In this document: in pieces, positions 1 to 64,000 of the stretch
How positions within the stretch are numbered: the stretch's first letter is position 1
Layout of the letters: the number at the start of each line of letters is the position of its first letter
NCBI GenBank assembly: GCA_902489795.1
Contig: CABUBU010000003.1
Location: 8,484-72,483, forward strand
Length of the DNA: 64,000 nucleotides
Direction of reading: 5' to 3'
Origin: an uncultured Azospirillum sp.
GTDB taxonomy: Bacteria; Pseudomonadota; Alphaproteobacteria; RF32; CAG-239
Translations under genes and position numbers: made by a program
Notes under the pieces: model-generated
Told to the model about the DNA's origin: nothing
What the model saw: the letters and a program-made list of their open reading frames with translations, nothing else
The model's database searches: none

Positions 1-186
1 GTCATCAAAGCCCGTTCGGAAAATTACGTTACCTACGAATACAAGGACGTGCGCGTTGATGAACTGGCGCCGATCGCCTCCCGCTATTGTCTGGAACACG
101 GCAACCGTACCGCGGTGCTGCGCAGCGTAATCCTTTACAAAAATTATGCCCGCCGCGCCACTTTTGACTGCCTGCGCTTGCAATAG
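1..186 (+). CDS. 3' end of an unidentified CDS entering from the left window edge
   Basis: Frame 1 is open from base 1 to TAG at 184-186 (61 codons, ...VLRSVILYKNYARRATFDCLRLQ*). No family recognised. Confidence 0.3.
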   Translation, partial: VIKARSENYVTYEYKDVRVDELAPIASRYCLEHGNRTAVLRSVILYKNYARRATFDCLRLQ

Positions 187-252
187 ACTTTGTAAAACCC
201 TATATAGATACAAAGAAATAAAGATTGCAAACGTATCGGTCAAGAGTATCAG

Positions 253-1185
253 ATGGGAAAAGATTTATACAGCATTTTAGGCGTGTCCAAAAGCGCAACT
301 AAGGCGGAAATCAAGTCTGCCTATCATAAGCTGGCACGCAAATATCATCCCGACGTCAACAAGGACAATCCGTCGGCAGCCGAAAAATTTAAGGAAATTT
401 CGGCTGCTTACGACATTTTGGGGGATGACGAAAAAAGGAAAAAATACGACAACAACGAAATTGACGGCGACGGCAAGCCGACCGGTTTCGGCGCCGGTTT
501 CGGCGGTGCGTACGGCGGCGGCAATCCGTTCGGGCAGGGTGGTTTTTATTCGTCTTCCGGCGGACAAAACGCCAACTTCGACTTCTCTTCCATTTTCGGC
601 GACGACATTTTTTCGGCTTTCGGCGGCGGCCGGGGTGGTTATCAGGGCTTCGGTGGCAGCGCCAAACGGCCGCGCAAGGGCGAAGACATTACCTATACCA
701 TGCGGATCGATTTTCTGACCGCGGTTCGCGGCGGCGAACGTCAGGTCACGCTCGGCGGCCGCAACATCAACGTCAAAATCCCTTCCGGCACCGTTGACGG
801 ACAGACCCTGCGCCTGAAAGGTCTGGGCAGTCCGGGGCATTATAACGGAGAAAACGGCGATGTGCTGATAACCTTAAACGTCGACAAACACCCTTATTTC
901 GGGCTGGAAGGACAGAATATTACCATGGAACTGCCGATCACCGTCAAAGAAGCAGTTTTGGGCGCCAAAATTACCGTACCTACCATCGACGGTCAGGTGG
1001 CGGTCAAAATCCCGTCCTATGCCGGCAGCGGCGACAAACTGCGCCTGAAAGGCAAGGGCATCAAAAACCGCAACGGGCAGGGAGATCAGCTGATTACCCT
1101 GAAGATCGTCGCGCCGCGCAACAAAAATCCGGAGCTGGAGAGAGTTCTGCAAAGCATGCCGGATGAGAATGTCAGGACTTTTTAA
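253..1185 (+). CDS. cbpA: J-domain co-chaperone, CbpA-like (class II DnaJ without zinc finger)
   Basis: N-terminal J domain with HPD motif (KLARKYHPDVNKD). This is followed by a Gly/Phe-rich linker and two DnaJ C-terminal substrate-binding repeats (GEDITYTMRIDFLTAVRGG..., ...LRLKGKG...). No CxxCxGxG zinc-finger repeats are present. Confidence 0.9.
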   Translation: MGKDLYSILGVSKSATKAEIKSAYHKLARKYHPDVNKDNPSAAEKFKEISAAYDILGDDEKRKKYDNNEIDGDGKPTGFGAGFGGAYGGGNPFGQGGFYSSSGGQNANFDFSSIFGDDIFSAFGGGRGGYQGFGGSAKRPRKGEDITYTMRIDFLTAVRGGERQVTLGGRNINVKIPSGTVDGQTLRLKGLGSPGHYNGENGDVLITLNVDKHPYFGLEGQNITMELPITVKEAVLGAKITVPTIDGQVAVKIPSYAGSGDKLRLKGKGIKNRNGQGDQLITLKIVAPRNKNPELERVLQSMPDENVRTF

Positions 1186-1751
1186 TGCTTCTGGAGGCTT
1201 TGCGCGACTTTGAATGGTACAACGAGGCGGCGGACGTCGCTTTCGGCGAGCGCGGCGTGCGGGTGACGGCAGCGCCGCAGACCGATTTCTGGCAGGATGC
1301 CGTCCGCGGCTATCATCGGGACAGCGGTCATTTCTTTTTTGCCCGTCGCCGGGGCGCCTTTGTCATGACCGTTTGCTGGCGCTTCGGCATTCCCGTCGAT
1401 TTTGCCCAGTGCGGACTGATGGGGCGGGTTGACGAAAATCATTGGTTTAAAATTTCCGTCATGTCGAAAAACGGCAGTTCGCTTAACGTCGGCAGCGTCG
1501 TTACCGCCGGCGGCTGTTCGGACATGGCGCTGACGCCGCTTTCCGCCGGCGCGTCGGAAATCTGGTTCCGGCTGAAGAAAAACGACGACGGCACCTGCGA
1601 ATTGTCCTATTCCGTCAACGGCGTGGTTTTTGTTCCGGTTCGCTTGTTCCGCCTGCCGTTTGCCGACGATGTGCTTTCTGCCGGCGTTTTCGCCTGCAGT
1701 CCGTCGGACAAGCCCTATACCGCCCTGCTGACTTCGATTGATTTTTCATAA
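1185..1751 (+). CDS. DUF1349 family protein (concanavalin-A-like lectin/glucanase fold)
   Basis: The start overlaps the cbpA stop (TAATG). The sequence pattern FEWYNE...TDFWQ...GYHRDSGHFFF...GLMGRVDENHWFKISV matches the DUF1349 family as I remember it. Confidence 0.7.
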   Translation: MLLEALRDFEWYNEAADVAFGERGVRVTAAPQTDFWQDAVRGYHRDSGHFFFARRRGAFVMTVCWRFGIPVDFAQCGLMGRVDENHWFKISVMSKNGSSLNVGSVVTAGGCSDMALTPLSAGASEIWFRLKKNDDGTCELSYSVNGVVFVPVRLFRLPFADDVLSAGVFACSPSDKPYTALLTSIDFS

Positions 1752-1787
1752 GACGCGCGTGAAATTTTTTGTTCCGGCATCTGGTGT

Positions 1788-2432
1788 ATGAAATATTGCA
1801 AAATTGACAACCGTTCTCCCGGGCTGATTCTCTTTTTTTCCGGCTGGGGGTGTGATAAAAACCAGTTCGTCAATTTGTGCGATACCGATGACGTTTTGAT
1901 TTTCTGGAATTATCAAGATCTGGAACTGGATTTTGACTTTTCCGCTTAAGAAAGGATCAATCTTGTTGCCTATTCTGCCGGTGTCTTTGCTGCTGCAGCG
2001 CTAAGCCGGCGTCTGCCGCCTCTGCAAAAGAAAACAGCGGTCAACGGTAACCCATATCTGTTTGACGAAAAACTAGGGTTGTCGTCGGCAATGGTGGAAA
2101 CTTTCCGCGGAATTACGGCAGGAAATTATCTGTTCTTTCGCCGCGAATATATGGTGGAAGACGAAGATGAATTTATCCTCTACAATCGTCAGGAAAATTG
2201 CCGTACGATTGAGAGCCGCACCCGTGAACTGGAATGTTTGCAACAGCTCTATGAACGGGAAAAAACAGTCTTAGTCCCGATTTTTGATGCTGCGCTGATT
2301 TCCGATCACGACCGGATTTTTAACCTTGAGAGCCAGCGGCAGTTTTACGGAAGCAAAATGAAAATTTTGCCAAATGCCAAACACCATGATTTCTTCCGTT
2401 TCTTCTCTCTGGCGGAAATCTTAAATTACTGA
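1788..2432 (+). pseudogene. bioG: BioG-like (DUF452) pimeloyl-ACP methyl ester esterase interrupted by one in-frame TAA
   Basis: An ATG at 1788 and the ORF at 2079-2432 are in the same frame, separated only by TAA at 1947-1949. The joined product (GLILFFSGWGCD...YQDLELDFDFSA*ERINLVAYSAGV...TAVNGNP...) parallels Haemophilus BioG (LILYFAGWG...YQDLNLDFDLSAYRHIRLVAWSMGV...TAVNGTG). The stop sits where BioG has Tyr, just upstream of the nucleophile-elbow serine. Confidence 0.7.
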
Positions 2433-3005
2433 TTGTCTATCGCTTTTTGCCTTATCGTATGAATGTCGGCCGGAATTGTCTTTCCGGTTATAAAAGGACG
2501 CCTGCACCAAATTCCGGGGCGGTTTAGCGCAGGCCTTTTGGGGGTGTGGTGTTCAAAAGTCCGGCATATCGTCGTTTACCCGTAAACGGGAAAAATTCAT
2601 CGTCATTTAACTTTGTGCTGCACCTTTTAACTGATGTTGGATCTTTTTTGCCTCCTTCCGGGCATACCTGCCGGCAGCATTGACATGCTGTTCACGATAC
2701 TAACTTAAATCCGAATTTCTCATCGTTTTTCCTTTAAAGCCGTTCAAGGCGTTGTTTGCCGGGTATTATGAGGGGCATATGGCATGATCCGCTCTGTCAT
2801 GCTGTCTCTTTTAGGAGTATTGTTTTCGTCTTCGGACGGTTCACATTGTAAAAAACTTTTGACGATGTTCCAGTGCAAAGACAAAACGGTATTCGGGGCT
2901 GCTTATACAGGCTGCCGTATGCATGGATATTCACAGAAAACTCTTCTTCAGGATGGTCTGATGGAAAACGGCAGATGTTTTTTTATCCGCCAAGAACAAA
3001 GTGTA

Positions 3006-3152
3006 AAGGAAGCGGGAAAAAAGGGAGAGAAGGAAAGGGGAGAGGGAGGGGAAAACAGAGAAAAAAAGAAAAGAAAAAAAATTCAGGCCTGGTCAAGTGA
3101 TTCTTTGATGAGAGAGGAGGAAGATGAAAGGAAAAGTGGGGAAAGAAGAAAA
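3006..3152. repeat. Polypurine (AG-rich) low-complexity tract, + strand
   Basis: Runs such as gggaaaaaagggagagaaggaaaggggagagggaggggaaaacagagaaaaaaagaaaagaaaaaaa. It has the same compositional class as the tracts at 43669-43950, 46505-46760 and 52125-52490. Confidence 0.7.
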
Positions 3153-3156
3153 TGTT

Positions 3157-3625
3157 GCCTGTTCATTGAACCATGCATCAGGCGCGGCGTTTGAAACATA
3201 AACTTCCGCGGGTTGACGCAGGCGGTGTCAGCCATTCCATTCCCCAAACGCCTGTCCCCAAACCGTGCCGGCAAGCGCCTGTTCGTCCGGCAGAGCGGGA
3301 ATATGCCTGTTTCTGTCTGTTCACGCGGCGTTTGAAACATAAACTTCCGCGGGTTGACGCAGGCGGTGTCAGCCATTCCATTCCCCAAACGCCTGTCCCC
3401 AAACCGTGCCGGCAAGCGCCTGTTCGTCCGGCAGAGCGGGAATATGCCTGTTTCTGTCTGTTCACGCGGCGTTTGAAACATAAACTTCCGCGGGTTGACG
3501 CAGGCGGTGTCAGCCATTCCATTCCCCAAACGCCTGTCCCCAAACCGTGCCGGCAAGCGCCTGTTCGTCCGGCAGAACGGGAATATGTCTGCTTCTGTCT
3601 GTTCACGCGGCTTTTGAAACATAAA
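3157..3625. repeat. Tandem direct repeat, 141-bp unit, about 3.3 copies
   Basis: The unit starting cggcgtttgaaacataaacttccgcgggttgacgcaggcgg... recurs at 3185, 3326 and 3467, giving an exact 141-bp period. Copies 1 and 2 look identical and copy 3 has a few substitutions. A fourth partial copy starts near 3608. Confidence 0.9.
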
Positions 3626-3657
3626 AACAGGAAGAAAACGGGTGTCTTCCTCCTGTT
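3621..3657 (-). terminator. Probable rho-independent terminator downstream of the pilin paralog 3682-4269
   Basis: On the minus strand, aacaggaggaaga-cacccgtt-ttcttcctgtt forms an imperfect stem with a small bulge and is followed by a T run. Confidence 0.45.
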
Positions 3658-3681
3658 AAAAAGGATGTTCGTGTTTTGTGC

Positions 3682-4269
3682 TTATTCGTAGAACCAGGCA
3701 ATGCCGCATTTGTAAAAAGAGTGACAGTCGCAGAACTTTGCAGCATTTGCCGGCGTCAAAGGAGTGTCTTCTACCTTAAACTCGCCAAAGTCAAGATTGG
3801 AAGGAAAACCGCGAGGAGGTACCACCCCTGTAGGGCTGACAACAAGATATCGCAGTCCGCTGCCGGCGCCCCCCCAGTCGAAAGAGGCAAGCGTGATGCA
3901 GGTTTTTTGGGACAGACCGTTGTAAACAAAAACGAAGCCTTTGTTTTGGGAGATAGATCTGACAAATACTTCACCGTCGAAACGATTCAACAGTCGCTTA
4001 TTCATACCGGTAATTCTGTGAACCCCTTCAACAAGACTTGATTCCAACGCCAGTTTGTTTAACCCCTCATAGCTTTGCTGATCGGCATATAAATTTTTGA
4101 TTTTTTTGGTTGTCGTACTGATGTCGACAATTGTTTTGTCGATATTTATTTTTTCCATTGCCTTGGAGTATGCGGCTATACCTCCGATTGATAAAACGCC
4201 GATAACAGCCAATACACCTAATATTTCGACCATTGAGCGTCCGCTCTGGTTATTGTGGTAATGTTGCAT
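3682..4269 (-). CDS. Type IV prepilin paralog
   Basis: The leader MQHYHNNQSG|RSMVEILGVLAVIGVLSIGG has Gly at -1, Glu at +5 and a hydrophobic N-terminal helix. The body is paralogous to 6760-7356, sharing NLYADQQSYEGL / TLYSGQPNYSGL, GLSQKTCITLAS / GLGKEACVALGS and SFDWGGAGSG / SSDWGSGSGSG. Confidence 0.8.
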   Translation of the reverse strand: MQHYHNNQSGRSMVEILGVLAVIGVLSIGGIAAYSKAMEKINIDKTIVDISTTTKKIKNLYADQQSYEGLNKLALESSLVEGVHRITGMNKRLLNRFDGEVFVRSISQNKGFVFVYNGLSQKTCITLASFDWGGAGSGLRYLVVSPTGVVPPRGFPSNLDFGEFKVEDTPLTPANAAKFCDCHSFYKCGIAWFYE

Positions 4270-4382
4270 ACTGTATAGCCTTCATAAGAACAATTCATAT
4301 AAGAAATATGTTATTCTAAATAAAATTAAAATACAAGTGGTTTATATACCTTTAATACACATATAACCAATTGTTTTATATG

Positions 4383-4394
4383 TTTTTTTTTTTT
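4383..4394. repeat. Homopolymer T12 (A12 on the minus strand) upstream of the pilin paralog
   Basis: tgtttttttttttttgattcc read directly. The tract lies between the stop of 4439-6214 and the start of 3682-4269. Confidence 0.9.
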
Positions 4395-4438
4395 GATTCC
4401 TGAAAAATGTCACAAAAATGTAACAAAATATCAGTCTT

Positions 4439-6214
4439 TTATGGCTTGTATAATTTAAACTTTTTAATACCGATTGCCAAATAGTCTGATTTTTCCGTTT
4501 TGGCGTTTCGTTGAAATCTGATCAGTAAATTTTTATCTTTGCCGAGTATGCTTTGAGAAAAACAGAGTTTTTGGCGGAAAGGTGCTTGTTTGTCGGTGGA
4601 AATTACCCATTTATCCCTGTTTTTTCCATTAATTGATACATCAATTACAGCCGGTTTGTCATGTTTTTCAAACATGAGAATAAATTCAATGTCCAGACAT
4701 ATGTTCTCAACCTTTGAAAGGTCGACTTTAAGATGCAGGCCGTCCGTCCATATTGTTTGGACTTTCTTATAATGCGTGAGGGCGTACCGGACAATCTCGG
4801 CAGGATCAGTTACCTGTTTTCCGAGAGTGTAGGGAGAAGCCTTGTTAAGTTCCGGTTCTGCGGTTTGTTGCAAACTCTTATAAAAATCGGAAGATTTGCT
4901 GAATTCAGAGTCGAGAGCCAACCCATATTTTTCTTCCAAAGTGGGGGATGGTTTCCATAAGTTTCGCCCCAATGCCAGCCCGTTGTTGCTAAAACCAATA
5001 GCTTCCAGCAGCGTCGGCGCAATATCAAGTGTTGTCCAGCGGTGGTTTTGCGGCTTCAAATCTTGTTCGGGGTTGATGATCGTAAAAAATATTTGTCGTT
5101 TTTTACGATTCGGATAAACGGAGTTTTTTCCGTATACAATATGGTCGCCAATAATAGCAATGGTTGTATTATGGGAAAAACTCTGCTTTTGTACCCATTC
5201 GACGAAGTCTGCTGCCATTTTATCGGCGCAAAGAATCACATCGCGCTTATCACCGAATTTTTGACGGCATTCAGGGTCAAGAAAGGTTGTCGGTTCGTGC
5301 GTATCAACCGTTGTAATTATCGAAATAAAGGGCTTTTTGGCCTCAGCCAGATGCAAAATTTCTTTTTTGGCAATGGCGTATAAAACGCTGTCTTTGATCC
5401 CCCAGTCGTTGCCTTTTGCATCGCGAGCAATAGCGGGATATTTCCTTAGCAACTCCTCTTCCCCCGCAACTGTGTCAAAGCCGTGCTGACGGACAAATTT
5501 ATCCGTGTCGGCAAAGGTAATGTCGGCGCTTTTAATAAAATGAGTGTTGTAACCCTTGGTTTTCAAAATATCCGACAAGCAAGTCGCGTTCGGCAGATTG
5601 CTGTTGATGATTGAAAAAAGGTTTTTGAGCTTTGTTTCAGTTTTGTTGGGCAGACCGCAGATGCCGGCAGTCAGGGCAGAAATTGTTGCATCGGCGTACA
5701 TAAGCTGCCTAAAGCCCGGAAAACTGCTGTTTTGCTCCCGCAATGCAGACAGCCTCGGGAGCAGGTTTTGCCCTTCAACATTTCTGTAACCGTCTTCCAT
5801 AGATTCCAGATAAAGGATAATCAGGTTTCGTTTGCCGTTGCTGCCGATAAAGTTTTTTTCATTTGGTGCAATATACTCTTTGTCATAAATATCTGTTGTG
5901 GAAACTATGCCGAAGGCATATTGAAAAAGCTGGAATGTGTAAACAAACAAAGCAACGGCGACGAAGGCAATTACCATTTTGATTTTTGGCGGCAGATAAT
6001 GAACCGTTACGGCAGACAACAAGGCTGATATGCCGCAAACGACAATGAAATAATATCTGACATAGCTTCCGGCAGCGTTAATGTTCTCCGCATAAAAAAG
6101 CAGGTAATCAAACCGCGTACTGCCCCAAAAATGCAAGGTTACAACAGAAATACCCGCTAAAATGCCAAGGACAAAAAACAGGACGGAAATGAAGGCGAAA
6201 TTGCAAAATTTCAT
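4439..6214 (-). CDS. Membrane-anchored sulfatase / LTA-synthase (alkaline-phosphatase superfamily) transferase
   Basis: It has N-terminal multi-pass hydrophobic helices followed by a sulfatase-type domain (NLIILYLESMED, ATISALTAGICG, TTVDTHEPT, IIGDH). The ORF opens with TTG at 6226 and the first ATG is at 6214. The region is visibly more AT-rich than its neighbours. Confidence 0.75.
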   Translation of the reverse strand: MKFCNFAFISVLFFVLGILAGISVVTLHFWGSTRFDYLLFYAENINAAGSYVRYYFIVVCGISALLSAVTVHYLPPKIKMVIAFVAVALFVYTFQLFQYAFGIVSTTDIYDKEYIAPNEKNFIGSNGKRNLIILYLESMEDGYRNVEGQNLLPRLSALREQNSSFPGFRQLMYADATISALTAGICGLPNKTETKLKNLFSIINSNLPNATCLSDILKTKGYNTHFIKSADITFADTDKFVRQHGFDTVAGEEELLRKYPAIARDAKGNDWGIKDSVLYAIAKKEILHLAEAKKPFISIITTVDTHEPTTFLDPECRQKFGDKRDVILCADKMAADFVEWVQKQSFSHNTTIAIIGDHIVYGKNSVYPNRKKRQIFFTIINPEQDLKPQNHRWTTLDIAPTLLEAIGFSNNGLALGRNLWKPSPTLEEKYGLALDSEFSKSSDFYKSLQQTAEPELNKASPYTLGKQVTDPAEIVRYALTHYKKVQTIWTDGLHLKVDLSKVENICLDIEFILMFEKHDKPAVIDVSINGKNRDKWVISTDKQAPFRQKLCFSQSILGKDKNLLIRFQRNAKTEKSDYLAIGIKKFKLYKP

Positions 6215-6703
6215 TATATATTCCAACGTTGCTTATAAGATAATTTCTGCGACAGTTATAGCAATAATAAAGTTTTCATTCAAGCCGGATCAGCAGATAT
6301 CAAATTAAATAAGTGCAAACAGAATGACAGACAAGATTCCCCCATCTGCGGAATAGCCGCTGCCGCAAACGATGCCGATTGTTTTGAAGTTCAAATGCTT
6401 GCTTCCGAAACTCTGCAGGCCTCAGTATTAGATTGGAGTGTCTGCGTTTGCTTGCCTATACCGATGCTTAGAATATATATTATACTGGAGAATTTTGGCT
6501 AAAGCAGCAACAAAAGTTGTGGTCTGGGTATGCGCGCAATTGTGATAATGTTACTGTCAGACTGTTTTCTCATCCCGTTTCAAATAAATCAGCAGTTTCT
6601 GCAAGTCAAACCATCTCGACTTCAATAGCAAAGGAGTTTTTTATACGCTAAACTATAAGCTCTTTATTTATAACCACACGCTTGGCGCGTGGTTTTCATG
6701 ATA

Positions 6704-6741
6704 CAAAAAAAAAGAGGAAAATATTAAATTTTCCTCTTTTT
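6704..6741 (-). terminator. Rho-independent terminator after pilin gene 6760-7356
   Basis: A perfect 10-bp stem agaggaaaat/attttcctct (6713-6737) with a 5-nt loop. It is flanked by A9 on the + strand, which gives U9 on the minus transcript, and by T4 on the other side. Confidence 0.8.
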
Positions 6742-6759
6742 AGTATCTTATTCCGTAGA

Positions 6760-7356
6760 TTAGTTGTAGTTCCACACAACAACGTTCGTATCACCGGAAC
6801 CGTTGCAGCCTTTTGCTGCTGTAGCCAAAGACAACGGTAATGATGCATTTGCGGTTGTGCCGGAATTAGTCGGTAACTTTGTTACAGCAGCGTTACCGCT
6901 AGCATCAACACCTACACCGATCAAACCGGAACCAGAGCCTGAACCCCAGTCAGATGAACCAAGAGCCACACAGGCTTCCTTGCCCAAACCGGTAAAAGTA
7001 ACCCAGAAACTGCGACCGTCAGTACTCGCTTCAACAAATACCTTGCCATTGAAAGCATTAAATGCTTCTGTTGCCGAGGTCGTCTTTTTTCCGTTCAACA
7101 TTTCAGCGCCGATCGCACCCATCTGGATGGCGACTTGAGTGGTCAGACCTGAATAGTTCGGCTGACCGGAGTACAATGTACGAACGTTGGCAACGGTCAT
7201 AGAAACCTGATCCATAACTTTTGATAATTTGAACTTAGACATAGCTTTCGAATAACCGGCGATACCGCCAACCGACAAAACGCCGATAATGGCCAGAACG
7301 CCGAGCATTTCAACCATGGAACGTCCACTCTGTTCACTCTTGTATAAAGTCTTCAT
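6760..7356 (-). CDS. Type IV prepilin, candidate major pilin
   Basis: MKTLYKSEQSG|RSMVEMLGVLAIIGVLSVGG has Gly -1 and Glu +5. A GGGAGA RBS lies 7 nt upstream of the ATG at 7356. The gene has its own promoter and a strong terminator. The longer ORF start at 7386 would lie at or upstream of the predicted transcription start. Confidence 0.85.
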   Translation of the reverse strand: MKTLYKSEQSGRSMVEMLGVLAIIGVLSVGGIAGYSKAMSKFKLSKVMDQVSMTVANVRTLYSGQPNYSGLTTQVAIQMGAIGAEMLNGKKTTSATEAFNAFNGKVFVEASTDGRSFWVTFTGLGKEACVALGSSDWGSGSGSGLIGVGVDASGNAAVTKLPTNSGTTANASLPLSLATAAKGCNGSGDTNVVVWNYN

Positions 7357-7392
7357 TTTTTTCTCCCAAAAAAAATCATATTCCAAGTAATT

Positions 7393-7421
7393 ATAATAGC
7401 CAATTTTTAGCTATAATACAA
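7393..7421 (-). promoter_or_regulatory. Candidate sigma70 promoter for the pilin gene
   Basis: On the minus strand the reading is TTGTAT, a 17-nt spacer, then TATTAT (-35 at 7416-7421, -10 at 7393-7398). Confidence 0.5.
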
Positions 7422-7459
7422 GTCGTTTTTAGCCTGATACGATAAAATCCGCCACAAAA

Positions 7460-8008
7460 TTATTCCATTGTCCACAGGACTTTGGATCCGTTGCGACAGA
7501 TTTTCTTCGCTTCCGGCCGGCTAACCGGCAGCTTGAAGGTCTCTTCTCCCCAACTGAAGCTCTGACGGTTGTCTTTGCCGACGATGGTGACCTGTAAGAG
7601 GCCTAATTCTTCCGGTCGTTCAAAACGGTAGGCCGCAAGGGCAATGCATTCCCCCGTGTTCAATCCGCTGTAAACGACATCAAAACTGCGCTCTCCGGGC
7701 ATCACGGTATCGCCGTTTTCCCCGCTTCCGATTTTTACCGGTTTCCCGAGAGCATTAATCAATTTGCCGCCATCATAGGACAAATTGGTTAACATATTGT
7801 TATCAATTGTCGACTGGGTGCTCAATCCCCAGTAATCAACCCGGCTGGCATAGTTTTTGCGAACCAGCCGGGCGATTTCTTCCACCTGCAGTGCCGCTTC
7901 TTCCACTTTTTGGTTTGGCGAAACATATTGCCGGACAATAAGTACGATCGCTGCCGTCATTATCGCAAGCAAAACATACAGTTGGCGTGTTTGCAGATGC
8001 CTGTTCAT
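7460..8008 (-). CDS. Pilin-like protein lacking a canonical prepilin leader
   Basis: It has an N-terminal hydrophobic helix (LYVLLAIMTAAIVLIV) but no G/E+5 signature. The body shares the pilin paralog motifs (KNYASRVDYWGLSTQ, GLNTGECIALAA). Its start lies 2 nt after the stop of the platform gene. Confidence 0.55.
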   Translation of the reverse strand: MNRHLQTRQLYVLLAIMTAAIVLIVRQYVSPNQKVEEAALQVEEIARLVRKNYASRVDYWGLSTQSTIDNNMLTNLSYDGGKLINALGKPVKIGSGENGDTVMPGERSFDVVYSGLNTGECIALAAYRFERPEELGLLQVTIVGKDNRQSFSWGEETFKLPVSRPEAKKICRNGSKVLWTME

Positions 8009-8009
8009 G

Positions 8010-9134
8010 TTACATACCCATCGAACTGGTGATTTGGTCTTGCATTTCGAACGTGCCCATAACCGCCCAAGCGATAACGCCGGAAACCATCAGCAGGGCG
8101 ACCATGTTCAAAATGCTGGCCTTTTGTTCAATAACGTAGGCGGATTCGTCCAGCCAGTTGTTGGCCAGATTTTCCAACGCTTCTTCAAAGTTATCCATTT
8201 CCGAATAAATCTTCAGGTCGCCGATAATTTCCGCGTCCGGAAAATCCAGTTTCGTTTTGGACAGTGCCTGACCTAAGTTGTCACCGTTGTTGACGAACAC
8301 CAGAGCCTTGTCTATCCGCTCCTTTAAATATCGTGTCGAATCTTTACGCAAAGCGCGCATCGCGTTCGATACCGGTGTTCCGCCCTTGACCAGCGCCGAC
8401 ATGGCCAAAAGCCAGGTAATGCCGACAAAGGTCTTATACAGTGACCATGGCGGCAGGTGGTCGGCAATCGTCCGTGTTGGGCCGGTCCAAATGCCGATCG
8501 TCAGGTAAATCAAAAGCATAATGGCCGGCAAAATCGAAAAAGCGACGACCCAGTATTCCTGAATCCAGCTGGACAGCTCGACCAGGGTTTTGGCCGTGCC
8601 CTGCCATCGCGTGTTTGGCGCGGCTTCAATCATCGGCGGCACCATGAAGGCGCCGATACCGTAAATGATCAAAACAACCATCATCATCAGAAACGCCGGG
8701 TATGAAATGGCGCTGATAATCGGACGGATCATCTTGGTGGTGCCTTCGGTCACGCGGATCAGGTTGTAAAGCGCGCCTTCCAGGTCGGAAACGTCGCCCA
8801 CCGAAAGCATCAGCCGCTCACGATCCGGCGCCCATCCTTTGAGCGCGTCGGAAAACGACATACCGTTCTGCAGTCCGTAACCCCACTGGGCAATGGCAAT
8901 CGCCAGCGGTTCGCTCGGATTTTTGCCGTCGTTGGTGATGGTGGCATGCAGCATGTCGAGCGCGTTCATCAGTGAAAAACGGTTGCTCATCAATGACGCG
9001 ATTTTCCGATAGATTTTTAAACGTGTTTGCCCGGATGTCAGGCAGATGATCTTGGCATAATAAATTTCTATGGCGTTAACTTTTTTTAGTGCCTGACTGA
9101 GGTTTGAGGCCGAATCTCTTTTCTTTTCATCCAT
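8010..9134 (-). CDS. GspF/PilC-family inner-membrane platform protein
   Basis: At 374 aa it has the size and topology typical of the T2SS-F family, with three hydrophobic segments and two cytoplasmic helical domains. It sits immediately downstream of the GspE-family ATPase. Confidence 0.85.
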   Translation of the reverse strand: MDEKKRDSASNLSQALKKVNAIEIYYAKIICLTSGQTRLKIYRKIASLMSNRFSLMNALDMLHATITNDGKNPSEPLAIAIAQWGYGLQNGMSFSDALKGWAPDRERLMLSVGDVSDLEGALYNLIRVTEGTTKMIRPIISAISYPAFLMMMVVLIIYGIGAFMVPPMIEAAPNTRWQGTAKTLVELSSWIQEYWVVAFSILPAIMLLIYLTIGIWTGPTRTIADHLPPWSLYKTFVGITWLLAMSALVKGGTPVSNAMRALRKDSTRYLKERIDKALVFVNNGDNLGQALSKTKLDFPDAEIIGDLKIYSEMDNFEEALENLANNWLDESAYVIEQKASILNMVALLMVSGVIAWAVMGTFEMQDQITSSMGM

Positions 9135-9177
9135 CTCTTATTATCTCCCTGTCTTCCGATAACTCCGGGTCTTGAGG

Positions 9178-10842
9178 TTAATATACCGGGCGCTGGTCCA
9201 AAAGGCCGCACCAGCGTTCCACTTCGTCAAGGTCAATCAGTCCCTTCAGCATCCGTTCCAAAGCGGCGTCTTTCAGTGTCCTTCCGTTTAAATCGCCGGT
9301 CCAGTAGTCGATGGCCTTGCGGGTTTCTCCCGCGATCATCAATTCCAGAAACGTGCCGTCCGGCAGAATCATTTCCTGTACGCCCAAACGTCCTTTGATG
9401 CCTCGGCCTTCGCAGAATTTGCAGCCGGGGCCTTTCAAATAGGTGTTTTCTACGCCGAAATCGCCAAGTGCCGTTCGCAGACGTTTGACTGCCGGATTGT
9501 CCAGCCTTTCTTTGACCGGTACCCGGCAATAGGGACACAGTTTGCGGAACAGACGTTGGGAAATCAGCCCTTTCAGCAGTTCCGGGTCGCTCAGCATATA
9601 AGACTGCACGCCCATGTCGCGCAGACGGGTTACAATGGCTGGCGCCGAGTTGGCGTGCAGGGTGGCCCATACCAAGTGGCCGGAAAGCGCACCTTTGAAC
9701 GTCAGGCTGGCGGTGGCCAGCGAACGGATTTCGCCCACCATCAGCACGTCTGGGTCGGAACGCAGTGCCGCCGACAGCGCCAGCGTAAACTGAACCGTCT
9801 TTTCTTCTTCCGTGTTGGCGTTGGTTACCGGCATTTGCCGGGCGCCCGGGATCGGATATTCCGGCGGGTCTTCTACCGTCAGCAGATTGATTTCGCCGTT
9901 TTTCTCTTTGATCAGTTTAATCATGTTGCGTTGCAGCAACGTCGATTTTCCCGAACCGGTCGGGCCGGCCACGATGTTCAGTCCCACCGGCGCCGCGCGC
10001 AGGCGGAAAAACAGATCCTGTTCGTATTCGCCGCAACCCAGAGCCGCCAGGTCGTCGTTGCCGTCCGGATTGTCGTCGGCGTAAAGAATACGCATAACCA
10101 GATATTGCGAACCAAACGCAATCGGATTAAATTGCAGACGAATGGCCAAAACGTTGTGCGGCAGCATCAGCTTGCCTTTGGAACCGCGCAGCGGGGTAGA
10201 ACCCAACTTTTGCGCGCCCTGAAATTCGTTCTGAGCATAGTTGGCATCGGAAATGTCGGCGGAAGCAAAAGCGGCGCGCACAAATTGGTCGCCCCATTCC
10301 TTGCTGTATTCCATTTCTTTGATCATAACGCCGTTGGCACGGAAAAATATTTCCGTACAGTTGTCAGAAACGACGACATGCACGTCGGAAACTTTCATCG
10401 ACGAAGCGCGTTTGATGATATTGACGAAGTCCCTCTGCATTTGCAGTCGAGCCAGGTCTTCGTCGTCTTCGGAAAAGACTTGGTTACGTTCGGCCATCGC
10501 ATAGATGGTCGCCAGCTCGTTTTGCGAAATGTAAACCGGGGATTTCATTTTGATCCCCTTCTTTTCCGCAATACTCAGAAAACTTAAGACCGGGCCGTCA
10601 AAACGGTGGTCTTTGGAAATAAGCAGTGTACCGTCGGCAAAAAGAGCCAGCCGCCGTCTGGTTTCGTCGTTGATATTAAGCGCAGAGCCGTCGGGCAGCT
10701 TGGCTTTGGGCATCGTACAAAGATAATTGTCATTGGCGAAAAGGCCTTCGATGAAGTCTTTTGCACTCTGCTTCTTCGGCTGCTCGTTCTGAGCAGCCGA
10801 AGAAGTGTTGTTCTCTTTGTTGTTTGCGCTTTCTTCTACCAT
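9178..10842 (-). CDS. GspE/PilB-family secretion/pilus assembly ATPase
   Basis: Walker A is GPTGSGKST. The Asp box and Walker B region read LRSDPDVLMVGEIR, and the His box reads GHLVWATLHANSA. A C-terminal tetracysteine motif (CPYC...CKFCEGRG) is present. Confidence 0.95.
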   Translation of the reverse strand: MVEESANNKENNTSSAAQNEQPKKQSAKDFIEGLFANDNYLCTMPKAKLPDGSALNINDETRRRLALFADGTLLISKDHRFDGPVLSFLSIAEKKGIKMKSPVYISQNELATIYAMAERNQVFSEDDEDLARLQMQRDFVNIIKRASSMKVSDVHVVVSDNCTEIFFRANGVMIKEMEYSKEWGDQFVRAAFASADISDANYAQNEFQGAQKLGSTPLRGSKGKLMLPHNVLAIRLQFNPIAFGSQYLVMRILYADDNPDGNDDLAALGCGEYEQDLFFRLRAAPVGLNIVAGPTGSGKSTLLQRNMIKLIKEKNGEINLLTVEDPPEYPIPGARQMPVTNANTEEEKTVQFTLALSAALRSDPDVLMVGEIRSLATASLTFKGALSGHLVWATLHANSAPAIVTRLRDMGVQSYMLSDPELLKGLISQRLFRKLCPYCRVPVKERLDNPAVKRLRTALGDFGVENTYLKGPGCKFCEGRGIKGRLGVQEMILPDGTFLELMIAGETRKAIDYWTGDLNGRTLKDAALERMLKGLIDLDEVERWCGLLDQRPVY

Positions 10843-10851
10843 TTACTTCGC

Positions 10852-12372
10852 TTATCTGATAAACATACCTTGGCCTAAGCTCGGAATTCCCTGTGTGGCG
10901 TTAATCTGGCGTCCGCGGGACGAATTGCCGCCGTTATTGCCGCTGCTGTTCGGGTTGTTCGGATCATAAGACTGCTTAAGGGTAATGTCGGACGGAACCG
11001 GTTCTCGATCAAGAATGCCGCCGGCTGAAAAATACAACACGTCTTTGGCGTTGTCTTTGACCGCACTAAGATAAGTCTGGGTAATTTCGTCGATGGTAAA
11101 GCCGTTTCTCAAAGTGGTGCCGACTTTGGCCATGAAGACATCGCCTTCCGTGTTGATCAGTTTAGCCGCCAGTTCTTCGCCCTGACCGGTGATTTCCATA
11201 ATTGCATATTCGCTGCTGAGTTTGACTTTTTCCGGCGACAGAGGCGTCGTCAGGTCAATGCCGCTTGCGGTGGCAAACGGGTTTTTGCGTCCGCTCTTGC
11301 TTTCTGCTTTGGCCGCGGCAATTTTTTTCTTGGAAGATTCGATTTCCGCTTCCAGCCGGGTTTTCAAGATCGAAATCTGGCTTTCGAGGTTGGCCACCTT
11401 CTTGTCGTGGGCGATCCGTGCCGCTTCCGCTTTGCTCTTAAGATCGTCGGCCTTTTGCTTCAGGATGTTCATCTTTTTCGTGTTGTCATCCAGAATTTGT
11501 CTGATTTCGGCGTCTTTCTTTGCCATTTGGGCATAAACTTCCGCATTCGTCTTGATCCATTTCTGGATTGAACCCAGCATCGTCGCCTTGTAGGCTTTGA
11601 CAATTTTTTCCTGCCGCAAGGCTTCCAACGCGGCGGCGGCTTCTTTCAGTTTTGTTTGTTCGGCCACCATCAGGCGTTCCTGCTCGTTTTCCCATTCAAT
11701 CCGTTTTCTTTCCTCTTCTTCTTTGCGGGCTTCTTCCTCCTGCTGGGCTTTCAGTCTTTGCGCCTTGACTGCGGCAATTTCGTTCTGAACCCTTTCCTTT
11801 TTCAGTTCCAGATTAAGCAGGGTGGTCTGTTTTTCCAAATCGGACATTTTGGTAAACAGGTCGTTGCTGATCGACGGTGAAATGTTTTCGTCAAAGCCGC
11901 CGGTAGCTTCCGCTCCGAGGAGCTTTCCGGTTACCATCGGAACCGTTGCCGGCGGCGTGTCTGAAACGGTTTTTACTGCCGGCGCATCGCCTTCAATCAT
12001 CATGTTGAGGCCGTCATTGCCCGCCGGCGCGTTTCGGGCAGGCGCCGTTTCGTTTTTAACGGCAATGGAAATTTGTTCGGAGGAATTGTCGTCCGTGCTT
12101 CCTTCCATCGGAATGACGTCAGTGGCAACGCTGTCGGTCGGTTGGGACGGAGAAAGGAGACCGTCTCCACCGGGCAACGATACGTCGCCCATCTGTTCGT
12201 CGAACAGGGAAATCTCTTCCGGTGCGGATGCCCCTTCGTCTGCCGTCGACAAAGAAATGGTATCGTCGTCTTCCAGTAAAGTGACGGTTTGCGCGGCAGC
12301 CTGATCGGCCAGCAGTCCTGCGGCAATTACAACAGCCAGACCGCATAACGTATTTCTAAAACTATAATGCAT
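10852..12372 (-). CDS. Secreted coiled-coil pilus assembly protein (possible PilP-like C-terminal domain)
   Basis: An AAGGAG RBS lies 6 nt upstream of the ATG at 12372. The protein has a signal peptide (LCGLAVVIAAGLLADQAAAQ), a long Lys/Glu-rich coiled coil, and a C-terminal beta-type domain (YAIMEITGQGEELAAKLINTEGDVFMAKVGTTLRNGFTIDEI). Function is inferred from context. Confidence 0.6.
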   Translation of the reverse strand: MHYSFRNTLCGLAVVIAAGLLADQAAAQTVTLLEDDDTISLSTADEGASAPEEISLFDEQMGDVSLPGGDGLLSPSQPTDSVATDVIPMEGSTDDNSSEQISIAVKNETAPARNAPAGNDGLNMMIEGDAPAVKTVSDTPPATVPMVTGKLLGAEATGGFDENISPSISNDLFTKMSDLEKQTTLLNLELKKERVQNEIAAVKAQRLKAQQEEEARKEEEERKRIEWENEQERLMVAEQTKLKEAAAALEALRQEKIVKAYKATMLGSIQKWIKTNAEVYAQMAKKDAEIRQILDDNTKKMNILKQKADDLKSKAEAARIAHDKKVANLESQISILKTRLEAEIESSKKKIAAAKAESKSGRKNPFATASGIDLTTPLSPEKVKLSSEYAIMEITGQGEELAAKLINTEGDVFMAKVGTTLRNGFTIDEITQTYLSAVKDNAKDVLYFSAGGILDREPVPSDITLKQSYDPNNPNSSGNNGGNSSRGRQINATQGIPSLGQGMFIR

Positions 12373-13633
12373 AGATAGCTCCTTCATATTCCCAAACACC
12401 GGTATCGGGGTTGTATTTTATCATATTAATCTTAAGTCCTGAAAATTTTGTTAACAAAGTGCTCCAGACTTTTGGATTATAGTTTGAACTGAATTGAAAC
12501 TTGACGGAACGGTAGACGTTCTGCTGAGGAGATGTGTAAACCTCGTCCGACAGCGAAACTTCCTGATCGATCGACTGGAAAAATTCGTTCAGATTGATTT
12601 TCAGATCAAGCATCGATTTCGTAGGTTCCGAAAGTTCCGTTTTTATCTCGTCCAGACTCAAAGCCGCCATAACGCTGGTTCCCGTATCGGAAATGGAACG
12701 GGCGGAAAACTGAAGACCGGAAGCGTTAAGCGCTTTGTCGGCAATTGATATACGGCCGAACATTCTGGACCAGCTGGTGCTGGCGCCACCGCTTGTACAG
12801 GTTATTTCGCCGATCTTCCAGCCGGGAGGCATGATCTGCAGCAGATCCATGATCTTGTTGTTGCAGCTGTTGAGGATGGCTATCGGATCGGGCAGGTTTT
12901 CCCACGGTTTCGGCTCCGGCGGAATTTCTTCCGTCTGAACTACCTTGGGCTGCACCGGAACAATCACCGGAACCGTCGGCGTGGTATCGAAAAGGCTCAT
13001 GAAGAGCTGGTACGCAACATAAAGAACAACAAAGGCACCGGTGCCGGCAATGACGTAAAACATCTTGCCTTTGGTGTTGATCTTTTGCAGCTTTACTTTG
13101 CTGCCCCGCGCCAGCAGGTCTTCAAGCTCGGGGTACAGAGTGTCTTCGATGTTCCATTCCGGCGGTGCAATCTTCAGTTTCCAGTCCGGCACCATCAGCA
13201 TGCTCATAAACTGCTTTTTGGCGTCTTCTTCGGAAAGGTAAAGCATATCGCCGTTCGCCAGGATAACGTCGTCGCGTACGCAGACGTACCACCAGCCGTT
13301 CGGAACTTTGAAAACGGCGACGAAAGAGGGTTGATCGCTCAACGCCGTTGCCAGGCCGATTGCCGCCGCGTTCATGCCCGGTTTGTAACCGTCGGCGGAA
13401 ACGCAGATGCCGAACTGCGGCGTTTTTCCTTTTTTGATGCAGTAAAGATCGGCGCCTTCCAAAACCCCTTGCGAAGATTCTACGATTTCGGCCAGAGGTG
13501 CGTCCTGGTTCTGCAAAGACTGCCAGAACAAACTGGTTGCAAACTCAACCCCGCCGGAAACAAAATGCGTTCCCCAGCTCCGCTCCTGGTCGGTTTTGTA
13601 ATCGTCATCTGACATTTTGGCATCATCTAACAC
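12362..13633 (-). CDS. Bitopic inner-membrane pilus assembly protein (PilO-of-type-IVb-like by position)
   Basis: 423 aa with a single central TM helix (MFYVIAGTGAFVVLYVAYQLFMSLF). It lies between the secretin and the coiled-coil protein. The family is not recognised at sequence level. Confidence 0.55.
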   Translation of the reverse strand: MLDDAKMSDDDYKTDQERSWGTHFVSGGVEFATSLFWQSLQNQDAPLAEIVESSQGVLEGADLYCIKKGKTPQFGICVSADGYKPGMNAAAIGLATALSDQPSFVAVFKVPNGWWYVCVRDDVILANGDMLYLSEEDAKKQFMSMLMVPDWKLKIAPPEWNIEDTLYPELEDLLARGSKVKLQKINTKGKMFYVIAGTGAFVVLYVAYQLFMSLFDTTPTVPVIVPVQPKVVQTEEIPPEPKPWENLPDPIAILNSCNNKIMDLLQIMPPGWKIGEITCTSGGASTSWSRMFGRISIADKALNASGLQFSARSISDTGTSVMAALSLDEIKTELSEPTKSMLDLKINLNEFFQSIDQEVSLSDEVYTSPQQNVYRSVKFQFSSNYNPKVWSTLLTKFSGLKINMIKYNPDTGVWEYEGAIYAL

Positions 13634-13663
13634 GTTGGTTTCCTTAATCTAAGAATTTTCAGT

Positions 13664-15289
13664 CTAGTCGTGTACTCTGGTTTCCGGGTTGAGCGGGCTT
13701 TCGAGAACGACCGGGGTTAAAATAATGACCAGAATGCTTCTGACTTTTTCTGCCGTGGCGGAACCGCCCAGCAAAGAGTTGGTAGCCGAACCAACGCCGC
13801 GTTTTTCGGCGCTGTTTTCAACGCGTTCGTAACCGGTCAGAACCAGGGATTCTCCCGACTTCATAGCAACTTCCTGCGTAAAGCCGCGTGATTCGATGAT
13901 CGGGTTTTGAATATATTCACCGCCCTCGCTCTGCTCTTCACCGGTGTTGGAACCGCTGATCAGGTCGACTTTTTCCAAAGCCAGCAGGTCGGACAGGGTA
14001 AGGTCAAACTTCAAAAGCAGTCGTCCGTGTTCCAGAATCCGCGGCAAAACGTTCATAGTAAAACCGGTTTCGATTTCTTCTGTTTCCGTCGACAGGTCAT
14101 AGTAGTTGGAGTCTCCGCCGCTGTTGGTTTTGGTGATTTCGGAAATGTAGTTTTGCTTCTTGACAACCTGAATCGGAGCCGACTTGTTGTTCAAAGTGGT
14201 AACCGTGCCGCTCGTGATCAGGTTGGTCGTAGCCTGAGTCGATAATGCCTGAATGCTGGCATTGATGTTCCAGTTGCCGGGCATCAGGGTCATCGTCAGG
14301 TTTTGGGTAATGTCTGATGACAGGCCGCTGGCAGCGCTGGCAACGCCAAAGCTGGTTTTTCCGTCTTTGAAAGCAGAACTGAGGTTGAGGCCAAAGGTGT
14401 CAGAATCGTTAACCGTAACCTGTAAAACTTTAACACTGATGGCAACCTGACGGGATAAACGAACGTTCTGCTCGTTGATATAGTGAGCCACACGTCTGAT
14501 TTCGTTCGGCGTTGCCGTCAGCGAAATGGTGCCGTTGGTCGGATCAAGCGACAGCTGAGCATCTTTTCCGATCATTGAGGTGATCGATTTTTCAATGTTG
14601 CTCCACAGTTCAAGTTCGGCCGTATTGGTCAGCGTCAGAGATGACGAACCGCCGCTTCCCGAGTCGGTGGACGAGCCGCCGATGTTGCTGCTCAGGCTCT
14701 GTTTGGTCGGCAAACTGTACAAAACGAAGGTTTTGGTCATAAATTTGTAAAAGTAAATTTCGTTTTTGTCGTATCTCCACCAAATGCCGAAACGTGAGCC
14801 GATTTCATCCAGCAGGCCGCTTAAGGGACCGCGATAGGAAACCAGCATTTTGGTTGGGTCAGCCCAGTGTGCGTTCATCTGTTCGGGCGAAGGCGCGTTT
14901 TCTTCCGCATTCTTCAGCAAGTCTTCTTCCAGGTGCGGCGCGTAGCGAACCTGAATGGAAGTGATTTTGTTGATCATGTCGCCGACTTCATACAAGGTTA
15001 TCGGACGGTTGCTGATCAGGGTAATGCCTTCTTTGGTTTCGAGATATGCCGGAATTGGAGCGCCTTCGTATTCGACAACGCTCTTGTCGCCGAGCCAGAT
15101 TTCGTTTTTAACCCGGACAACGTCGTCCGGTGCCGATTTGCTCGGTTCTTTTGCCTTTTCCTTAAGTTCGGTCGTTGCTTCCACTTCCCGTTCCAGCGTG
15201 GCATCCATGCTGGTGGCAACGGAGCAGGCGCCGATCAAAGCGACCAGACCCAGACTCAGGCTGTATTTAATCCAATTATTCATACGCAT
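13664..15289 (-). CDS. Lipoprotein secretin (type IVb PilN/TcpC-like)
   Basis: It has a lipobox LIGAC and an N0-like domain (LSGLLDEIGSRFGIWWRYDKNEIYF). The secretin domain reads ISVKVLQVTVNDSDTFGLNLS..., IQALSTQATTNLITSGTVTTLNNKSAPIQV, ETGFTMNVLPRI and GESLVLTGY...SILVIILTPVVLE. Alternative starts are at 15295 and 15283. A GGAGG RBS is best spaced for 15289. Confidence 0.9.
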   Translation of the reverse strand: MRMNNWIKYSLSLGLVALIGACSVATSMDATLEREVEATTELKEKAKEPSKSAPDDVVRVKNEIWLGDKSVVEYEGAPIPAYLETKEGITLISNRPITLYEVGDMINKITSIQVRYAPHLEEDLLKNAEENAPSPEQMNAHWADPTKMLVSYRGPLSGLLDEIGSRFGIWWRYDKNEIYFYKFMTKTFVLYSLPTKQSLSSNIGGSSTDSGSGGSSSLTLTNTAELELWSNIEKSITSMIGKDAQLSLDPTNGTISLTATPNEIRRVAHYINEQNVRLSRQVAISVKVLQVTVNDSDTFGLNLSSAFKDGKTSFGVASAASGLSSDITQNLTMTLMPGNWNINASIQALSTQATTNLITSGTVTTLNNKSAPIQVVKKQNYISEITKTNSGGDSNYYDLSTETEEIETGFTMNVLPRILEHGRLLLKFDLTLSDLLALEKVDLISGSNTGEEQSEGGEYIQNPIIESRGFTQEVAMKSGESLVLTGYERVENSAEKRGVGSATNSLLGGSATAEKVRSILVIILTPVVLESPLNPETRVHD

Positions 15290-15965
15290 TCTCATCCTCC
15301 ATAGTCTCGACTACCAAGACGCGGTTTCCTTTATAAAATGTTGCGATCGGTGCCGGCCGTGCTCTGGCAAAGGCTCTGACCAAAGCCGAACTGACGTCGG
15401 CAAAACGCCCCCGGAACATAGCTCCGGCGGTTAGGGTATAGTTGCGGTTAGTGTTCCAGATCAGCCGCCAGCCGGCGCGGTCACACCATTCCGTCAACAA
15501 CAGCTTCAGGCTTTTTCCTTCTTCAGCCAGCCAGTCTTCAACCGGATCGTCGGCATTGTTTCCATCTCCTGCGCCGGCTGCACCGTCGTCGCTGACGTTC
15601 TGCTGGGTTTCGTCAACGGTGACTTCTTCTTCGTAATCAACGACTTCTCCGTCAATTGAAGGCGGAATGGTGGCGGACATGTTGCTGCCGGCACCGGCCT
15701 GAACGACTAGGTGGTCGCGCGGCGTTCTTTCGCCGTATTCGCGATAATCGGCGGCAACTTTCGTATAATTTACAAATTCGTCTTCGGCGGCGCAGCCGGT
15801 AATGCCCGGAGTGGGATATTGTCCGGCCGGACAGGTTTGTTTGACCGTCGTGCCCGGAGCAGCCGGCGCTTCCGAATAGTTGTATTCATAATCGTTGTTG
15901 GTTGCACAACCCGATAACAGCAGAACTCCTAAAAAACCGGCTGATAAAAGAAATTTGTAGTTCAT
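15276..15965 (-). CDS. TcpQ/PilL-like outer-membrane lipoprotein of type IVb pili
   Basis: It has a signal peptide plus lipobox (MNYKFLLSAGFLGVLLLSGC). The C-terminal segment LTEWCDRAGWRLIWNTNRNYTLTAGAMFRGRFADVSSALVRAF...ATFYKGNRVLVV matches the TcpQ-type domain pattern. The ORF could also start at 16016. Confidence 0.65.
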   Translation of the reverse strand: MNYKFLLSAGFLGVLLLSGCATNNDYEYNYSEAPAAPGTTVKQTCPAGQYPTPGITGCAAEDEFVNYTKVAADYREYGERTPRDHLVVQAGAGSNMSATIPPSIDGEVVDYEEEVTVDETQQNVSDDGAAGAGDGNNADDPVEDWLAEEGKSLKLLLTEWCDRAGWRLIWNTNRNYTLTAGAMFRGRFADVSSALVRAFARARPAPIATFYKGNRVLVVETMEDENAYE

Positions 15966-16044
15966 TTTTGTGTTTCCTAAGCTGTTTTTATTCATATTTT
16001 TTAACCTATCATACATATTGGAAAAAAATAATCAAGCAGATATT

Positions 16045-17646
16045 CTACCACGACTGGTAATACAAATTCCGCCCTTTATTGCTTTCCTGTACAGTGTTGT
16101 TAACGTTTTCATTTATCCGTAAGGTTCTGATAATGAACGAATTTGGCTCACGGGATGTGAAGACGGTATTTATTTTTTCGTACTCTACACCCTTATTAGT
16201 TAAAATATTGTGTAACAAATTTAATCTTTTTTGCTGCAGTTCAAAAGAGCTGGTCCGGTCAATTCTGATTTCGAGAATGACGCTCGGATCCTCGATGACT
16301 TTGTTGGCGAAAGCCTGTATCCAGCGAAGCGTGGTACCTGAAATTTCGGCTCTGCCCGGCTGGAAGGAAAGTCTCATTTCTGCCGGCAGGATTTTGGCGG
16401 GGGATTTGTCGCGGCTGAATGCGGAGAACAACCCTCTGCGCTTTTTCGGTTTTTCTTCCGTTTGCAGGTTTTCATTGTCGTCCGCGGTCGTTTCGGCGTT
16501 TTCGTCCGAGCTACCGAACATTGAGGCCAGACTCTTCAGCAGCCCGCCGCTTTTGTCGTCGTTTTCGACCGTGTCGCTTTCCGCGGCGGTTTCCTCGTTT
16601 TCTTGTTTTTTGTTCTTCTTCGGCGAAACCAGCTGCGGCGTCAGGTTTTTGTCGTTCATGATGTCTTCCGGAATCGGGATCAGAATGTTTTTGACCATTT
16701 CCGCCACCTGAACTTCTTTGCCGTCTTCAGCGATTTTTTCCGGTGCGTTGAGGGCGGCGTTGATTTCCGATTCGCTCATGCCTTTGTAAAACTCTTCGTC
16801 AAGAACGTGGTTGTTTTTGGGGTTGCGGGTGCCTTTGGCGACCACCCACGGGTTGTCCGCGTTGCCGGCCGTGTCTTTTTCGCTCATTTCATGCCATTCG
16901 CGTGGTGCCGCTTTCGGGGCTTCCGCGGTTTGTTCGACGGCGATCTTGTCAATGTTCAGTTTGCCGCCGTCGGCCATGGCGATCTGATTGTCGGGCGCTT
17001 TGCTTGCAATTTCCACCTTTTCGGCGGCGCCGTTGCCGAATTCAAGCGGGATCGCCTCGTTGTCGGCCTGTTGTGGAAGCGTTGCGGCAAGCAGCTGCGG
17101 CCGAATCGTTTCCGCGGGCTTTTCGGTGTTCTGCCTCTCCGCGGCCGGTTCCGTTTGGTTTGTTCCTGCTTCTTCTGCAAAAACGTTGTCTGCGACCGTC
17201 GCCGGTTGCGGCGCTGCGTCGGCGACAACGGCTGGCCGTTTGGCGACCGGCTGCGAGTCGTTGCTTTCCGTCATGTTTTTTACCGGATCGAAAACGGAAG
17301 CGGCAGCTGAATGTTCAAGCGGAATGTCGGCGGCGTCTTCTATCGAATTGATGCGGATGCCTTCTTCTTCGTCGTCGAAAACAAACAGATTTTTATCAAT
17401 GAAAATTTCCCGTTCGGCCGGCTTCGGGGCCAGTGCAGCCAGAGAAAAGGCCTGAACCGGCGTTGAGGCAGAATAGTTGACCGTCGGCGCTTCGTGCTGA
17501 AAAAAGAGCGCTATGTTTTTGTCGGGAATTGATATTTCCGCATTTCTTCGTTTTTCGGGAACGGCAAACAATCCATTGACCGCCCATATCGTAAACAGAG
17601 AAACGACAAAACTGTTAACAAATATTTTTAAAGTCTTTTTTCTCAT
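16045..17646 (-). CDS. Membrane-anchored Pro/Ala/Glu-rich protein with a degenerate OmpA/MotB-like C-terminal domain
   Basis: An AGAGGGG RBS lies 8 nt upstream of the ATG at 17646. It has an N-terminal TM helix and a long low-complexity acidic middle region. The C-terminus (LRLSFQPGRAEISGTTLRWIQAFANKV...ILEIRIDRTSSFELQQKRLNLLHNILTNKGVEYEKI) resembles OmpA-C-like peptidoglycan-binding domains. It is the first gene of the pilus operon. Confidence 0.55.
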   Translation of the reverse strand: MRKKTLKIFVNSFVVSLFTIWAVNGLFAVPEKRRNAEISIPDKNIALFFQHEAPTVNYSASTPVQAFSLAALAPKPAEREIFIDKNLFVFDDEEEGIRINSIEDAADIPLEHSAAASVFDPVKNMTESNDSQPVAKRPAVVADAAPQPATVADNVFAEEAGTNQTEPAAERQNTEKPAETIRPQLLAATLPQQADNEAIPLEFGNGAAEKVEIASKAPDNQIAMADGGKLNIDKIAVEQTAEAPKAAPREWHEMSEKDTAGNADNPWVVAKGTRNPKNNHVLDEEFYKGMSESEINAALNAPEKIAEDGKEVQVAEMVKNILIPIPEDIMNDKNLTPQLVSPKKNKKQENEETAAESDTVENDDKSGGLLKSLASMFGSSDENAETTADDNENLQTEEKPKKRRGLFSAFSRDKSPAKILPAEMRLSFQPGRAEISGTTLRWIQAFANKVIEDPSVILEIRIDRTSSFELQQKRLNLLHNILTNKGVEYEKINTVFTSREPNSFIIRTLRINENVNNTVQESNKGRNLYYQSW

Positions 17647-17673
17647 TAACTTGACCCCTCTAATGGTTAACAA

Positions 17674-18027
17674 TAAATTAAAATAAGGGAATTGGCAAGT
17701 ATATTGTTTGTTGAAAATTAAATTTTAACGCTTTTTCCCGGCGTTTGTACGGACTGCGGAAAAGAACGGATTGCACGAGGACTAATATAAATAAGTGTGC
17801 ATGCCCGGATGTCGGATGTCTGCATTCCGGCGCGGAGTCTTTCGTTTTTATTGTCCAAAAATGGCCGCTTTTAACTATGAATTTTTTGTTACAGGGGAAA
17901 ATATTTACTAAAAACAATATGTTATCAAAAATGCGATGGGCGTGATAATGCTGGTAATTTTGGAAAAAATCAGGTATTCTAAAAATGTATAAGTAAAGCA
18001 CTTTTAATTAATTAAAGGAGAAAAACT
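17674..18027. promoter_or_regulatory. AT-rich divergent control region between the pilus operon (-) and the T4SS pilin genes (+)
   Basis: A 354-bp non-coding, AT-rich gap separates two divergently oriented first genes. It contains TTTTGTTACA at 17884-17893 (see findings). No unambiguous -35/-10 pair could be assigned. Confidence 0.4.
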
Positions 18028-18369
18028 ATGCAATTTATTAAAAGAAATATCTGGACACTGGCCGCGATGGTTCTGTTTGTAACTGTTGCGATGGTCGGTG
18101 ACGCCGCGGCGGTTGACGGCACCAGCCTGATGACCCAGGCGAGCAAGAAGGTCTCTAACGTATTTGAAGCCGTTAGAACGATCATCTTTATTCTGGGTGG
18201 TTTCGGTCTGGTCGGCGTTGCTTTTGCCGCCATTTTCGGTAAAGTAAACTGGAAATGGTTTGCCGCTTTGGCCGTCGGTCTGGCTATTCTGGCTGCTGCG
18301 AACGCCGTCGTTCAGTATGCTGCCGGTTCCAAAGCCGGTACGGGCGTAACCGATACCTTCGGTGTATAG
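18028..18369 (+). CDS. virB2: VirB2/TrbC-family T4SS pilin
   Basis: An AAAGGAG RBS precedes it. The protein has a signal peptide and two hydrophobic helices separated by a short charged loop (IIFILGGFGLVGVAFAAIFGKVNWKWFAALAVGLAILAAANAVV), at 113 aa. Confidence 0.8.
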   Translation: MQFIKRNIWTLAAMVLFVTVAMVGDAAAVDGTSLMTQASKKVSNVFEAVRTIIFILGGFGLVGVAFAAIFGKVNWKWFAALAVGLAILAAANAVVQYAAGSKAGTGVTDTFGV

Positions 18370-18387
18370 TCCCGGTGACTTAACCAC

Positions 18388-18437
18388 GGGGAGGGCTGCC
18401 AGAAGTTTTGGCTAGCCAATGACAGCCCTCCCGTTTT
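18388..18437 (+). terminator. Hairpin plus short T run after the first virB2 (possible attenuator)
   Basis: A 10-bp GC-rich stem gggagggctg/cagccctccc (18389-18398 / 18423-18432) is followed by gtttt. Confidence 0.45.
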
Positions 18438-18464
18438 ACTGCTAACAAAAGAAGGAAAAAGAAG

Positions 18465-18830
18465 ATGTTGTACGTAAAATTAAAGAAAATAATAATATTT
18501 GCATTGGTTGCGTTCTTAGCTTCTTCAATTTTATTTGCAACCAATTCTTATGCCGCACTGTTTGGAGATCTGACGAGCAAGGGCGCCGAAATCTTCAAAG
18601 GCATGCGCGAAATTATCTATGCGGTTGCCGGTTTCGGTATCGTGGCGATTGCCATCGGCGGTTTTTTCGGCAACTTCAACTGGAAATGGTTGGGGGCCAT
18701 CATCATCGGCCTGATGGTCATTGCCCTGACTGCCGGCATCATCAATTATATGGTGGAAGAAACGGTTATTACGCCGGACATGATCACTGATACTCTGATC
18801 AGCGGCAATGACTCGGGGTTGGCAAAATAG
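18465..18830 (+). CDS. VirB2-like pilin paralog
   Basis: It has the same two-helix layout and the conserved core IIYAVAGFGIVAIAIGGFFGNFNWKWLGAIIIGLMVIALTAGIINY, which is paralogous to 18028-18369. Confidence 0.75.
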   Translation: MLYVKLKKIIIFALVAFLASSILFATNSYAALFGDLTSKGAEIFKGMREIIYAVAGFGIVAIAIGGFFGNFNWKWLGAIIIGLMVIALTAGIINYMVEETVITPDMITDTLISGNDSGLAK

Positions 18831-18857
18831 TTTGGACAGAGATTTTAGGAGGGTGCT

Positions 18858-19868
18858 ATGCAAAATTTTAAGGTAAAAAATAGGATGTCTGTATCTCTGT
18901 TGTTGCTGCTGACGGCGCTGTTTGTCTGCTTTAATCCTGGATATGCTTTTGCTGATCTGCTCGGGTGCATGCAAAGCGAAGCCGGGCAGGGAATTTTCAA
19001 AACCATGGCGTGTAAAATCACGACCACGCTGTTCGACATCCGGAAAATTGTTTATATTCTTGGCGGCTTTGGTCTGATCGCCTTTACCTTTGCGGCAATT
19101 TTCAACAAGATCAGCTTCAAACATCTTGCTAATATTGCCTTGAGTCTGTTTCTTCTGTCGATGGTGACGCCGTTTATCGAGTATTTTACTCAGGCGCCGG
19201 GTGCCAAGCTGACTTACGGCAGTTTCCTGCAACCGGATTTTACGGAAGCTGACTATTCGATGACTTTCGGTGAATGCGAGGGCGGTGATTGCCCGGTTTC
19301 GACGACGGTTGCGGGCGGTGCTGTTGCCGGTGGTTCGTCCGGCGGCGGTCTGGGCGGTTCTGGCGGTGGCTTGGGCGGAGGTTTAACAACCGGTTCCGAT
19401 AATCCGATTGCGACTGCGGGTACCGAAGTGGATACCAGAACCGGCTGGCAGAAATTCAAGGATGGCATCAAAACGGTCGCTCAGGAAGGACTGAAGGCTT
19501 ATAATACAGCCAGTTCCGTTATCTCTGCGGCGGGCAGTGTCTATAATGCTGTTGACTCTACAGTTAAGGGGGTTCAGGGGGTTGATGGTATTAAGGATGT
19601 TGGTGGAATTATCACGGCGGGTGTGGGTGCTTTTGATAACTTTACCACTGCGACCGGTGCTATTACCGGTGCTGCCGGAACAATCGGAACCAATTATACC
19701 GACAAGGAAGGTGAAAAAGGTCTTGGTGAAAAAGTGGATGATTTCTTCAAAGGCAAAAACAAAGGTGCCCAAGAAGGAAAGGAGGTTACTCAGGATCTGG
19801 GAACCATCAACGGTACTGTTAACGGGATAAGGGATATTCCGAACGATATCGAAAACATTTTCAGGTAA
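18858..19868 (+). CDS. VirB2-like N-terminal domain fused to a ~210-aa Gly/Thr/Ala-rich C-terminal extension
   Basis: The N-terminal 120 aa parallel the two pilins (KIVYILGGFGLIAFTFAAIFNKISFKHLANIALSLFLLSM). After that comes GGAVAGGSSGGGLGGSGGGLGGGL... and a non-hydrophobic tail. Confidence 0.6.
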   Translation: MQNFKVKNRMSVSLLLLLTALFVCFNPGYAFADLLGCMQSEAGQGIFKTMACKITTTLFDIRKIVYILGGFGLIAFTFAAIFNKISFKHLANIALSLFLLSMVTPFIEYFTQAPGAKLTYGSFLQPDFTEADYSMTFGECEGGDCPVSTTVAGGAVAGGSSGGGLGGSGGGLGGGLTTGSDNPIATAGTEVDTRTGWQKFKDGIKTVAQEGLKAYNTASSVISAAGSVYNAVDSTVKGVQGVDGIKDVGGIITAGVGAFDNFTTATGAITGAAGTIGTNYTDKEGEKGLGEKVDDFFKGKNKGAQEGKEVTQDLGTINGTVNGIRDIPNDIENIFR

Positions 19869-19884
19869 TGTATCGTTAAAGTCG

Positions 19885-19920
19885 AAAAATGCCGCTCATT
19901 CTCCCAGGGCGGCATTTTTT
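19885..19920 (+). terminator. Rho-independent terminator after the VirB2 gene set
   Basis: aaaaatgccgc-(13-nt loop)-gcggcatttttt read directly. Confidence 0.75.
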
Positions 19921-19994
19921 CCGTCCGGCGGCAGGCGCCGTCGGAAGCCCGTTGATCCGTTGCCGGTGCTTGTCAACCGCGGCAAGCTTTTTTG

Positions 19995-20023
19995 TTGCAT
20001 AAAAAAAACTTTTCCTGTAGAAT
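19995..20023 (+). promoter_or_regulatory. Candidate sigma70 promoter of the virB3-virB11 operon
   Basis: TTGCAT (19995-20000), exactly 17 nt of spacer, then TAGAAT (20018-20023). A GAAGGA RBS and the ATG at 20049 follow. Confidence 0.6.
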
Positions 20024-20048
20024 CATAAAAAACGAAGGATGGATTGAA

Positions 20049-20339
20049 ATGCGTGAACCTGTGTTAAAAGCCGTTGCCAGTCCCCCCAAGATTTTGTGGG
20101 GGCCGTTTTTGCCGGTATTGCTTAATCTCGGCGTTCAGTTTCCGATCATGTTCGTTTCGATCGGCGCTTTCGAGATTAACCCGATTATATTTGTTGCCAG
20201 TATTCTGCTGGTGCACGGGATCATCGTGCTCTGGGGTACGAAAGAACCGCATATTTCCAGCATGATTCAGGCATTCGGACAAACTTATCGTGTAACTAAG
20301 AATTTGTATAAGACAAAGGGGAATAAATTTGCACCCTGA
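20049..20339 (+). CDS. virB3: VirB3-like protein
   Basis: 96 aa with the pattern LKAVASPPKILWGPFLPVLLNLGVQF...ILLVHGIIVLWGTKEPH, typical of VirB3/TrbD. It lies directly upstream of and overlaps virB4. The annotated start is the first ATG downstream of the predicted promoter. Confidence 0.8.
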   Translation: MREPVLKAVASPPKILWGPFLPVLLNLGVQFPIMFVSIGAFEINPIIFVASILLVHGIIVLWGTKEPHISSMIQAFGQTYRVTKNLYKTKGNKFAP

Positions 20340-22761
20340 TTTTGATTTTTTCAGCACGTTCGTACAGGGGCTGAGCGCTAAAGAAGTTATCGTTGCGGTG
20401 ATTGGTTTTATTTCTGCCGCAGCTTTTGCTGGTTTGTGGGTAACCAAGCTTGGGCGCAGCATTCTGCCGCAGCCGAGCGAGTCCAAAGTGGCGGATTTCC
20501 TGCCTTTCAACAAACTGATGTCAGACGGCATGACCATCCGCTGCTACAACGGTTCGTTCGCCCGGGTGTTTAAAATCGAAGGCTTGGATCTGGCCTTTGC
20601 CACCGAAGAGAAAAACATTTCCATGCTTGAGGCGAGAAAGTCCTGGATCGACAACATGTCCGATCTGCAGGTAACCTGCCGCGTCATTACCCTGCGCGAG
20701 AGGATTCCGCCCGATGAAATTATCGGCACTTTTGACAATCCGCTGCTGGAACAGGTGGCCTACACCTGGCAAAGTACACTGAACCGTGTTTACAGCAATT
20801 CTCATTACGTGGTCATTTCCATTCCCGACCGTCCGGATGCACTGAAAGATCTTAACTATGCCTCTCAGACGCTGATGGCGACTTTGAGCGAATACGGCGT
20901 GCGGGCAATGTTTGAGAGCGAGGACAGTCTGCCGAAAGACAGCCCGTTTCACGTATTCAGCCGCATTTGCAGTCCGGTCTCGAAACCTGATCCGAAAGTT
21001 CGCAGTGCCGAAGGGGCGATGCTGAATGAAATTCTGACGGCCGACCATATTCACTTCACCGGCGAAAACGGCATTATCAAATTCTTTTCCGGCGATCAGG
21101 AAATGTATGCGATTACCATGGGGCTGAGAACTTCCGGAGACTTTATGGACGAGTCGATGATCGTTTCCCTGCTGGCGATCGACTGCGAGCTGACCATGCT
21201 TCACAACATCAAGCCGATTTTTAAGCCGAATGCGCGGGCGCTGCTTCTGCAGCAGGCCAACATGGCGCGGATGACAAGCTTTTCCGGCGATGTAATTGAC
21301 CAGTATAACGAAGCCCTTTCCTCAATCGAAGACAGCGATGCCAACTATCAGGCGCTGACCGAATATGCGATGACGCTGGTGCTGAAGGGGCACAGTCTGG
21401 AAGAAATCGACTTTGCCGAAGGCGAAGTGCAGCGTATCTGCCGTTTGTTCGGCGTGACGCCGGTGCGCGAAGGCTGGGTCAGCCAGGCCAGCTTCTTCAA
21501 CCAGTTTCCGACTTATGACACCTATCCGCGGACTTACCGCTATCTGTCGCGGGTAGCGGCGGTTGCGGTTTCGTTTGACAAGCCGTCGGAAGGCTTTGCC
21601 AAAAGCGACTGGGGGCCGGGCGCCATCTCCGTGTTCCGTACCACCACCGGTTCCGGTTACCGGTTCCAATTCCACGTTTCGCCTGAAGAATCTGCCGTGG
21701 CTCACTGCTGCATCATCGGTCCGACTGGTCAAGGTAAAACCACTTTGCTGACGTTTCTGGCCGGCCAGGCGATGCGCCACAAAGACCTAAAGGTGTTCTT
21801 CTTCGACCGTCACCGCGGTGCGGAGATTTTTACCCGTGCGGTCAAAGGTGCTTACGTCGGCTTTGACGGCGATGAAAAGAACGTTTCCTTAAATCCGTTC
21901 GACGCGGCGCCGACGCCCAACAACCGAGCCTTCCTCCGCCGCTGGATGAAATCCATCACCATGGTTGACGACGCGCTTTCCGAACGCGAAATCGCCCGCG
22001 CGGTAACGACGGCGTTTGACTATCTGCGTCCGGAAGAACGGGTGATGAGCAACCTTTACAAAAGTTGTTTCTCGCCGACCGGCAATATGCGCCGCGAACT
22101 GTTCCGCTGGGTCAATCCCGACCAGTACGGCAAAATTTTCAATGCCACTAACGACAGTCTGGACTTGCACTCCAAGCGCTTTATCGCTTTTGACTTTACT
22201 CATATTTTTGAGGACGAAACACTGGCGCCGGCAGTCATCAGTTATATCATGCACCGTATTCAGTCGGAAACCGGGGAAACCGGCGTTCCGTCGCTGATCA
22301 TGATCGACGAAACTGCGCCGATGCTGAAGCACCCGATGTTCCGCGACTATTTCATTATCGGTCTGCAGGAAGGCCGTAAGAAGCGTCAGGCCTACCTTTG
22401 CGCGTTCCAACAGCCGAACATCATCGACCGGCTGGGTGTCGGCGAGGTTATCCGCGGCCAGTGCCAGACGGTTATTTTCTTCCGCAATCCGCAGGCGATG
22501 CCGGAAGACTACGTCAACTGGAACCTGAACCAGCGGGAAACCGACTTTATTTTCGGCAAGTCCTATCGTGATTTTCCTTATGCGATTCTGCTTTCCCGCC
22601 CGGCTACCGGAGAATCGGTGATCCTTGACGTCAACCTCGGCGGTCTCGGACCTTACCTGAAGCTTTACAATTCCGGCCGCAAGAATGTTTTGCTGGTGGA
22701 AGAGCTGATTAAGCAGTACGGGGAAGACAATTTTGTTACAAAATATTTAAATCTTGCTTGA
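20329..22761 (+). CDS. virB4: VirB4/TrbE-family T4SS ATPase
   Basis: 810 aa with Walker A GPTGQGKTT and a Walker B region SLIMIDETAP. It has a TTG start with an AGGGG RBS and overlaps the virB3 stop. Confidence 0.95.
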   Translation: MHPDFDFFSTFVQGLSAKEVIVAVIGFISAAAFAGLWVTKLGRSILPQPSESKVADFLPFNKLMSDGMTIRCYNGSFARVFKIEGLDLAFATEEKNISMLEARKSWIDNMSDLQVTCRVITLRERIPPDEIIGTFDNPLLEQVAYTWQSTLNRVYSNSHYVVISIPDRPDALKDLNYASQTLMATLSEYGVRAMFESEDSLPKDSPFHVFSRICSPVSKPDPKVRSAEGAMLNEILTADHIHFTGENGIIKFFSGDQEMYAITMGLRTSGDFMDESMIVSLLAIDCELTMLHNIKPIFKPNARALLLQQANMARMTSFSGDVIDQYNEALSSIEDSDANYQALTEYAMTLVLKGHSLEEIDFAEGEVQRICRLFGVTPVREGWVSQASFFNQFPTYDTYPRTYRYLSRVAAVAVSFDKPSEGFAKSDWGPGAISVFRTTTGSGYRFQFHVSPEESAVAHCCIIGPTGQGKTTLLTFLAGQAMRHKDLKVFFFDRHRGAEIFTRAVKGAYVGFDGDEKNVSLNPFDAAPTPNNRAFLRRWMKSITMVDDALSEREIARAVTTAFDYLRPEERVMSNLYKSCFSPTGNMRRELFRWVNPDQYGKIFNATNDSLDLHSKRFIAFDFTHIFEDETLAPAVISYIMHRIQSETGETGVPSLIMIDETAPMLKHPMFRDYFIIGLQEGRKKRQAYLCAFQQPNIIDRLGVGEVIRGQCQTVIFFRNPQAMPEDYVNWNLNQRETDFIFGKSYRDFPYAILLSRPATGESVILDVNLGGLGPYLKLYNSGRKNVLLVEELIKQYGEDNFVTKYLNLA

Positions 22762-22836
22762 GAAACGTAAAATAGATTTATAAAACAGTTTTTTTTTGCT
22801 ATTATTAAAATGACATAGACCAAGACGGAGGGTGGT

Positions 22837-24387
22837 ATGGTAAATATTAAGCGCATTGGTTCGGGCATTCTGGGCGCGGGTGCCGTTTTGTTTGTTGCCG
22901 TGGGGGCGGAAGCCGGGCTGCCGACTTTTGACGCCGCCAATATTGCCGGTACGATGAGTATCGTGAAAAACGGTTCTCAAAATCTGAAAGGAATTGGCGA
23001 TATCACCAACAAGGTCGGCGAACTCAACACGATTGTCGGCGATGCGGCTGCCTCTGTCTCGAAATTTCAGGAACAATACGGCGACGAGATCAAAAAGGGC
23101 ATGGAAATAGCGCAAAAGGCGATGGCGCGCAAGGCGGAAGCCGAAGCGGCCAAAGCTGCTCATGACGCCGAAGTGCAGGCGCAGAAAGACGCTTATCAGG
23201 CGGCTATGGACAGCGTAGCCGAAAATCAGCAGGCTTCGCAGCCGGAAGAAGAATATTACGAAGAAGTTGAAGAAGAGGGGGGCAACGCACCTGAAGAAAC
23301 CGTAACCGTCGTTGAGGGTGCGGCCGAAGATCTTTATAGGGAAGATGCTGAAGAAAACAGTGTTTCTTCCGCGATGAACTCTGCCAACCGGGTTTATGAC
23401 GACGGTGATTATGAAGAGACCGGCGGCGAAAATTTGGACGGCATCGCCGGTGACGACGAAGCGACTGCGGAAGACGGCGGCGCACCCGTAAAAACGCTGC
23501 AAAACCTGCCTGAGGGAATGCATGCAGCGCAGATGAAGCCGGTTGTTGCCGGAAAAGCGTGGGTTGCCGGTGATGAAAGCGGGGGCCCGGCAAATCGGCG
23601 CAGGGCTTTTGCTCGTCCGTCCGCGCTGAAAGCGGAAGCTGTTGTCGCAAAGCCCGAGTTGAAAGCTGCTGCCGCCGGAGCTGATGCCGAAGCCGTGCCG
23701 ACAGAAGGAGAAGCTTCCGATGCTGCAGCCGTTTCAGTTTCTCCCGCTGCCGTCCGGGCGAAAACGCCGGCCGCACAGGCAGCACCGGTGCAAAGACGGC
23801 AATTCAGGGTTTCGCCCCGTCTGAACCGGGTTGAAAAAGTTTCCCGCAGTACTTATAGCAGACACGAAGAAATGGCATTTGCCAGTTCCTCCGACGATGG
23901 TGAGGCTGTTGGCAACAGCTATGTCGGCAACGTTTATATCGTGCCGATGGCACAGCGTTGCGAAATCAGCGCCCAGACGTTTATCAAAGATGAAAAGAAA
24001 CGCAATGAATGTATTGAAAAAATCATTCGCGAAAACAATGCTGACAACAGCTTCGATTCCAATCTCAGCATGAAAGACTGCCGCCAGATGACTTATAATG
24101 CGGTAGTTGCACTGCTGGCAGAAGCGACAAATTCAAAGTACGAGGCGGCCAATTACAGTGATACGCTGGACGAACAGGACAAGCTGGCGGCGGATTCTAC
24201 AGATGTCCGCGGCGACTTGACCGTAATTGCCATGAGCAACTATCAGACGCAGTTGCTTTTGAACCGGATCTCCATGAATTTTTCTTCCCAGATCATTCTT
24301 GAAACGGTAGAGCAGGTATGCGCTGCCCGCAAGGATGTTTTGGGAGATTCCGATCTGGATGAAAAGAGCGACGCCGGTGGAGAATAA
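22837..24387 (+). CDS. Secreted protein, TrbJ/VirB5-like by N-terminal motif and position
   Basis: A signal peptide is followed by LPTFDAANIAGTMSIVKNGSQNLKGIGDITNKVGELN, which resembles the TrbJ N-terminus. Then come an acidic/Ala-rich disordered middle and a helical Cys-containing C-terminus. It is syntenic with trbJ/virB5 (immediately after virB4). Confidence 0.45.
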   Translation: MVNIKRIGSGILGAGAVLFVAVGAEAGLPTFDAANIAGTMSIVKNGSQNLKGIGDITNKVGELNTIVGDAAASVSKFQEQYGDEIKKGMEIAQKAMARKAEAEAAKAAHDAEVQAQKDAYQAAMDSVAENQQASQPEEEYYEEVEEEGGNAPEETVTVVEGAAEDLYREDAEENSVSSAMNSANRVYDDGDYEETGGENLDGIAGDDEATAEDGGAPVKTLQNLPEGMHAAQMKPVVAGKAWVAGDESGGPANRRRAFARPSALKAEAVVAKPELKAAAAGADAEAVPTEGEASDAAAVSVSPAAVRAKTPAAQAAPVQRRQFRVSPRLNRVEKVSRSTYSRHEEMAFASSSDDGEAVGNSYVGNVYIVPMAQRCEISAQTFIKDEKKRNECIEKIIRENNADNSFDSNLSMKDCRQMTYNAVVALLAEATNSKYEAANYSDTLDEQDKLAADSTDVRGDLTVIAMSNYQTQLLLNRISMNFSSQIILETVEQVCAARKDVLGDSDLDEKSDAGGE

Positions 24388-24389
24388 CG

Positions 24390-25049
24390 ATGAAAACATT
24401 TTTTGCTTGGACATTGCTTTTCTCTCTGTTGGGCATCAACTGCGCCCATGCCGACTTTGAAGCGGTGGAAACCACGCTCGGCAAACTGGAAGATGTGCAG
24501 AAAGAGGCGCAGAACGTTCAGGAAGAACTGAAAAAGGTGCAGGCGGCCTTGAACGCGGCTCGCCAAGGGGAATTTGGCCCGTTGAAAGAGGTCAAAAGCA
24601 ATATTTTGAACGAAAAGAAAATCGATGTCAAACTGATTGGGCCGATTGCCGAAAAGGTCGGCGATACCAAGGAACTGGAAGGTGCGGTGGAAGAAAACAT
24701 CATTCCCCAGTATACGGACAAAGATCAGGACAAGACCTATTTCATCAACAAGGATACGACCGATGCCATTCGTCGCGAAAATCTGAGCCGGATGTATGCC
24801 TATGCGCTGACGTTGCGCACCAATATGGCCAAAACTCGGAAAGAGGGAGTAAGCGACGACAAGCCGGTCGAAGCCAAGGACAGCCGCGAAATTCTGCAGT
24901 CGGCGGCAACCAGGGAAGCCATGGAAAACGCCCGGCGCTTTGCCCATATTTGGGATATGCAGGCGGCGATTTATGAATTGCAGCTGATAGAAATGGCGCA
25001 AAGGTTCAGCAACAAGAGCGGCGGTGAATCTGAAGGAGATGAGCAATGA
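24390..25049 (+). CDS. Secreted coiled-coil protein, unknown function
   Basis: It has a GGTGGAG RBS, a signal peptide (LLFSLLGINCAHA) and Lys/Glu-rich heptad-like sequence. It is translationally packed in the operon. Confidence 0.6.
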   Translation: MKTFFAWTLLFSLLGINCAHADFEAVETTLGKLEDVQKEAQNVQEELKKVQAALNAARQGEFGPLKEVKSNILNEKKIDVKLIGPIAEKVGDTKELEGAVEENIIPQYTDKDQDKTYFINKDTTDAIRRENLSRMYAYALTLRTNMAKTRKEGVSDDKPVEAKDSREILQSAATREAMENARRFAHIWDMQAAIYELQLIEMAQRFSNKSGGESEGDEQ

Positions 25050-26287
25050 ACAAAAATCTTCTCGGCCTTTTGGTCTTAAGCGCTTTTTTACCGGCCTTTT
25101 CGGTTGAAGCTTTTTTGTTGCCGCCGTTCAAGCTGGATGCCAGCACCATCGGCAACGAAATCGTTTCCTACGGTAATACCAGTTCACAAACTGCGGGCAA
25201 GGGACTGCAGCAGGCAGCCATCGTGCAGACGGCAATCACCTACGGTCAGGGTGCCAAGGAGGCTTATGAATTTGCCACAAAAATGCTGAACGATTTTAAA
25301 AACTTGAATCTTAACAACCTCGGCGAAATGCTGGACAAAATGAGCGAGGCGGAAGCTGAGCAGACCAAGGTCAAGGAAGACGCTGCGGTTGAAATTACCG
25401 CTAAGACCCGTGAAGCCAACGCCAAAATTTCCGAACTGGACGCAAACACGAGGGAATTGAACAAAAAAATCGTCGAAGATCCGGAAAACATTAAAAAATA
25501 TCAGAAGCAAATTGAGAAAAACGAAAAAGAAAAGAAAAAGATTTCGCAAAAACTGATCAAGGAAACCCGGAAGATCAACCGCAAAACGGAAAAGGAAGTC
25601 GGCAAACTGGGCGACCAGATCAGCGAACTGCGCGGCAAGGCGAGCGAACTGGTTTCTTCGATTACGACGATTTCCGACAATTACGATTCGACGAAAGACC
25701 TGAACCGGACGGCGGAAACACTGCTGCCGGGCGCCGATACGGAGGTGGATACCCATGTGATGGCGACGTACGCCGCAATTTACCGGGTCAACTATTATCA
25801 AATGCTCGGCAAAGCCGCAGGACGGGCGATGCTGATAAAATCGACGCTGGTCAAAGACAATGAAAAAGCGGCCAAAAGCAAACTGTCGACAGCAGAGTTT
25901 GAAAGTCTGGGCGGTGCCGTCGGAACACTGGTTAAGATGAAAACGGACAATATTCAGGCGCTGCTGAATTTTACCGAAATTCTGCTGCAGAAAATGCAGC
26001 TTGACGTGGCCAGAGATCTGGCGCTGGAGAATTTTAACGCCGCGAATCCGGTTCAGGCAGCCGGTGATTTCAACCTTGACAACTATCGTTTTACCCCGCC
26101 GACGGCTGCCGAACTGGAAGCGGAAGGCGGTGCAAAGCCGGAAAAACTGGAAAAGCTTGAAAAGGAAATCACGCCGAGCAGCGGAAACATTCTGACGGAA
26201 GGACGCAAAACCATGACCGCGGGTACGGATGAAGCAGGCGAAAACACTGAAACAACGGGGGATGGGAATGATGAGAAAAAACAGTAA
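25046..26287 (+). CDS. Secreted coiled-coil protein, second TrbJ-like N-terminal motif
   Basis: It has an ATGA overlap with the upstream gene. A signal peptide is followed by LPPFKLDASTIGNEIVSYGNTSSQ (compare LPTFDAANIAGTMSIV in 22837-24387) and then a long Lys/Glu coiled coil. Confidence 0.6.
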   Translation: MNKNLLGLLVLSAFLPAFSVEAFLLPPFKLDASTIGNEIVSYGNTSSQTAGKGLQQAAIVQTAITYGQGAKEAYEFATKMLNDFKNLNLNNLGEMLDKMSEAEAEQTKVKEDAAVEITAKTREANAKISELDANTRELNKKIVEDPENIKKYQKQIEKNEKEKKKISQKLIKETRKINRKTEKEVGKLGDQISELRGKASELVSSITTISDNYDSTKDLNRTAETLLPGADTEVDTHVMATYAAIYRVNYYQMLGKAAGRAMLIKSTLVKDNEKAAKSKLSTAEFESLGGAVGTLVKMKTDNIQALLNFTEILLQKMQLDVARDLALENFNAANPVQAAGDFNLDNYRFTPPTAAELEAEGGAKPEKLEKLEKEITPSSGNILTEGRKTMTAGTDEAGENTETTGDGNDEKKQ

Positions 26288-29200
26288 ATTTTATCTTGGC
26301 ATTCTGCTGGTGTCGGGGATGCTCGGCCTGAGTTCTCCGGCTCATTCCCAGTTGGTAGGCGGCGTTTCTTTTGACTTCGGCGGCGATGCCGCCGCGGCGG
26401 TTACGCCTGTTTTTGAGCAGATTCAGACGGCGGCCGACGAAGCGATCAAATACGCCAAGGAAAAGGTGACCAAATTGAAGGCAAGCATTGCTTCTTATTT
26501 CACCAAACGTAAAAATGCGGCCGAAAAAGTGCCGGGGACCAAGCAGTTTGCCGAAGGAACTTCGGTGGACATCTATGATCCGGCCGCCGTTCAGGCTGCG
26601 ATTAACGAACTGTTTCTGCAATATCCTTCTTCCGACCAGCGGGTAAACCGGTTTTACGAGAAAGAAGCGGCCGAGTTTTATTACGATACCATGATTGAAA
26701 TCCAGACCGCGTCGAAAAAGCTGGAGGCTCAGTTGAACAGCCTGCGTACGGAAATCGATAATTTCTCGAAAGACGCGATCGCCCCTTCCGGCGGCAATGC
26801 CGGTTCAATGTCCTCTTCGGATGAAAACGGCAACTATTACAACCTCTATCTGGCGCATAAGAAGTTCAACGACGTGCTGAAGGTTACCGAAGAAGTGATG
26901 GCGCTTTATTCCCAGTATTACGTTGCCCGCGCGATTTACCGCAAAACGATCCTCCCCGCGCCGTATCAGGAAGAAAGTGCTGAAGGCGAAGGGAAAAAAT
27001 CCGCGGCCTCGCGCTATTTCAGCAGCAAAATGGCTTTTGCCCAGTTTGTCAGCGGCAGTACGGCATCGGCGGCGGCAGAGGAGGAAGAAGCCGAAGATAC
27101 GGAAACAAAGCGGAGTTCCTATACCGAAGTCAATTTTGCCGTGCCGGAAGCGCCCGAAGCCAAGTCTTTAATGGCCGGCAGCGAAAAGGAACTGGCCGAC
27201 CTCGGGGTTATTTCCGATGCGCAGAAATCGTTGAACGAGGCGCTCAAGGCGCATAATACGATCCGTCTGCTGCCTACGTACCGCAATATCTTCCGTCAGT
27301 ATGAACTGTTTAAGCAAATGCATGAAAAGGCAGCGCAGGCGGTTGCATCCTCGGATCAGTGCGTTGTTCAGTATCTCGGCCGCCGTTACGACCGGCCGGA
27401 AAAAGTCTGGTACGGAACGATGGCGGCGCCGGCCGATCCGACGGATTATGACAGCCGGACCGGGCTTTCGGGTTGGGCGGTTGCAGCCTATCAGGTCGCC
27501 AATGCCGACAAGACCGCGGGACTTGACACGGATTCTTTCGCCACTTTGGATCTGGGTATGGAAGCTGACAGCGGCGACCTTGCCAGCCTTGAGAGCGTCA
27601 GCGAAAAGGCGGCGGCGATGGATTCTGCCAGCGCGTTGGCCAATCCGAGCAAGGAAGAAGAATTTTCCGCCGCAGCCCGCGAGGTGGAACTGGTCACCTG
27701 GCAGATCGGCGCCCAGGCGGCGAAAATTCTGGCCGAAGACCAGTATTCCGACAGTCCGGTTTACGGCAAGGCAGCTCATCCTTACCCGTTGTGGCAGGAT
27801 CAGAAGAGCTTTTACAATCAGTATATCGACGGCAAATATGAAAATATGAAAACCTATATCCGCAATCTGGATCTGACTTCCGTTGCGCTGAAAATTGCCC
27901 AGCTTATCAATGACGACCGGCCCGACGGAACCGCCAAAAGCGCGGCTCAGCGCGGTTTGCAGCGGCTGGCCGGATATATATCGGAGAACGGTTCCGGCGG
28001 AAGCGCCGCGAGCGGACTGGTTAAAGAAAAGATGACGGCGGTCGCCAAAGTCGACAGTGCCCGCGAAGCGGCGCTCAAACCTTATCTTGCTTCCAAGGAA
28101 AAACTGTCGGCCGAACTGGATAAGGTTGCGGCAAAGATCAGCGAATTGAACGACCGGATCAGCCTGGTCGATTCGGAAGCCGCTTCCGGCAACGCCAAGG
28201 CTGAAAGTTCGTACAGCAACATCAGGCTGATGAACAACCGCGGCACCACCGACGATTCCGTATTGTACGAAATGGCGCGGCGCGATTTTGCCGAAGGCAG
28301 CAGGCAAATGACCGAAAACATGGCGACGGCAACACAGTTGCGGGCGGAAGTTAAAACTTATGAGGGACAGCGGGACGAACTGAACAAGAAGATTGATTCG
28401 GCAAACGAAAAAATTGCCTCGATCGAAGAGGATTATCTGAACCGCAAATCTGTCGTCGAAGCGGAATACGACGCTAAATTGGAAAGCGTTGCCGCCGGTG
28501 CGAAAGCGCCTACGCTGGCCGCGCTGGTCGACAAACTTGATATCGACGGCTTTGGCCTGAGCAACGTGATTTCCGATGCCGACAGTTTGGTTTCCGATGC
28601 CAAAGGCTATGCGGTCAAGTTGATCGACAAGGCGCGTCAGGATATGTACAACCTTGGCGACGGACTGTACGAAACCAGAAATAACGGAGTGGTTGTCAAA
28701 CGTCATAAGGAACTGATCGACGATCTGAAGAATATGCCCCGCGAGCAGTTTATCCGCTCTGCGGTTTCCGTCGTCAGCGGCGGCGCGTCTTCATCAGTTG
28801 CCTCAATGTTGTCCGGTGCGCTGACGTCGGCGATCACGGGACAGATCTGCGGCAAGGTTTCCTGTAAGGCGGCGGACAGTGAATATTTTGTCGGACTGCC
28901 GGCCAAACCGCGTGATTTTGTCGCGCCGAAGGCTCCCGAATTCGAACATTATCCTTCGCCGCGTGACATTGTTCATTTTGATGCGACGGACTATAAAAAT
29001 ATCCGCAAGACAAATGACGGAATTGTGGCCAAATCTTCGATTCTTGAATATGGCGGAGAAATCCCCGGAATCTGGCGGCAGATGTTGGCCGACGACGCCT
29101 TTGTCGAAAAAGGGCTGAATTTGAATTCGCTGCTGGAACAGGGCGGAGAAAGCAAATATCTGATGCGCGGAACGCTTTATCCCTGCCGGATCGGCAATTA

Positions 29201-30056
29201 TACGATCGACGTTGCTTCTTCCAAGGTGGATTTGGCGCAAACCAGCGGACAATATCTCGTCAGTCCCGTGGATTCCCCGAAAAGGCCGGTCTGCGGCGAC
29301 ATCTCCGTCAGGGGAACGCTTTATTACACGGTTACTGATCTGGAGCTGGACGAAAGCGTCCGCGCCGGCACCCAGAAAACGCCGGCCGTCGTTTCGCCTT
29401 CCGAACTGGGAACGCTTTTTGCCTACAGCGGCCGCAAGCTGAAGTTTAACGATGCGGCCTACAACGTCTATGAACGCATGCTGGAACTGGAAGACAAGGC
29501 AAACGGCGACAATTTCAAATACGAAGTGCGTGACAACGTATATCAGAAGTCGATGTACGCCAACAATCAGATCGGGAATTTCCTGCATTTCGTGGACAAG
29601 GAAAACAGCATTCGCAAAAACATGGACGAGCTGCAGCTGAGCATTGACGATGCCAGGGAAACGATCAGGGAAATGCTGTCCGAGATGGGATTCAAGCTTG
29701 CCGACGACTTTAATCTTGCCAACGACGAGGAATACGCTTATATTCGCAATAAGCTGATTGAATACAAGAGCAACCTGGTCGGTCTGGCGGCTTCGGATGT
29801 TTCGACCGTCAACAACGCCAACCCGGTTGTCAAAGAGCGCTACGACAAGGTGGAAAATACGCGGGCGGCGCTGGTTCAGGATCAGGAGGCGCTGGTCAAT
29901 CTGACAAATTCGACCGCTGCCGGCAGTTCTCTGAGCGAAGCGATCATCAGCGAAAAGGCCAATCAGGAAGTGATGGAAAAGTCGCAGCAGGAAGCTCTCG
30001 ACGCCATCCGCAAGGAGATCGACAACTATGAGAAGCCGCTTTGCACCGCGTATTAA
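26268..30056 (+). CDS. Large (~1,260 aa) secreted Ala/Glu-rich helical protein, unknown function
   Basis: A GGGGG RBS lies 6 nt upstream of the ATG at 26268. Alternative starts are at 26262 and 26271, and the ORF opens at 26229. The signal peptide is MMRKNSKFYLGILLVSGMLGLSSPAHSQ. No domain was recognised. Confidence 0.7.
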   Translation: MMRKNSKFYLGILLVSGMLGLSSPAHSQLVGGVSFDFGGDAAAAVTPVFEQIQTAADEAIKYAKEKVTKLKASIASYFTKRKNAAEKVPGTKQFAEGTSVDIYDPAAVQAAINELFLQYPSSDQRVNRFYEKEAAEFYYDTMIEIQTASKKLEAQLNSLRTEIDNFSKDAIAPSGGNAGSMSSSDENGNYYNLYLAHKKFNDVLKVTEEVMALYSQYYVARAIYRKTILPAPYQEESAEGEGKKSAASRYFSSKMAFAQFVSGSTASAAAEEEEAEDTETKRSSYTEVNFAVPEAPEAKSLMAGSEKELADLGVISDAQKSLNEALKAHNTIRLLPTYRNIFRQYELFKQMHEKAAQAVASSDQCVVQYLGRRYDRPEKVWYGTMAAPADPTDYDSRTGLSGWAVAAYQVANADKTAGLDTDSFATLDLGMEADSGDLASLESVSEKAAAMDSASALANPSKEEEFSAAAREVELVTWQIGAQAAKILAEDQYSDSPVYGKAAHPYPLWQDQKSFYNQYIDGKYENMKTYIRNLDLTSVALKIAQLINDDRPDGTAKSAAQRGLQRLAGYISENGSGGSAASGLVKEKMTAVAKVDSAREAALKPYLASKEKLSAELDKVAAKISELNDRISLVDSEAASGNAKAESSYSNIRLMNNRGTTDDSVLYEMARRDFAEGSRQMTENMATATQLRAEVKTYEGQRDELNKKIDSANEKIASIEEDYLNRKSVVEAEYDAKLESVAAGAKAPTLAALVDKLDIDGFGLSNVISDADSLVSDAKGYAVKLIDKARQDMYNLGDGLYETRNNGVVVKRHKELIDDLKNMPREQFIRSAVSVVSGGASSSVASMLSGALTSAITGQICGKVSCKAADSEYFVGLPAKPRDFVAPKAPEFEHYPSPRDIVHFDATDYKNIRKTNDGIVAKSSILEYGGEIPGIWRQMLADDAFVEKGLNLNSLLEQGGESKYLMRGTLYPCRIGNYTIDVASSKVDLAQTSGQYLVSPVDSPKRPVCGDISVRGTLYYTVTDLELDESVRAGTQKTPAVVSPSELGTLFAYSGRKLKFNDAAYNVYERMLELEDKANGDNFKYEVRDNVYQKSMYANNQIGNFLHFVDKENSIRKNMDELQLSIDDARETIREMLSEMGFKLADDFNLANDEEYAYIRNKLIEYKSNLVGLAASDVSTVNNANPVVKERYDKVENTRAALVQDQEALVNLTNSTAAGSSLSEAIISEKANQEVMEKSQQEALDAIRKEIDNYEKPLCTAY

Positions 30057-30068
30057 CGAAAGTAAGAG

Positions 30069-30827
30069 ATGAACAAATTCAGTAAAATTCTTGAAGGCAG
30101 CAAAATTCTGGCCATTACCGACAAAAACGGCAGGGAATATCGTTTTGTCGGCGACAGGGAACGGGAAAAGGTCAGTGCCAAGATGATGTATTATCTGTGG
30201 CTTTCCCGTTTCTTTATCGTCACTTCCGCCGCTTCGCTGCTTTTGTTTCTGTCCGCGTCTCTTTCTTTGTTCAACCTGGCGCCGCAGGTGACGGTCGAGC
30301 CTTTTCTGATCATCGACCAGAGTTCTTCGGACGAGATCGTCCGCTATGAACCGATTGCCCACGACATGGCTTCCAAAAAAATGATGATGGAAACCTTCGT
30401 CCGCCAATATGTCATGTATCGCAACACCATCATCAACGACGAGCGCGAAATGATGGTGCGCTGGTATGCCGGCGGCATTCTGAATTATCTTTCCGCGCCG
30501 CAGGTATTTGACGAATTTGCCAAATATCGGGAAGGTATCTGGAAAGACATCACCGACAACCAGACCAGCCAGGAAGTGGAAATCATTTCGATCGGCCGCG
30601 TGGGCGGCGAAAAAAGCCCGGTCTGGAAGGTGGATTTCAAAACTTACGAAGTTTCCGCCCGCCGCCGCAATACGGAAACCGGCGCGTTGTTTCTCCGGGT
30701 TCACTACTGGACCGCTTCGGTCACTTCCTATTTCATTCCCGAACGCGCCTTTATGGGCCGTCGTCTGCTTAATCCTCTCGGTTTTACGGTTACCAGATAT
30801 TCGCAAAGCGAAGTCGAATTCTTGTAA
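30069..30827 (+). CDS. virB8: VirB8-family protein (paralog a)
   Basis: It has an N-terminal TM helix followed by an NTF2-like periplasmic domain ending in the family-typical RLLNPLGFTVTRYSQSE. Confidence 0.85.
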   Translation: MNKFSKILEGSKILAITDKNGREYRFVGDREREKVSAKMMYYLWLSRFFIVTSAASLLLFLSASLSLFNLAPQVTVEPFLIIDQSSSDEIVRYEPIAHDMASKKMMMETFVRQYVMYRNTIINDEREMMVRWYAGGILNYLSAPQVFDEFAKYREGIWKDITDNQTSQEVEIISIGRVGGEKSPVWKVDFKTYEVSARRRNTETGALFLRVHYWTASVTSYFIPERAFMGRRLLNPLGFTVTRYSQSEVEFL

Positions 30828-30945
30828 ATTTGTTAACCATTTTGTTCTATAACGTAAGCAGATCAGAGTTTATTTAAAAAATGTTAGACTTTTGCGAAAA
30901 AAAAGTTTAATTTCAATATATCTTATCATGAACGAGGATGTTTCG

Positions 30946-31134
30946 ATGTATAAAAATGTAATGTTGGTCCTGATTCTTTTGCTGCTCTCGGCCTGCGGCC
31001 TGTTCGGCTCCTATTATGAACCGGAACCGGTCGGCATCGGCCGCGCGTCGGACGAACTGAAGCTTTCGCCCTGCGCCTGCATGCAGGTCGAGTTGCCGAA
31101 AATGCTGCCCGACTGGTTTGTTGAAACGATCTGA
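30946..31134 (+). CDS. Small lipoprotein, VirB7-like by size and position
   Basis: MYKNVMLVLILLLLSAC has a lipobox. The protein is 62 aa, with a GAGGAT RBS, and sits between the two virB8 genes and upstream of virB9. Confidence 0.55.
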   Translation: MYKNVMLVLILLLLSACGLFGSYYEPEPVGIGRASDELKLSPCACMQVELPKMLPDWFVETI

Positions 31135-31149
31135 TGGAAAGTTGCCGGT

Positions 31150-31878
31150 ATGGTACAGCAGTTGGGGGTAAACAATCAAAATCAGCGCTTGCTGGCCGGA
31201 CGCGGCCGGCGGCCGGAATCGCCGGCGTCGTCTCAGGACGCCTTTGTCGCCAACGTCGCCGAAAAACGCTATTTGTGGACGGCGCGCGCGTTTGCCATCA
31301 TTACCGCGGTCAGCCTTTGCTGCAACATCGTGCTGTTGCTGGCGATCGCACAGGTAATACCGTTGTACCGGGTGGAACCGTTTTTGCTCACTTTTCAAAA
31401 CAAGCAGGAGCAGGTTTATAACATTCAGCCGGTCAACCGCGACATGGAGGACGAAAAGGAAATTACCGAAGTGTTCGTCCGCGAATATGTGCTGCTGCGC
31501 AGTTCTTTTAATCGCGACATTCCGGAAGTGGAAGCCCGCTGGATGCCGGGCGGCATGATTGAGGAAATGTCCAGTCCCGCAGTTTACAAAGATTTTGTGG
31601 AAAATACGGCCAACCGCGCCCTGGAACTGATCCGCACCCGGCAGATGATCCGCGATGTGCGGATTATGACGGTTAACGAGCTGGGGGCGGGGATCTGGCA
31701 GGTGGAATATGAAACGCGCGACATGTATCCGGATTCCAAAGCACCGGAGATCAATTACTGGACGGCCAGCCTGAAAGTCGGCTACCGCAGCAAGAGAGTG
31801 AAATTCAAGGGAAGATTGAAAAACCCGGTCGGCTTTACGGTGTACCAATACTCGCTGACTTACAACAAAGTAAAATAA
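31150..31878 (+). CDS. virB8: VirB8-family protein (paralog b)
   Basis: It has a TM helix (FAIITAVSLCCNIVLLLAIAQVI) and a periplasmic domain colinear with paralog a (VEPFLLTFQ..., FVREYVLLR..., ending RLKNPVGFTVYQYSLTYNK). Confidence 0.85.
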   Translation: MVQQLGVNNQNQRLLAGRGRRPESPASSQDAFVANVAEKRYLWTARAFAIITAVSLCCNIVLLLAIAQVIPLYRVEPFLLTFQNKQEQVYNIQPVNRDMEDEKEITEVFVREYVLLRSSFNRDIPEVEARWMPGGMIEEMSSPAVYKDFVENTANRALELIRTRQMIRDVRIMTVNELGAGIWQVEYETRDMYPDSKAPEINYWTASLKVGYRSKRVKFKGRLKNPVGFTVYQYSLTYNKVK

Positions 31879-31892
31879 GGTGGATAAAGATA

Positions 31893-33521
31893 ATGTTATC
31901 AAAGTCTGTAAAAATAAGTGTATTAAGTTTGTTTGCCGTCGCGTTTGCCGCGGAAGCCTTCGCTCAGGCCACGATTAACAGCATGGATCAGAATGCGGAC
32001 CAGTCGCAGGGACAGTACCAGCCGATGGACATGGGCTATGCCGGCTTCAATTCTCTCGGCATGATGCAGAGCGCCTGGCTTGATCCGTTGCAGAACCTCG
32101 GCGAAGGGCAGAGCAAACCGGCTTATTCGAAATATTACTGGTCGCCGGATCTGGTTTTGCCGCTGCGTCTGCGTGAAGGCATGATTACTTTGTTGAACTT
32201 TCCTGAATGGGAAATGATTGAGGACATTTACATCGGTGACAACGCGACTTTTGACGGACAGATTTCGGGGCCGAACACCTTGTTGCTTTATCCCCGCAAA
32301 GGCGCCAACGTCGGCGTTGATACCAACATTATCGTTTTCGGCCGTTCGGGCAATCGTTATGTGTTTTATGTCCGTAGCGAGGGCGTCAATACCGAGCGTC
32401 TGACCAACGCGATCGTTGACATCGACGTGATCGACGGCGCCGGCGGGGCGGGGACGCTCGGTTCCGGCGGTTCGTCTTCCGGCCGCGTCAATGCCAGTAA
32501 ATATTACGGCAACGGCGGCAAGTCGGTAGATTCCACCTTTACCAAAAGATTTCAGAAAAACGACTGGATCAAAAGCATTCCGCTGGATCCGACACAGTTC
32601 CGTTTTGACGTTGAAGTTTACGTTCCCAACCCGGATGACGTTGTCATTGCGCCGGAACGCGTATGGCGTGACGACATTTTCACTTATATCGATCTGGGCG
32701 AAAAGGCGCTCAACATGACCCAGCGCCCGATCGTCACCCTGATTGTCGAGCGGGTTGAGGTTCCGGTCGGATTCCGCACCAAAGGGCCGAACAACCGCCT
32801 GATCATCGTCGAGGCGATCGGCGACATGGTTCTGCGCAACGGTAAGCGTATCGTCTGCCTGAAACTTCGCAGATCCGATGAGGTCGGATTGGATAATATC
32901 AGTTACGCCGACGACATTACCGACAAGGAATGGGACGTTCCGGGCGCCCTGCCGGAAGGCAAACGCGGAAAAGCCGGCTCGGCCAGCTATCCGGACGGTT
33001 TCGGCAGCAATTATGTGGAAGGACAGGTTGATGTCAACGCCGGTTCATCCGAGATGATTGTTCCCGAATACAGCGGCGGCAATAACGGCGAAGGGGTTAC
33101 CATCCGCTACAAGGCCGGCGGCGCCTTCGGTGCCGGCAACGGTCAGGGCGGCGACTTCGATTACTCCAAGATGCGCCGGATCAAAAATACGCAGGAATTT
33201 GATGCCGCGGCCAGCAATTTGGCCAGCCAGTATCGTTACGGATCGGGATTTGCCGACGGAGGCTCCAACATTTCGATTGAGCTCGGCACCGATGCCAATG
33301 TGGACAACCTGGAAAATTTATGGGACAACCTGTCCTCTAAATATTCCAAAATTTTGAAGAACTATGACCCGTTCTTCTCAGTTGACGCGCCGGCGGACGG
33401 ACAGGGCAAAGAGCTTTTCCATCTGCGCATCGGACCGGTCAAAACCTTGGACGAAGGTGACAGCGTGTGCAGCAAACTGGGCAGAAACGGCGTCTTTTGC
33501 AGCGTAGTCAGGACCCAATGA
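31893..33521 (+). CDS. virB9: VirB9/CagX-family outer-membrane core protein with a C-terminal SPOR-like domain
   Basis: It has a signal peptide. The VirB9 N-domain reads PLRLREGMITLLNFPEWEMIEDIYIGDNATF...TNIIVFGRSGNRYVFYV. The VirB9 C-domain reads IAPERVWRDDIFTYIDLGE...RLIIVEAIGDMVLRNGKRIVCLK. A Gly-rich linker follows, then ISIELGTDANVDNLENLWDNLSSKY...LFHLRIGPVKTLDEGDSVCSKLGRNGVFCSVV, which fits the SPOR pattern. Confidence 0.85.
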   Translation: MLSKSVKISVLSLFAVAFAAEAFAQATINSMDQNADQSQGQYQPMDMGYAGFNSLGMMQSAWLDPLQNLGEGQSKPAYSKYYWSPDLVLPLRLREGMITLLNFPEWEMIEDIYIGDNATFDGQISGPNTLLLYPRKGANVGVDTNIIVFGRSGNRYVFYVRSEGVNTERLTNAIVDIDVIDGAGGAGTLGSGGSSSGRVNASKYYGNGGKSVDSTFTKRFQKNDWIKSIPLDPTQFRFDVEVYVPNPDDVVIAPERVWRDDIFTYIDLGEKALNMTQRPIVTLIVERVEVPVGFRTKGPNNRLIIVEAIGDMVLRNGKRIVCLKLRRSDEVGLDNISYADDITDKEWDVPGALPEGKRGKAGSASYPDGFGSNYVEGQVDVNAGSSEMIVPEYSGGNNGEGVTIRYKAGGAFGAGNGQGGDFDYSKMRRIKNTQEFDAAASNLASQYRYGSGFADGGSNISIELGTDANVDNLENLWDNLSSKYSKILKNYDPFFSVDAPADGQGKELFHLRIGPVKTLDEGDSVCSKLGRNGVFCSVVRTQ

Positions 33522-36500
33522 GCAAAGAAGTTTTAACACACTCTGAAAGCTATATCAAAAAAACCAACCGCATAATTCTTGCGGTTGGTATTACTTCTTT
33601 CGTCGTTTTCCTTTTCGGTTTGTATCTTCTGTTTTCAAGCGACGAGCCGATTGACGAATACGAAGAACCGGTTTTCACCGACAACGATGACGCCTTAAAT
33701 GTCGTTGACAACACTCCCGTGCAGGAAAGCATAGAGTTCAGCACGGTGGGCAATACGGAAGTTCCGCTGACGGCGACCCCGAACCCGGTTCCGCTGGGGC
33801 AGGTGGTGCTCGGCACTGATGCCAAAAACGTCCTGACGCTCGGCACCAACGGCAAAACCTCGGTGATGATCATATCGGTTCAGTTGGCGGAGGCGCCCTT
33901 TGACGGTTTTGAGTTCAACGACAACTGCAGCGGCAAGCTTCTGCGCGGCAAGGAAACCTGCGACGTTACCATGAGCTGGACTCCGGTTGTGGCCGGAAAC
34001 GTTCAAAACAACTTTATCGTTTCCTGGCACGAAAGCAATGTTTCCCAAAACAGCGCCAAGGCGGAAAAAGTGCCGGTTTACGGCAATGCCGTCAATAAGG
34101 AAGACTGCAATTTCTGCGAAACCGTTCCGGGCGCGTCCGGTAGCGGAACGGCAACTGCCCCGACGGCAAAGAAAATGCAGCGGGCAATCGTCGGTCCGGG
34201 CGGCGCTGTAATCGGTTATGCCGATGAGGACGGCTATGTCTATGACGAAAACGGCAATGTCATCGGCCGGGTGAATGAAAACGGTCTGGCGGTGGACGGG
34301 GAAGGCAACATTATCGGCGTTGCCAACAACCGCAAACTGGTTTACGACGACAACAACAACGTAATCGGCTATGTCAATCCCGACGGTACGATGGTTGACG
34401 TCGACGGCAACGTTACCGGCCGCATGCTGCCCGACGGAACGGTGGTTGACAATGACGGTAACGTGGTCGGCAAAGCGGTGGATATGGGCTATGTTTATGA
34501 CGAAAACGGCAACATTATCGGCCGGGTAATGCCCGACGGCACAGTAGTCGATCTGAACGGCAACGTGATCGGCCGCGTCAACGAAAAAGGCGAAGTGGTT
34601 GATGCCGACGGCAACGTTATCGGTCATGTTACCAAGTCCGGCCAGGTGGCGGTAGACGGCGACGGCAACATCATCGGCGTGGTTATGCCCGACGGCAGCG
34701 TGGTTGACGCCAACGGCGAAGTGGTCGGCCGAGTGGACGAAAACGGCAACGTTATCGCGGACAAAAATCTGGATGCCAAGAGCGTCCGCCGTCGGCTGGC
34801 CTATGATAAAGACGGCAACGTAATGGGCTATGTCGACGAAAAGGGAAACGTCGTCGACTTTGACGGCAACACCATCGGCCGCAGCCGTCCGGACGGCACT
34901 TTGGTCAATCTTCGCGGCGAGGAAATCGGTTCGGCCGGAACGGCCGGCAACCTGCTGGCTTATGACAAAGACGGCAAGGTCATGGGGTATGTTGACGACG
35001 ACGGAAGCGTCATCGGCGCCGACGGCAAAAAAATCGGCGAACTGCTGCCCGACGGCAGTCTGGTCGACGGACAGGGCAACGTGATCGGCCGGGTTGACAA
35101 CAGCGGCCGCCGGCTGGCTTACGACAAAGACGGCAACATTATCGGCTATATTGACGAGAACGGAAACGTCGTCGATTTTGCCGGCAACGTCATCGGCAAG
35201 GTTCAGCCCGACGGCAGCATCGTCGATGCCGACGGCAATGTGATCGGCAAGGCCGGTCCGGCTTATCAACGTCTGGCTTATGACAAGGACGGAAACATTA
35301 TCGGTTATATTGACGAAAACGGCAACGTGGTCGATTTTGACGGCAACGTCATCGGCAAAATGCTGGAAGACGGCACCATCGTTGACGAAAACGGCAATAT
35401 TATCGGCCGGGCGGGAACGGTTAACCGCAAATTGGCCTATGACAAGGACGGCAACGTCATCGGCTATGTCGACGAAAACGGCAACGTGGTGGATTTCAAC
35501 GGCAACGTCATCGGCAAAATGCTGCCCGACGGCACCATTGTCGACCTGGACGGCAATCCGATCGGCGAAGTTGCCGGTTTTTCCCAGATCGTGCTCGACA
35601 AGTTCGGCAAAATCAGCGGCTATGTCGGCAAAAACGGCGAAGTTTACGACAAGGACGGCAACATTGTCGGTTATGTCGACGAGAACGGCAATGTGGTCAA
35701 CAGCACGCAGACGATCCTCGGGCGTCTGATTCAGGAACAGATGATTCCGGTTACCCCGCAGGGGGAAATTCTCGGCAAGGTCAACTCAAACGGAACGGTT
35801 GAAAACGACCGCAAACAAATCGTCGGCCGCATTCTCTCCAACGGACTGGTGAAAAACCCCTCCGGCTCCAAAATCGTCGCCCGGCTTGTTCGCGGCGGGT
35901 TGGTTGTCGGTCTGGGCTGCAAAAACATCGGTTATCTGGAAAAAGACGGCGTCATCCGCAAGTCTAACGAAGATACCGGATACAAGGTCAACGCCGACGG
36001 CGTGGTGGTGGACGAAAGCGGCGCCTACGTCGGCGAAGTGGTCACCCCCGGTCCGGTGTTTGACAATACCTGCACCATGATCGGCGAGGTGGATACCGAC
36101 GGCATTGTCCGCGACGGCGGCGGTTCCTATGTCGGCTGCGTTAATCCGGACGGTACCGTTTTGGACGAGAAGGGCGAGATCGTGGGCGGCGTTTCCCGTT
36201 CGGGCATAGCGCTTTCTTATGACGGCAATTTCCTGGGAACGGTCAACTCCAACGGACTGGTATTTTCTCCGCAGGGAGAAGCGGTCGGCTGCGTTGGCAC
36301 CTACGGCGACGTGTTTGACAAGAAAGGCGGCTATGTCGGTCGTGTGCTCGAAAATACCTATGCGTATGATCTGGAAGGAAATTTTCTCAATATGGTCAAC
36401 GAAAGCGGGCGGGTTTCGATCAAAGGCCAGTCGGCGGGAAAATTATTGGCTCACAATGTTCTGGTTGACGAAAACAATAAAATCATCGGCGTGGCAATGC

Positions 36501-37585
36501 CGGAAAAAACGGCGGTGCTGAACCCTTCCGGCAAGCTGATCGGTCATTTGTTTCCCGACGGACACGTCTATGACGCCAAAGGCGTATCAATGGGCAAAAT
36601 GTACAGTGACGGCATGAGCTTTTACAACCATGTGCCGGGCAATCCAGCAGCTTCCGGGCTGATTGCCGATTTTGACGGCAATATCGTTGGCCAGACCGGC
36701 TACAACGGCGAAGTCGTCAACCGTTTCGGCGAAAGACTCGGCAGGGTGGATGCCAAAGGTGTCTTCTTTGACGCAAACGGCGAATACAAGGGGGCGGTGC
36801 TCAAACGCGGCGCGGCCATCGGCTATGACGGTGCGTTCCTCGGCTACAGCCTGACCGACGGCCGGGTGGTGAATTTTGACGGCAAAACGGTCGGCCGCAG
36901 TTCTTCCGACGGCAAGGTGCTGAATTCGGATCTGGAAGTGGTCGGAGAGGTTATCCCCGAAAACATCGTCATTGACATCTGGGGCGCCTACAAGGGGCGG
37001 GTCAATTCTCTAGGCGACGTAATCGACCTTAAAAACAATAACGTAACCGCCATTTTGCCGGGTGGTTCGACCGACAAGAACCTGAGTCTGCTCAAACGCG
37101 GCGCGGTCATTGACTTCGGCGGCAAGGTGATCGGCACGGTCATGCCCGACGGCAGTGTAATTGACGTCTTGAACATCAATATTGGCCGGGTTTTGTCCGA
37201 CGGCAGCGTGATCAACAATTCAGGTAAGCTGATCGGCGAAGTAATTGACGGCGACATCGTCATCGACGACGCGGACAAAGTGGTCGGCAGCGTCAACTTT
37301 GCCGGCATTGTCACCGGCCGCAGCGGCGAAGTGATCGGCCGCAGCCTGTCTTCCGATCTGGCGGTGGACAATAACGATGCCGTTCTGGGACGGATTTATA
37401 AAATCGGTACCGCCATTCTCGGCAATGACGGCCAGTATGCCGGACGCCTGCGTTATGACGGCAGCGTCATCGGCCGCGACGGCAAAATCATCGGCTACCT
37501 GAAAAGCAACGGTTCGTTTGTCAATCTGGATAAAAAAGTTGCCGGCTACGCTTTACAGGAAGTGGCTAAAAATCGGAGGAACTAG
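33518..37585 (+). CDS. Membrane-anchored giant short-repeat protein (1,355 aa)
   Basis: It has an ATGA overlap with the virB9 stop. An N-terminal TM helix (IILAVGITSFVVFLFGLYLLF) is followed by an Ig/ASH-like segment (PNPVPLGQVVLGTDAKNVLTLGTNGKTSVMIISV...CDVTMSWTPVVAGNV). Then come dozens of ~13-residue units centred on D-x-D/N-G-N-V/I-I-G. Confidence 0.85.
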   Translation: MSKEVLTHSESYIKKTNRIILAVGITSFVVFLFGLYLLFSSDEPIDEYEEPVFTDNDDALNVVDNTPVQESIEFSTVGNTEVPLTATPNPVPLGQVVLGTDAKNVLTLGTNGKTSVMIISVQLAEAPFDGFEFNDNCSGKLLRGKETCDVTMSWTPVVAGNVQNNFIVSWHESNVSQNSAKAEKVPVYGNAVNKEDCNFCETVPGASGSGTATAPTAKKMQRAIVGPGGAVIGYADEDGYVYDENGNVIGRVNENGLAVDGEGNIIGVANNRKLVYDDNNNVIGYVNPDGTMVDVDGNVTGRMLPDGTVVDNDGNVVGKAVDMGYVYDENGNIIGRVMPDGTVVDLNGNVIGRVNEKGEVVDADGNVIGHVTKSGQVAVDGDGNIIGVVMPDGSVVDANGEVVGRVDENGNVIADKNLDAKSVRRRLAYDKDGNVMGYVDEKGNVVDFDGNTIGRSRPDGTLVNLRGEEIGSAGTAGNLLAYDKDGKVMGYVDDDGSVIGADGKKIGELLPDGSLVDGQGNVIGRVDNSGRRLAYDKDGNIIGYIDENGNVVDFAGNVIGKVQPDGSIVDADGNVIGKAGPAYQRLAYDKDGNIIGYIDENGNVVDFDGNVIGKMLEDGTIVDENGNIIGRAGTVNRKLAYDKDGNVIGYVDENGNVVDFNGNVIGKMLPDGTIVDLDGNPIGEVAGFSQIVLDKFGKISGYVGKNGEVYDKDGNIVGYVDENGNVVNSTQTILGRLIQEQMIPVTPQGEILGKVNSNGTVENDRKQIVGRILSNGLVKNPSGSKIVARLVRGGLVVGLGCKNIGYLEKDGVIRKSNEDTGYKVNADGVVVDESGAYVGEVVTPGPVFDNTCTMIGEVDTDGIVRDGGGSYVGCVNPDGTVLDEKGEIVGGVSRSGIALSYDGNFLGTVNSNGLVFSPQGEAVGCVGTYGDVFDKKGGYVGRVLENTYAYDLEGNFLNMVNESGRVSIKGQSAGKLLAHNVLVDENNKIIGVAMPEKTAVLNPSGKLIGHLFPDGHVYDAKGVSMGKMYSDGMSFYNHVPGNPAASGLIADFDGNIVGQTGYNGEVVNRFGERLGRVDAKGVFFDANGEYKGAVLKRGAAIGYDGAFLGYSLTDGRVVNFDGKTVGRSSSDGKVLNSDLEVVGEVIPENIVIDIWGAYKGRVNSLGDVIDLKNNNVTAILPGGSTDKNLSLLKRGAVIDFGGKVIGTVMPDGSVIDVLNINIGRVLSDGSVINNSGKLIGEVIDGDIVIDDADKVVGSVNFAGIVTGRSGEVIGRSLSSDLAVDNNDAVLGRIYKIGTAILGNDGQYAGRLRYDGSVIGRDGKIIGYLKSNGSFVNLDKKVAGYALQEVAKNRRN

Positions 37586-37587
37586 CA

Positions 37588-40500
37588 TTGAAACTTAAGT
37601 TGGGCAAAATCTTGACGTTATCAGTGAAAACCGCAGCGGCAGTCGGCTGTCTGGCTTTTAGCGTTTCCGTTGCTTCGGCTCAGGAAATCACCGCCATTGA
37701 CTTTAACGGCGACCTAATCGGCAAAGTAATCCCCGATGGCAAGGTCGTCAGCTTTGAAAACCAGCTGATCGGCAACATTACGGCCGACAGTCTGATCGTC
37801 AATTTTGAAGGCAACCTGATCGGCGGCGTGGTGCCGAAAGGGATTGCCATCGGCAACGACAACCGTTTGCTCGGCAAGGTGAACAATGACGGTACCGTGC
37901 GTCTGGCCACCGGCAAAATAGTCGGCAAGGTGCTGCCCAACGGTTTGGTCGTCGATGACCGCTTTTCGGTTTTGGGTGCGGTGCTGTTTCCCGGTTTGGT
38001 TTATTCCGACAGCGGCGAAACCGTCGGCCGGCTGACCGGTGACGGCTTGTATTCCAATCTGCAGGGACAGAACATCGGCTTTGTTTCCCCCGACGGTTAT
38101 GCTTACCGCCGGGTCGGTAACGATTATGTGATCGACGGCCGGCTGATTTCCTCCAAAATGGTGATTGACGCAGGGGGCAAGTTTATCGGCAGCATTGCTC
38201 CGGGCGGCAAAGTGACGGATTTTGAGGGCAAGGCGATCGGTCTGATCAAAGCCAACGGTTTTGCCTACGATAATCAGGATAAGATTATCGGCCGCATCGT
38301 CAAATCGGGCTATGCTTTCGATAACGGCGGCAAATATATCGGTTTTGTAACTTACAACGGCGAGGTCGTCGCCAAAAACAAGGTGATCGGACGCCTGCTG
38401 ATTGACGGTACCATTGCCGATGCCAAAGGCGAAGTTATCGGCTATATGGCGGACATCGCATCGACGGTGACGGACGCCGCCGGCAAATATGTCGGTCGCA
38501 TTATGCCGGAAGGACGGATTGCCAAAGCGCGCAATTTTGTCGGCACTATGGGGCCGCGGGGACTGGTTTTCGGCGCCGACGGGGTCGAAAATGGCCGGTT
38601 GGCGGTAACCGGACCGGTGTTTGACTATCGCGGCACCTTAAAGGGACACGCCTTAAGAAACGGGCAGGTAATTCTGCTTGGCGGCACGCCGGTAGGTACC
38701 GTTTACGGCAGCCGCGCTTCCGACTATAACGGCCGCGGCATCGGCATGACTTTTGAAACCCGTCTGGTCGTCGATTCCTTAAACCGGGCGCTGGGTGTTA
38801 ACGGCATCGGCTCCGCCTATATCGACGGAGAAGAAAAGAAATTTCTGTCGCCTTTCGGTTATGTTTATAATGCGGACGGCGGCATCGACGGCAACCTGCT
38901 GCCGCTGGGCGGAATCTATAATTTGAGCGGCAAGACGGTCGCTTTTGTGCATCCGAACGGCGAAATGGTCAATAACAACGCGATAATCAGCGGACGGCTG
39001 ACGCAATACGGCTACGGCGTTGATGAAAAAAACCTGATTCTCGGTAAAAATATCGATGTCGGCTATGCCGTTGATGATCGGGGAAACAGTCTGGGCATTC
39101 TGGCGGACGGCAATATGCTGCTCGACAAGTCGTTGAAGACCGTCGGCAAAATTTTGCCCGACGACGAAGTCGTTTCCGACCTGAATAACCCGAATGCCAT
39201 GATGCCGGTTGTCGGCAAAGCGCGTGCCCGCAGCCTGGCGCTTGGTTTTCAGGGACGTTTTATCGGTTATGTGGACAGTAGCGGAACGGTTCGCGACACG
39301 GGCGCTTCCGTCGTCGGCAAAGCCGGTGCGGGAGACGTTGTTTTTGACAACGGTGGCATTGTTGTAGGCGGCACCGTTTCTTATATGCCGGTGATTGATG
39401 ATCAATGTGAGTTTGTCGGAGTGACGGCGGCGCAGGGCGAAGTCCGCAACTACCGCGAAGTCAATATGGGACGTCTTTTGCCCAACGGACAGGTTTTTTC
39501 AGTCAACAATACGATTATCGGTCATGCGGTAATACCGGGTGTGGTGATTGACTTTAACGGCAATATGGTAGGCACTGTTTCTGCCAACGGTAAGGTGCTG
39601 AATTACGCCAACCAGAACCTCGGCTGCCTCAACCGCCGCGGTCAGCTTTTGAACGGCAAAGGTGCGCAGACTGGTAAACGGGTGGAAGTGGCACCGGTGA
39701 TGAATTTCAACAATGTGATTACCGGTCGCTCAACGCTCGACGGTACCGTAATTAACGCTCAAAACAGTGTCATCGGTTATATTCGTCCGGACGATTCTGT
39801 CAGTTCCAAAACCGGGCTGCCGACCGGCATTTTGTTCAAATACCGTTTTGCTTTCGGCAATGACAACAAGCTGATCGGCACTGTCAACGACAAAGCGGAA
39901 GTGATCAACGGTCGCGGCGAAAAGAGCGGTATGGTCGATTTCGACGGCAATGTCGTCATCGGCGGCGAAAAGGCGGGATATGCCCTTTATGACATGTATA
40001 TTTACGACAACAATGATATGGTCAGCGGCTATATTACCGCCGACGGACAGGTGCTGTCGCTGAGCAATCAGAATCTTGGCGCCCTGACCAGAGGTTTTCT
40101 GGTCAACAAGAAAGGCAAAGCGATCGGTCGCGGCAACCGTGATTTCCATATCCGTGACAATTTGAACGCCATTCTCGGCGAACTGAGGCTTGACGGTCGG
40201 GTTCTGAGTGCGGAAAACGAGCTGGTCGGCACCTTGGGGGCTTCCGGCGACATCATTTCCGCCGCCGGCGAGGTGATTGCCCGCGCCCGACCGCTGCAGT
40301 TTTACGAAGCGGTGAAAAGACAGCCAATTTATGACAAGGACGGCAACATTATCGGTTATGTTTCGCCCCGCTTACAGGCGGTGGACGCCAAGGGCAGGGT
40401 GATCGGCCGCATCAGCGCCGATGAGCAGCAGCTTGCCATTGCTGCCGATGGCAGGGTTCTGGGGCATATTGACGCCAACGGCAACGTACTTGACAAGGAC

Positions 40501-42588
40501 GGTAAGGTTGTTGGCAAACTTCTTCCTGATGGAAGTATTGCAGCCATCTCGTCCGTCATTGGCCAAGTTGATGAAAAAGAGCGAACGCTTGCATTTGATG
40601 CATCTGGAAACCTCTTGGGTTATGTCGATGACAATGGTAATGTTGTTGATAGCAAGGGAAATATTGTAGGCAAGGTTAACGAAAAGAACGAGGTTGTTGA
40701 TCTTAGCGGAAATGTGGTAGGCAAAGCAGATCCTTCAAAGAAAGGAAAAATTGCTCGTGATAAATCCGGAAATATTATCGGTTATGCAGATGAAAGCGGA
40801 AATGTGTTTGGCAAAGACGGTAAGATCATCGGTACGGTCAGTGCTGACGGCAGCGTCATTGAAAAAGGTGCACAGATCATAGGTATGGCCGGAGAAAAGC
40901 GCAAACTGGTTTATGACAAAAACAACAAAGTTATCGGTTATGTCGACGCCAAAGGAAAAGTGCTTGATTTTAACGGCAATGTTGTCGGTGAAGCGGTTGA
41001 AGGCGGGGAAATTGTTGACGCCCGCGGCAATGTCATCGGTCAACTGAACAAAGACGGTTCGGCCATCAGTCTGGACGGTTCGGTGATCGGCAATACCAAA
41101 TTGAACTGGTATGAGAAGCCGCAGCCCGCTCAGCCGGTGGAGTTGCCGGAAGTCGGCGCGCGAGAGGTTGCCGACGTCGGTCAGTTCAAACGTTCGCTGA
41201 ACATTGCGTTGACGCCGGACGGCGAATATCTGGGCGATATTCTGGAAGACGGCAATGTCGTTGACAAAAAGGGAACGGTTATCGGCAAATTGCTGCCGGA
41301 CGGTTTGATCGTAGACGGCGAAGGCTCGCTGATCGGTATTGAAGAAGCGGCCAAAAAAGCCGATACCGGCGAAATGTTCGTTCCGGCCGGAACTTTCGGC
41401 CAGGGCGGCGCGTACGGCACCGGTACCGGCGGCGGCAACCTCGGTCCCGGCGGCGGTTTTGGTCCGGGCGAGCGTTATGATCCGCAGCGGGCGGCGGCTT
41501 TGCAGACGGCGCAAAACGAGCGCCGGCAGGGAATGTACGTCGGCAAAATCAGTTCCAGCATCCGCAAGGAGGCGTTTGACGGCTACCAGAAAGACTGGCA
41601 GGAACAGGGCATTGACAAGGTTATTTCTTCCTGGCGGGTGGACATGAGCGAAATGATTTTGGCCGACAAGCCGATTCCGGCTGTTATTGCCCGTTCCATC
41701 GATACGCAGAACCCGGTGCCGATTACGGCGTTTGTTGAGCGCAACGTCTATGCCGAAGACGGCAGGAACATCGTCATTCCGGCCGGCAGCCGGCTGATGG
41801 GCGAACTCGGCGGCACTGCCGGCGGCGGTGGTACCGAAACCGCTTCGGAATCCGCGCGCATTACCATTGTCTGGCAGCGGCTGATTCGTCCCGACGGCGT
41901 ATTGTTTACCTTCCAGGGCGAAACCGGTGACGCGCAGGGACGCGGCGGCGCGCTGGGTTATGTTGACCAGCAGCTTGGCAAGAAATACGGCATGCCGCTG
42001 ATTACCACGCTTTTAACCAGCGCAACCAGCTATATGATGGCGACCGATGAAGAAGAAAGCACCATGGATTCGGAAACGTCCCGTCAACAGGCGGCCAATG
42101 ACGCGCGTCAGAATTTCATTGACCAGATGAACCAGATTTTTGAAATGATCCTGTCCGACAAGACCAACATCCGCGCGCTGACCTATGTTCCGGCCGGTAC
42201 CCGTATCATCGTCTATCCGAAAGTCGACCTGTGGCTGAGAACGCTGGAGCGTGATGCCGATGCCTCGACCAACATGAAGAAGAAAGATGTGCTGATCGAC
42301 GATAAGGAAGCACAGGATCGTATTGCCACGCAGGCGGCTGAACGTCGGATCAAACAGGCCGGCGGTGGTGGCGGCTCGGCTTCCTCTCAGGTCGTTTACG
42401 AATCTGAGAAAGCTGAAGTTCAGCCGGTTCTGCTGGAGGACAGCAGCGCCAAACAGTCTGGCCGCGCGCCGGCTTCGACGGTCGGTGCCACGCCTCCGCC
42501 TCCGCCGAGTATGGGCGGCGGTTCGTCTTCTTCGTCGTCTTCTTCTTCTTCTTCTTCATCAAGCAGCGGCGTACCGCAGTTGTTTTAA
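37588..42588 (+). CDS. virB10: VirB10/TrbI-family protein with a ~1,200-aa N-terminal short-repeat region and a poly-Ser tail
   Basis: It has a TTG start with a GGAGGA RBS and an N-terminal signal/anchor sequence. The same G-x-x-I-G short repeats run through about aa 30-1170, followed by a Gly-rich linker. The TrbI/VirB10 domain reads KPIPAVIARSIDTQNPVPITAFVERNVYAEDGRNIVIPAGSRLMGE...ARITIVWQRLIRPDGVLFTFQGETGDAQGRGGALGYVDQQLGKKYG. The C-terminus is GGGS(16)GVPQLF. Confidence 0.9.
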   Translation: MKLKLGKILTLSVKTAAAVGCLAFSVSVASAQEITAIDFNGDLIGKVIPDGKVVSFENQLIGNITADSLIVNFEGNLIGGVVPKGIAIGNDNRLLGKVNNDGTVRLATGKIVGKVLPNGLVVDDRFSVLGAVLFPGLVYSDSGETVGRLTGDGLYSNLQGQNIGFVSPDGYAYRRVGNDYVIDGRLISSKMVIDAGGKFIGSIAPGGKVTDFEGKAIGLIKANGFAYDNQDKIIGRIVKSGYAFDNGGKYIGFVTYNGEVVAKNKVIGRLLIDGTIADAKGEVIGYMADIASTVTDAAGKYVGRIMPEGRIAKARNFVGTMGPRGLVFGADGVENGRLAVTGPVFDYRGTLKGHALRNGQVILLGGTPVGTVYGSRASDYNGRGIGMTFETRLVVDSLNRALGVNGIGSAYIDGEEKKFLSPFGYVYNADGGIDGNLLPLGGIYNLSGKTVAFVHPNGEMVNNNAIISGRLTQYGYGVDEKNLILGKNIDVGYAVDDRGNSLGILADGNMLLDKSLKTVGKILPDDEVVSDLNNPNAMMPVVGKARARSLALGFQGRFIGYVDSSGTVRDTGASVVGKAGAGDVVFDNGGIVVGGTVSYMPVIDDQCEFVGVTAAQGEVRNYREVNMGRLLPNGQVFSVNNTIIGHAVIPGVVIDFNGNMVGTVSANGKVLNYANQNLGCLNRRGQLLNGKGAQTGKRVEVAPVMNFNNVITGRSTLDGTVINAQNSVIGYIRPDDSVSSKTGLPTGILFKYRFAFGNDNKLIGTVNDKAEVINGRGEKSGMVDFDGNVVIGGEKAGYALYDMYIYDNNDMVSGYITADGQVLSLSNQNLGALTRGFLVNKKGKAIGRGNRDFHIRDNLNAILGELRLDGRVLSAENELVGTLGASGDIISAAGEVIARARPLQFYEAVKRQPIYDKDGNIIGYVSPRLQAVDAKGRVIGRISADEQQLAIAADGRVLGHIDANGNVLDKDGKVVGKLLPDGSIAAISSVIGQVDEKERTLAFDASGNLLGYVDDNGNVVDSKGNIVGKVNEKNEVVDLSGNVVGKADPSKKGKIARDKSGNIIGYADESGNVFGKDGKIIGTVSADGSVIEKGAQIIGMAGEKRKLVYDKNNKVIGYVDAKGKVLDFNGNVVGEAVEGGEIVDARGNVIGQLNKDGSAISLDGSVIGNTKLNWYEKPQPAQPVELPEVGAREVADVGQFKRSLNIALTPDGEYLGDILEDGNVVDKKGTVIGKLLPDGLIVDGEGSLIGIEEAAKKADTGEMFVPAGTFGQGGAYGTGTGGGNLGPGGGFGPGERYDPQRAAALQTAQNERRQGMYVGKISSSIRKEAFDGYQKDWQEQGIDKVISSWRVDMSEMILADKPIPAVIARSIDTQNPVPITAFVERNVYAEDGRNIVIPAGSRLMGELGGTAGGGGTETASESARITIVWQRLIRPDGVLFTFQGETGDAQGRGGALGYVDQQLGKKYGMPLITTLLTSATSYMMATDEEESTMDSETSRQQAANDARQNFIDQMNQIFEMILSDKTNIRALTYVPAGTRIIVYPKVDLWLRTLERDADASTNMKKKDVLIDDKEAQDRIATQAAERRIKQAGGGGGSASSQVVYESEKAEVQPVLLEDSSAKQSGRAPASTVGATPPPPPSMGGGSSSSSSSSSSSSSSSGVPQLF

Positions 42589-42597
42589 GGAGGTTAC

Positions 42598-43566
42598 ATG
42601 AGCTTTGAAGTATTGGAATCTGTTCTGCGACCGCTTTCGTACTGGTACAATCAGGACAATATCGAAGAAGTGGCAATCAACCGCGCCGGCCAGGTCTGGC
42701 TGCGCTTGCGCGGCAAACGCGCCTACCCCTGGGTGATGTACAAGGACGAAAAGCTGACGAAGGAATATCTGACCGATTTGCTTTATATTGTCGCCAACAC
42801 CTATGAAATTCCGTTTGATCCGGTTGCCGGCAGTCCGGTGGTTTATGCCAGCATTCCCGGCGAACACCGTTTTTCCGCCATTTGCGGCAAAAACGTGATG
42901 TATGACGAAGAAGATCTGACCGGCGGTATTGCGCTTACCATCCGCGTGCACAGTGACGACGTGGCTTTCGGCTTGGGCGACTACGGTTTAAAGCAGGGGG
43001 AAAAGCTTCATCAGATCAATCCGCTGAAAACGATCAAGGATCCGGAAGATCCTTATGAACGGCTGCTGCTCAGCATCAAGCGCGGCGATCATATTCTGGT
43101 CAGCGGTGCGACTTCTACCGGTAAAACGACGTTTTTGAACAACCTGCTGAAGATTTTGGATATTCATAAACGGATCATCACCATTGAAGATACGCGAGAA
43201 CTGCTGGTTCCGCATCCTAACCGCACCCATATCGTGATGTCGCGTACCGAACAGACAAACCAGTTTGACTATGCCAAAATTATCGACTTGGTGGTACGTT
43301 TTACGCCCGACGCGATTATCGGCGGCGAAATTTCCACCAGTAACGCCGGCGCGCTTTGGGAACTGATGGGATCCGGCCACGACAACTGTCTGGCCACCAT
43401 CCACGCGGAAAGTTCGACCGCCGCTTACGAGGCTTTTGTCGATCGTATTCTGCATACTTATCCGACCATGGATCGCAAGAAAACGATTGAGGAAATGCAC
43501 CATAAGCTGCGGGTCGTGCAAATCAACCGTGACGGCAACCTGCGCGCGGTAACGGAAGTTACTTAG
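42598..43566 (+). CDS. virB11: VirB11-family T4SS ATPase
   Basis: Walker A is GATSTGKTTFLN, followed by ITIEDTRELL and a His-box region GSGHDNCLATIHAESS. The protein is 322 aa with an AAGGAGG RBS. Confidence 0.95.
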   Translation: MSFEVLESVLRPLSYWYNQDNIEEVAINRAGQVWLRLRGKRAYPWVMYKDEKLTKEYLTDLLYIVANTYEIPFDPVAGSPVVYASIPGEHRFSAICGKNVMYDEEDLTGGIALTIRVHSDDVAFGLGDYGLKQGEKLHQINPLKTIKDPEDPYERLLLSIKRGDHILVSGATSTGKTTFLNNLLKILDIHKRIITIEDTRELLVPHPNRTHIVMSRTEQTNQFDYAKIIDLVVRFTPDAIIGGEISTSNAGALWELMGSGHDNCLATIHAESSTAAYEAFVDRILHTYPTMDRKKTIEEMHHKLRVVQINRDGNLRAVTEVT

Positions 43567-43592
43567 AGCGGGAATTTCCATGTTTTTTTATC

Positions 43593-43622
43593 AAAGCCGA
43601 AACCTTGGTTTTCGGCTTTTTT
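43593..43622 (+). terminator. Rho-independent terminator ending the T4SS operon
   Basis: aaagccgaaaacc-ttgg-ttttcggcttt is followed by a T run. Confidence 0.8.
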
Positions 43623-43668
43623 GTAACGGAAAAACCCTGCGCCGGGTGCATGGTTGAGGAGAGCTTAC

Positions 43669-43950
43669 TGCTTTTTTCCATTTCGCTCTTTGTCGTTTCC
43701 CTTTCCTTGCTTTCTGCCCTTCTTTTTTCCGCCCTTCCCACCTTTTCCGCTTTGCTCTCCCTCTTTTTCTTTTTCGTTTCCCTTTCCCTTTCACTTTCAC
43801 TTTCACTTTATCTTCTTTCTGCCCTTCTTTTTCCCGCTTTTCCCCCCTTTCCCGCTTTGCTCTCCCTCTTCCTGCTTTTTCTTTTTCGTTTCCCTTTCCT
43901 TGCTTTCTGCCCTTCTTTTTTCGCTCTTTTCATCTTTCCCGTTTTGCTCA
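43669..43950. repeat. Polypyrimidine (CT-rich) degenerate modular repeat tract, + strand
   Basis: Modules such as tttcccgctttgctctccctctt..ctttttcgtttccctttccttgctttctgcccttcttttttc recur two to three times. All six frames give low-complexity pseudo-ORFs. Confidence 0.75.
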
Positions 43951-44167
43951 TTGCGTATATAAAACTCCTTCGCCATTGTAAGAAAGACGATCCGGCAATT
44001 GTCTTAAAAAGCAAAGGCGTTTTTTGAATGTGTGTACTGTTTGCACATATGATGCGGATTCCGAAAATACCTTGTTTCTTCGTCCCGAAATATCGAAGAA
44101 AGGCGTTTTAGGGCAGACGTCGTCTGGAAATAGGAGCTATATTTAGGGAACGATGCCGACGGAAAGG
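43949..44167. repeat. Left arm of a perfect 219-bp inverted repeat (partner 46287-46505)
   Basis: A base-by-base comparison of 43949-44167 with the reverse complement of 46287-46505 showed no mismatch. Identity stops abruptly at 44168/46286. Confidence 0.9.
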
Positions 44168-44473
44168 AGTAGAAATTGTTAAGACCGAAGTTTGTCCGGA
44201 CATATTCATATGTTACGGGAGATACCACCTGAATATTCTGTAAGCTCAATAATGGGGTATCTCAAAGGTAAAAGCAGTCTTATGATATACGAAAGATGGG
44301 GAAATGCGAAGTTTCGATATAGAAACCGAGAGTTTGGGTGTAAAGGGCACTATGTCGATACCGGTGGAAAGAATACCCAAAAGATAGCCGAGTATATCCG
44401 AAATCAACTTAAAGAAAGCGCGGAGAAAAGTCAGTTGACTATGGATTTTGATCCGTTTACGGCAAGCCGGTAA
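44028..44473 (+). pseudogene. tnpA: IS200/IS605-family Y1 transposase (TnpA) pseudogene
   Basis: The sequence AHMMRIPKIPCFFVPKYRRKAF*GRRRLEIGAIFRERCRRKGVEIVKTEVCPD / (frameshift) HIHMLREIPPEYSVSSIMGYLKGKSSLMIYERWGNAKFRYRNREFGCKGHYVDTGGKNTQKIAEYIRNQLKE is colinear with Salmonella IS200 TnpA. It has an in-frame TAG at the conserved Tyr and a 1-nt deletion in the HUH region. Confidence 0.85.
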
Positions 44474-45331
44474 TAGTCGCCTTATCAGTCCCTCTTATGC
44501 CTTTAAGACGTTGCCGGCACCGTGAGGATTATATCCGTATACGAAAAACCGTGCGTTTTACACGGGAACCTTTTGCCGCGCATGATGCGAATGGATCGGC
44601 ACTGGCGTAATTATGTTCGACGGCCGGCAAACGATGGTGCAATTTTTCGTTTTTTCTCATTTCAGCTGCTTTTTGATCAAAAGACAAAACGGCTTTTCCT
44701 GCCGGGTAAGGCATGCGCTTAAAAACTTTTATAACAGTCTGCTTGTTTTGTGAGCAAAACCGGTTTTTTCTGCGGGCAGGAGGAAAACGTGCCGAAAAGC
44801 TTATTTTAAAATTGAAGGTTAGATGTTGTCGTTTTTAAAATAAAAGTTGTTATATTTATCAAGTTCTGTTTTTGCTTTAATTTAAAGAAAGCGGTATATA
44901 TCCTTGGTCGCAGAGGTGTGAGAAGAAATGCCGGGTACATATATCCCTGCATGTAGGGATTTTTGCCGTTCTTCAAATAGTTGTTGCTTTTGGCAAAATT
45001 ATTGTTTAACTTGAAAAACAGGCAGCAATGTTGCTGCTCAGCATCCGAGAGGATGCGGAGTCGTAGAAAGCTCTCGCATAACCGGTATTAGCGGATATCA
45101 TACCGTGAAACTGTCGGCCGCATTGTCCGTACAGTTTGTATATCCCCTGCCAAGCCAAGGCCGGGGAGCTTTAAGCAATGTCCAGAAACCCTCAGGTTTT
45201 AAAGGCTTAAGGGATCATAGTTATGCATGATTTTTCTACCTCTCCGACCACCTTCTGGTGGTTTTTGTTTTATTTGCGAACGAAAACGGAAAGGTGGTCA
45301 GATTTTTGGTAAAAAATTTGAGGAACAGACT

Positions 45332-45700
45332 ATGACTAACCCTGTTAAAAACTATCGTGCCCGCACGCCCAACAACCAGCCTAACCCGATAGACGTTTTT
45401 ATCGGCGGCAGGATCCGCTATTTCCGCAAGCTTCGGCATGTAAGCCAGGTCGAACTGGCCGGCTCGGTAGGAACAACCTTTCAGCAGGTACAAAAATACG
45501 AAAACGGCAATAATCGCGTGTCCGGCAGTCGTCTGTGGATGATCAGCCAGGTGCTGCAGGTTCCGGTCAGCCTGTTTTTTGAAGGCATAAACGTCAAAAC
45601 CGGACGTTCTTCGGTCAAAATCATTTCCGGCAAAGAAGAAGCTGTTTATTGTCCGCCGGATAAGTTTATGCCGTTGCAGGTACAGAGAAAGAAACCGTAA
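45332..45700 (+). CDS. XRE-family helix-turn-helix transcriptional regulator
   Basis: A GAGGA RBS precedes it. IDVFIGGRIRYFRKLRHVSQVELAGSVGTTFQQVQKYENGNNRVSGSRLWMISQVLQVPVSLFFEG is a classic HTH_3 domain of the type common in Alphaproteobacteria. Confidence 0.85.
   Translation: MTNPVKNYRARTPNNQPNPIDVFIGGRIRYFRKLRHVSQVELAGSVGTTFQQVQKYENGNNRVSGSRLWMISQVLQVPVSLFFEGINVKTGRSSVKIISGKEEAVYCPPDKFMPLQVQRKKP

Positions 45701-64000: not shown

Follow-up and report, generated by a model that had tools for sequence, protein, structure and literature searches.

The locus analyzed here is a chromosomal, vertically inherited and complete type IVb pilus system of the BFP/R64 class. It forms a divergent pair with a VirB/VirD4-type type IV secretion system (T4SS), and this pair is conserved throughout an order of gut and rumen Alphaproteobacteria with small genomes, as well as outside that order. 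The components of the pilus system are not all located in a single cluster, the peptidase and the second ATPase being encoded on other contigs. By means of profile searches, AlphaFold/Foldseek and PDB comparison, the pil operon was located on the minus strand, from nucleotide 17646 to 6760 of the window (the whole 64,000-nt stretch of DNA analyzed, from an uncultured human-gut alphaproteobacterium). Its products are an OmpA-fold inner-membrane protein, a PilL/TcpQ lipoprotein, a PilN/BfpB lipoprotein secretin, PilO, a long PilP-like protein, a BfpD-like ATPase, a GspF-type platform protein, a pilin-like protein and a prepilin. A terminator-like hairpin (14-bp stem followed by a T run; 6709..6741, minus strand) closes the operon. 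Beyond it, a hypervariable cassette carries the genes for a sulfatase-family protein and for another prepilin.

The preliminary description of this DNA had listed OmpA-like, TcpQ/PilL, secretin, bitopic, PilP-like, GspE, GspF and pilin genes, and had assigned them to a type IVb pilus. All of them were found in place with significant family matches, and the assignment, based on Pfam, NCBIfam and PDB comparisons, was borne out. The gene order is R64-like (L-N-O-P-Q-R-S) and the best matches are all of type IVb (BfpD, BfpB, bundlin, TIGR02520, PAP_PilO and TcpQ). For none of the products was the best match an ordinary T2SS or type IVa pilus component, the alternatives considered in that description; models for these systems scored far below the T4b models.

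The first gene of the operon (16045..17646; this and all pil coordinates below refer to the minus strand) encodes a bitopic protein with an N-terminal transmembrane segment, a long, acidic, low-complexity linker and a C-terminal domain of the OmpA/MotB/Pal fold (peptidoglycan-binding type). A Pfam search yielded no match for this protein. Its C-terminal ~100 aa are highly conserved across 54 relatives, and an AlphaFold (AF2) model of the conserved C-terminal ~90 residues has a core pLDDT >90. When this model was compared with the PDB by Foldseek, all 50 matches listed were OmpA-like peptidoglycan-binding domains (OmpA-C, MotB, Pal and relatives), with a probability of 1.00. The following gene (15276..16016) encodes a PilL/TcpQ/BfpG-type lipoprotein (lipobox LLSGC), a secretin partner, which matches TcpQ (PF10671, 2.9e-15) and is 40% identical to a TcpQ-family protein of a Bosea plasmid. 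The PilN/BfpB-type lipoprotein secretin (13664..15295; lipobox LIGAC) scores 279.6 bits with TIGR02520 (PilN, type IVB), ~8 bits under the trusted cut-off of 287.65, versus 113 with MshL, 39 with GspD and 27 with PilQ. In the PDB comparison BfpB was its top match (190 bits, versus 20.7 for the T2SS GspD). PilO (12362..13633), an assembly protein of the R64 PilO/PilO2 type and BfpC-like, matches PAP_PilO (PF06864, 5.2e-15) over its full length, is 25% identical to PilO2 of Bosea and E. coli plasmids, and is considered bitopic because it contains a single central transmembrane segment. Both the PF10671 and the PF06864 matches exceed the gathering scores. The long PilP-like protein (10852..12399) comprises a signal/anchor, an acidic region, a Lys/Glu coiled coil and a C-terminal PilP domain; its own match to TIGR03021 (7e-5, 27.4 bits) is below the cut-off of 34.65, and the model is matched by 25 of its 27 homologues (best value, 3e-9). 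The assembly ATPase (9178..10842; T2SSE, 7e-65) is of the R64 PilQ/BfpD type: BfpD was the top PDB match (300 bits, versus 177 for GspE and up to 150 for PilB), and identity with the ATPase of a Bosea plasmid is 39%. The inner-membrane platform protein (8010..9134), of the PilR/BfpE/GspF family, shows two T2SSF repeats (PF00482, 2.4e-24).

Type IVb prepilins are characterized by a bundlin/PilS-type globular domain, a size of about 180–200 aa, a residue other than Phe at position +1 and a leader of about 15–30 aa. The major prepilin (6760..7356, also given as 6760–7386) matches PilS (2e-11) and Bundlin (2.6e-10), with bundlin (1zwt) as top PDB match. Its leader is MKTLYKSEQSG, with predicted cleavage at G|RSMVE, its N-terminal helix is invariant and its C-terminal domain is hypervariable. 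The second prepilin (3682..4269), a paralogue with Bundlin/PilS domains that is 38% identical to the major one, has the leader MQHYHNNQSG and the same predicted cleavage site, G|RSMVE. It has its own terminator (3626–3657), and two copies of TTTTGT(G/T)ACA lie upstream of it (4408–4428). Among the 51 motif-bearing ORFs recovered by search, 47 carry G|RSM(V/I)E, one ORF (L099) being probably spurious. The prepilins of the window agree with this description in their Bundlin/PilS domains, a mature form of 185–197 aa and a non-Phe residue at +1, and depart from it in their leaders of only 10–11 residues, as deduced from the predicted cleavage; Arg at +1 is likewise atypical. An N_methyl/GFxxxE match was absent from the pilins in the Pfam and NCBIfam profile search. 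A third pilin-fold protein (7460..8008; Bundlin 2.7e-9, PilS 3.6e-4), which begins with MNRHLQTRQLYVLLAIMTAAIVLIV, is devoid of the Gly(-1)/Glu(+5) cleavage motif. Its gene is the most conserved of the pilin-like genes of the operon, a homologue being present 3′ of pilR in nearly all relatives.

Between the two prepilin genes lies that of a membrane enzyme of the sulfatase/phosphoglycerol-transferase family (4439..6226; PF00884, 2e-21; partial match to an OpgB-type NCBIfam model, 7e-46), a candidate pilin-modifying enzyme. The cassette is AT-rich (GC 40% vs. ~51%) and strain-variable, and the sulfatase-family gene is limited to about 10 of 80 relatives, with 29–51% identity. When compared with the related locus L002, the machinery is 95–100% identical, the major pilin 64% and the sulfatase-family protein 38%; the 95% DNA identity stops at nucleotide 7095, within the major prepilin gene.

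The preliminary description had also pointed out that neither a prepilin peptidase nor a retraction ATPase is encoded in the window, and had proposed a genome search for the former. Both proved to be encoded on other contigs. The sole A24 peptidase of the genome is located on contig C27, adjoining an ion-channel gene, and shares 28% identity with that of a T4b cluster on an E. coli plasmid. PilT/BfpF-like ATPases are encoded on contigs C1 and C8. The ATPase on C1 shows 36 and 31% identity, in alignments spanning most or the whole of the protein, with the second ATPases of E. coli and Bosea T4b clusters, respectively, and an ATPase of this type was found in 61/61 genomes sampled. In 27 related loci the second ATPase gene lies 0.7–4 kb 3′ of pilR, and in many relatives it is the last gene of the pil cluster.

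The VirB-type T4SS operon (18028..43566, plus strand) encodes three VirB2, VirB3, VirB4, four proteins of unknown kind, two VirB8, VirB9-SPOR, a 1372-aa repeat protein, a 1666-aa VirB10 and VirB11. The genome also retains a VirD4-type coupling protein, encoded on contig C20. The nearest plasmid relative of this T4SS, that of Microvirga pMVF16-3 (VirB4 38%, VirB11 41%, gene order alike), is part of a transfer region with a MobA/MobL relaxase. The locus studied here is chromosomal and nearly always single-copy, and a search of the 95%-complete, 62-contig genome for three relaxase families (PF03432, PF08751 and PF03389) gave zero matches.

Physical linkage of pil and T4SS genes is a trait of I-complex/IncI2-type systems and was found here as a divergent junction of 354–381 bp with virB2 (17647..18027): the gap is 354 bp when measured from the longest ORF and 381 bp from the ATG at 17646, a start codon preceded by the ribosome-binding site GAGGGG. 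The pil-side block contains a promoter-like TTGCCA-17-TATTGT (17698–17670). The virB-side block contains the invariant GAATTTTTTGTTACAGG (17879–17895), a -10-like GATAAT (17944–17949) and a conserved leader. In 21/21 relatives checked, TTTTGTTACA is present on the virB side, to which the invariant element is confined. A divergent gap of 354 bp had been described before as a shared control region. The gap is there; that it acts as a common control region is weakly supported, each side having a conserved core block of its own and the spacer between them being variable.

PilN and VirB4 are each present in 197/201 genomes of the order, covering 22/22 genera. Two PilN matches were obtained in just 5 of the 197 genomes, one of which (G146) represents an identical duplicate on two contigs; for VirB4, a second match was seen in a few genomes. 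The few cases in which a gene seems to be missing are consistent with assembly gaps: in genome G130, VirB9 is at a contig end, and the unlinked genes are kept in all five genomes with apparent absences. In two of them (G161 and G175) the loss may be real. Linkage was analyzed in 60 related species with sufficient flank. The divergent pil/virB layout is present in 53 of them and a head-to-tail arrangement in 2 more, and the divergent layout also occurs in three other alphaproteobacterial families. The dnaJ/DUF1349 flank of the locus is conserved, chromosomal synteny is kept, and relatives bear the locus on contigs as long as 300–440 kb. The pair is in the chromosome of nearly every genome, and thus has the look of a fixed apparatus for cell contact, not of a mobile element.

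We infer that the pilus is most likely a retractile adhesion organelle serving a non-conjugative T4SS. The probable explanation for the two systems being kept together is that the type IVb pilus makes and tightens contact with a target cell for a relaxase-less T4SS with a giant VirB10. By analogy with BFP, TCP and R64, prepilins with short leaders ending at G|RSM(V/I)E would be cut by the A24 peptidase and polymerized by the PilQ ATPase and the PilR platform. PilO and the long PilP-like protein would connect this inner-membrane motor with the PilN secretin, assisted by the PilL/TcpQ lipoprotein, and the first gene product would anchor the machine to peptidoglycan by its OmpA-fold domain. The BfpF-like second ATPase on contig C1 probably confers retractility. 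Once the pilus has contacted and tightened the target cell, the T4SS would engage it, a logic equivalent to IncI mating-pair stabilization transferred to a non-conjugative secretion system. The strain-variable C-terminal domain of the pilin and the accessory sulfatase-family enzyme may set or disguise surface specificity. A bolder version, which we put forward as tentative, is that the pil and virB operons are one co-evolved contact-and-injection organelle that defines the lifestyle of the order. The retractile IVb pilus would reel the target (host epithelium, a protist or another bacterium) onto the relaxase-less T4SS, which has a CagY-like giant VirB10 and would deliver proteins, not DNA; the variable pilin cassette would provide target specificity or escape from immunity or phages.

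Alternatively, both systems might be independent neighbors, the IVb pilus alone being an adhesion, aggregation or twitching organelle like BFP/TCP and the back-to-back arrangement an inherited accident. The occurrence of similar clusters unlinked to a T4SS in relatives, foreseen earlier as evidence against pairing, was observed to a limited extent: in 5/60 species the pil cluster is >10 kb from any virB gene or on another contig, and neither system is lost, the T4SS being kept elsewhere in those genomes. Several outgroup genomes also have a pil cluster with no virB gene nearby, and both operons possess a conserved promoter block of their own. The nearest clusters in the plasmid collection, the uncharacterized T4b clusters of Bosea pANAM02 and the Methylorubrum extorquens AM1 megaplasmid (PilQ 37–40%, PilN 28%), are ordered TcpQ-PilN-PilO2-hypothetical-ATPase-PilR-second ATPase. 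Unlike the locus described here, they are plasmid-borne, without a T4SS within 20 kb and with the second ATPase inside the cluster; an orf542 homologue was not detected in them. Against independence, the divergent layout persists from 100% to about 37% PilN identity, the three other families included, whereas over the same range gene order around the pair and at the pilin end is fluid. Furthermore, both systems are near-universal in genomes of 1.1–2.0 Mb, where dispensable genes usually vanish. We consider mere neighborhood unlikely. The physical pairing of pil and VirB-type T4SS genes, divergent in 53/60 species, is not due to chance.

The combination of a IVb pilus and a VirB-type system had been considered unusual. 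The pairing is real and divergently kept; its kind is already known from the IncI2 plasmids R721 and TP114. No novel type of machine is revealed here. Here as there, a PilL-PilN-PilO-PilP-PilQ-PilR-PilS pilus is joined to a VirB2-B11/VirD4-type T4SS. The IncI2 systems, in contrast, are plasmid-borne and conjugative, with a MOBP relaxase, and their pil and virB genes are interleaved on a single strand (in R721, typed as MPF_T: pilL/pilM, virB1-virB11/virD4, pilN-pilV). They also have PilM, PilT (transglycosylase), PilU (peptidase) and a PilV adhesin with a shufflon, and lack a second ATPase; R721 PilV, PilT, PilM and PilU queries found nothing in the genome by tblastn. Identity between R721 and the window is distant (PilQ 29%, PilN 24%, VirB4 24%), and the pairing appears to have arisen independently of IncI2. 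Near-universality in the order, conserved divergence, chromosomal synteny and absence of a relaxase of the three families searched distinguish it. In the gut, the type IVb pilus of TP114 brings cells into contact for the T4SS and has been shown to stabilize mating pairs (PMC9045228, PMC7508951). A domesticated or active conjugation (or DNA-release/uptake) apparatus, with the T4SS moving DNA and the IVb pilus stabilizing mating pairs in the flow of the gut as in TP114 and R721, the sole experimentally characterized IVb + MPF_T pairing, would accord with the retained coupling protein and with the MobA/MobL-bearing region around the nearest plasmid T4SS. It is quite improbable in view of the absence of matches to the three relaxase families searched, the lack of a PilV adhesin, a shufflon and PilT/PilM homologues, and a chromosomal locus present almost throughout the order, mostly as one copy per genome and with conserved synteny, where mobile elements are patchy. 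Moreover, R721 is less similar to the pil proteins and to the T4SS proteins than are plasmid systems of Alphaproteobacteria, a different one in each case.

Other known systems share parts of the arrangement. The BFP of enteropathogenic E. coli (BfpA-L) provides the top solved-structure matches for the ATPase, secretin and pilin of the window, and it and related E. coli plasmid T4b clusters likewise have a lipoprotein secretin with a TcpQ/BfpG-type partner and a BfpF-like second ATPase. Unlike our locus, BFP is encoded on a virulence plasmid and not beside a T4SS, has peptidase, transglycosylase and minor pilins within the operon, and lacks the OmpA-fold first gene and the long coiled-coil PilP. 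The R64 (IncI1) thin pilus (PilI-PilV) has the order L-N-O-P-Q-R-S, is paired with a T4SS and shares the family models TIGR02520, PF06864, TIGR03021 and PF08805; it differs in being conjugative, with a Dot/Icm-like MPF_I T4SS and a PilV shufflon. R64 is not known to have a retraction-type ATPase. In the Pseudomonas aeruginosa PAPI-1/ICE (MPF_G), a type IVb pilus encoded beside the T4SS is required for recipient contact (PMC5297154); in contrast to the locus described here, PAPI-1 is an integrative conjugative element whose T4SS is of the GI type and whose distribution is patchy.

In the order studied here, the pilus-helps-T4SS logic of conjugative IncI plasmids is chromosomally fixed and apparently uncoupled from conjugation. 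That almost no genome lacks the module strongly hints at a life by direct contact with another cell, and the pilin, the secretin and the giant VirB10 offer handles for enrichment, imaging and antibody capture. The host group comprises uncultured bacteria with genomes of 1.1–2.0 Mb, common in human, ruminant and poultry guts. Relatives are deposited as 'Azospirillum sp. 51_20', 'Candidatus Scatocola' and similar names, and these Alphaproteobacteria presumably correspond to the GTDB RF32-like lineage.

Eleven ORFs lie on the minus strand between 17673 and 3682, all in the same direction; nine of them are named directly by family searches, with a weak match for the PilP-like protein. Downstream of the first gene, they encode a TcpQ-domain protein with lipobox LLSGC (PilL, 15276-16016), a secretin with lipobox LIGAC (PilN, 13664-15295), a PAP_PilO protein (12362-13633), the PilP-like protein (10852-12399), a T2SSE ATPase (PilQ, 9178-10842), a T2SSF platform protein (PilR, 8010-9134), three Bundlin/PilS-domain proteins (7460-8008, 6760-7386 and 3682-4269) and a sulfatase-family membrane enzyme (4439-6226). 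For the secretin, the type IVB PilN family model TIGR02520 ranks first with 279.6 bits, narrowly missing its cut-off of 287.65, and the MSHA, T3SS, T2SS and T4a secretin models score far below it. TIGR03021 is matched by 25 of the 27 PilP-like homologues from related genomes, and the PilP assignment is firmer at the family level than from the window protein alone. For the first gene, orf542 (16045-17646), Pfam profile searches were blank, for the C-terminus even at E up to 1. Its C-terminal ~100 residues are strongly conserved across 54 relatives, and an AlphaFold model obtained from their alignment reaches a mean pLDDT of 78, with a folded core above 90. Since all 50 matches listed by Foldseek against the PDB were OmpA-like peptidoglycan-binding domains (OmpA-C, MotB, Pal), the label "OmpA-like anchored protein" used in the preliminary description is right at the level of fold, on this evidence and not on a profile match.

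Comparison with solved structures points unambiguously to type IVb. The ATPase scores 300 bits against BfpD, 177 against GspE and 150 or less against PilB; the secretin scores 190 bits against BfpB, followed by a T2SS GspD with 21; the major pilin (6760-7386) matches bundlin (1zwt) and nothing else under E = 0.1. The genes are ordered L-N-O-P-Q-R-pilin, as in R64 and R721 and in uncharacterised T4b clusters carried by one Bosea megaplasmid and one E. coli plasmid. Family models, structure matches and gene order thus bear out the initial view of a type IVb-like cluster with R64-like order, and the encoded filament is almost certainly a type IVb pilus. An ordinary T2SS or a type IVa pilus, the two classes set against this view at the outset, is excluded as far as structure comparison and gene order can tell, both of which fit type IVb.

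A prepilin peptidase and a retraction-type ATPase had been noted as missing from the window, and a search of the whole assembly (1.62 Mb, 62 contigs, 95% complete; the window lies on C3) places them on contigs C27 and C1, respectively. The sole A24 prepilin peptidase (224 aa) adjoins an ion-channel gene and shares 28% identity with its counterpart in the E. coli T4b plasmid cluster. Contig C1 encodes a 324-aa PilT/DotB-like ATPase that aligns over most or all of its length with the second (BfpF-position) ATPases of the T4b clusters from E. coli (36% identity) and Bosea (31%); all 61 genomes sampled from the order contain such an ATPase. As an orthologue (60-72% identical) lies 0.7-4 kb 3′ of pilR in 27 related loci, we infer that this gene is an ancestral member of the pil cluster which moved away in the window's genus. 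Its belonging to the pilus system is further supported by two more distant clusters, an alphaproteobacterial T4b cluster (L106:1458-2911) and that of Bosea pANAM02 (L084:22579-23589), where a small second ATPase immediately follows pilin or platform genes. A second, frameshifted copy of the BfpF-like ATPase (C8:7146-8133, minus strand) has its N-terminal ~100 residues in one frame and its Walker-A half in another, which points to a pseudogene or to an assembly error; two intact small-ATPase copies occur in many relatives. Homologues of R721 PilV, PilT, PilM and PilU were not detected in the genome by tblastn.

The partner T4SS operon starts at 18028 on the plus strand. It encodes three VirB2/TrbC proteins, VirB3, VirB4, then four proteins without family match, as well as two VirB8 proteins, a VirB9/CagX protein with a SPOR domain, a 1372-aa repeat protein, a 1666-aa VirB10 and VirB11. 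VirB11 is followed by a 1.6-kb low-GC gap (43567-45226), where the closest plasmid relative has VirD4. A VirD4-type coupling protein (C20:10696-12867, plus strand) and a third VirB8 paralogue (C2:48741-49520, minus strand) are unlinked to the operon. On the minus strand of the window, the segment 53732-63271 encodes two TrbL/VirB6-like proteins (447 and 913 aa), a 973-aa M23-peptidase protein, which could be a T4SS cell-wall hydrolase or a secreted antibacterial effector, and an 832-aa protein without match. Both TrbL/VirB6-like proteins are enlarged. The closest plasmid T4SS is the transfer region of Microvirga pMVF16-3 (VirB4 38%, VirB11 41%, VirB9 36%, VirD4 35%), whose genes follow the same order and which includes a MobA/MobL relaxase but no pil genes.

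Conservation of the pairing was studied by scanning species-representative genomes with the secretin. The 80 loci obtained (55-98% identity) all come from uncultured gut, rumen or faecal Alphaproteobacteria, and the arrangement was counted in the 60 whose sequence extends 7 kb or more upstream of pilN. Of these, 53 carry virB3-virB4 on the opposite strand, just past the first pil gene; in two the virB operon follows the pil operon head-to-tail, and in five no virB gene occurs within 10 kb. The seven non-divergent exceptions all retain VirB4 somewhere in the genome. Adjacency is hence strongly preferred, though not obligatory: the proposed pairing with a T4SS holds as a divergent arrangement in most species, and fails as linkage in the five relatives without virB within 10 kb. 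Among 201 genomes sampled across the order, most of them of 1.2-2.0 Mb, PilN and VirB4 were each found in 197, nearly always as single copies, and in 22 of 22 genera. Both are missing in three genomes, and one or both in five; these five retain the unlinked coupling protein, small ATPase and peptidase. One absence concerns a genome called 99% complete, where VirB9 stands at a contig end. Joint loss of pil and T4SS was considered, and the absences were read as assembly gaps since the unlinked genes are kept and VirB9 lies at a contig end; true loss is possible in the other two genomes without both systems.

Across the class, 20 of the 121 genomes representing its families have PilO homologues. 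Three outgroup families (loci L095, L096 and L097; genomes G314, G225 and G230, of 1.4-2.5 Mb) share the divergent virB4-virB3/orf542-pilL-N-O-Q-R layout, with identities of 62% for VirB4, 60% for PilQ and 38% for PilN, and others show a pil cluster without virB neighbours. It follows that the pairing is older than the order. The dnaJ/DUF1349 flank is kept in several species, and the loci of relatives lie on contigs hundreds of kb long. Taken together, arrangement counts, distribution, outgroup layouts, flank and contig sizes show an ancient pil-virB pair that resides in the chromosome and is passed on vertically.

Alignment of the intergenic region (17647-18027) from 12 genomes revealed two conserved blocks and a variable middle. 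The block on the pil side comprises TTGCCA-17-TATTGT at 17698-17670, promoter-like by consensus match, then a GAGGGG ribosome-binding site. The block next to virB2 starts from the invariant GAATTTTTTGTTACAGG (17879-17895) and also includes an element that resembles a -10 box by consensus and a leader of ~75 nt that is conserved. All 21 relatives checked have TTTTGTTACA on the virB side, but the outgroup families do not retain it. The idea of one operator serving both operons was discarded, as the intergenic element is confined to the virB side and absent from those families; its recurrence before the second prepilin is a weak link at best. With 2.9 occurrences expected, the motif TTTTGTKMMA is found 11 times in the window: as a palindrome (53646-53673) upstream of a two-HTH Xre-type regulator (52597-53577), before virB2 (17884-17893), before the gene after virB4 (22731-22740) and, in two copies (4408-4428), upstream of the second prepilin, among other sites. 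It is a candidate regulon operator, and its sites before the second prepilin, virB2 and the regulator hint that the accessory pilin and the T4SS may be under a common regulator, a hint that does not extend to the main pil operon.

Overall, the original observation is confirmed and its interpretation partly supported. The best reading, which we consider probable, is that of a type IVb pilus serving a non-conjugative T4SS: a retractile adhesive pilus would set up and tighten contact with a target cell, and the tightened contact would then serve the T4SS. Judged from sequence, the chances of a functional link between pilus and T4SS as such are about evenly balanced. Separate promoters and the five species in which the systems are unlinked would suit functionally independent neighbours, an explanation that deep conservation in streamlined genomes renders rather unlikely. 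A conjugation or other DNA-transfer system with mating-pair stabilisation by the pilus is quite improbable, considering the core-genome distribution and that none of the three relaxase families searched (PF03432, PF08751, PF03389) was found in the genome, a 62-contig draft. The main value of the pilus-T4SS module lies in its implication for the lifestyle of an abundant uncultured gut lineage; a literature search on RF32 or CAG-239 with secretion systems or pili returned nothing relevant, and the module is undescribed there.

The combination of a IVb pilus with a VirB-type system, initially deemed unusual, has precedents. In R721, an IncI2 plasmid typed MPF_T, pilL-pilM, virB1-virB11/virD4 and pilN-pilV are interleaved on one strand. 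Transfer of the IncI2 plasmid TP114, both in broth and in the mouse gut, requires the pilus, which stabilises mating pairs (PMC9045228, PMC7508951), and PAPI-1 has a IVb pilus together with a GI-type T4SS (PMC5297154). In contrast to these, the system in the window lies in the chromosome and occurs in nearly all members of an order; among its parts are a BfpF-like second ATPase, an OmpA-fold first gene, a long coiled-coil PilP and, in the partner T4SS, a giant VirB10, whereas relaxase (three families searched), shufflon and PilV were not detected in its genome. Descent from an IncI2-like element was rejected: the nearest relatives are the Bosea and E. coli T4b clusters for the pil proteins and Microvirga pMVF16-3 for the T4SS proteins, and R721 is distant from both sets of proteins. 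These sequence distances argue for halves derived from different alphaproteobacterial lineages. A megablast search of the plasmid collection for DNA near-identical to the pil operon gave no match.

The prepilins have short leaders (MKTLYKSEQSG, MQHYHNNQSG) and a predicted mature N-terminal Arg (G|RSMVE), both atypical among type IVb pilins. The site G|RSM(V/I)E was found in 47 of 51 ORFs from a motif search (one ORF is probably spurious), including ORFs of two outgroup-family genomes. The product of 7460-8008, after pilR, has a pilin fold without the Gly(-1)/Glu(+5) site, and no other pilin-like gene of the operon is as well conserved. At C34:2812-3357 (minus strand), the genome encodes one more prepilin paralogue, which combines a canonical G|YTLIE site with the same Cys/Trp motif at the C-terminus; by eye, its downstream neighbours resemble a DksA-type regulator and a Maf-type protein.

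The pilin end of the cluster is a variable cassette. DNA identity to L002, the locus of the closest relative, is ~95% over 7095-25203 and breaks inside the major pilin gene; there is no alignment across 5912-7095 and 74% identity across 3782-5912. Protein identity is 95-100% for the machinery, 70% for the second prepilin, 64% for the major pilin and 38% for the sulfatase-family protein. The gene for the latter lies within a patch of 40% GC (about 51% in the operon) and is present in only about ten of 80 relatives. Neisseria PptA-type enzymes are pilin phospho-form transferases, and by analogy the sulfatase-family enzyme may modify the pilins. Because the genes of the major pilin and of the second prepilin are each followed by a terminator-like hairpin (6741-6709 and 3657-3626, respectively), the core operon ends at the major pilin and the cassette genes are separate units. 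Beyond the second prepilin, the gene-free stretch 3157-3625 contains about three copies of a 141-bp tandem repeat, which generate an artefact ORF (3083-3622) and whose units appear as identical hairpins.

What the first reader, a model, noticed from the sequence alone, without database searches (positions are those of the whole stretch)
33518..42588. VirB10 with a ~1,200-residue short-repeat N-terminus, preceded by a 1,355-aa repeat-only paralog
Seen in sequence:
- Two adjacent, translationally packed genes in the virB9-virB11 interval are built from dozens of ~13-residue units centred on D-x-(D/N)-G-N-(V/I)-(I/V)-G.
- The first (33518-37585) has a TM anchor, an Ig-like segment, and then only repeats.
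- The second (37588-42588) has a signal/anchor, ~1,200 aa of the same repeat class, a Gly-rich linker, a clear TrbI/VirB10 domain and a 16-Ser tail.

Established knowledge:
- Canonical VirB10/TrbI proteins are roughly 350-450 aa.
- The well-known giant exception is Helicobacter CagY. Its unrelated repeats recombine in frame and tune T4SS activity.

Inference: this is an independently evolved CagY-like solution. It could be a long periplasm-spanning or surface-exposed repeat stalk or sheath attached to the outer-membrane core. I do not recognise the repeat as a named family.
Basis: partly seen in the sequence, partly recalled or inferred. Interest (0 to 1): 0.88.

Follow-up and report, generated by a model that had tools for sequence, protein, structure and literature searches.

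The report
Giant VirB10 split into two genes
In a very common uncultured human-gut alphaproteobacterium, the envelope-spanning type IV secretion protein VirB10 has gained about 135 small beta-hairpin repeats and is split into an inner-membrane-anchored gene and an exported outer-membrane gene, a new variant of the giant VirB10 theme known from Helicobacter CagY and Legionella DotG.

Summary
Genes 33518-37585 (A, 1,355 aa) and 37588-42588 (B, 1,666 aa) lie between virB9 and virB11 and consist mostly of repeats.

- The unit is 17 aa, not about 13.
- The repeat is a named Pfam class (beta-flower: Bflower_2, Bflower, DUF3659). Its function is unknown.
- B starts with a cleavable signal peptide, not a membrane anchor.
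- A is not just a repeat-only paralog. Its cytoplasmic tail, TM helix and ASH-type Ig domain are homologous to the N-terminus of a normal 579-aa VirB10.

Sister lineages encode uninterrupted single-chain giants of 2,150-2,363 aa with tail, TM, Ig, repeats and TrbI. All 80 species loci examined in the window's clade have the A+B split. So A and B together are one hyper-expanded, divided VirB10.

The repeat arrays are under strong purifying selection (dN/dS 0.03-0.06). Their length is identical in 11 conspecific genomes. The window differs from them by one 106-aa block and three Ser.

The CagY-like idea of recombining, surface-exposed, tuning repeats is therefore not supported. A fixed periplasmic scaffold that rejoins the two halves is my preferred, inferred mechanism. 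Verdict: new variant of a known kind, interest about 0.66.

The parts
31893..33521 (+). virB9 (CagX family) with a C-terminal SPOR domain; context gene whose stop overlaps the start of A
   Evidence: Pfam CagX 3.8e-11 and SPOR 1.7e-4
33518..37585 (+). Gene A, here called VirB10-N, 1,355 aa (142 kDa): cytoplasmic tail, TM helix, ASH Ig domain, about 66 beta-hairpin repeats, no TrbI domain
   Evidence: The N-terminal module is homologous to the N-terminus of the single-chain VirB10 P0091 (BLASTP 3e-5; hhalign probability 92.6%, E 4.5e-7).
33518..33634 (+). A: conserved cytoplasmic tail (MSKEvLTHSEsYIKKTNR) and TM helix (aa 19-39)
   Evidence: The tail motif was found in 66 ortholog loci. Hydropathy 2.52. 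AF2 helix 8-39.
33782..34009 (+). A: ASH/HYDIN/PapD-like Ig domain (aa 89-164) with a conserved Cys pair
   Evidence: Pfam ASH 0.007, below threshold. The profile of this region matches ASH-domain arrays, for example P0200 with ASH 4e-209. AF2 gives beta-strands at low pLDDT.
34202..37537 (+). A: array of 17-aa beta-hairpin repeats (aa 229-1340)
   Evidence: Bflower_2 2e-87 in 13 stretches, Bflower, DUF3659, RHS_repeat. Lag-17 autocorrelation. AF2 hairpins with pLDDT 80-93 in the clean part.
34715..35467 (+). A: the one length-variable cassette (aa about 400-650), made of clean 53-aa (159-nt) super-repeats
   Evidence: TRF 34789-35566, period 159, 4.9 copies. Ortholog occupancy drops to 0.28-0.69 only here.
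37588..42588 (+). Gene B, here called VirB10-C, 1,666 aa (mature about 172 kDa): signal peptide, about 72 hairpin repeats, conserved Gly-rich segment, TrbI barrel with antenna, disordered tail
37588..37680 (+). B: predicted cleavable Sec signal peptide (aa 1-31, ...VASA|QEITAIDF)
   Evidence: Variable n and h regions are followed by an invariant mature N-terminus. The (-3, -1) rule is met in 75 of 75 orthologs. Hydropathy is only 1.77.
37681..40377 (+). B: fixed scaffold of degenerate hairpin repeats (aa 32-930), indel-free across about 73 species. The first 150 residues are as conserved as the TrbI domain.
   Evidence: Occupancy 0.96-1.00, identity 0.36-0.84. dN/dS 0.062.
40378..40980 (+). 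B: the one length-variable cassette (aa about 931-1131)
   Evidence: Ortholog occupancy 0.01-0.40. All indels among close relatives fall here.
40537..40875 (+). B: block present in the window but absent from 11 conspecific genomes. The gaps are aa 984-1018 and 1026-1096, together 106 aa, equal to 2 x 53.
   Evidence: The sequence is unique, so it is not an assembly duplication.
41377..41484 (+). B: conserved Gly-rich segment (FVPAGTFGQGGAYG...GPGERYDP), predicted to be disordered
41656..42237 (+). B: TrbI/VirB10 beta-barrel domain (aa 1357-1550), including the two-helix antenna (aa 1461-1526, window 41968-42165)
   Evidence: Pfam TrbI 3.5e-34. Foldseek matches to 6gyb_C, 7o3j_A, 6x6s_AY, 2bhv and 3jqo at probability 1.0. 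Helices 581-607 and 618-646 of the modelled segment.
42238..42585 (+). B: disordered C-terminal extension with poly-Pro, a 15-Ser run (42523-42567) and a conserved terminal P(Q/A)LF
   Evidence: (PQLF or PALF in 73 of 74). The Ser run is 3 residues shorter in conspecifics.
42598..43566 (+). virB11 ATPase; context gene
   Evidence: Pfam T2SSE 2e-21

Best explanation
A and B together are one hyper-expanded VirB10 encoded as two genes.

Shown:
- An ordinary relative (579 aa) has a tail, TM helix, ASH Ig domain and TrbI domain in one chain.
- Sister lineages inserted about 1,600 aa of 17-aa beta-hairpin (beta-flower class) repeats between the Ig and TrbI domains, giving single chains of 2,150-2,363 aa.
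- In the window's clade (80 of 80 species loci examined) the protein is divided in two. A keeps the conserved cytoplasmic tail, the inner-membrane TM helix, the Ig domain and about 66 hairpins. B has a cleavable Sec signal peptide, about 72 hairpins, a conserved Gly-rich segment, and the outer-membrane TrbI barrel with its antenna.

Inferred:
- Both arrays lie in the periplasm and build a large scaffold of fixed size under the outer-membrane core complex. If the usual 14 copies apply, this adds roughly 4.4 MDa.
- The two halves probably re-associate without a covalent link, most likely through the highly conserved C-terminus of A and the N-terminal roughly 150 residues of mature B. That would restore the inner-to-outer-membrane link that canonical VirB10 provides in one chain.
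- One short cassette per protein can gain or lose whole 53-aa modules in frame. This happens rarely.
For: Identity of B:
- TrbI HMM hit, a fold match to solved VirB10 C-terminal domains and a predicted antenna, and a position between virB9 and virB11.

A is the N-terminal part of VirB10:
- BLASTP against P0091 is colinear through tail, TM and Ig (E 3e-5). hhalign gives probability 92.6%, E 4.5e-7, over 166 columns.
- The P0091 locus L083 is syntenic, with VirB9 directly followed by a single VirB10.
- A second single-chain VirB10, P0099, also has an ASH-class Ig domain before TrbI.

Single-chain giants:
- Seven representative clusters of 2,152-2,363 aa carry the N-terminal module at residues 1-240 and a TrbI motif near the C-terminus.
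- Pfam confirmed Bflower repeats plus a C-terminal TrbI domain in the four that were scanned.

The split is clade-wide:
- It is present in all 80 species loci.

Signal peptide on B:
- The (-3, -1) rule is met in 75 of 75 orthologs. The pre-sequence varies and the mature N-terminus is invariant.

Fixed architecture:
- The repeat scaffolds are indel-free across about 70 species, with one variable cassette in each protein.
- dN/dS is 0.026-0.064.
- Lengths are identical in 11 conspecific genomes.

Possible A-B interface:
- The first 150 residues of mature B are 0.74-0.84 identical across species. The end of A (AKNRRN) is conserved in 70 loci.

Hairpin structure:
- AF2 predicts two strands per 17 aa, with pLDDT dips about every 53 aa.
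Against:
- A and B lengths do not co-vary across species (Spearman -0.01), so there is no sign of in-register pairing along the whole arrays.
- Simple fission could not be separated from duplication with reciprocal domain loss.
- The homology of the A N-terminus rests on one clear outgroup plus the single-chain giants. P0099 alone was not significant.
- Signal-peptide cleavage is predicted, not shown.
- The 14-fold stoichiometry is assumed from canonical systems.
Confidence: 0.6

Rival explanations
1. One reading: a CagY-like variable stalk or sheath. The repeats are surface-exposed or span the periplasm, recombine in frame frequently, and tune T4SS activity or evade host immunity.
For: - It is a giant VirB10 with a repeat array N-terminal to the TrbI domain.
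- One in-frame difference of 106 aa separates the window from its conspecific lineage. Larger differences occur at the same hotspot in related species.
- The organism lives in the gut of humans and other animals.
- There are precedents for CagY and DotG (PMC3585145, PMC6761968).
Against: - Eleven conspecific genomes from different samples show no length variation, although they carry 9 distinct B sequences.
- dN/dS is 0.03-0.06 in the scaffolds and 0.06-0.14 in the cassette.
- More than 80% of each array is indel-free across about 70 species.
- DNA repeat copies are only 60-90% identical, a poor substrate for frequent recombination.
- Topology places both arrays in the periplasm. A is N-in with its TM helix at the N-terminus. 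The array of B lies before the periplasmic TrbI barrel.
Confidence: 0.08
2. A is an independent accessory protein, comparable to DotF beside DotG or to Cag3/CagM. B works alone as an outer-membrane-only VirB10, and the direct inner-to-outer-membrane coupling has been lost rather than rebuilt.
For: - B has no membrane anchor.
- A and B lengths are uncorrelated.
- Dot/Icm and Cag systems do have extra periplasmic ring proteins (my own knowledge; DotF-DotG in PMC6761968).
Against: - The N-terminal module of A is homologous to VirB10 N-termini, and single-chain forms exist. The ancestral state was therefore one protein doing both jobs.
- A and B are translationally coupled and always adjacent.
- The ends flanking the split are the best conserved parts of the arrays.
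Confidence: 0.17
3. The hairpin arrays are mainly peptidoglycan or glycan-binding repeats, like cell-wall-binding hairpin repeats. They fix the machine in the sacculus, together with the SPOR domain on VirB9.
For: [quoted passage not shown]
- VirB9 here carries a SPOR domain.
- Weak Foldseek hits to the choline-binding proteins LytC and LytB (E 0.4-2.0, not significant).
- No VirB1-like lytic transglycosylase was seen in the window.
Against: - No significant similarity to any characterised cell-wall-binding domain.
- The only significant structural hit is local hairpin similarity to Rhs cores.
- This reading is compatible with the best explanation rather than exclusive of it.
Confidence: 0.12
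4. Assembly artefact or decaying pseudogene pair.
For: - Repeat genes often break short-read assemblies. Many database homologs are fragments.
- L002, L086, L087 and L089 have scaffold gaps in the cassette.
- L085 and L088 carry a frameshift and an in-frame stop respectively.
Against: - Intact ORFs with the same architecture occur in 80 species and 11 conspecific genomes, including contigs of about 2.0 Mb.
- Purifying selection is strong.
- A strong Shine-Dalgarno sequence and start-stop coupling are present.
Confidence: 0.01

Closest known systems
Helicobacter pylori CagY (Cag T4SS VirB10 homolog, about 1,900 aa)
   Same: - A VirB10 C-terminal domain preceded by a very large repeat region.
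- The modelled B C-terminal domain matches CagY structures 6x6s and 6odi at probability 1.0, TMt 0.66-0.68.
- In-frame length differences are confined to a repeat cassette.
   Different: - The repeats are unrelated: 17-aa beta-hairpins of the Bflower class, with no CagY hit in PDB or Pfam searches.
- The protein is split into two genes, and the TrbI half has a signal peptide.
- Array length is stable within a population and under purifying selection. The CagY middle repeat region recombines during infection and changes T4SS function (PMC3585145, PMC5954226).
Legionella/Coxiella DotG (IcmE), the type IVB VirB10 homolog with pentapeptide repeats
   Same: - A TrbI C-terminal domain with a long, variable-number repeat region between the membrane anchor and the domain.
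- Sizes range from about 1,000 to more than 1,500 aa (PMC6761968).
- Foldseek matches to DotG in 7muq and 9ngw.
   Different: - The repeat class is different: pentapeptide motifs are absent here.
- DotG is a single chain with its own membrane anchor.
- DotG size varies even within a species and shows high recombination (PMC6761968). Here 11 conspecifics are identical in length.
- The system here is P-type (VirB-like), not type IVB.
Canonical VirB10/TraF/TrwE of P-type T4SS (350-450 aa)
   Same: - The TrbI barrel, the antenna helices and the position between virB9 and virB11.
- The closest annotated plasmid VirB10 proteins are alphaproteobacterial, at no more than 34% identity.
   Different: - Canonical proteins are one bitopic chain with a Pro-rich linker.
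- Here the anchor and the barrel are on different polypeptides, and about 2,300 aa of hairpin repeats replace the linker.
Beta-flower fold proteins (Pfam PF21784, PF21785 and PF12396; clan CL0395; Durairaj et al. 2023)
   Same: - HMM hits far above threshold, and the [DNEQ]xxG hairpin-tip motif.
   Different: - Described beta-flowers are small single domains of about 96 aa with unknown function, some of them lipoproteins.
- Here about 135 hairpins form two arrays inside a T4SS core component.
- Whether they close into 4-, 5- or 6-fold barrels could not be checked.
Rhs/YD-repeat proteins
   Same: - The hairpin sequence motif resembles YD repeats. Pfam RHS_repeat scores 5.7e-19 in A.
- Foldseek gives a local match to the Rhs core 8qja (E 2.6e-9).
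   Different: - TM-score is about 0.08, so there is no cocoon-like global similarity.
- There is no Rhs core-end DPxGL motif and no toxin domain.

Membership tests
VirB10/TrbI family | TrbI domain HMM above the gathering threshold | tested here: met
   PF03743 at 118.8 bits against a cut-off of 35, aa 1357-1550 of B
VirB10/TrbI family | C-terminal beta-barrel fold with a two-helix antenna, as in TraF (3jqo) | tested here: met
   The AF2 model matches 6gyb_C, 7o3j_A, 3jqo, 2bhv and 6x6s at probability 1.0, TMt 0.50-0.68. Helices at aa 1461-1487 and 1498-1526. This is a prediction, not an experiment.
VirB10/TrbI family | Encoded between virB9 and virB11 in a virB-type cluster | tested here: met
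   Gene order: three VirB2-like genes, VirB3, VirB4, further genes, two VirB8 genes, VirB9, A, B, VirB11
VirB10/TrbI family | One bitopic polypeptide with an N-terminal cytoplasmic tail and inner-membrane TM helix joined to the outer-membrane domain | tested here: not met
   B has a cleavable signal peptide (75 of 75 orthologs). The tail and TM helix are on A. The feature is met only by A and B taken together, or by the single-chain relatives.
CagY-type giant VirB10 | Repeat region homologous to the CagY repeats | tested here: not met
   Pfam assigns the repeats to Bflower, DUF3659 and RHS_repeat. The PDB sequence search of the repeats gave only Rhs-type hits.
CagY-type giant VirB10 | Frequent in-frame repeat recombination giving allele-length polymorphism among strains | tested here: not met
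   Eleven conspecific genomes all have B = 1,557 aa and A = 1,355 aa. Only the window's lineage differs, by 106 aa plus 3 Ser. DNA copies are 60-90% identical.
CagY-type giant VirB10 | Repeat changes modulate T4SS function | not testable with these tools
   Needs genetics in an organism that has not been cultured
DotG/IcmE-type giant VirB10 | Pentapeptide repeats between the anchor and the TrbI domain | tested here: not met
   No pentapeptide family hit. A(D/N)LXX-type motifs: 2 in A and 0 in B.
Beta-flower (Pfam CL0395: PF21784, PF21785) | HMM hits above threshold and the [DNEQ]xxG hairpin-tip motif | tested here: met
   Bflower_2 at 288.8 and 229.8 bits against a cut-off of 38. Bflower at 145 and 103.7 bits against 25. 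The unit consensus has D-x-D-G and P-D-G turns.
Beta-flower (Pfam CL0395: PF21784, PF21785) | Hairpins closed into a shallow barrel with 4-, 5- or 6-fold symmetry | tested here: inconclusive
   AF2 gives regular hairpins with pLDDT up to 93, but pTM is 0.27 and the coordinates could not be inspected. pLDDT dips about every 53 aa suggest three-hairpin modules.
Rhs/YD-repeat proteins | Rhs core shell with a C-terminal DPxGL aspartyl-protease motif and a toxin domain | tested here: not met
   No DPxGL motif. The Foldseek match to 8qja has a TM-score of about 0.08.

The most novel reading that the evidence does not exclude
VirB10 is the one T4SS protein that normally spans both membranes and transmits the energy state of the inner-membrane ATPases to the outer-membrane gate. 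Here it has been turned into a two-piece, non-covalent connector.

On this reading, three-hairpin 'half-flower' modules at the C-terminus of A and the N-terminus of B complement each other. The inner-to-outer-membrane coupling could then be assembled, broken or regulated.

This would also give the orphan beta-flower fold its first cellular role, in a T4SS that is universal in a large clade of abundant but uncultured gut Alphaproteobacteria.
Probability: 0.25. Interest if true: 0.85.

Novelty: new variant of a known kind. Interest (0 to 1): 0.66.

Why it matters
- VirB10 is central to current models of T4SS gating. A natural system in which its anchor and pore halves are separate proteins, next to close relatives in which they are one chain, is a ready-made comparison for asking what the covalent link is for.
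- It is a third, independent case of a giant repeat-bearing VirB10, after CagY and DotG. Unlike those two, its array is fixed in length and under purifying selection. This suggests that repeat expansion in VirB10 is not always about variation or host exposure.
- It places the recently named beta-flower repeat class, whose function is unknown, inside a defined machine.
- The host species is very common in human-gut metagenomes: this exact VirB11 is indexed in 6,097 blocks of the collection. The T4SS TrbI domain has relatives in 332 species genomes. The system may therefore matter for gut ecology, yet I found no paper describing it.

Tried and rejected
- **Reading of the mid-size database hits.** The 550-680 aa hits carrying Bflower plus TrbI first looked like shorter fusions. 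Locus analysis showed that most are fragments of giant genes broken by assembly.
- **PDB sequence search with the clean repeats.** This gave only weak Rhs/Tse15 hits. My first attempt was out of frame.
- **Foldseek of the A model.** Only local Rhs hairpin similarity at TM 0.08, and no solved beta-flower.
- **Fission versus duplication.** I mapped tiles of A and B onto single-chain giants and onto each other. Only the terminal modules map uniquely. Repeat tiles are drawn to the clean cassettes, with weak hints that the start of B resembles the start of the single-chain arrays. The question is unresolved.
- **A/B length co-variation.** None found.
- **Metagenome-contig scans for more single-chain loci.** The first found nothing. 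The second failed with a tool error. The representative-library profile search replaced them.
- **P0099 as a second outgroup for the N-terminal module.** hhalign was not significant, although Pfam shows it has an ASH-class Ig domain.
- **NCBIfam and PHROGs scans of unannotated neighbours.** Nothing useful.
- **Lipoprotein signal in B.** Rejected, because the Cys is not conserved among orthologs.
- **Literature searches.** Searches on gut Alphaproteobacteria T4SS, giant VirB10 and DUF3659 found nothing on this system.
Full report
**1. The observation**

The window holds two long plus-strand ORFs at 33518-37585 (A, 1,355 aa from the conserved ATG) and 37588-42588 (B, 1,666 aa). They are tightly packed:
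- The ATG of A overlaps the virB9 stop (ATGA).
- B starts at a TTG two bases after the stop of A, with a GGAGGA about 8 nt upstream.
- virB11 follows 9 nt after the stop of B.

The neighbours are T4SS genes:
- Three VirB2-like pilins, VirB3 and VirB4 lie upstream.
- Two VirB8 genes and a CagX/VirB9 with a C-terminal SPOR domain sit directly before A. VirB11 sits directly after B.
- No VirD4 or relaxase was found among the larger ORFs of the 64-kb window that were scanned.

**2. The repeats**

Autocorrelation gives a period of 17 aa in every part of both proteins. Self-identity at lag 17 is 0.19-0.32 against a background of 0.08. At the DNA level the spacing is 51 nt and its multiples. A also has a 159-nt (53-aa) super-repeat (TRF 34789-35566).

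Pfam places the repeats in named families:
- Bflower_2: 2e-87 in A and 5e-69 in B.
- Bflower and DUF3659 in both proteins.
- RHS_repeat in A.

These families were created for the 'beta-flower' fold found in the AlphaFold database. Its petals are beta-hairpins with a [DNEQ]xxG tip. No function is known and no link to T4SS has been described (PMC10584680).

AF2 on A residues 1-700 predicts one hairpin per 17 aa. pLDDT is 80-93 in the clean repeats and dips about every 53 residues. The only significant PDB match is local hairpin similarity to Rhs cores (E 2.6e-9, TM about 0.08). Neither protein has Rhs core motifs.

**3. B is a true VirB10**

- TrbI HMM: 118.8 bits at aa 1357-1550.
- The AF2 model of aa 881-1666 shows the barrel and a two-helix hairpin at the antenna position.
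- The model matches Xanthomonas VirB10, TrwE, CagY, ComB10, TraF and DotG at probability 1.0.
- The closest annotated plasmid VirB10 proteins are alphaproteobacterial, at no more than 34% identity.

**4. The N-termini**

*B.* Across orthologs, B begins with a poorly conserved, moderately hydrophobic stretch of about 30 aa. A small-x-small site follows, and then an almost invariant QEITAIDFNGDLIGKVIPDGKVV.
- The (-3, -1) rule holds in 75 of 75 orthologs, and +1 is Q in 62.
- Hydropathy is only 1.77, and there is no other TM candidate.
- This is the signature of a cleaved Sec signal peptide, not of the bitopic anchor of canonical VirB10.

*A.* A has a strongly conserved cytoplasmic tail (LTHSExYIKKTNR) followed by a strong TM helix (hydropathy 2.52), an acidic segment and an Ig-like domain.
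- The profile of that Ig-like domain matches ASH/HYDIN/PapD-like arrays, for example P0200 with ASH at 4e-209.

**5. A carries the N-terminal part of VirB10**

- P0091 is a 579-aa single-chain VirB10 whose TrbI domain is 39% identical to the window's. It has the same tail, TM and Ig module. BLASTP is colinear at E 3e-5. hhalign of the A N-terminal profile gives probability 92.6%, E 4.5e-7, over 166 columns.
- Its locus is syntenic. VirB9 is directly followed by this one VirB10, then VirB11, a transglycosylase, VirD4 and a relaxase-type helicase.
- A profile search of 1.84 billion representative proteins found seven clusters of 2,152-2,363 aa with the module at residues 1-240 and a TrbI motif near the C-terminus. 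Pfam confirmed Bflower repeats plus a C-terminal TrbI domain in the four that were scanned.
- Loci of this type that I fetched earlier (L085-L089) show the same layout, but each is interrupted. Three have scaffold gaps in the clean cassette, one has a -1 frameshift, and one has an in-frame TGA at a Leu position. None has an internal signal peptide.

The resulting series is:
1. About 580 aa in one chain.
2. About 2,200-2,360 aa in one chain.
3. A plus B, summing to 2,515-3,450 aa.

All 80 species loci fetched around the window's type have the split form. I could not decide whether the split was a simple fission or a duplication followed by reciprocal loss.

**6. Distribution**

The window is closest to 'Azospirillum sp. 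51_20' (L007), a human-gut MAG. Relatives of the TrbI domain occur in 332 species-representative genomes. The 80 best come from gut MAGs of humans, mice, deer, rabbit and chicken. A named relative, Candidatus Scatocola, is filed under Rhodospirillales. The exact VirB11 of the window is indexed in 6,097 blocks of the assembly collection.

**7. Constraint and variation**

- Across about 70 species, each protein has a repeat scaffold that aligns without indels, plus a single variable cassette. The cassettes lie at A aa about 400-650 and B aa about 931-1131.
- dN/dS is 0.026-0.036 in the A repeats, 0.062 in the B scaffold, 0.06-0.14 in the B cassette, and no more than 0.011 in TrbI.
- Ten conspecific loci plus L007 carry 9 distinct B sequences, yet all have A = 1,355 aa and B = 1,557 aa.
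- They are about 95.6% identical to the window in DNA. They differ from it by one in-frame block of 106 aa (2 x 53, unique sequence) and three Ser in the tail.
- More distant species lack 160-207 aa at the same hotspot.
- Length change therefore exists, in whole-module steps, but it is slow.
- This contrasts with the CagY middle repeat region, which recombines during infection (PMC3585145, PMC5954226). It also contrasts with DotG, whose size varies within species and which shows high recombination (PMC6761968).

**8. Mechanism (inferred)**

- By topology both arrays are periplasmic. A is N-in with a single N-terminal TM helix. The array of B precedes the TrbI barrel, which in solved systems sits under the outer membrane.
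- An array of 66-72 hairpins would be longer than the usual periplasm if it were extended, so lateral packing into a large scaffold is more likely than a straight stalk.
- The masses are 142 kDa for A and 172 kDa for mature B. Assuming the canonical 14 copies, that adds about 4.4 MDa.
- The best conserved repeat segments are the first 150 residues of mature B (identity 0.74-0.84, as high as TrbI) and the C-terminus of A (AKNRRN in 70 loci). I take these as the likely A-B contact that restores the inner-to-outer-membrane link.
- This step is a hypothesis. A and B lengths do not co-vary, and no complex model could be run.

**9. Comparison and verdict**

This is a third, independent giant VirB10 after CagY and DotG. 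It has a different repeat class, a division into two genes with a new signal peptide, and a fixed rather than plastic array.

It is a member of the VirB10 family by its C-terminal domain and its genomic context. It fails the single-bitopic-chain feature unless A and B are counted together.

It is not a CagY or DotG family member. I found no paper describing it.

I rate it a new variant of a known kind, with interest 0.66.

Noticed in passing
window 18028-19868 (+): Three consecutive VirB2-like pilin paralogs of 113, 121 and 336 aa. The third has a long Gly/Thr-rich C-terminal extension after the pilin-like hydrophobic core. VirB3 (19992-20339) and VirB4 (20329-22761) follow.
   Followed up: partly
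window 31893-33521 (+): VirB9/CagX is 542 aa and ends in a SPOR (septal peptidoglycan-binding) domain (Pfam 1.7e-4, just above threshold). This is unusual for VirB9 and hints at anchoring of the machine to peptidoglycan.
   Followed up: partly
window 30069-30827 and 31150-31878 (+); 59168-63271 (-): There are two VirB8 paralogs and at least two large VirB6/TrbL-like proteins (447 and 913 aa, weak Pfam hits). Together with the several VirB2 copies, and with no VirB5, VirB1 or VirD4 found in the window, this resembles the gene-duplication pattern of the Rickettsiales rvh system. That comparison rests on my own knowledge and was not tested.
   Followed up: no
window 8010-15295 (-): A type IVb pilus cluster of the R64 thin-pilus type lies next to the T4SS: a secretin (13664-15295), PilO-like (12362-13633), a T2SSE ATPase (9178-10842) and a T2SSF platform protein (8010-9134).
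   Followed up: no
window 22837-30056 (+): Four ORFs between virB4 and virB8 (516, 219, 413 and 1,275 aa) have no family hit in Pfam or NCBIfam. Two look like coiled coils. The 1,275-aa protein may be another VirB6-like or system-specific component.
   Followed up: partly
window 42238-42585 (+) and orthologs: B has a disordered extension of about 115 aa after the barrel, with poly-Pro and poly-Ser. It ends in P(Q/A)LF in 73 of 74 orthologs, and the single-chain giants mostly end in LF or MF. A conserved C-terminal aromatic residue suggests a docking or sorting signal.
   Followed up: partly
L085 9990-10010; L088 6510-6525: Two single-chain-type relatives are interrupted within about 40 aa of each other, close to the repeat/TrbI boundary. 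L085 has a -1 frameshift. L088 has an in-frame TGA replacing the Leu of a repeat. Neither downstream piece has a signal peptide. These could be low-coverage errors (L088 has coverage 3.8) or recoding and decay. This remains unexplained.
   Followed up: partly
window 53732-56653 (-): A 973-aa protein with an N-terminal M23 peptidase domain lies among the VirB6-like genes. It could be the peptidoglycan-remodelling enzyme of the system, in place of VirB1.
   Followed up: no
window 43567-46355 versus L007 and L090-L099: The region just downstream of virB11 varies among conspecific strains. Different small ORFs are inserted before a conserved HTH gene, and a short inverted segment separates the window from L007.
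   Followed up: no
L001 (GCA_018263635.1, 1.79-Mb contig): This related genome (about 81% DNA identity) shows the same locus chopped into many short ORFs, including VirB8, VirB11 and both repeat genes. That pattern is typical of uncorrected long-read indel errors. It explains some of the short 'VirB10' database entries.
   Followed up: partly

Follow-up and report, generated by a model that had tools for sequence, protein, structure and literature searches.

How type IV secretion systems (T4SSs) pass through the peptidoglycan layer and are fixed in it is poorly understood, and the classical answer is the lytic transglycosylase VirB1. Several other machines of the cell envelope carry peptidoglycan-binding modules, e.g., DotK/IcmN of Legionella (OmpA-like), the TagL/TssL extensions of type VI secretion systems (T6SSs), the AMIN domains of PilQ, GspA/ExeA of type II secretion systems (T2SSs), and TsaP/FimV (LysM); the AMIN domains of PilQ reportedly bind the septal wall and thereby localise type IV pilus machines to the future poles. 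VirB9, a subunit of the T4SS core, is present in about 14 to 16 copies per core in solved systems. SPOR domains bind denuded glycan strands, which are produced by amidases. Amidases are activated by LytM factors, e.g., EnvC, NlpD, and DipM, with a degenerate M23 site that lacks the Zn ligands; endopeptidases cleave the cross-links between peptides, which yields no denuded glycan. Contacts between SPOR domains and glycan are mostly made via main-chain atoms, and denuded MurNAc is read by a Gln (Q270 of RlpA, Q251 of FtsN) through a hydrogen bond to its free lactyl carboxylate; stem peptides, according to the same structural paper, would collide with the SPOR sheet (PMC6895207). The Q251E allele of FtsN is defective in denuded-glycan binding and shows an about 2-fold lower, still present septal localisation, and a glycan-independent SPOR-SPOR self-interaction has been proposed for FtsN (bioRxiv 10.1101/2024.05.13.594014). 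Full-text literature searches for VirB9 together with "SPOR domain" returned no paper, none of the top-ranked papers on combined T4SS/SPOR terms mentions SPOR, and nothing was found on RF32 with T4SS.

The window analysed here, a stretch of 64,000 nucleotides, stems from an uncultured gut alphaproteobacterium with a small genome (1.6 Mb) that belongs to the "Azospirillum sp. 51_20" lineage. Its T4SS is a chromosomal, vertically inherited system of the rvh-like P-type, in which virB8, virB9, virB10, and virB11 follow one another in this order with one extra beta-flower gene between virB9 and virB10 (Table 1). A secreted VirB9 protein of 542 amino acids, the only copy in the genome, corresponds exactly to the open reading frame (ORF) at 31893-33521 (+), whose ATG is preceded at 8 nt by an SD-like GGTGGA. 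The VirB8 gene nearest to virB9 occupies 31150-31878, and the VirB7-like ORF with the lipobox LLSAC is found within 30892-31134 in the ORF list; VirB10, whose residues 1357-1550 form the TrbI domain, is encoded at 37588-42588, and VirB11 at 42598-43566. Further T4SS neighbours are VirB4 and VirB6-like genes, a type IVb pilus cluster is adjacent, and no VirB1/SLT gene is present on the T4SS contig. The stop codon of virB9 and the ATG of the next gene share the sequence ATGA (33518-33521), which suggests that the translation of VirB9 and the beta-flower protein is coupled.

Table 1. Features of the virB9 gene and its T4SS neighbourhood (positions in the window)
Feature	Position	Strand	Evidence
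Two VirB8 paralogues on either side of a small VirB7-like lipoprotein ORF	30069..31878	+	Pfam VirB8, 53.2 and 79.4 bits
VirB9: signal peptide, Sec-type, residues 1-24 (...AEAFA/QA), without lipobox	31893..31964	+	Sequence; AF2 helix 2-20
VirB9: N-terminal domain, about residues 79-180	32127..32432	+	First half of CagX match; TIGR02781 stretch 83-163
VirB9: Gly/Ser-rich inter-domain linker 1, residues 181-224	32433..32564	+	Alignment A1: length and sequence vary
VirB9: C-terminal domain, about residues 225-330	32565..32882	+	Second half of CagX match
VirB9: long Gly-rich flexible tether, residues 331-458	32883..33266	+	Alignment A1; many indels; pLDDT <50 in both AF2 models
VirB9: SPOR-fold domain, residues 459-542 (about 84)	33267..33518	+	Pfam PF05036; AF2; Foldseek; hhalign
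VirB9: Glu463 codon at the conserved glycan-contact Gln site (RlpA Q270, FtsN Q251, DamX Q351, Pfam SPOR position 8)	33279..33281	+	Alignment
VirB9: Cys526-Cys536 pair (a2/b4)	33468..33500	+	Both Cys in 234/235 tails
Membrane-anchored beta-flower repeat protein, next gene	33518..37585	+	Pfam Bflower_2, 288 bits
Giant VirB10 (1666 aa), then VirB11	37588..43566	+	Pfam TrbI, 118.8 bits; T2SSE, 76.5 bits
M23 peptidase fused to VirB6-like polytopic membrane region	53732..56653	-	Pfam M23, 73.1 bits

Both VirB9 domains lie within a single match to CagX/VirB9 (Pfam PF03524; residues 79-323, HMM positions 4-195 of 198) that scores 43.6 bits against a cutoff of 34.2, and the VirB9 equivalog TIGR02781 reaches 28.5 bits and thus misses its cutoff of 217.7. 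Judged by these profiles, the protein is a divergent member of the superfamily rather than a canonical equivalog. The profile of alignment A1 found no sequence match to a solved VirB9 in the PDB. The AF2 model of full-length VirB9 (30 close homologues; mean pLDDT 38) was too poor and was left out of the reading of the VirB9 domains, the fold search, and the placement of the tail relative to the core. Semi-conserved motifs of the tether in alignment A1 are GQxDxxxGxSExIVPxY, FDYSKMxRIxN, and YGYGSGF.

The first-pass annotation had proposed that this VirB9 ends in a SPOR-like domain on a Gly-rich linker, with a likeness to alphaproteobacterial SPOR proteins, and Pfam, AF2, and Foldseek agree with it. 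The tail sequence quoted in that annotation was recovered as residues 460-539. A search with the PF05036 HMM (cutoff 21) matched residues 462-540 with 22.3 bits when the entire protein was used; the isolated tail scored 27.7 bits (E 3.4e-6), and a six-frame search of the genome gave 26.0 bits. The AF2 model of residues 441-542 (mean pLDDT 80.7, core >90) has the element order E-H-E-E-H-E, i.e., an RNP-like b-a-b-b-a-b fold with a four-stranded sheet and two backing helices, composed of b1 460-467, a1 470-483, b2 492-497, b3 509-516, a2 519-530, and b4 537-540 (E20-27, H30-43, E52-57, E69-76, H79-90, and E97-100 in model numbering). The three top-ranked structures of the Foldseek comparison with the PDB are all SPOR domains, namely CwlC 1x60 (E 8.4e-4), RlpA 6i09 (TM 0.76, rmsd 2.5 A), and RlpA 6i05, with TM values of 0.65-0.76, and DedD is found at rank 41. 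The similarity of the tail to the SPOR fold is well beyond chance. With the sequence profile of the tail, chance matches alone (E>=0.2) and no SPOR domain were retrieved among PDB chains; SPOR domains are too divergent for such a search, so the fold comparison was required. The likeness to alphaproteobacterial SPOR domains is documented by the hhalign comparison with the genome's own FtsN-like SPOR domain (probability 80%, E 1.4e-5), which also has the C-x9-C spacing of the tail. Cys526 and Cys536 likely form a periplasmic disulfide, by analogy with alphaproteobacterial SPOR proteins.

We read this tail, with moderate confidence, as a multivalent module that tethers the T4SS to the wall, or positions it there, in a non-canonical manner. 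Behind the two VirB9 domains, about 130 disordered, Gly-rich residues would serve as the tether of a disulfide-stabilised SPOR-fold domain. Since the T4SS core holds many VirB9 copies, SPOR-type modules would hang from the machine into the periplasm as a ring, and these would probably position or tether the core complex on the peptidoglycan sacculus via many weak contacts. What we observed is the fusion, the fold, its conservation, and the changed glycan site, and what we infer is peptidoglycan binding, multivalency, and the anchoring role of the tail.

The glycan-contact site of the tail differs from that of housekeeping SPOR domains. The register of Glu463, which was set by Pfam coordinates, a bridge from the genome's own RlpA to 6i05, MAFFT, and hhalign, places it where SPOR domains have the conserved Gln of b1; Glu occupies this site in 232 of the 235 tails, and the Gln is retained in each of the genome's three housekeeping SPOR domains. 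The motif E-L-G-T-D-A-N of the tail aligns with Q-V-G-A-F-A-N of RlpA, L508 is equivalent to L307 of RlpA, and R512 to R311 (Arg in 234/235 tails). With respect to the basic patch at the NAM(1) sub-site (R302, R309, and R311 of RlpA), the equivalent of R311 is kept, that of R309 is mostly His (215 tails; Arg in 17), and the pI of the tail is 4.9 vs 8.3-10 in the housekeeping domains. Sequence comparison thus indicates that the backbone-mediated glycan groove is kept, with strand b1, its following Ala-Asn turn, and the R311-equivalent Arg, and that the sub-site for denuded-glycan specificity is remodelled by the near-invariant exchange of Gln for Glu, the replacement of R309 by His, and the low pI. 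Because of this remodelling, a weaker or different binding than the septal binding of the FtsN/RlpA type is expected. The Glu and the acidic surface would oppose any binding of anionic denuded glycan, which argues against the tether role as well, but useful binding by many-copy avidity is conceivable since the Q251E exchange in FtsN halves and does not abolish septal localisation.

The same residues may be read as a change of ligand. Across families, the acidic residue (Glu/Asp) that replaces the Gln is near-invariant, and so is the Arg of the R311 site. This resembles the selection of a new site more than decay, and the tail might accordingly read another mark of the wall, e.g., stem-bearing or modified strands, and thereby choose the site where the machine is built. 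We regard this as very unlikely, since a ligand candidate is not evident and stem peptides are predicted to clash with the SPOR sheet. De-N-acetylated glycan was considered as a ligand of the Glu and found unsupported: no peptidoglycan deacetylase of the Polysacc_deac_1 type is encoded in the 95%-complete genome, and the idea of a cationic GlcN falls with it.

With respect to its distribution, the tail was recovered from 150 of the order's 151 genomes and from 20 of its 20 genera; in the class it occurs in 12/121 families and always ends VirB9-sized frames. In the class sample, the HMM of the tail matches VirB9 frames only (E<=1e-6), and the tail is therefore a SPOR subfamily dedicated to VirB9. 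Relatives are encoded by 230 GTDB species genomes. The analysis covered the best 150 of 536 representative clusters, and among the nearest 101 full-length representative clusters the tail is limited to the closest 25 or so. Mean identity across 30 homologues amounts to 84% in the tail, 90% in each of the VirB9 domains, and 42% in the tether before the tail; in the same family, linker 1 reaches 55% and the signal peptide, as the lowest region, 35%. The tail thus rivals the VirB9 domains in conservation, unlike the tether, and purifying selection maintains it in virtually every genome of the order. A diverged form is encoded on two Sphingomonadales plasmids, whose VirB9 proteins were reached only from the distant representative P0150; a tblastn search of plasmids with the window's own tail gave no match. 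Carriers of such VirB9 tails are Sphingosinicella sp. BN140058 (plasmid p1, NZ_CP035502.1) and Erythrobacter aureus YH-07 (NZ_CP031358.1). The plasmid tails are homologous in hhalign (90%), and their comparison with Pfam SPOR is not significant.

The conservation of the tail extends over its whole surface, with about 50 invariant positions among 84 residues, and such an extreme degree would also suit a SPOR fold that was re-used without wall binding, for self-association into a ring or for docking onto another subunit of this enlarged T4SS. Recruitment of the tail domain for protein contact could also account for the loss of the glycan-specific Gln, the acidic surface, and the dedication to VirB9, and it has a parallel in the self-interaction proposed for FtsN. 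The overlap of the virB9 stop with the start of the beta-flower gene points in the same direction, and the partner might be the beta-flower protein, the giant VirB10, or the VirB7-like lipoprotein. The groove features for backbone contact with glycan are, however, kept, and a long disordered tether would be better suited to reach something remote and extended, e.g., the sacculus, than to contact a fixed partner inside the complex. A protein-protein module is thus unlikely, and the wall tether is preferred.

A second cell wall-related component of the locus is the M23 peptidase at the head of a VirB6-like protein. The first-pass annotation had recognised this fusion correctly (the M23 domain is matched by Pfam, and the nearby VirB6-like proteins are paralogues of residues 273-651 at E 6e-34), but its link to LytM amidase activators was not sustained. 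All active-site motifs of M23 are present (H107-x3-D111, H171, and H206-x-H208), the Zn ligands are intact rather than degenerate, and the domain is consequently of the catalytically competent endopeptidase type; as its active site is intact, it is not an amidase activator. In 12 other genomes with a SPOR-tailed VirB9, some of them from the same family and order, M23 and VirB6 parts never share a frame, and the tail and the fusion are therefore not co-inherited. A functional coupling of M23 and SPOR was rejected because of the intact site and the missing co-occurrence, and the proposed mechanism by which the machine would cut the wall and then clamp onto it is doubtful, also in view of the exchange of Gln for Glu.

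These results bear on the canonical explanation put forward in the first-pass annotation, i.e., that the tail binds amidase-made denuded glycan, clamps the machine into a gap that the M23-VirB6 protein opens, and/or directs its assembly to the septum and hence to new poles. The fold passes the Pfam cutoff, the groove backbone with its Ala-Asn turn and Arg is retained, and a denuded-glycan substrate could exist, since the genome has one Amidase_3 gene; an M23 domain is encoded in the same locus, from whose contig VirB1/SLT is absent, and septal localisation of FtsN is only halved by the corresponding exchange. Against this stand the Glu in nearly all tails next to three housekeeping domains with Gln, the His at the R309 site and the acidic pI, the M23 enzyme that neither activates amidases nor yields denuded glycan, and the unfused M23 head in all 12 of the other tail-bearing genomes. 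Canonical SPOR function is therefore quite improbable, and septal or polar targeting is possible, weakened as a prediction.

For the non-canonical wall tether, the finding of a wall-binding-type fold inside a multi-copy subunit of the outer-membrane core points to a built-in solution for anchoring or positioning, in an order of abundant uncultured Alphaproteobacteria of gut and rumen. The near-invariant exchange of Gln for Glu represents a natural experiment on the ligand specificity of SPOR domains, and the plasmids of culturable Sphingomonadales with their diverged tail homologues make the question testable at the bench. A bolder proposal, to which we attach a low probability, is that the VirB9 tails are a distinct and ancient ligand-switched SPOR subclass, defined by the acidic residue and the invariant Arg. 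Not denuded glycan but some different feature of the wall, or else a protein, would be its ligand and would decide where a whole lineage of gut Alphaproteobacteria with small genomes builds its single chromosomal T4SS. If this ligand-switched reading were true, it would mark the first case of a T4SS core subunit with a dedicated device for positioning or anchoring built in.

In comparison with known systems, the protein shares the signal peptide, the N- and C-terminal VirB9 domains, and the placement between virB8 and virB10 with VirB9/TraO/TrwF/TrbG/CagX, whereas canonical VirB9 lacks the C-terminal extension of about 210 residues that comprises tether and SPOR domain. The tail has the b-a-b-b-a-b RNP-like fold of the SPOR domains (PF05036) of FtsN, DamX, DedD, RlpA, and CwlC (6i05, 6i09, 1x60, and 6ztg), the G-x-x-A-N turn after b1, the R-x-G-P strand b3, and the C-terminal position on a disordered linker, and its Cys pair is the same as in alphaproteobacterial SPOR proteins. 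It differs from them by Glu for Gln, His for R309, and the acidic pI, and it sits on a secretion-system subunit instead of a division protein or wall enzyme. With DotK/IcmN, TagL/TssL, PilQ, GspA/ExeA, and TsaP/FimV it would share the principle of a wall-binding module that fixes or positions a large trans-envelope machine, but the module is of the SPOR type and not OmpA-like, AMIN, or LysM, is located on VirB9 itself, and has a non-canonical binding site. The rvh T4SS of Rickettsiales is likewise chromosomal, vertically inherited, found in small-genome Alphaproteobacteria, and equipped with duplicated VirB8 and several enlarged VirB6-like genes. Unlike rvh, the locus described here has a single, SPOR-tailed VirB9, a giant beta-flower VirB10 and its paralogue, an M23 head on one VirB6-like protein, and a neighbouring type IVb pilus cluster.

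The open reading frame for VirB9 is present exactly as the first-pass annotation gave it; a Shine-Dalgarno-like GGTGGA lies 8 nt upstream of its start, and the 542-residue product begins with a Sec-type signal peptide, as read from the sequence. The CagX/VirB9 family of Pfam matches residues 79-323 above threshold (43.6 bits, cutoff 34.2), and since the VirB9 equivalog in NCBIfam matches only weakly (28.5 bits versus 217.7), the protein is a divergent VirB9. Over the length of the gene, the window matches the MAG 'Azospirillum sp. 51_20' at 100% identity on one of its contigs. The host genome (1.62 Mb, 95% complete) contains one VirB9, four SPOR domains, and a single Amidase_3 gene.

Behind the VirB9 domains and a Gly-rich tether (residues 331-458) stands a C-terminal tail (residues 459-542), whose residues 460-539 are the stretch that had been quoted as SPOR-like. 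PF05036 (SPOR) matches residues 462-540 of the whole protein with 22.3 bits (cutoff 21) and the tail on its own with 27.7 bits (E 3.4e-6). An AF2 model of residues 441-542, made with 19 family tails, has a mean pLDDT of 80.7, exceeding 90 in the core, and its elements run strand-helix-strand-strand-helix-strand; the model of the full-length protein was poor. In a Foldseek search of the PDB, ranks 1-3 were SPOR structures, i.e., CwlC (1x60, E 8.4e-4), RlpA SPOR in complex with denuded glycan (6i09, TM 0.76, rmsd 2.5 A), and apo RlpA SPOR (6i05); lower-ranked matches were generic ferredoxin-like folds (rmsd 6-12 A), with DedD at rank 41. The tail profile also aligned in hhalign with the FtsN-like SPOR of its own genome (probability 80%, E 1.4e-5, 30% identity), and a Cys-x9-Cys pair is common to both. 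A sequence-only profile search of the PDB with the tail found no SPOR, as expected given the divergence of the family. The agreement of Pfam, AF2, Foldseek, and hhalign confirms the SPOR fold; the outcome named in advance as contrary, no SPOR match together with an unrelated predicted fold, was not what we found.

At least 1,790 homologues came out of a word-indexed search. Among the best 120, identity is 64-100% and length, save for one 405-aa fragment, 509-574 aa; many carry precomputed PF05036 and PF03524 matches. Mean identity to the window protein over 30 homologues is 90% in the N-terminal and 90% in the C-terminal VirB9 domain, 84% in the SPOR tail, and 42% in the tether. A relative is encoded in 230 GTDB species genomes; evident mis-binnings aside, all of them are MAGs from gut, rumen, or faeces that bear the label Alphaproteobacteria or Azospirillum. 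The tail was recovered in 150 of 151 genomes sampled from the order (20/20 genera; genome sizes all 1.3-2.0 Mb), where it ends a 520-700 aa frame, and in 12 of 121 genomes when the class was sampled at one genome for each family (frames of 456-605 aa); five class-level loci inspected encode full-length VirB9 with 43-60% identity. This conservation and distribution indicate an old fusion that has been passed on vertically and is subject to purifying selection. Searched exhaustively with HMMER, the 50%-identity representatives yielded 536 clusters, and among the best 150 of these the tail HMM matches approximately 25 of 101 full-length representatives, down to about 39% identity, with remoter VirB9 representatives lacking the tail. 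Because the tail is limited to the closer representatives, the fusion marks one VirB9 clade and not VirB9 in general.

In a crystallographic study of RlpA SPOR, four side chains are in direct polar contact with the glycan (Q270, R302, R309, and R311), of which only Q270, Pfam position 8, is highly conserved among SPOR domains; removal of the stem peptide exposes a lactyl carboxylate, with which Q270 forms a hydrogen bond, and the remaining contacts mostly come from the main chain of b1 and of the Ala-Asn turn after it (PMC6895207). The residue register was set in four ways, all agreeing (Pfam coordinates, with residue 462 at HMM position 7; a bridge to 6i05 by way of the RlpA of the host genome; MAFFT; and hhalign), and equates Q270, A273, A275-N276, L307, R309, and R311 of Pseudomonas aeruginosa RlpA with E463, T466, A468-N469, L508, H510, and R512 of the tail. 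Across 235 tails, the Gln position is occupied by Glu in 232 (Gln, Asp, and a gap once each), the R512 position is conserved as Arg in 234, 234 retain both Cys, and His fills position 510 in 215, against Arg in 17; remoter tails, including those on plasmids, have Asp at the Gln position. The Gln is kept in RlpA (YYVQAG), the FtsN-like protein (WQIQLM), and the PBP5-type carboxypeptidase SPOR (WAVQIG) of the same genome. The last of these, a PBP5/6-type D-alanyl-D-alanine carboxypeptidase with a C-terminal SPOR and the canonical Gln (locus L083, G000:C22:27348-27575), represents a less common SPOR architecture. The pI of the tail is 4.9 versus 8.3-10.0 for reference SPOR domains. The same exchange in Escherichia coli FtsN, Q251E, serves as an allele defective in denuded-glycan binding; with it, the isolated domain localises to the septum about 2-fold less (bioRxiv 10.1101/2024.05.13.594014). 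The tail thus keeps both the SPOR fold and the backbone groove, but its sub-site for denuded-glycan specificity is systematically altered.

Binding of denuded glycan in the canonical manner, with targeting to septum or poles as originally envisaged, appears quite unlikely, and still more doubtful is a tail that reads a switched wall ligand. De-N-acetylated glycan as such a ligand is unsupported, since the host genome has no Polysacc_deac_1 gene. That the conserved, low-pI tail serves as a protein-protein module and does not bind the wall is unlikely. The likeliest reading, given an even chance, is a multivalent, individually weak SPOR attachment to the wall that fixes or positions the T4SS: every VirB9 in the core at the outer membrane would dangle its SPOR-type domain from a ~130-residue tether, probably of sufficient length to span the distance between outer-membrane cap and sacculus, and the many weakly binding modules could together hold an unusually large machine in the wall.

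The first-pass annotation had further suggested that the tail is coupled to an M23-VirB6 fusion, which would cut the wall before the tail clamps onto it. The fusion itself stands in the window, with an M23 domain of 73.1 bits ahead of a polytopic region (residues 273-651) that is a paralogue of the adjacent VirB6-like proteins (E 6e-34). The M23 domain has its full catalytic set (H107-x3-D111, H171, and H206-x-H208), so it looks like an active endopeptidase and not a degenerate LytM amidase activator; endopeptidases cut peptide cross-links and do not make denuded strands. In 12 other genomes carrying the VirB9 tail, no frame combines an M23 with a VirB6 part: VirB6-like matches begin at query residues 260-300 or later, and M23 matches occupy separate frames, nearly all of them on different contigs. 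The coupling is not supported; conservation of the SPOR tail extends much further than that of the M23 head, which, judged from these frames, is not mechanistically tied to it by co-inheritance. Since the T4SS contig has no SLT/VirB1 gene, the head may be the wall-opening enzyme of this genus.

The T4SS locus to which the VirB9 gene belongs is P-type and rvh-like. The TGA stop of VirB9 and the ATG of the following gene share the sequence ATGA, which suggests translational coupling of the two. The product of that gene and VirB10 are two giant beta-flower repeat proteins.

Features of the T4SS locus, its surroundings, and plasmid homologues
Feature	Coordinates	Location
Type IVb pilus cluster (PilS/bundlin-like pilin, GspF, GspE, PilO, secretin, TcpQ)	6760-17673 (-)	upstream of T4SS, back-to-back with it
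Possible VirB2, then VirB4		T4SS locus
Several secreted proteins without known function		T4SS locus, after VirB4
VirB8, VirB7-like lipoprotein ORF, second VirB8		T4SS locus, ahead of VirB9
The VirB7-like ORF of the row above (small, lipobox LLSAC; likely VirB7 equivalent)	30892-31134	between two VirB8 paralogues
VirB9 with SPOR tail	31893-33521 (+)	T4SS locus
Beta-flower repeat protein, 1372 aa, membrane-anchored	within 33518-42588	directly after VirB9
VirB10, 1666 aa, C-terminal TrbI domain, N-terminal ~1300 residues repeats	within 33518-42588	T4SS locus
VirB11		T4SS locus, after VirB10
Four VirB6-like polytopic proteins, one with N-terminal M23 peptidase		strand opposite VirB9
M23-VirB6 protein (one of the four above)	53732-56653 (-)	T4SS locus
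L093, plasmid VirB9	NZ_CP035502.1, 112048-113340	Sphingosinicella sp. BN140058
L094, plasmid VirB9	NZ_CP031358.1, 104805-106103	Erythrobacter aureus YH-07

The window tail had no match in PLSDB. With a distant representative as the query, VirB9 with a homologous tail was detected on plasmids of two strains (L093 and L094). These diverged tails have Asp in place of the Gln and keep the Cys pair, and they match the tail profile in hhalign (90%, E 1.6e-6), Pfam SPOR not being significant. VirB8 and VirB10 genes adjoin both plasmid VirB9 genes, and the Sphingosinicella locus goes on with an ATPase (VirB11-type) and a coupling-protein (VirD4-type) gene. The plasmid VirB9 proteins of these culturable Sphingomonadales are possible bench models.

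A literature search found no paper combining VirB9 with a SPOR domain, and none of the best-ranked papers for T4SS plus SPOR mentions SPOR. The T4SS with this VirB9 looks lineage-defining and chromosomal in the order, as does rvh in Rickettsiales, and its lineage-wide presence makes one ask what such gut bacteria might inject or come into contact with. The neighbouring type IVb pilus cluster recalls the thin-pilus module of IncI plasmids. A wall-binding module on a trans-envelope machine, as proposed here for VirB9-SPOR, has precedents in DotK, TagL, the AMIN domain of PilQ, GspA, and TsaP.
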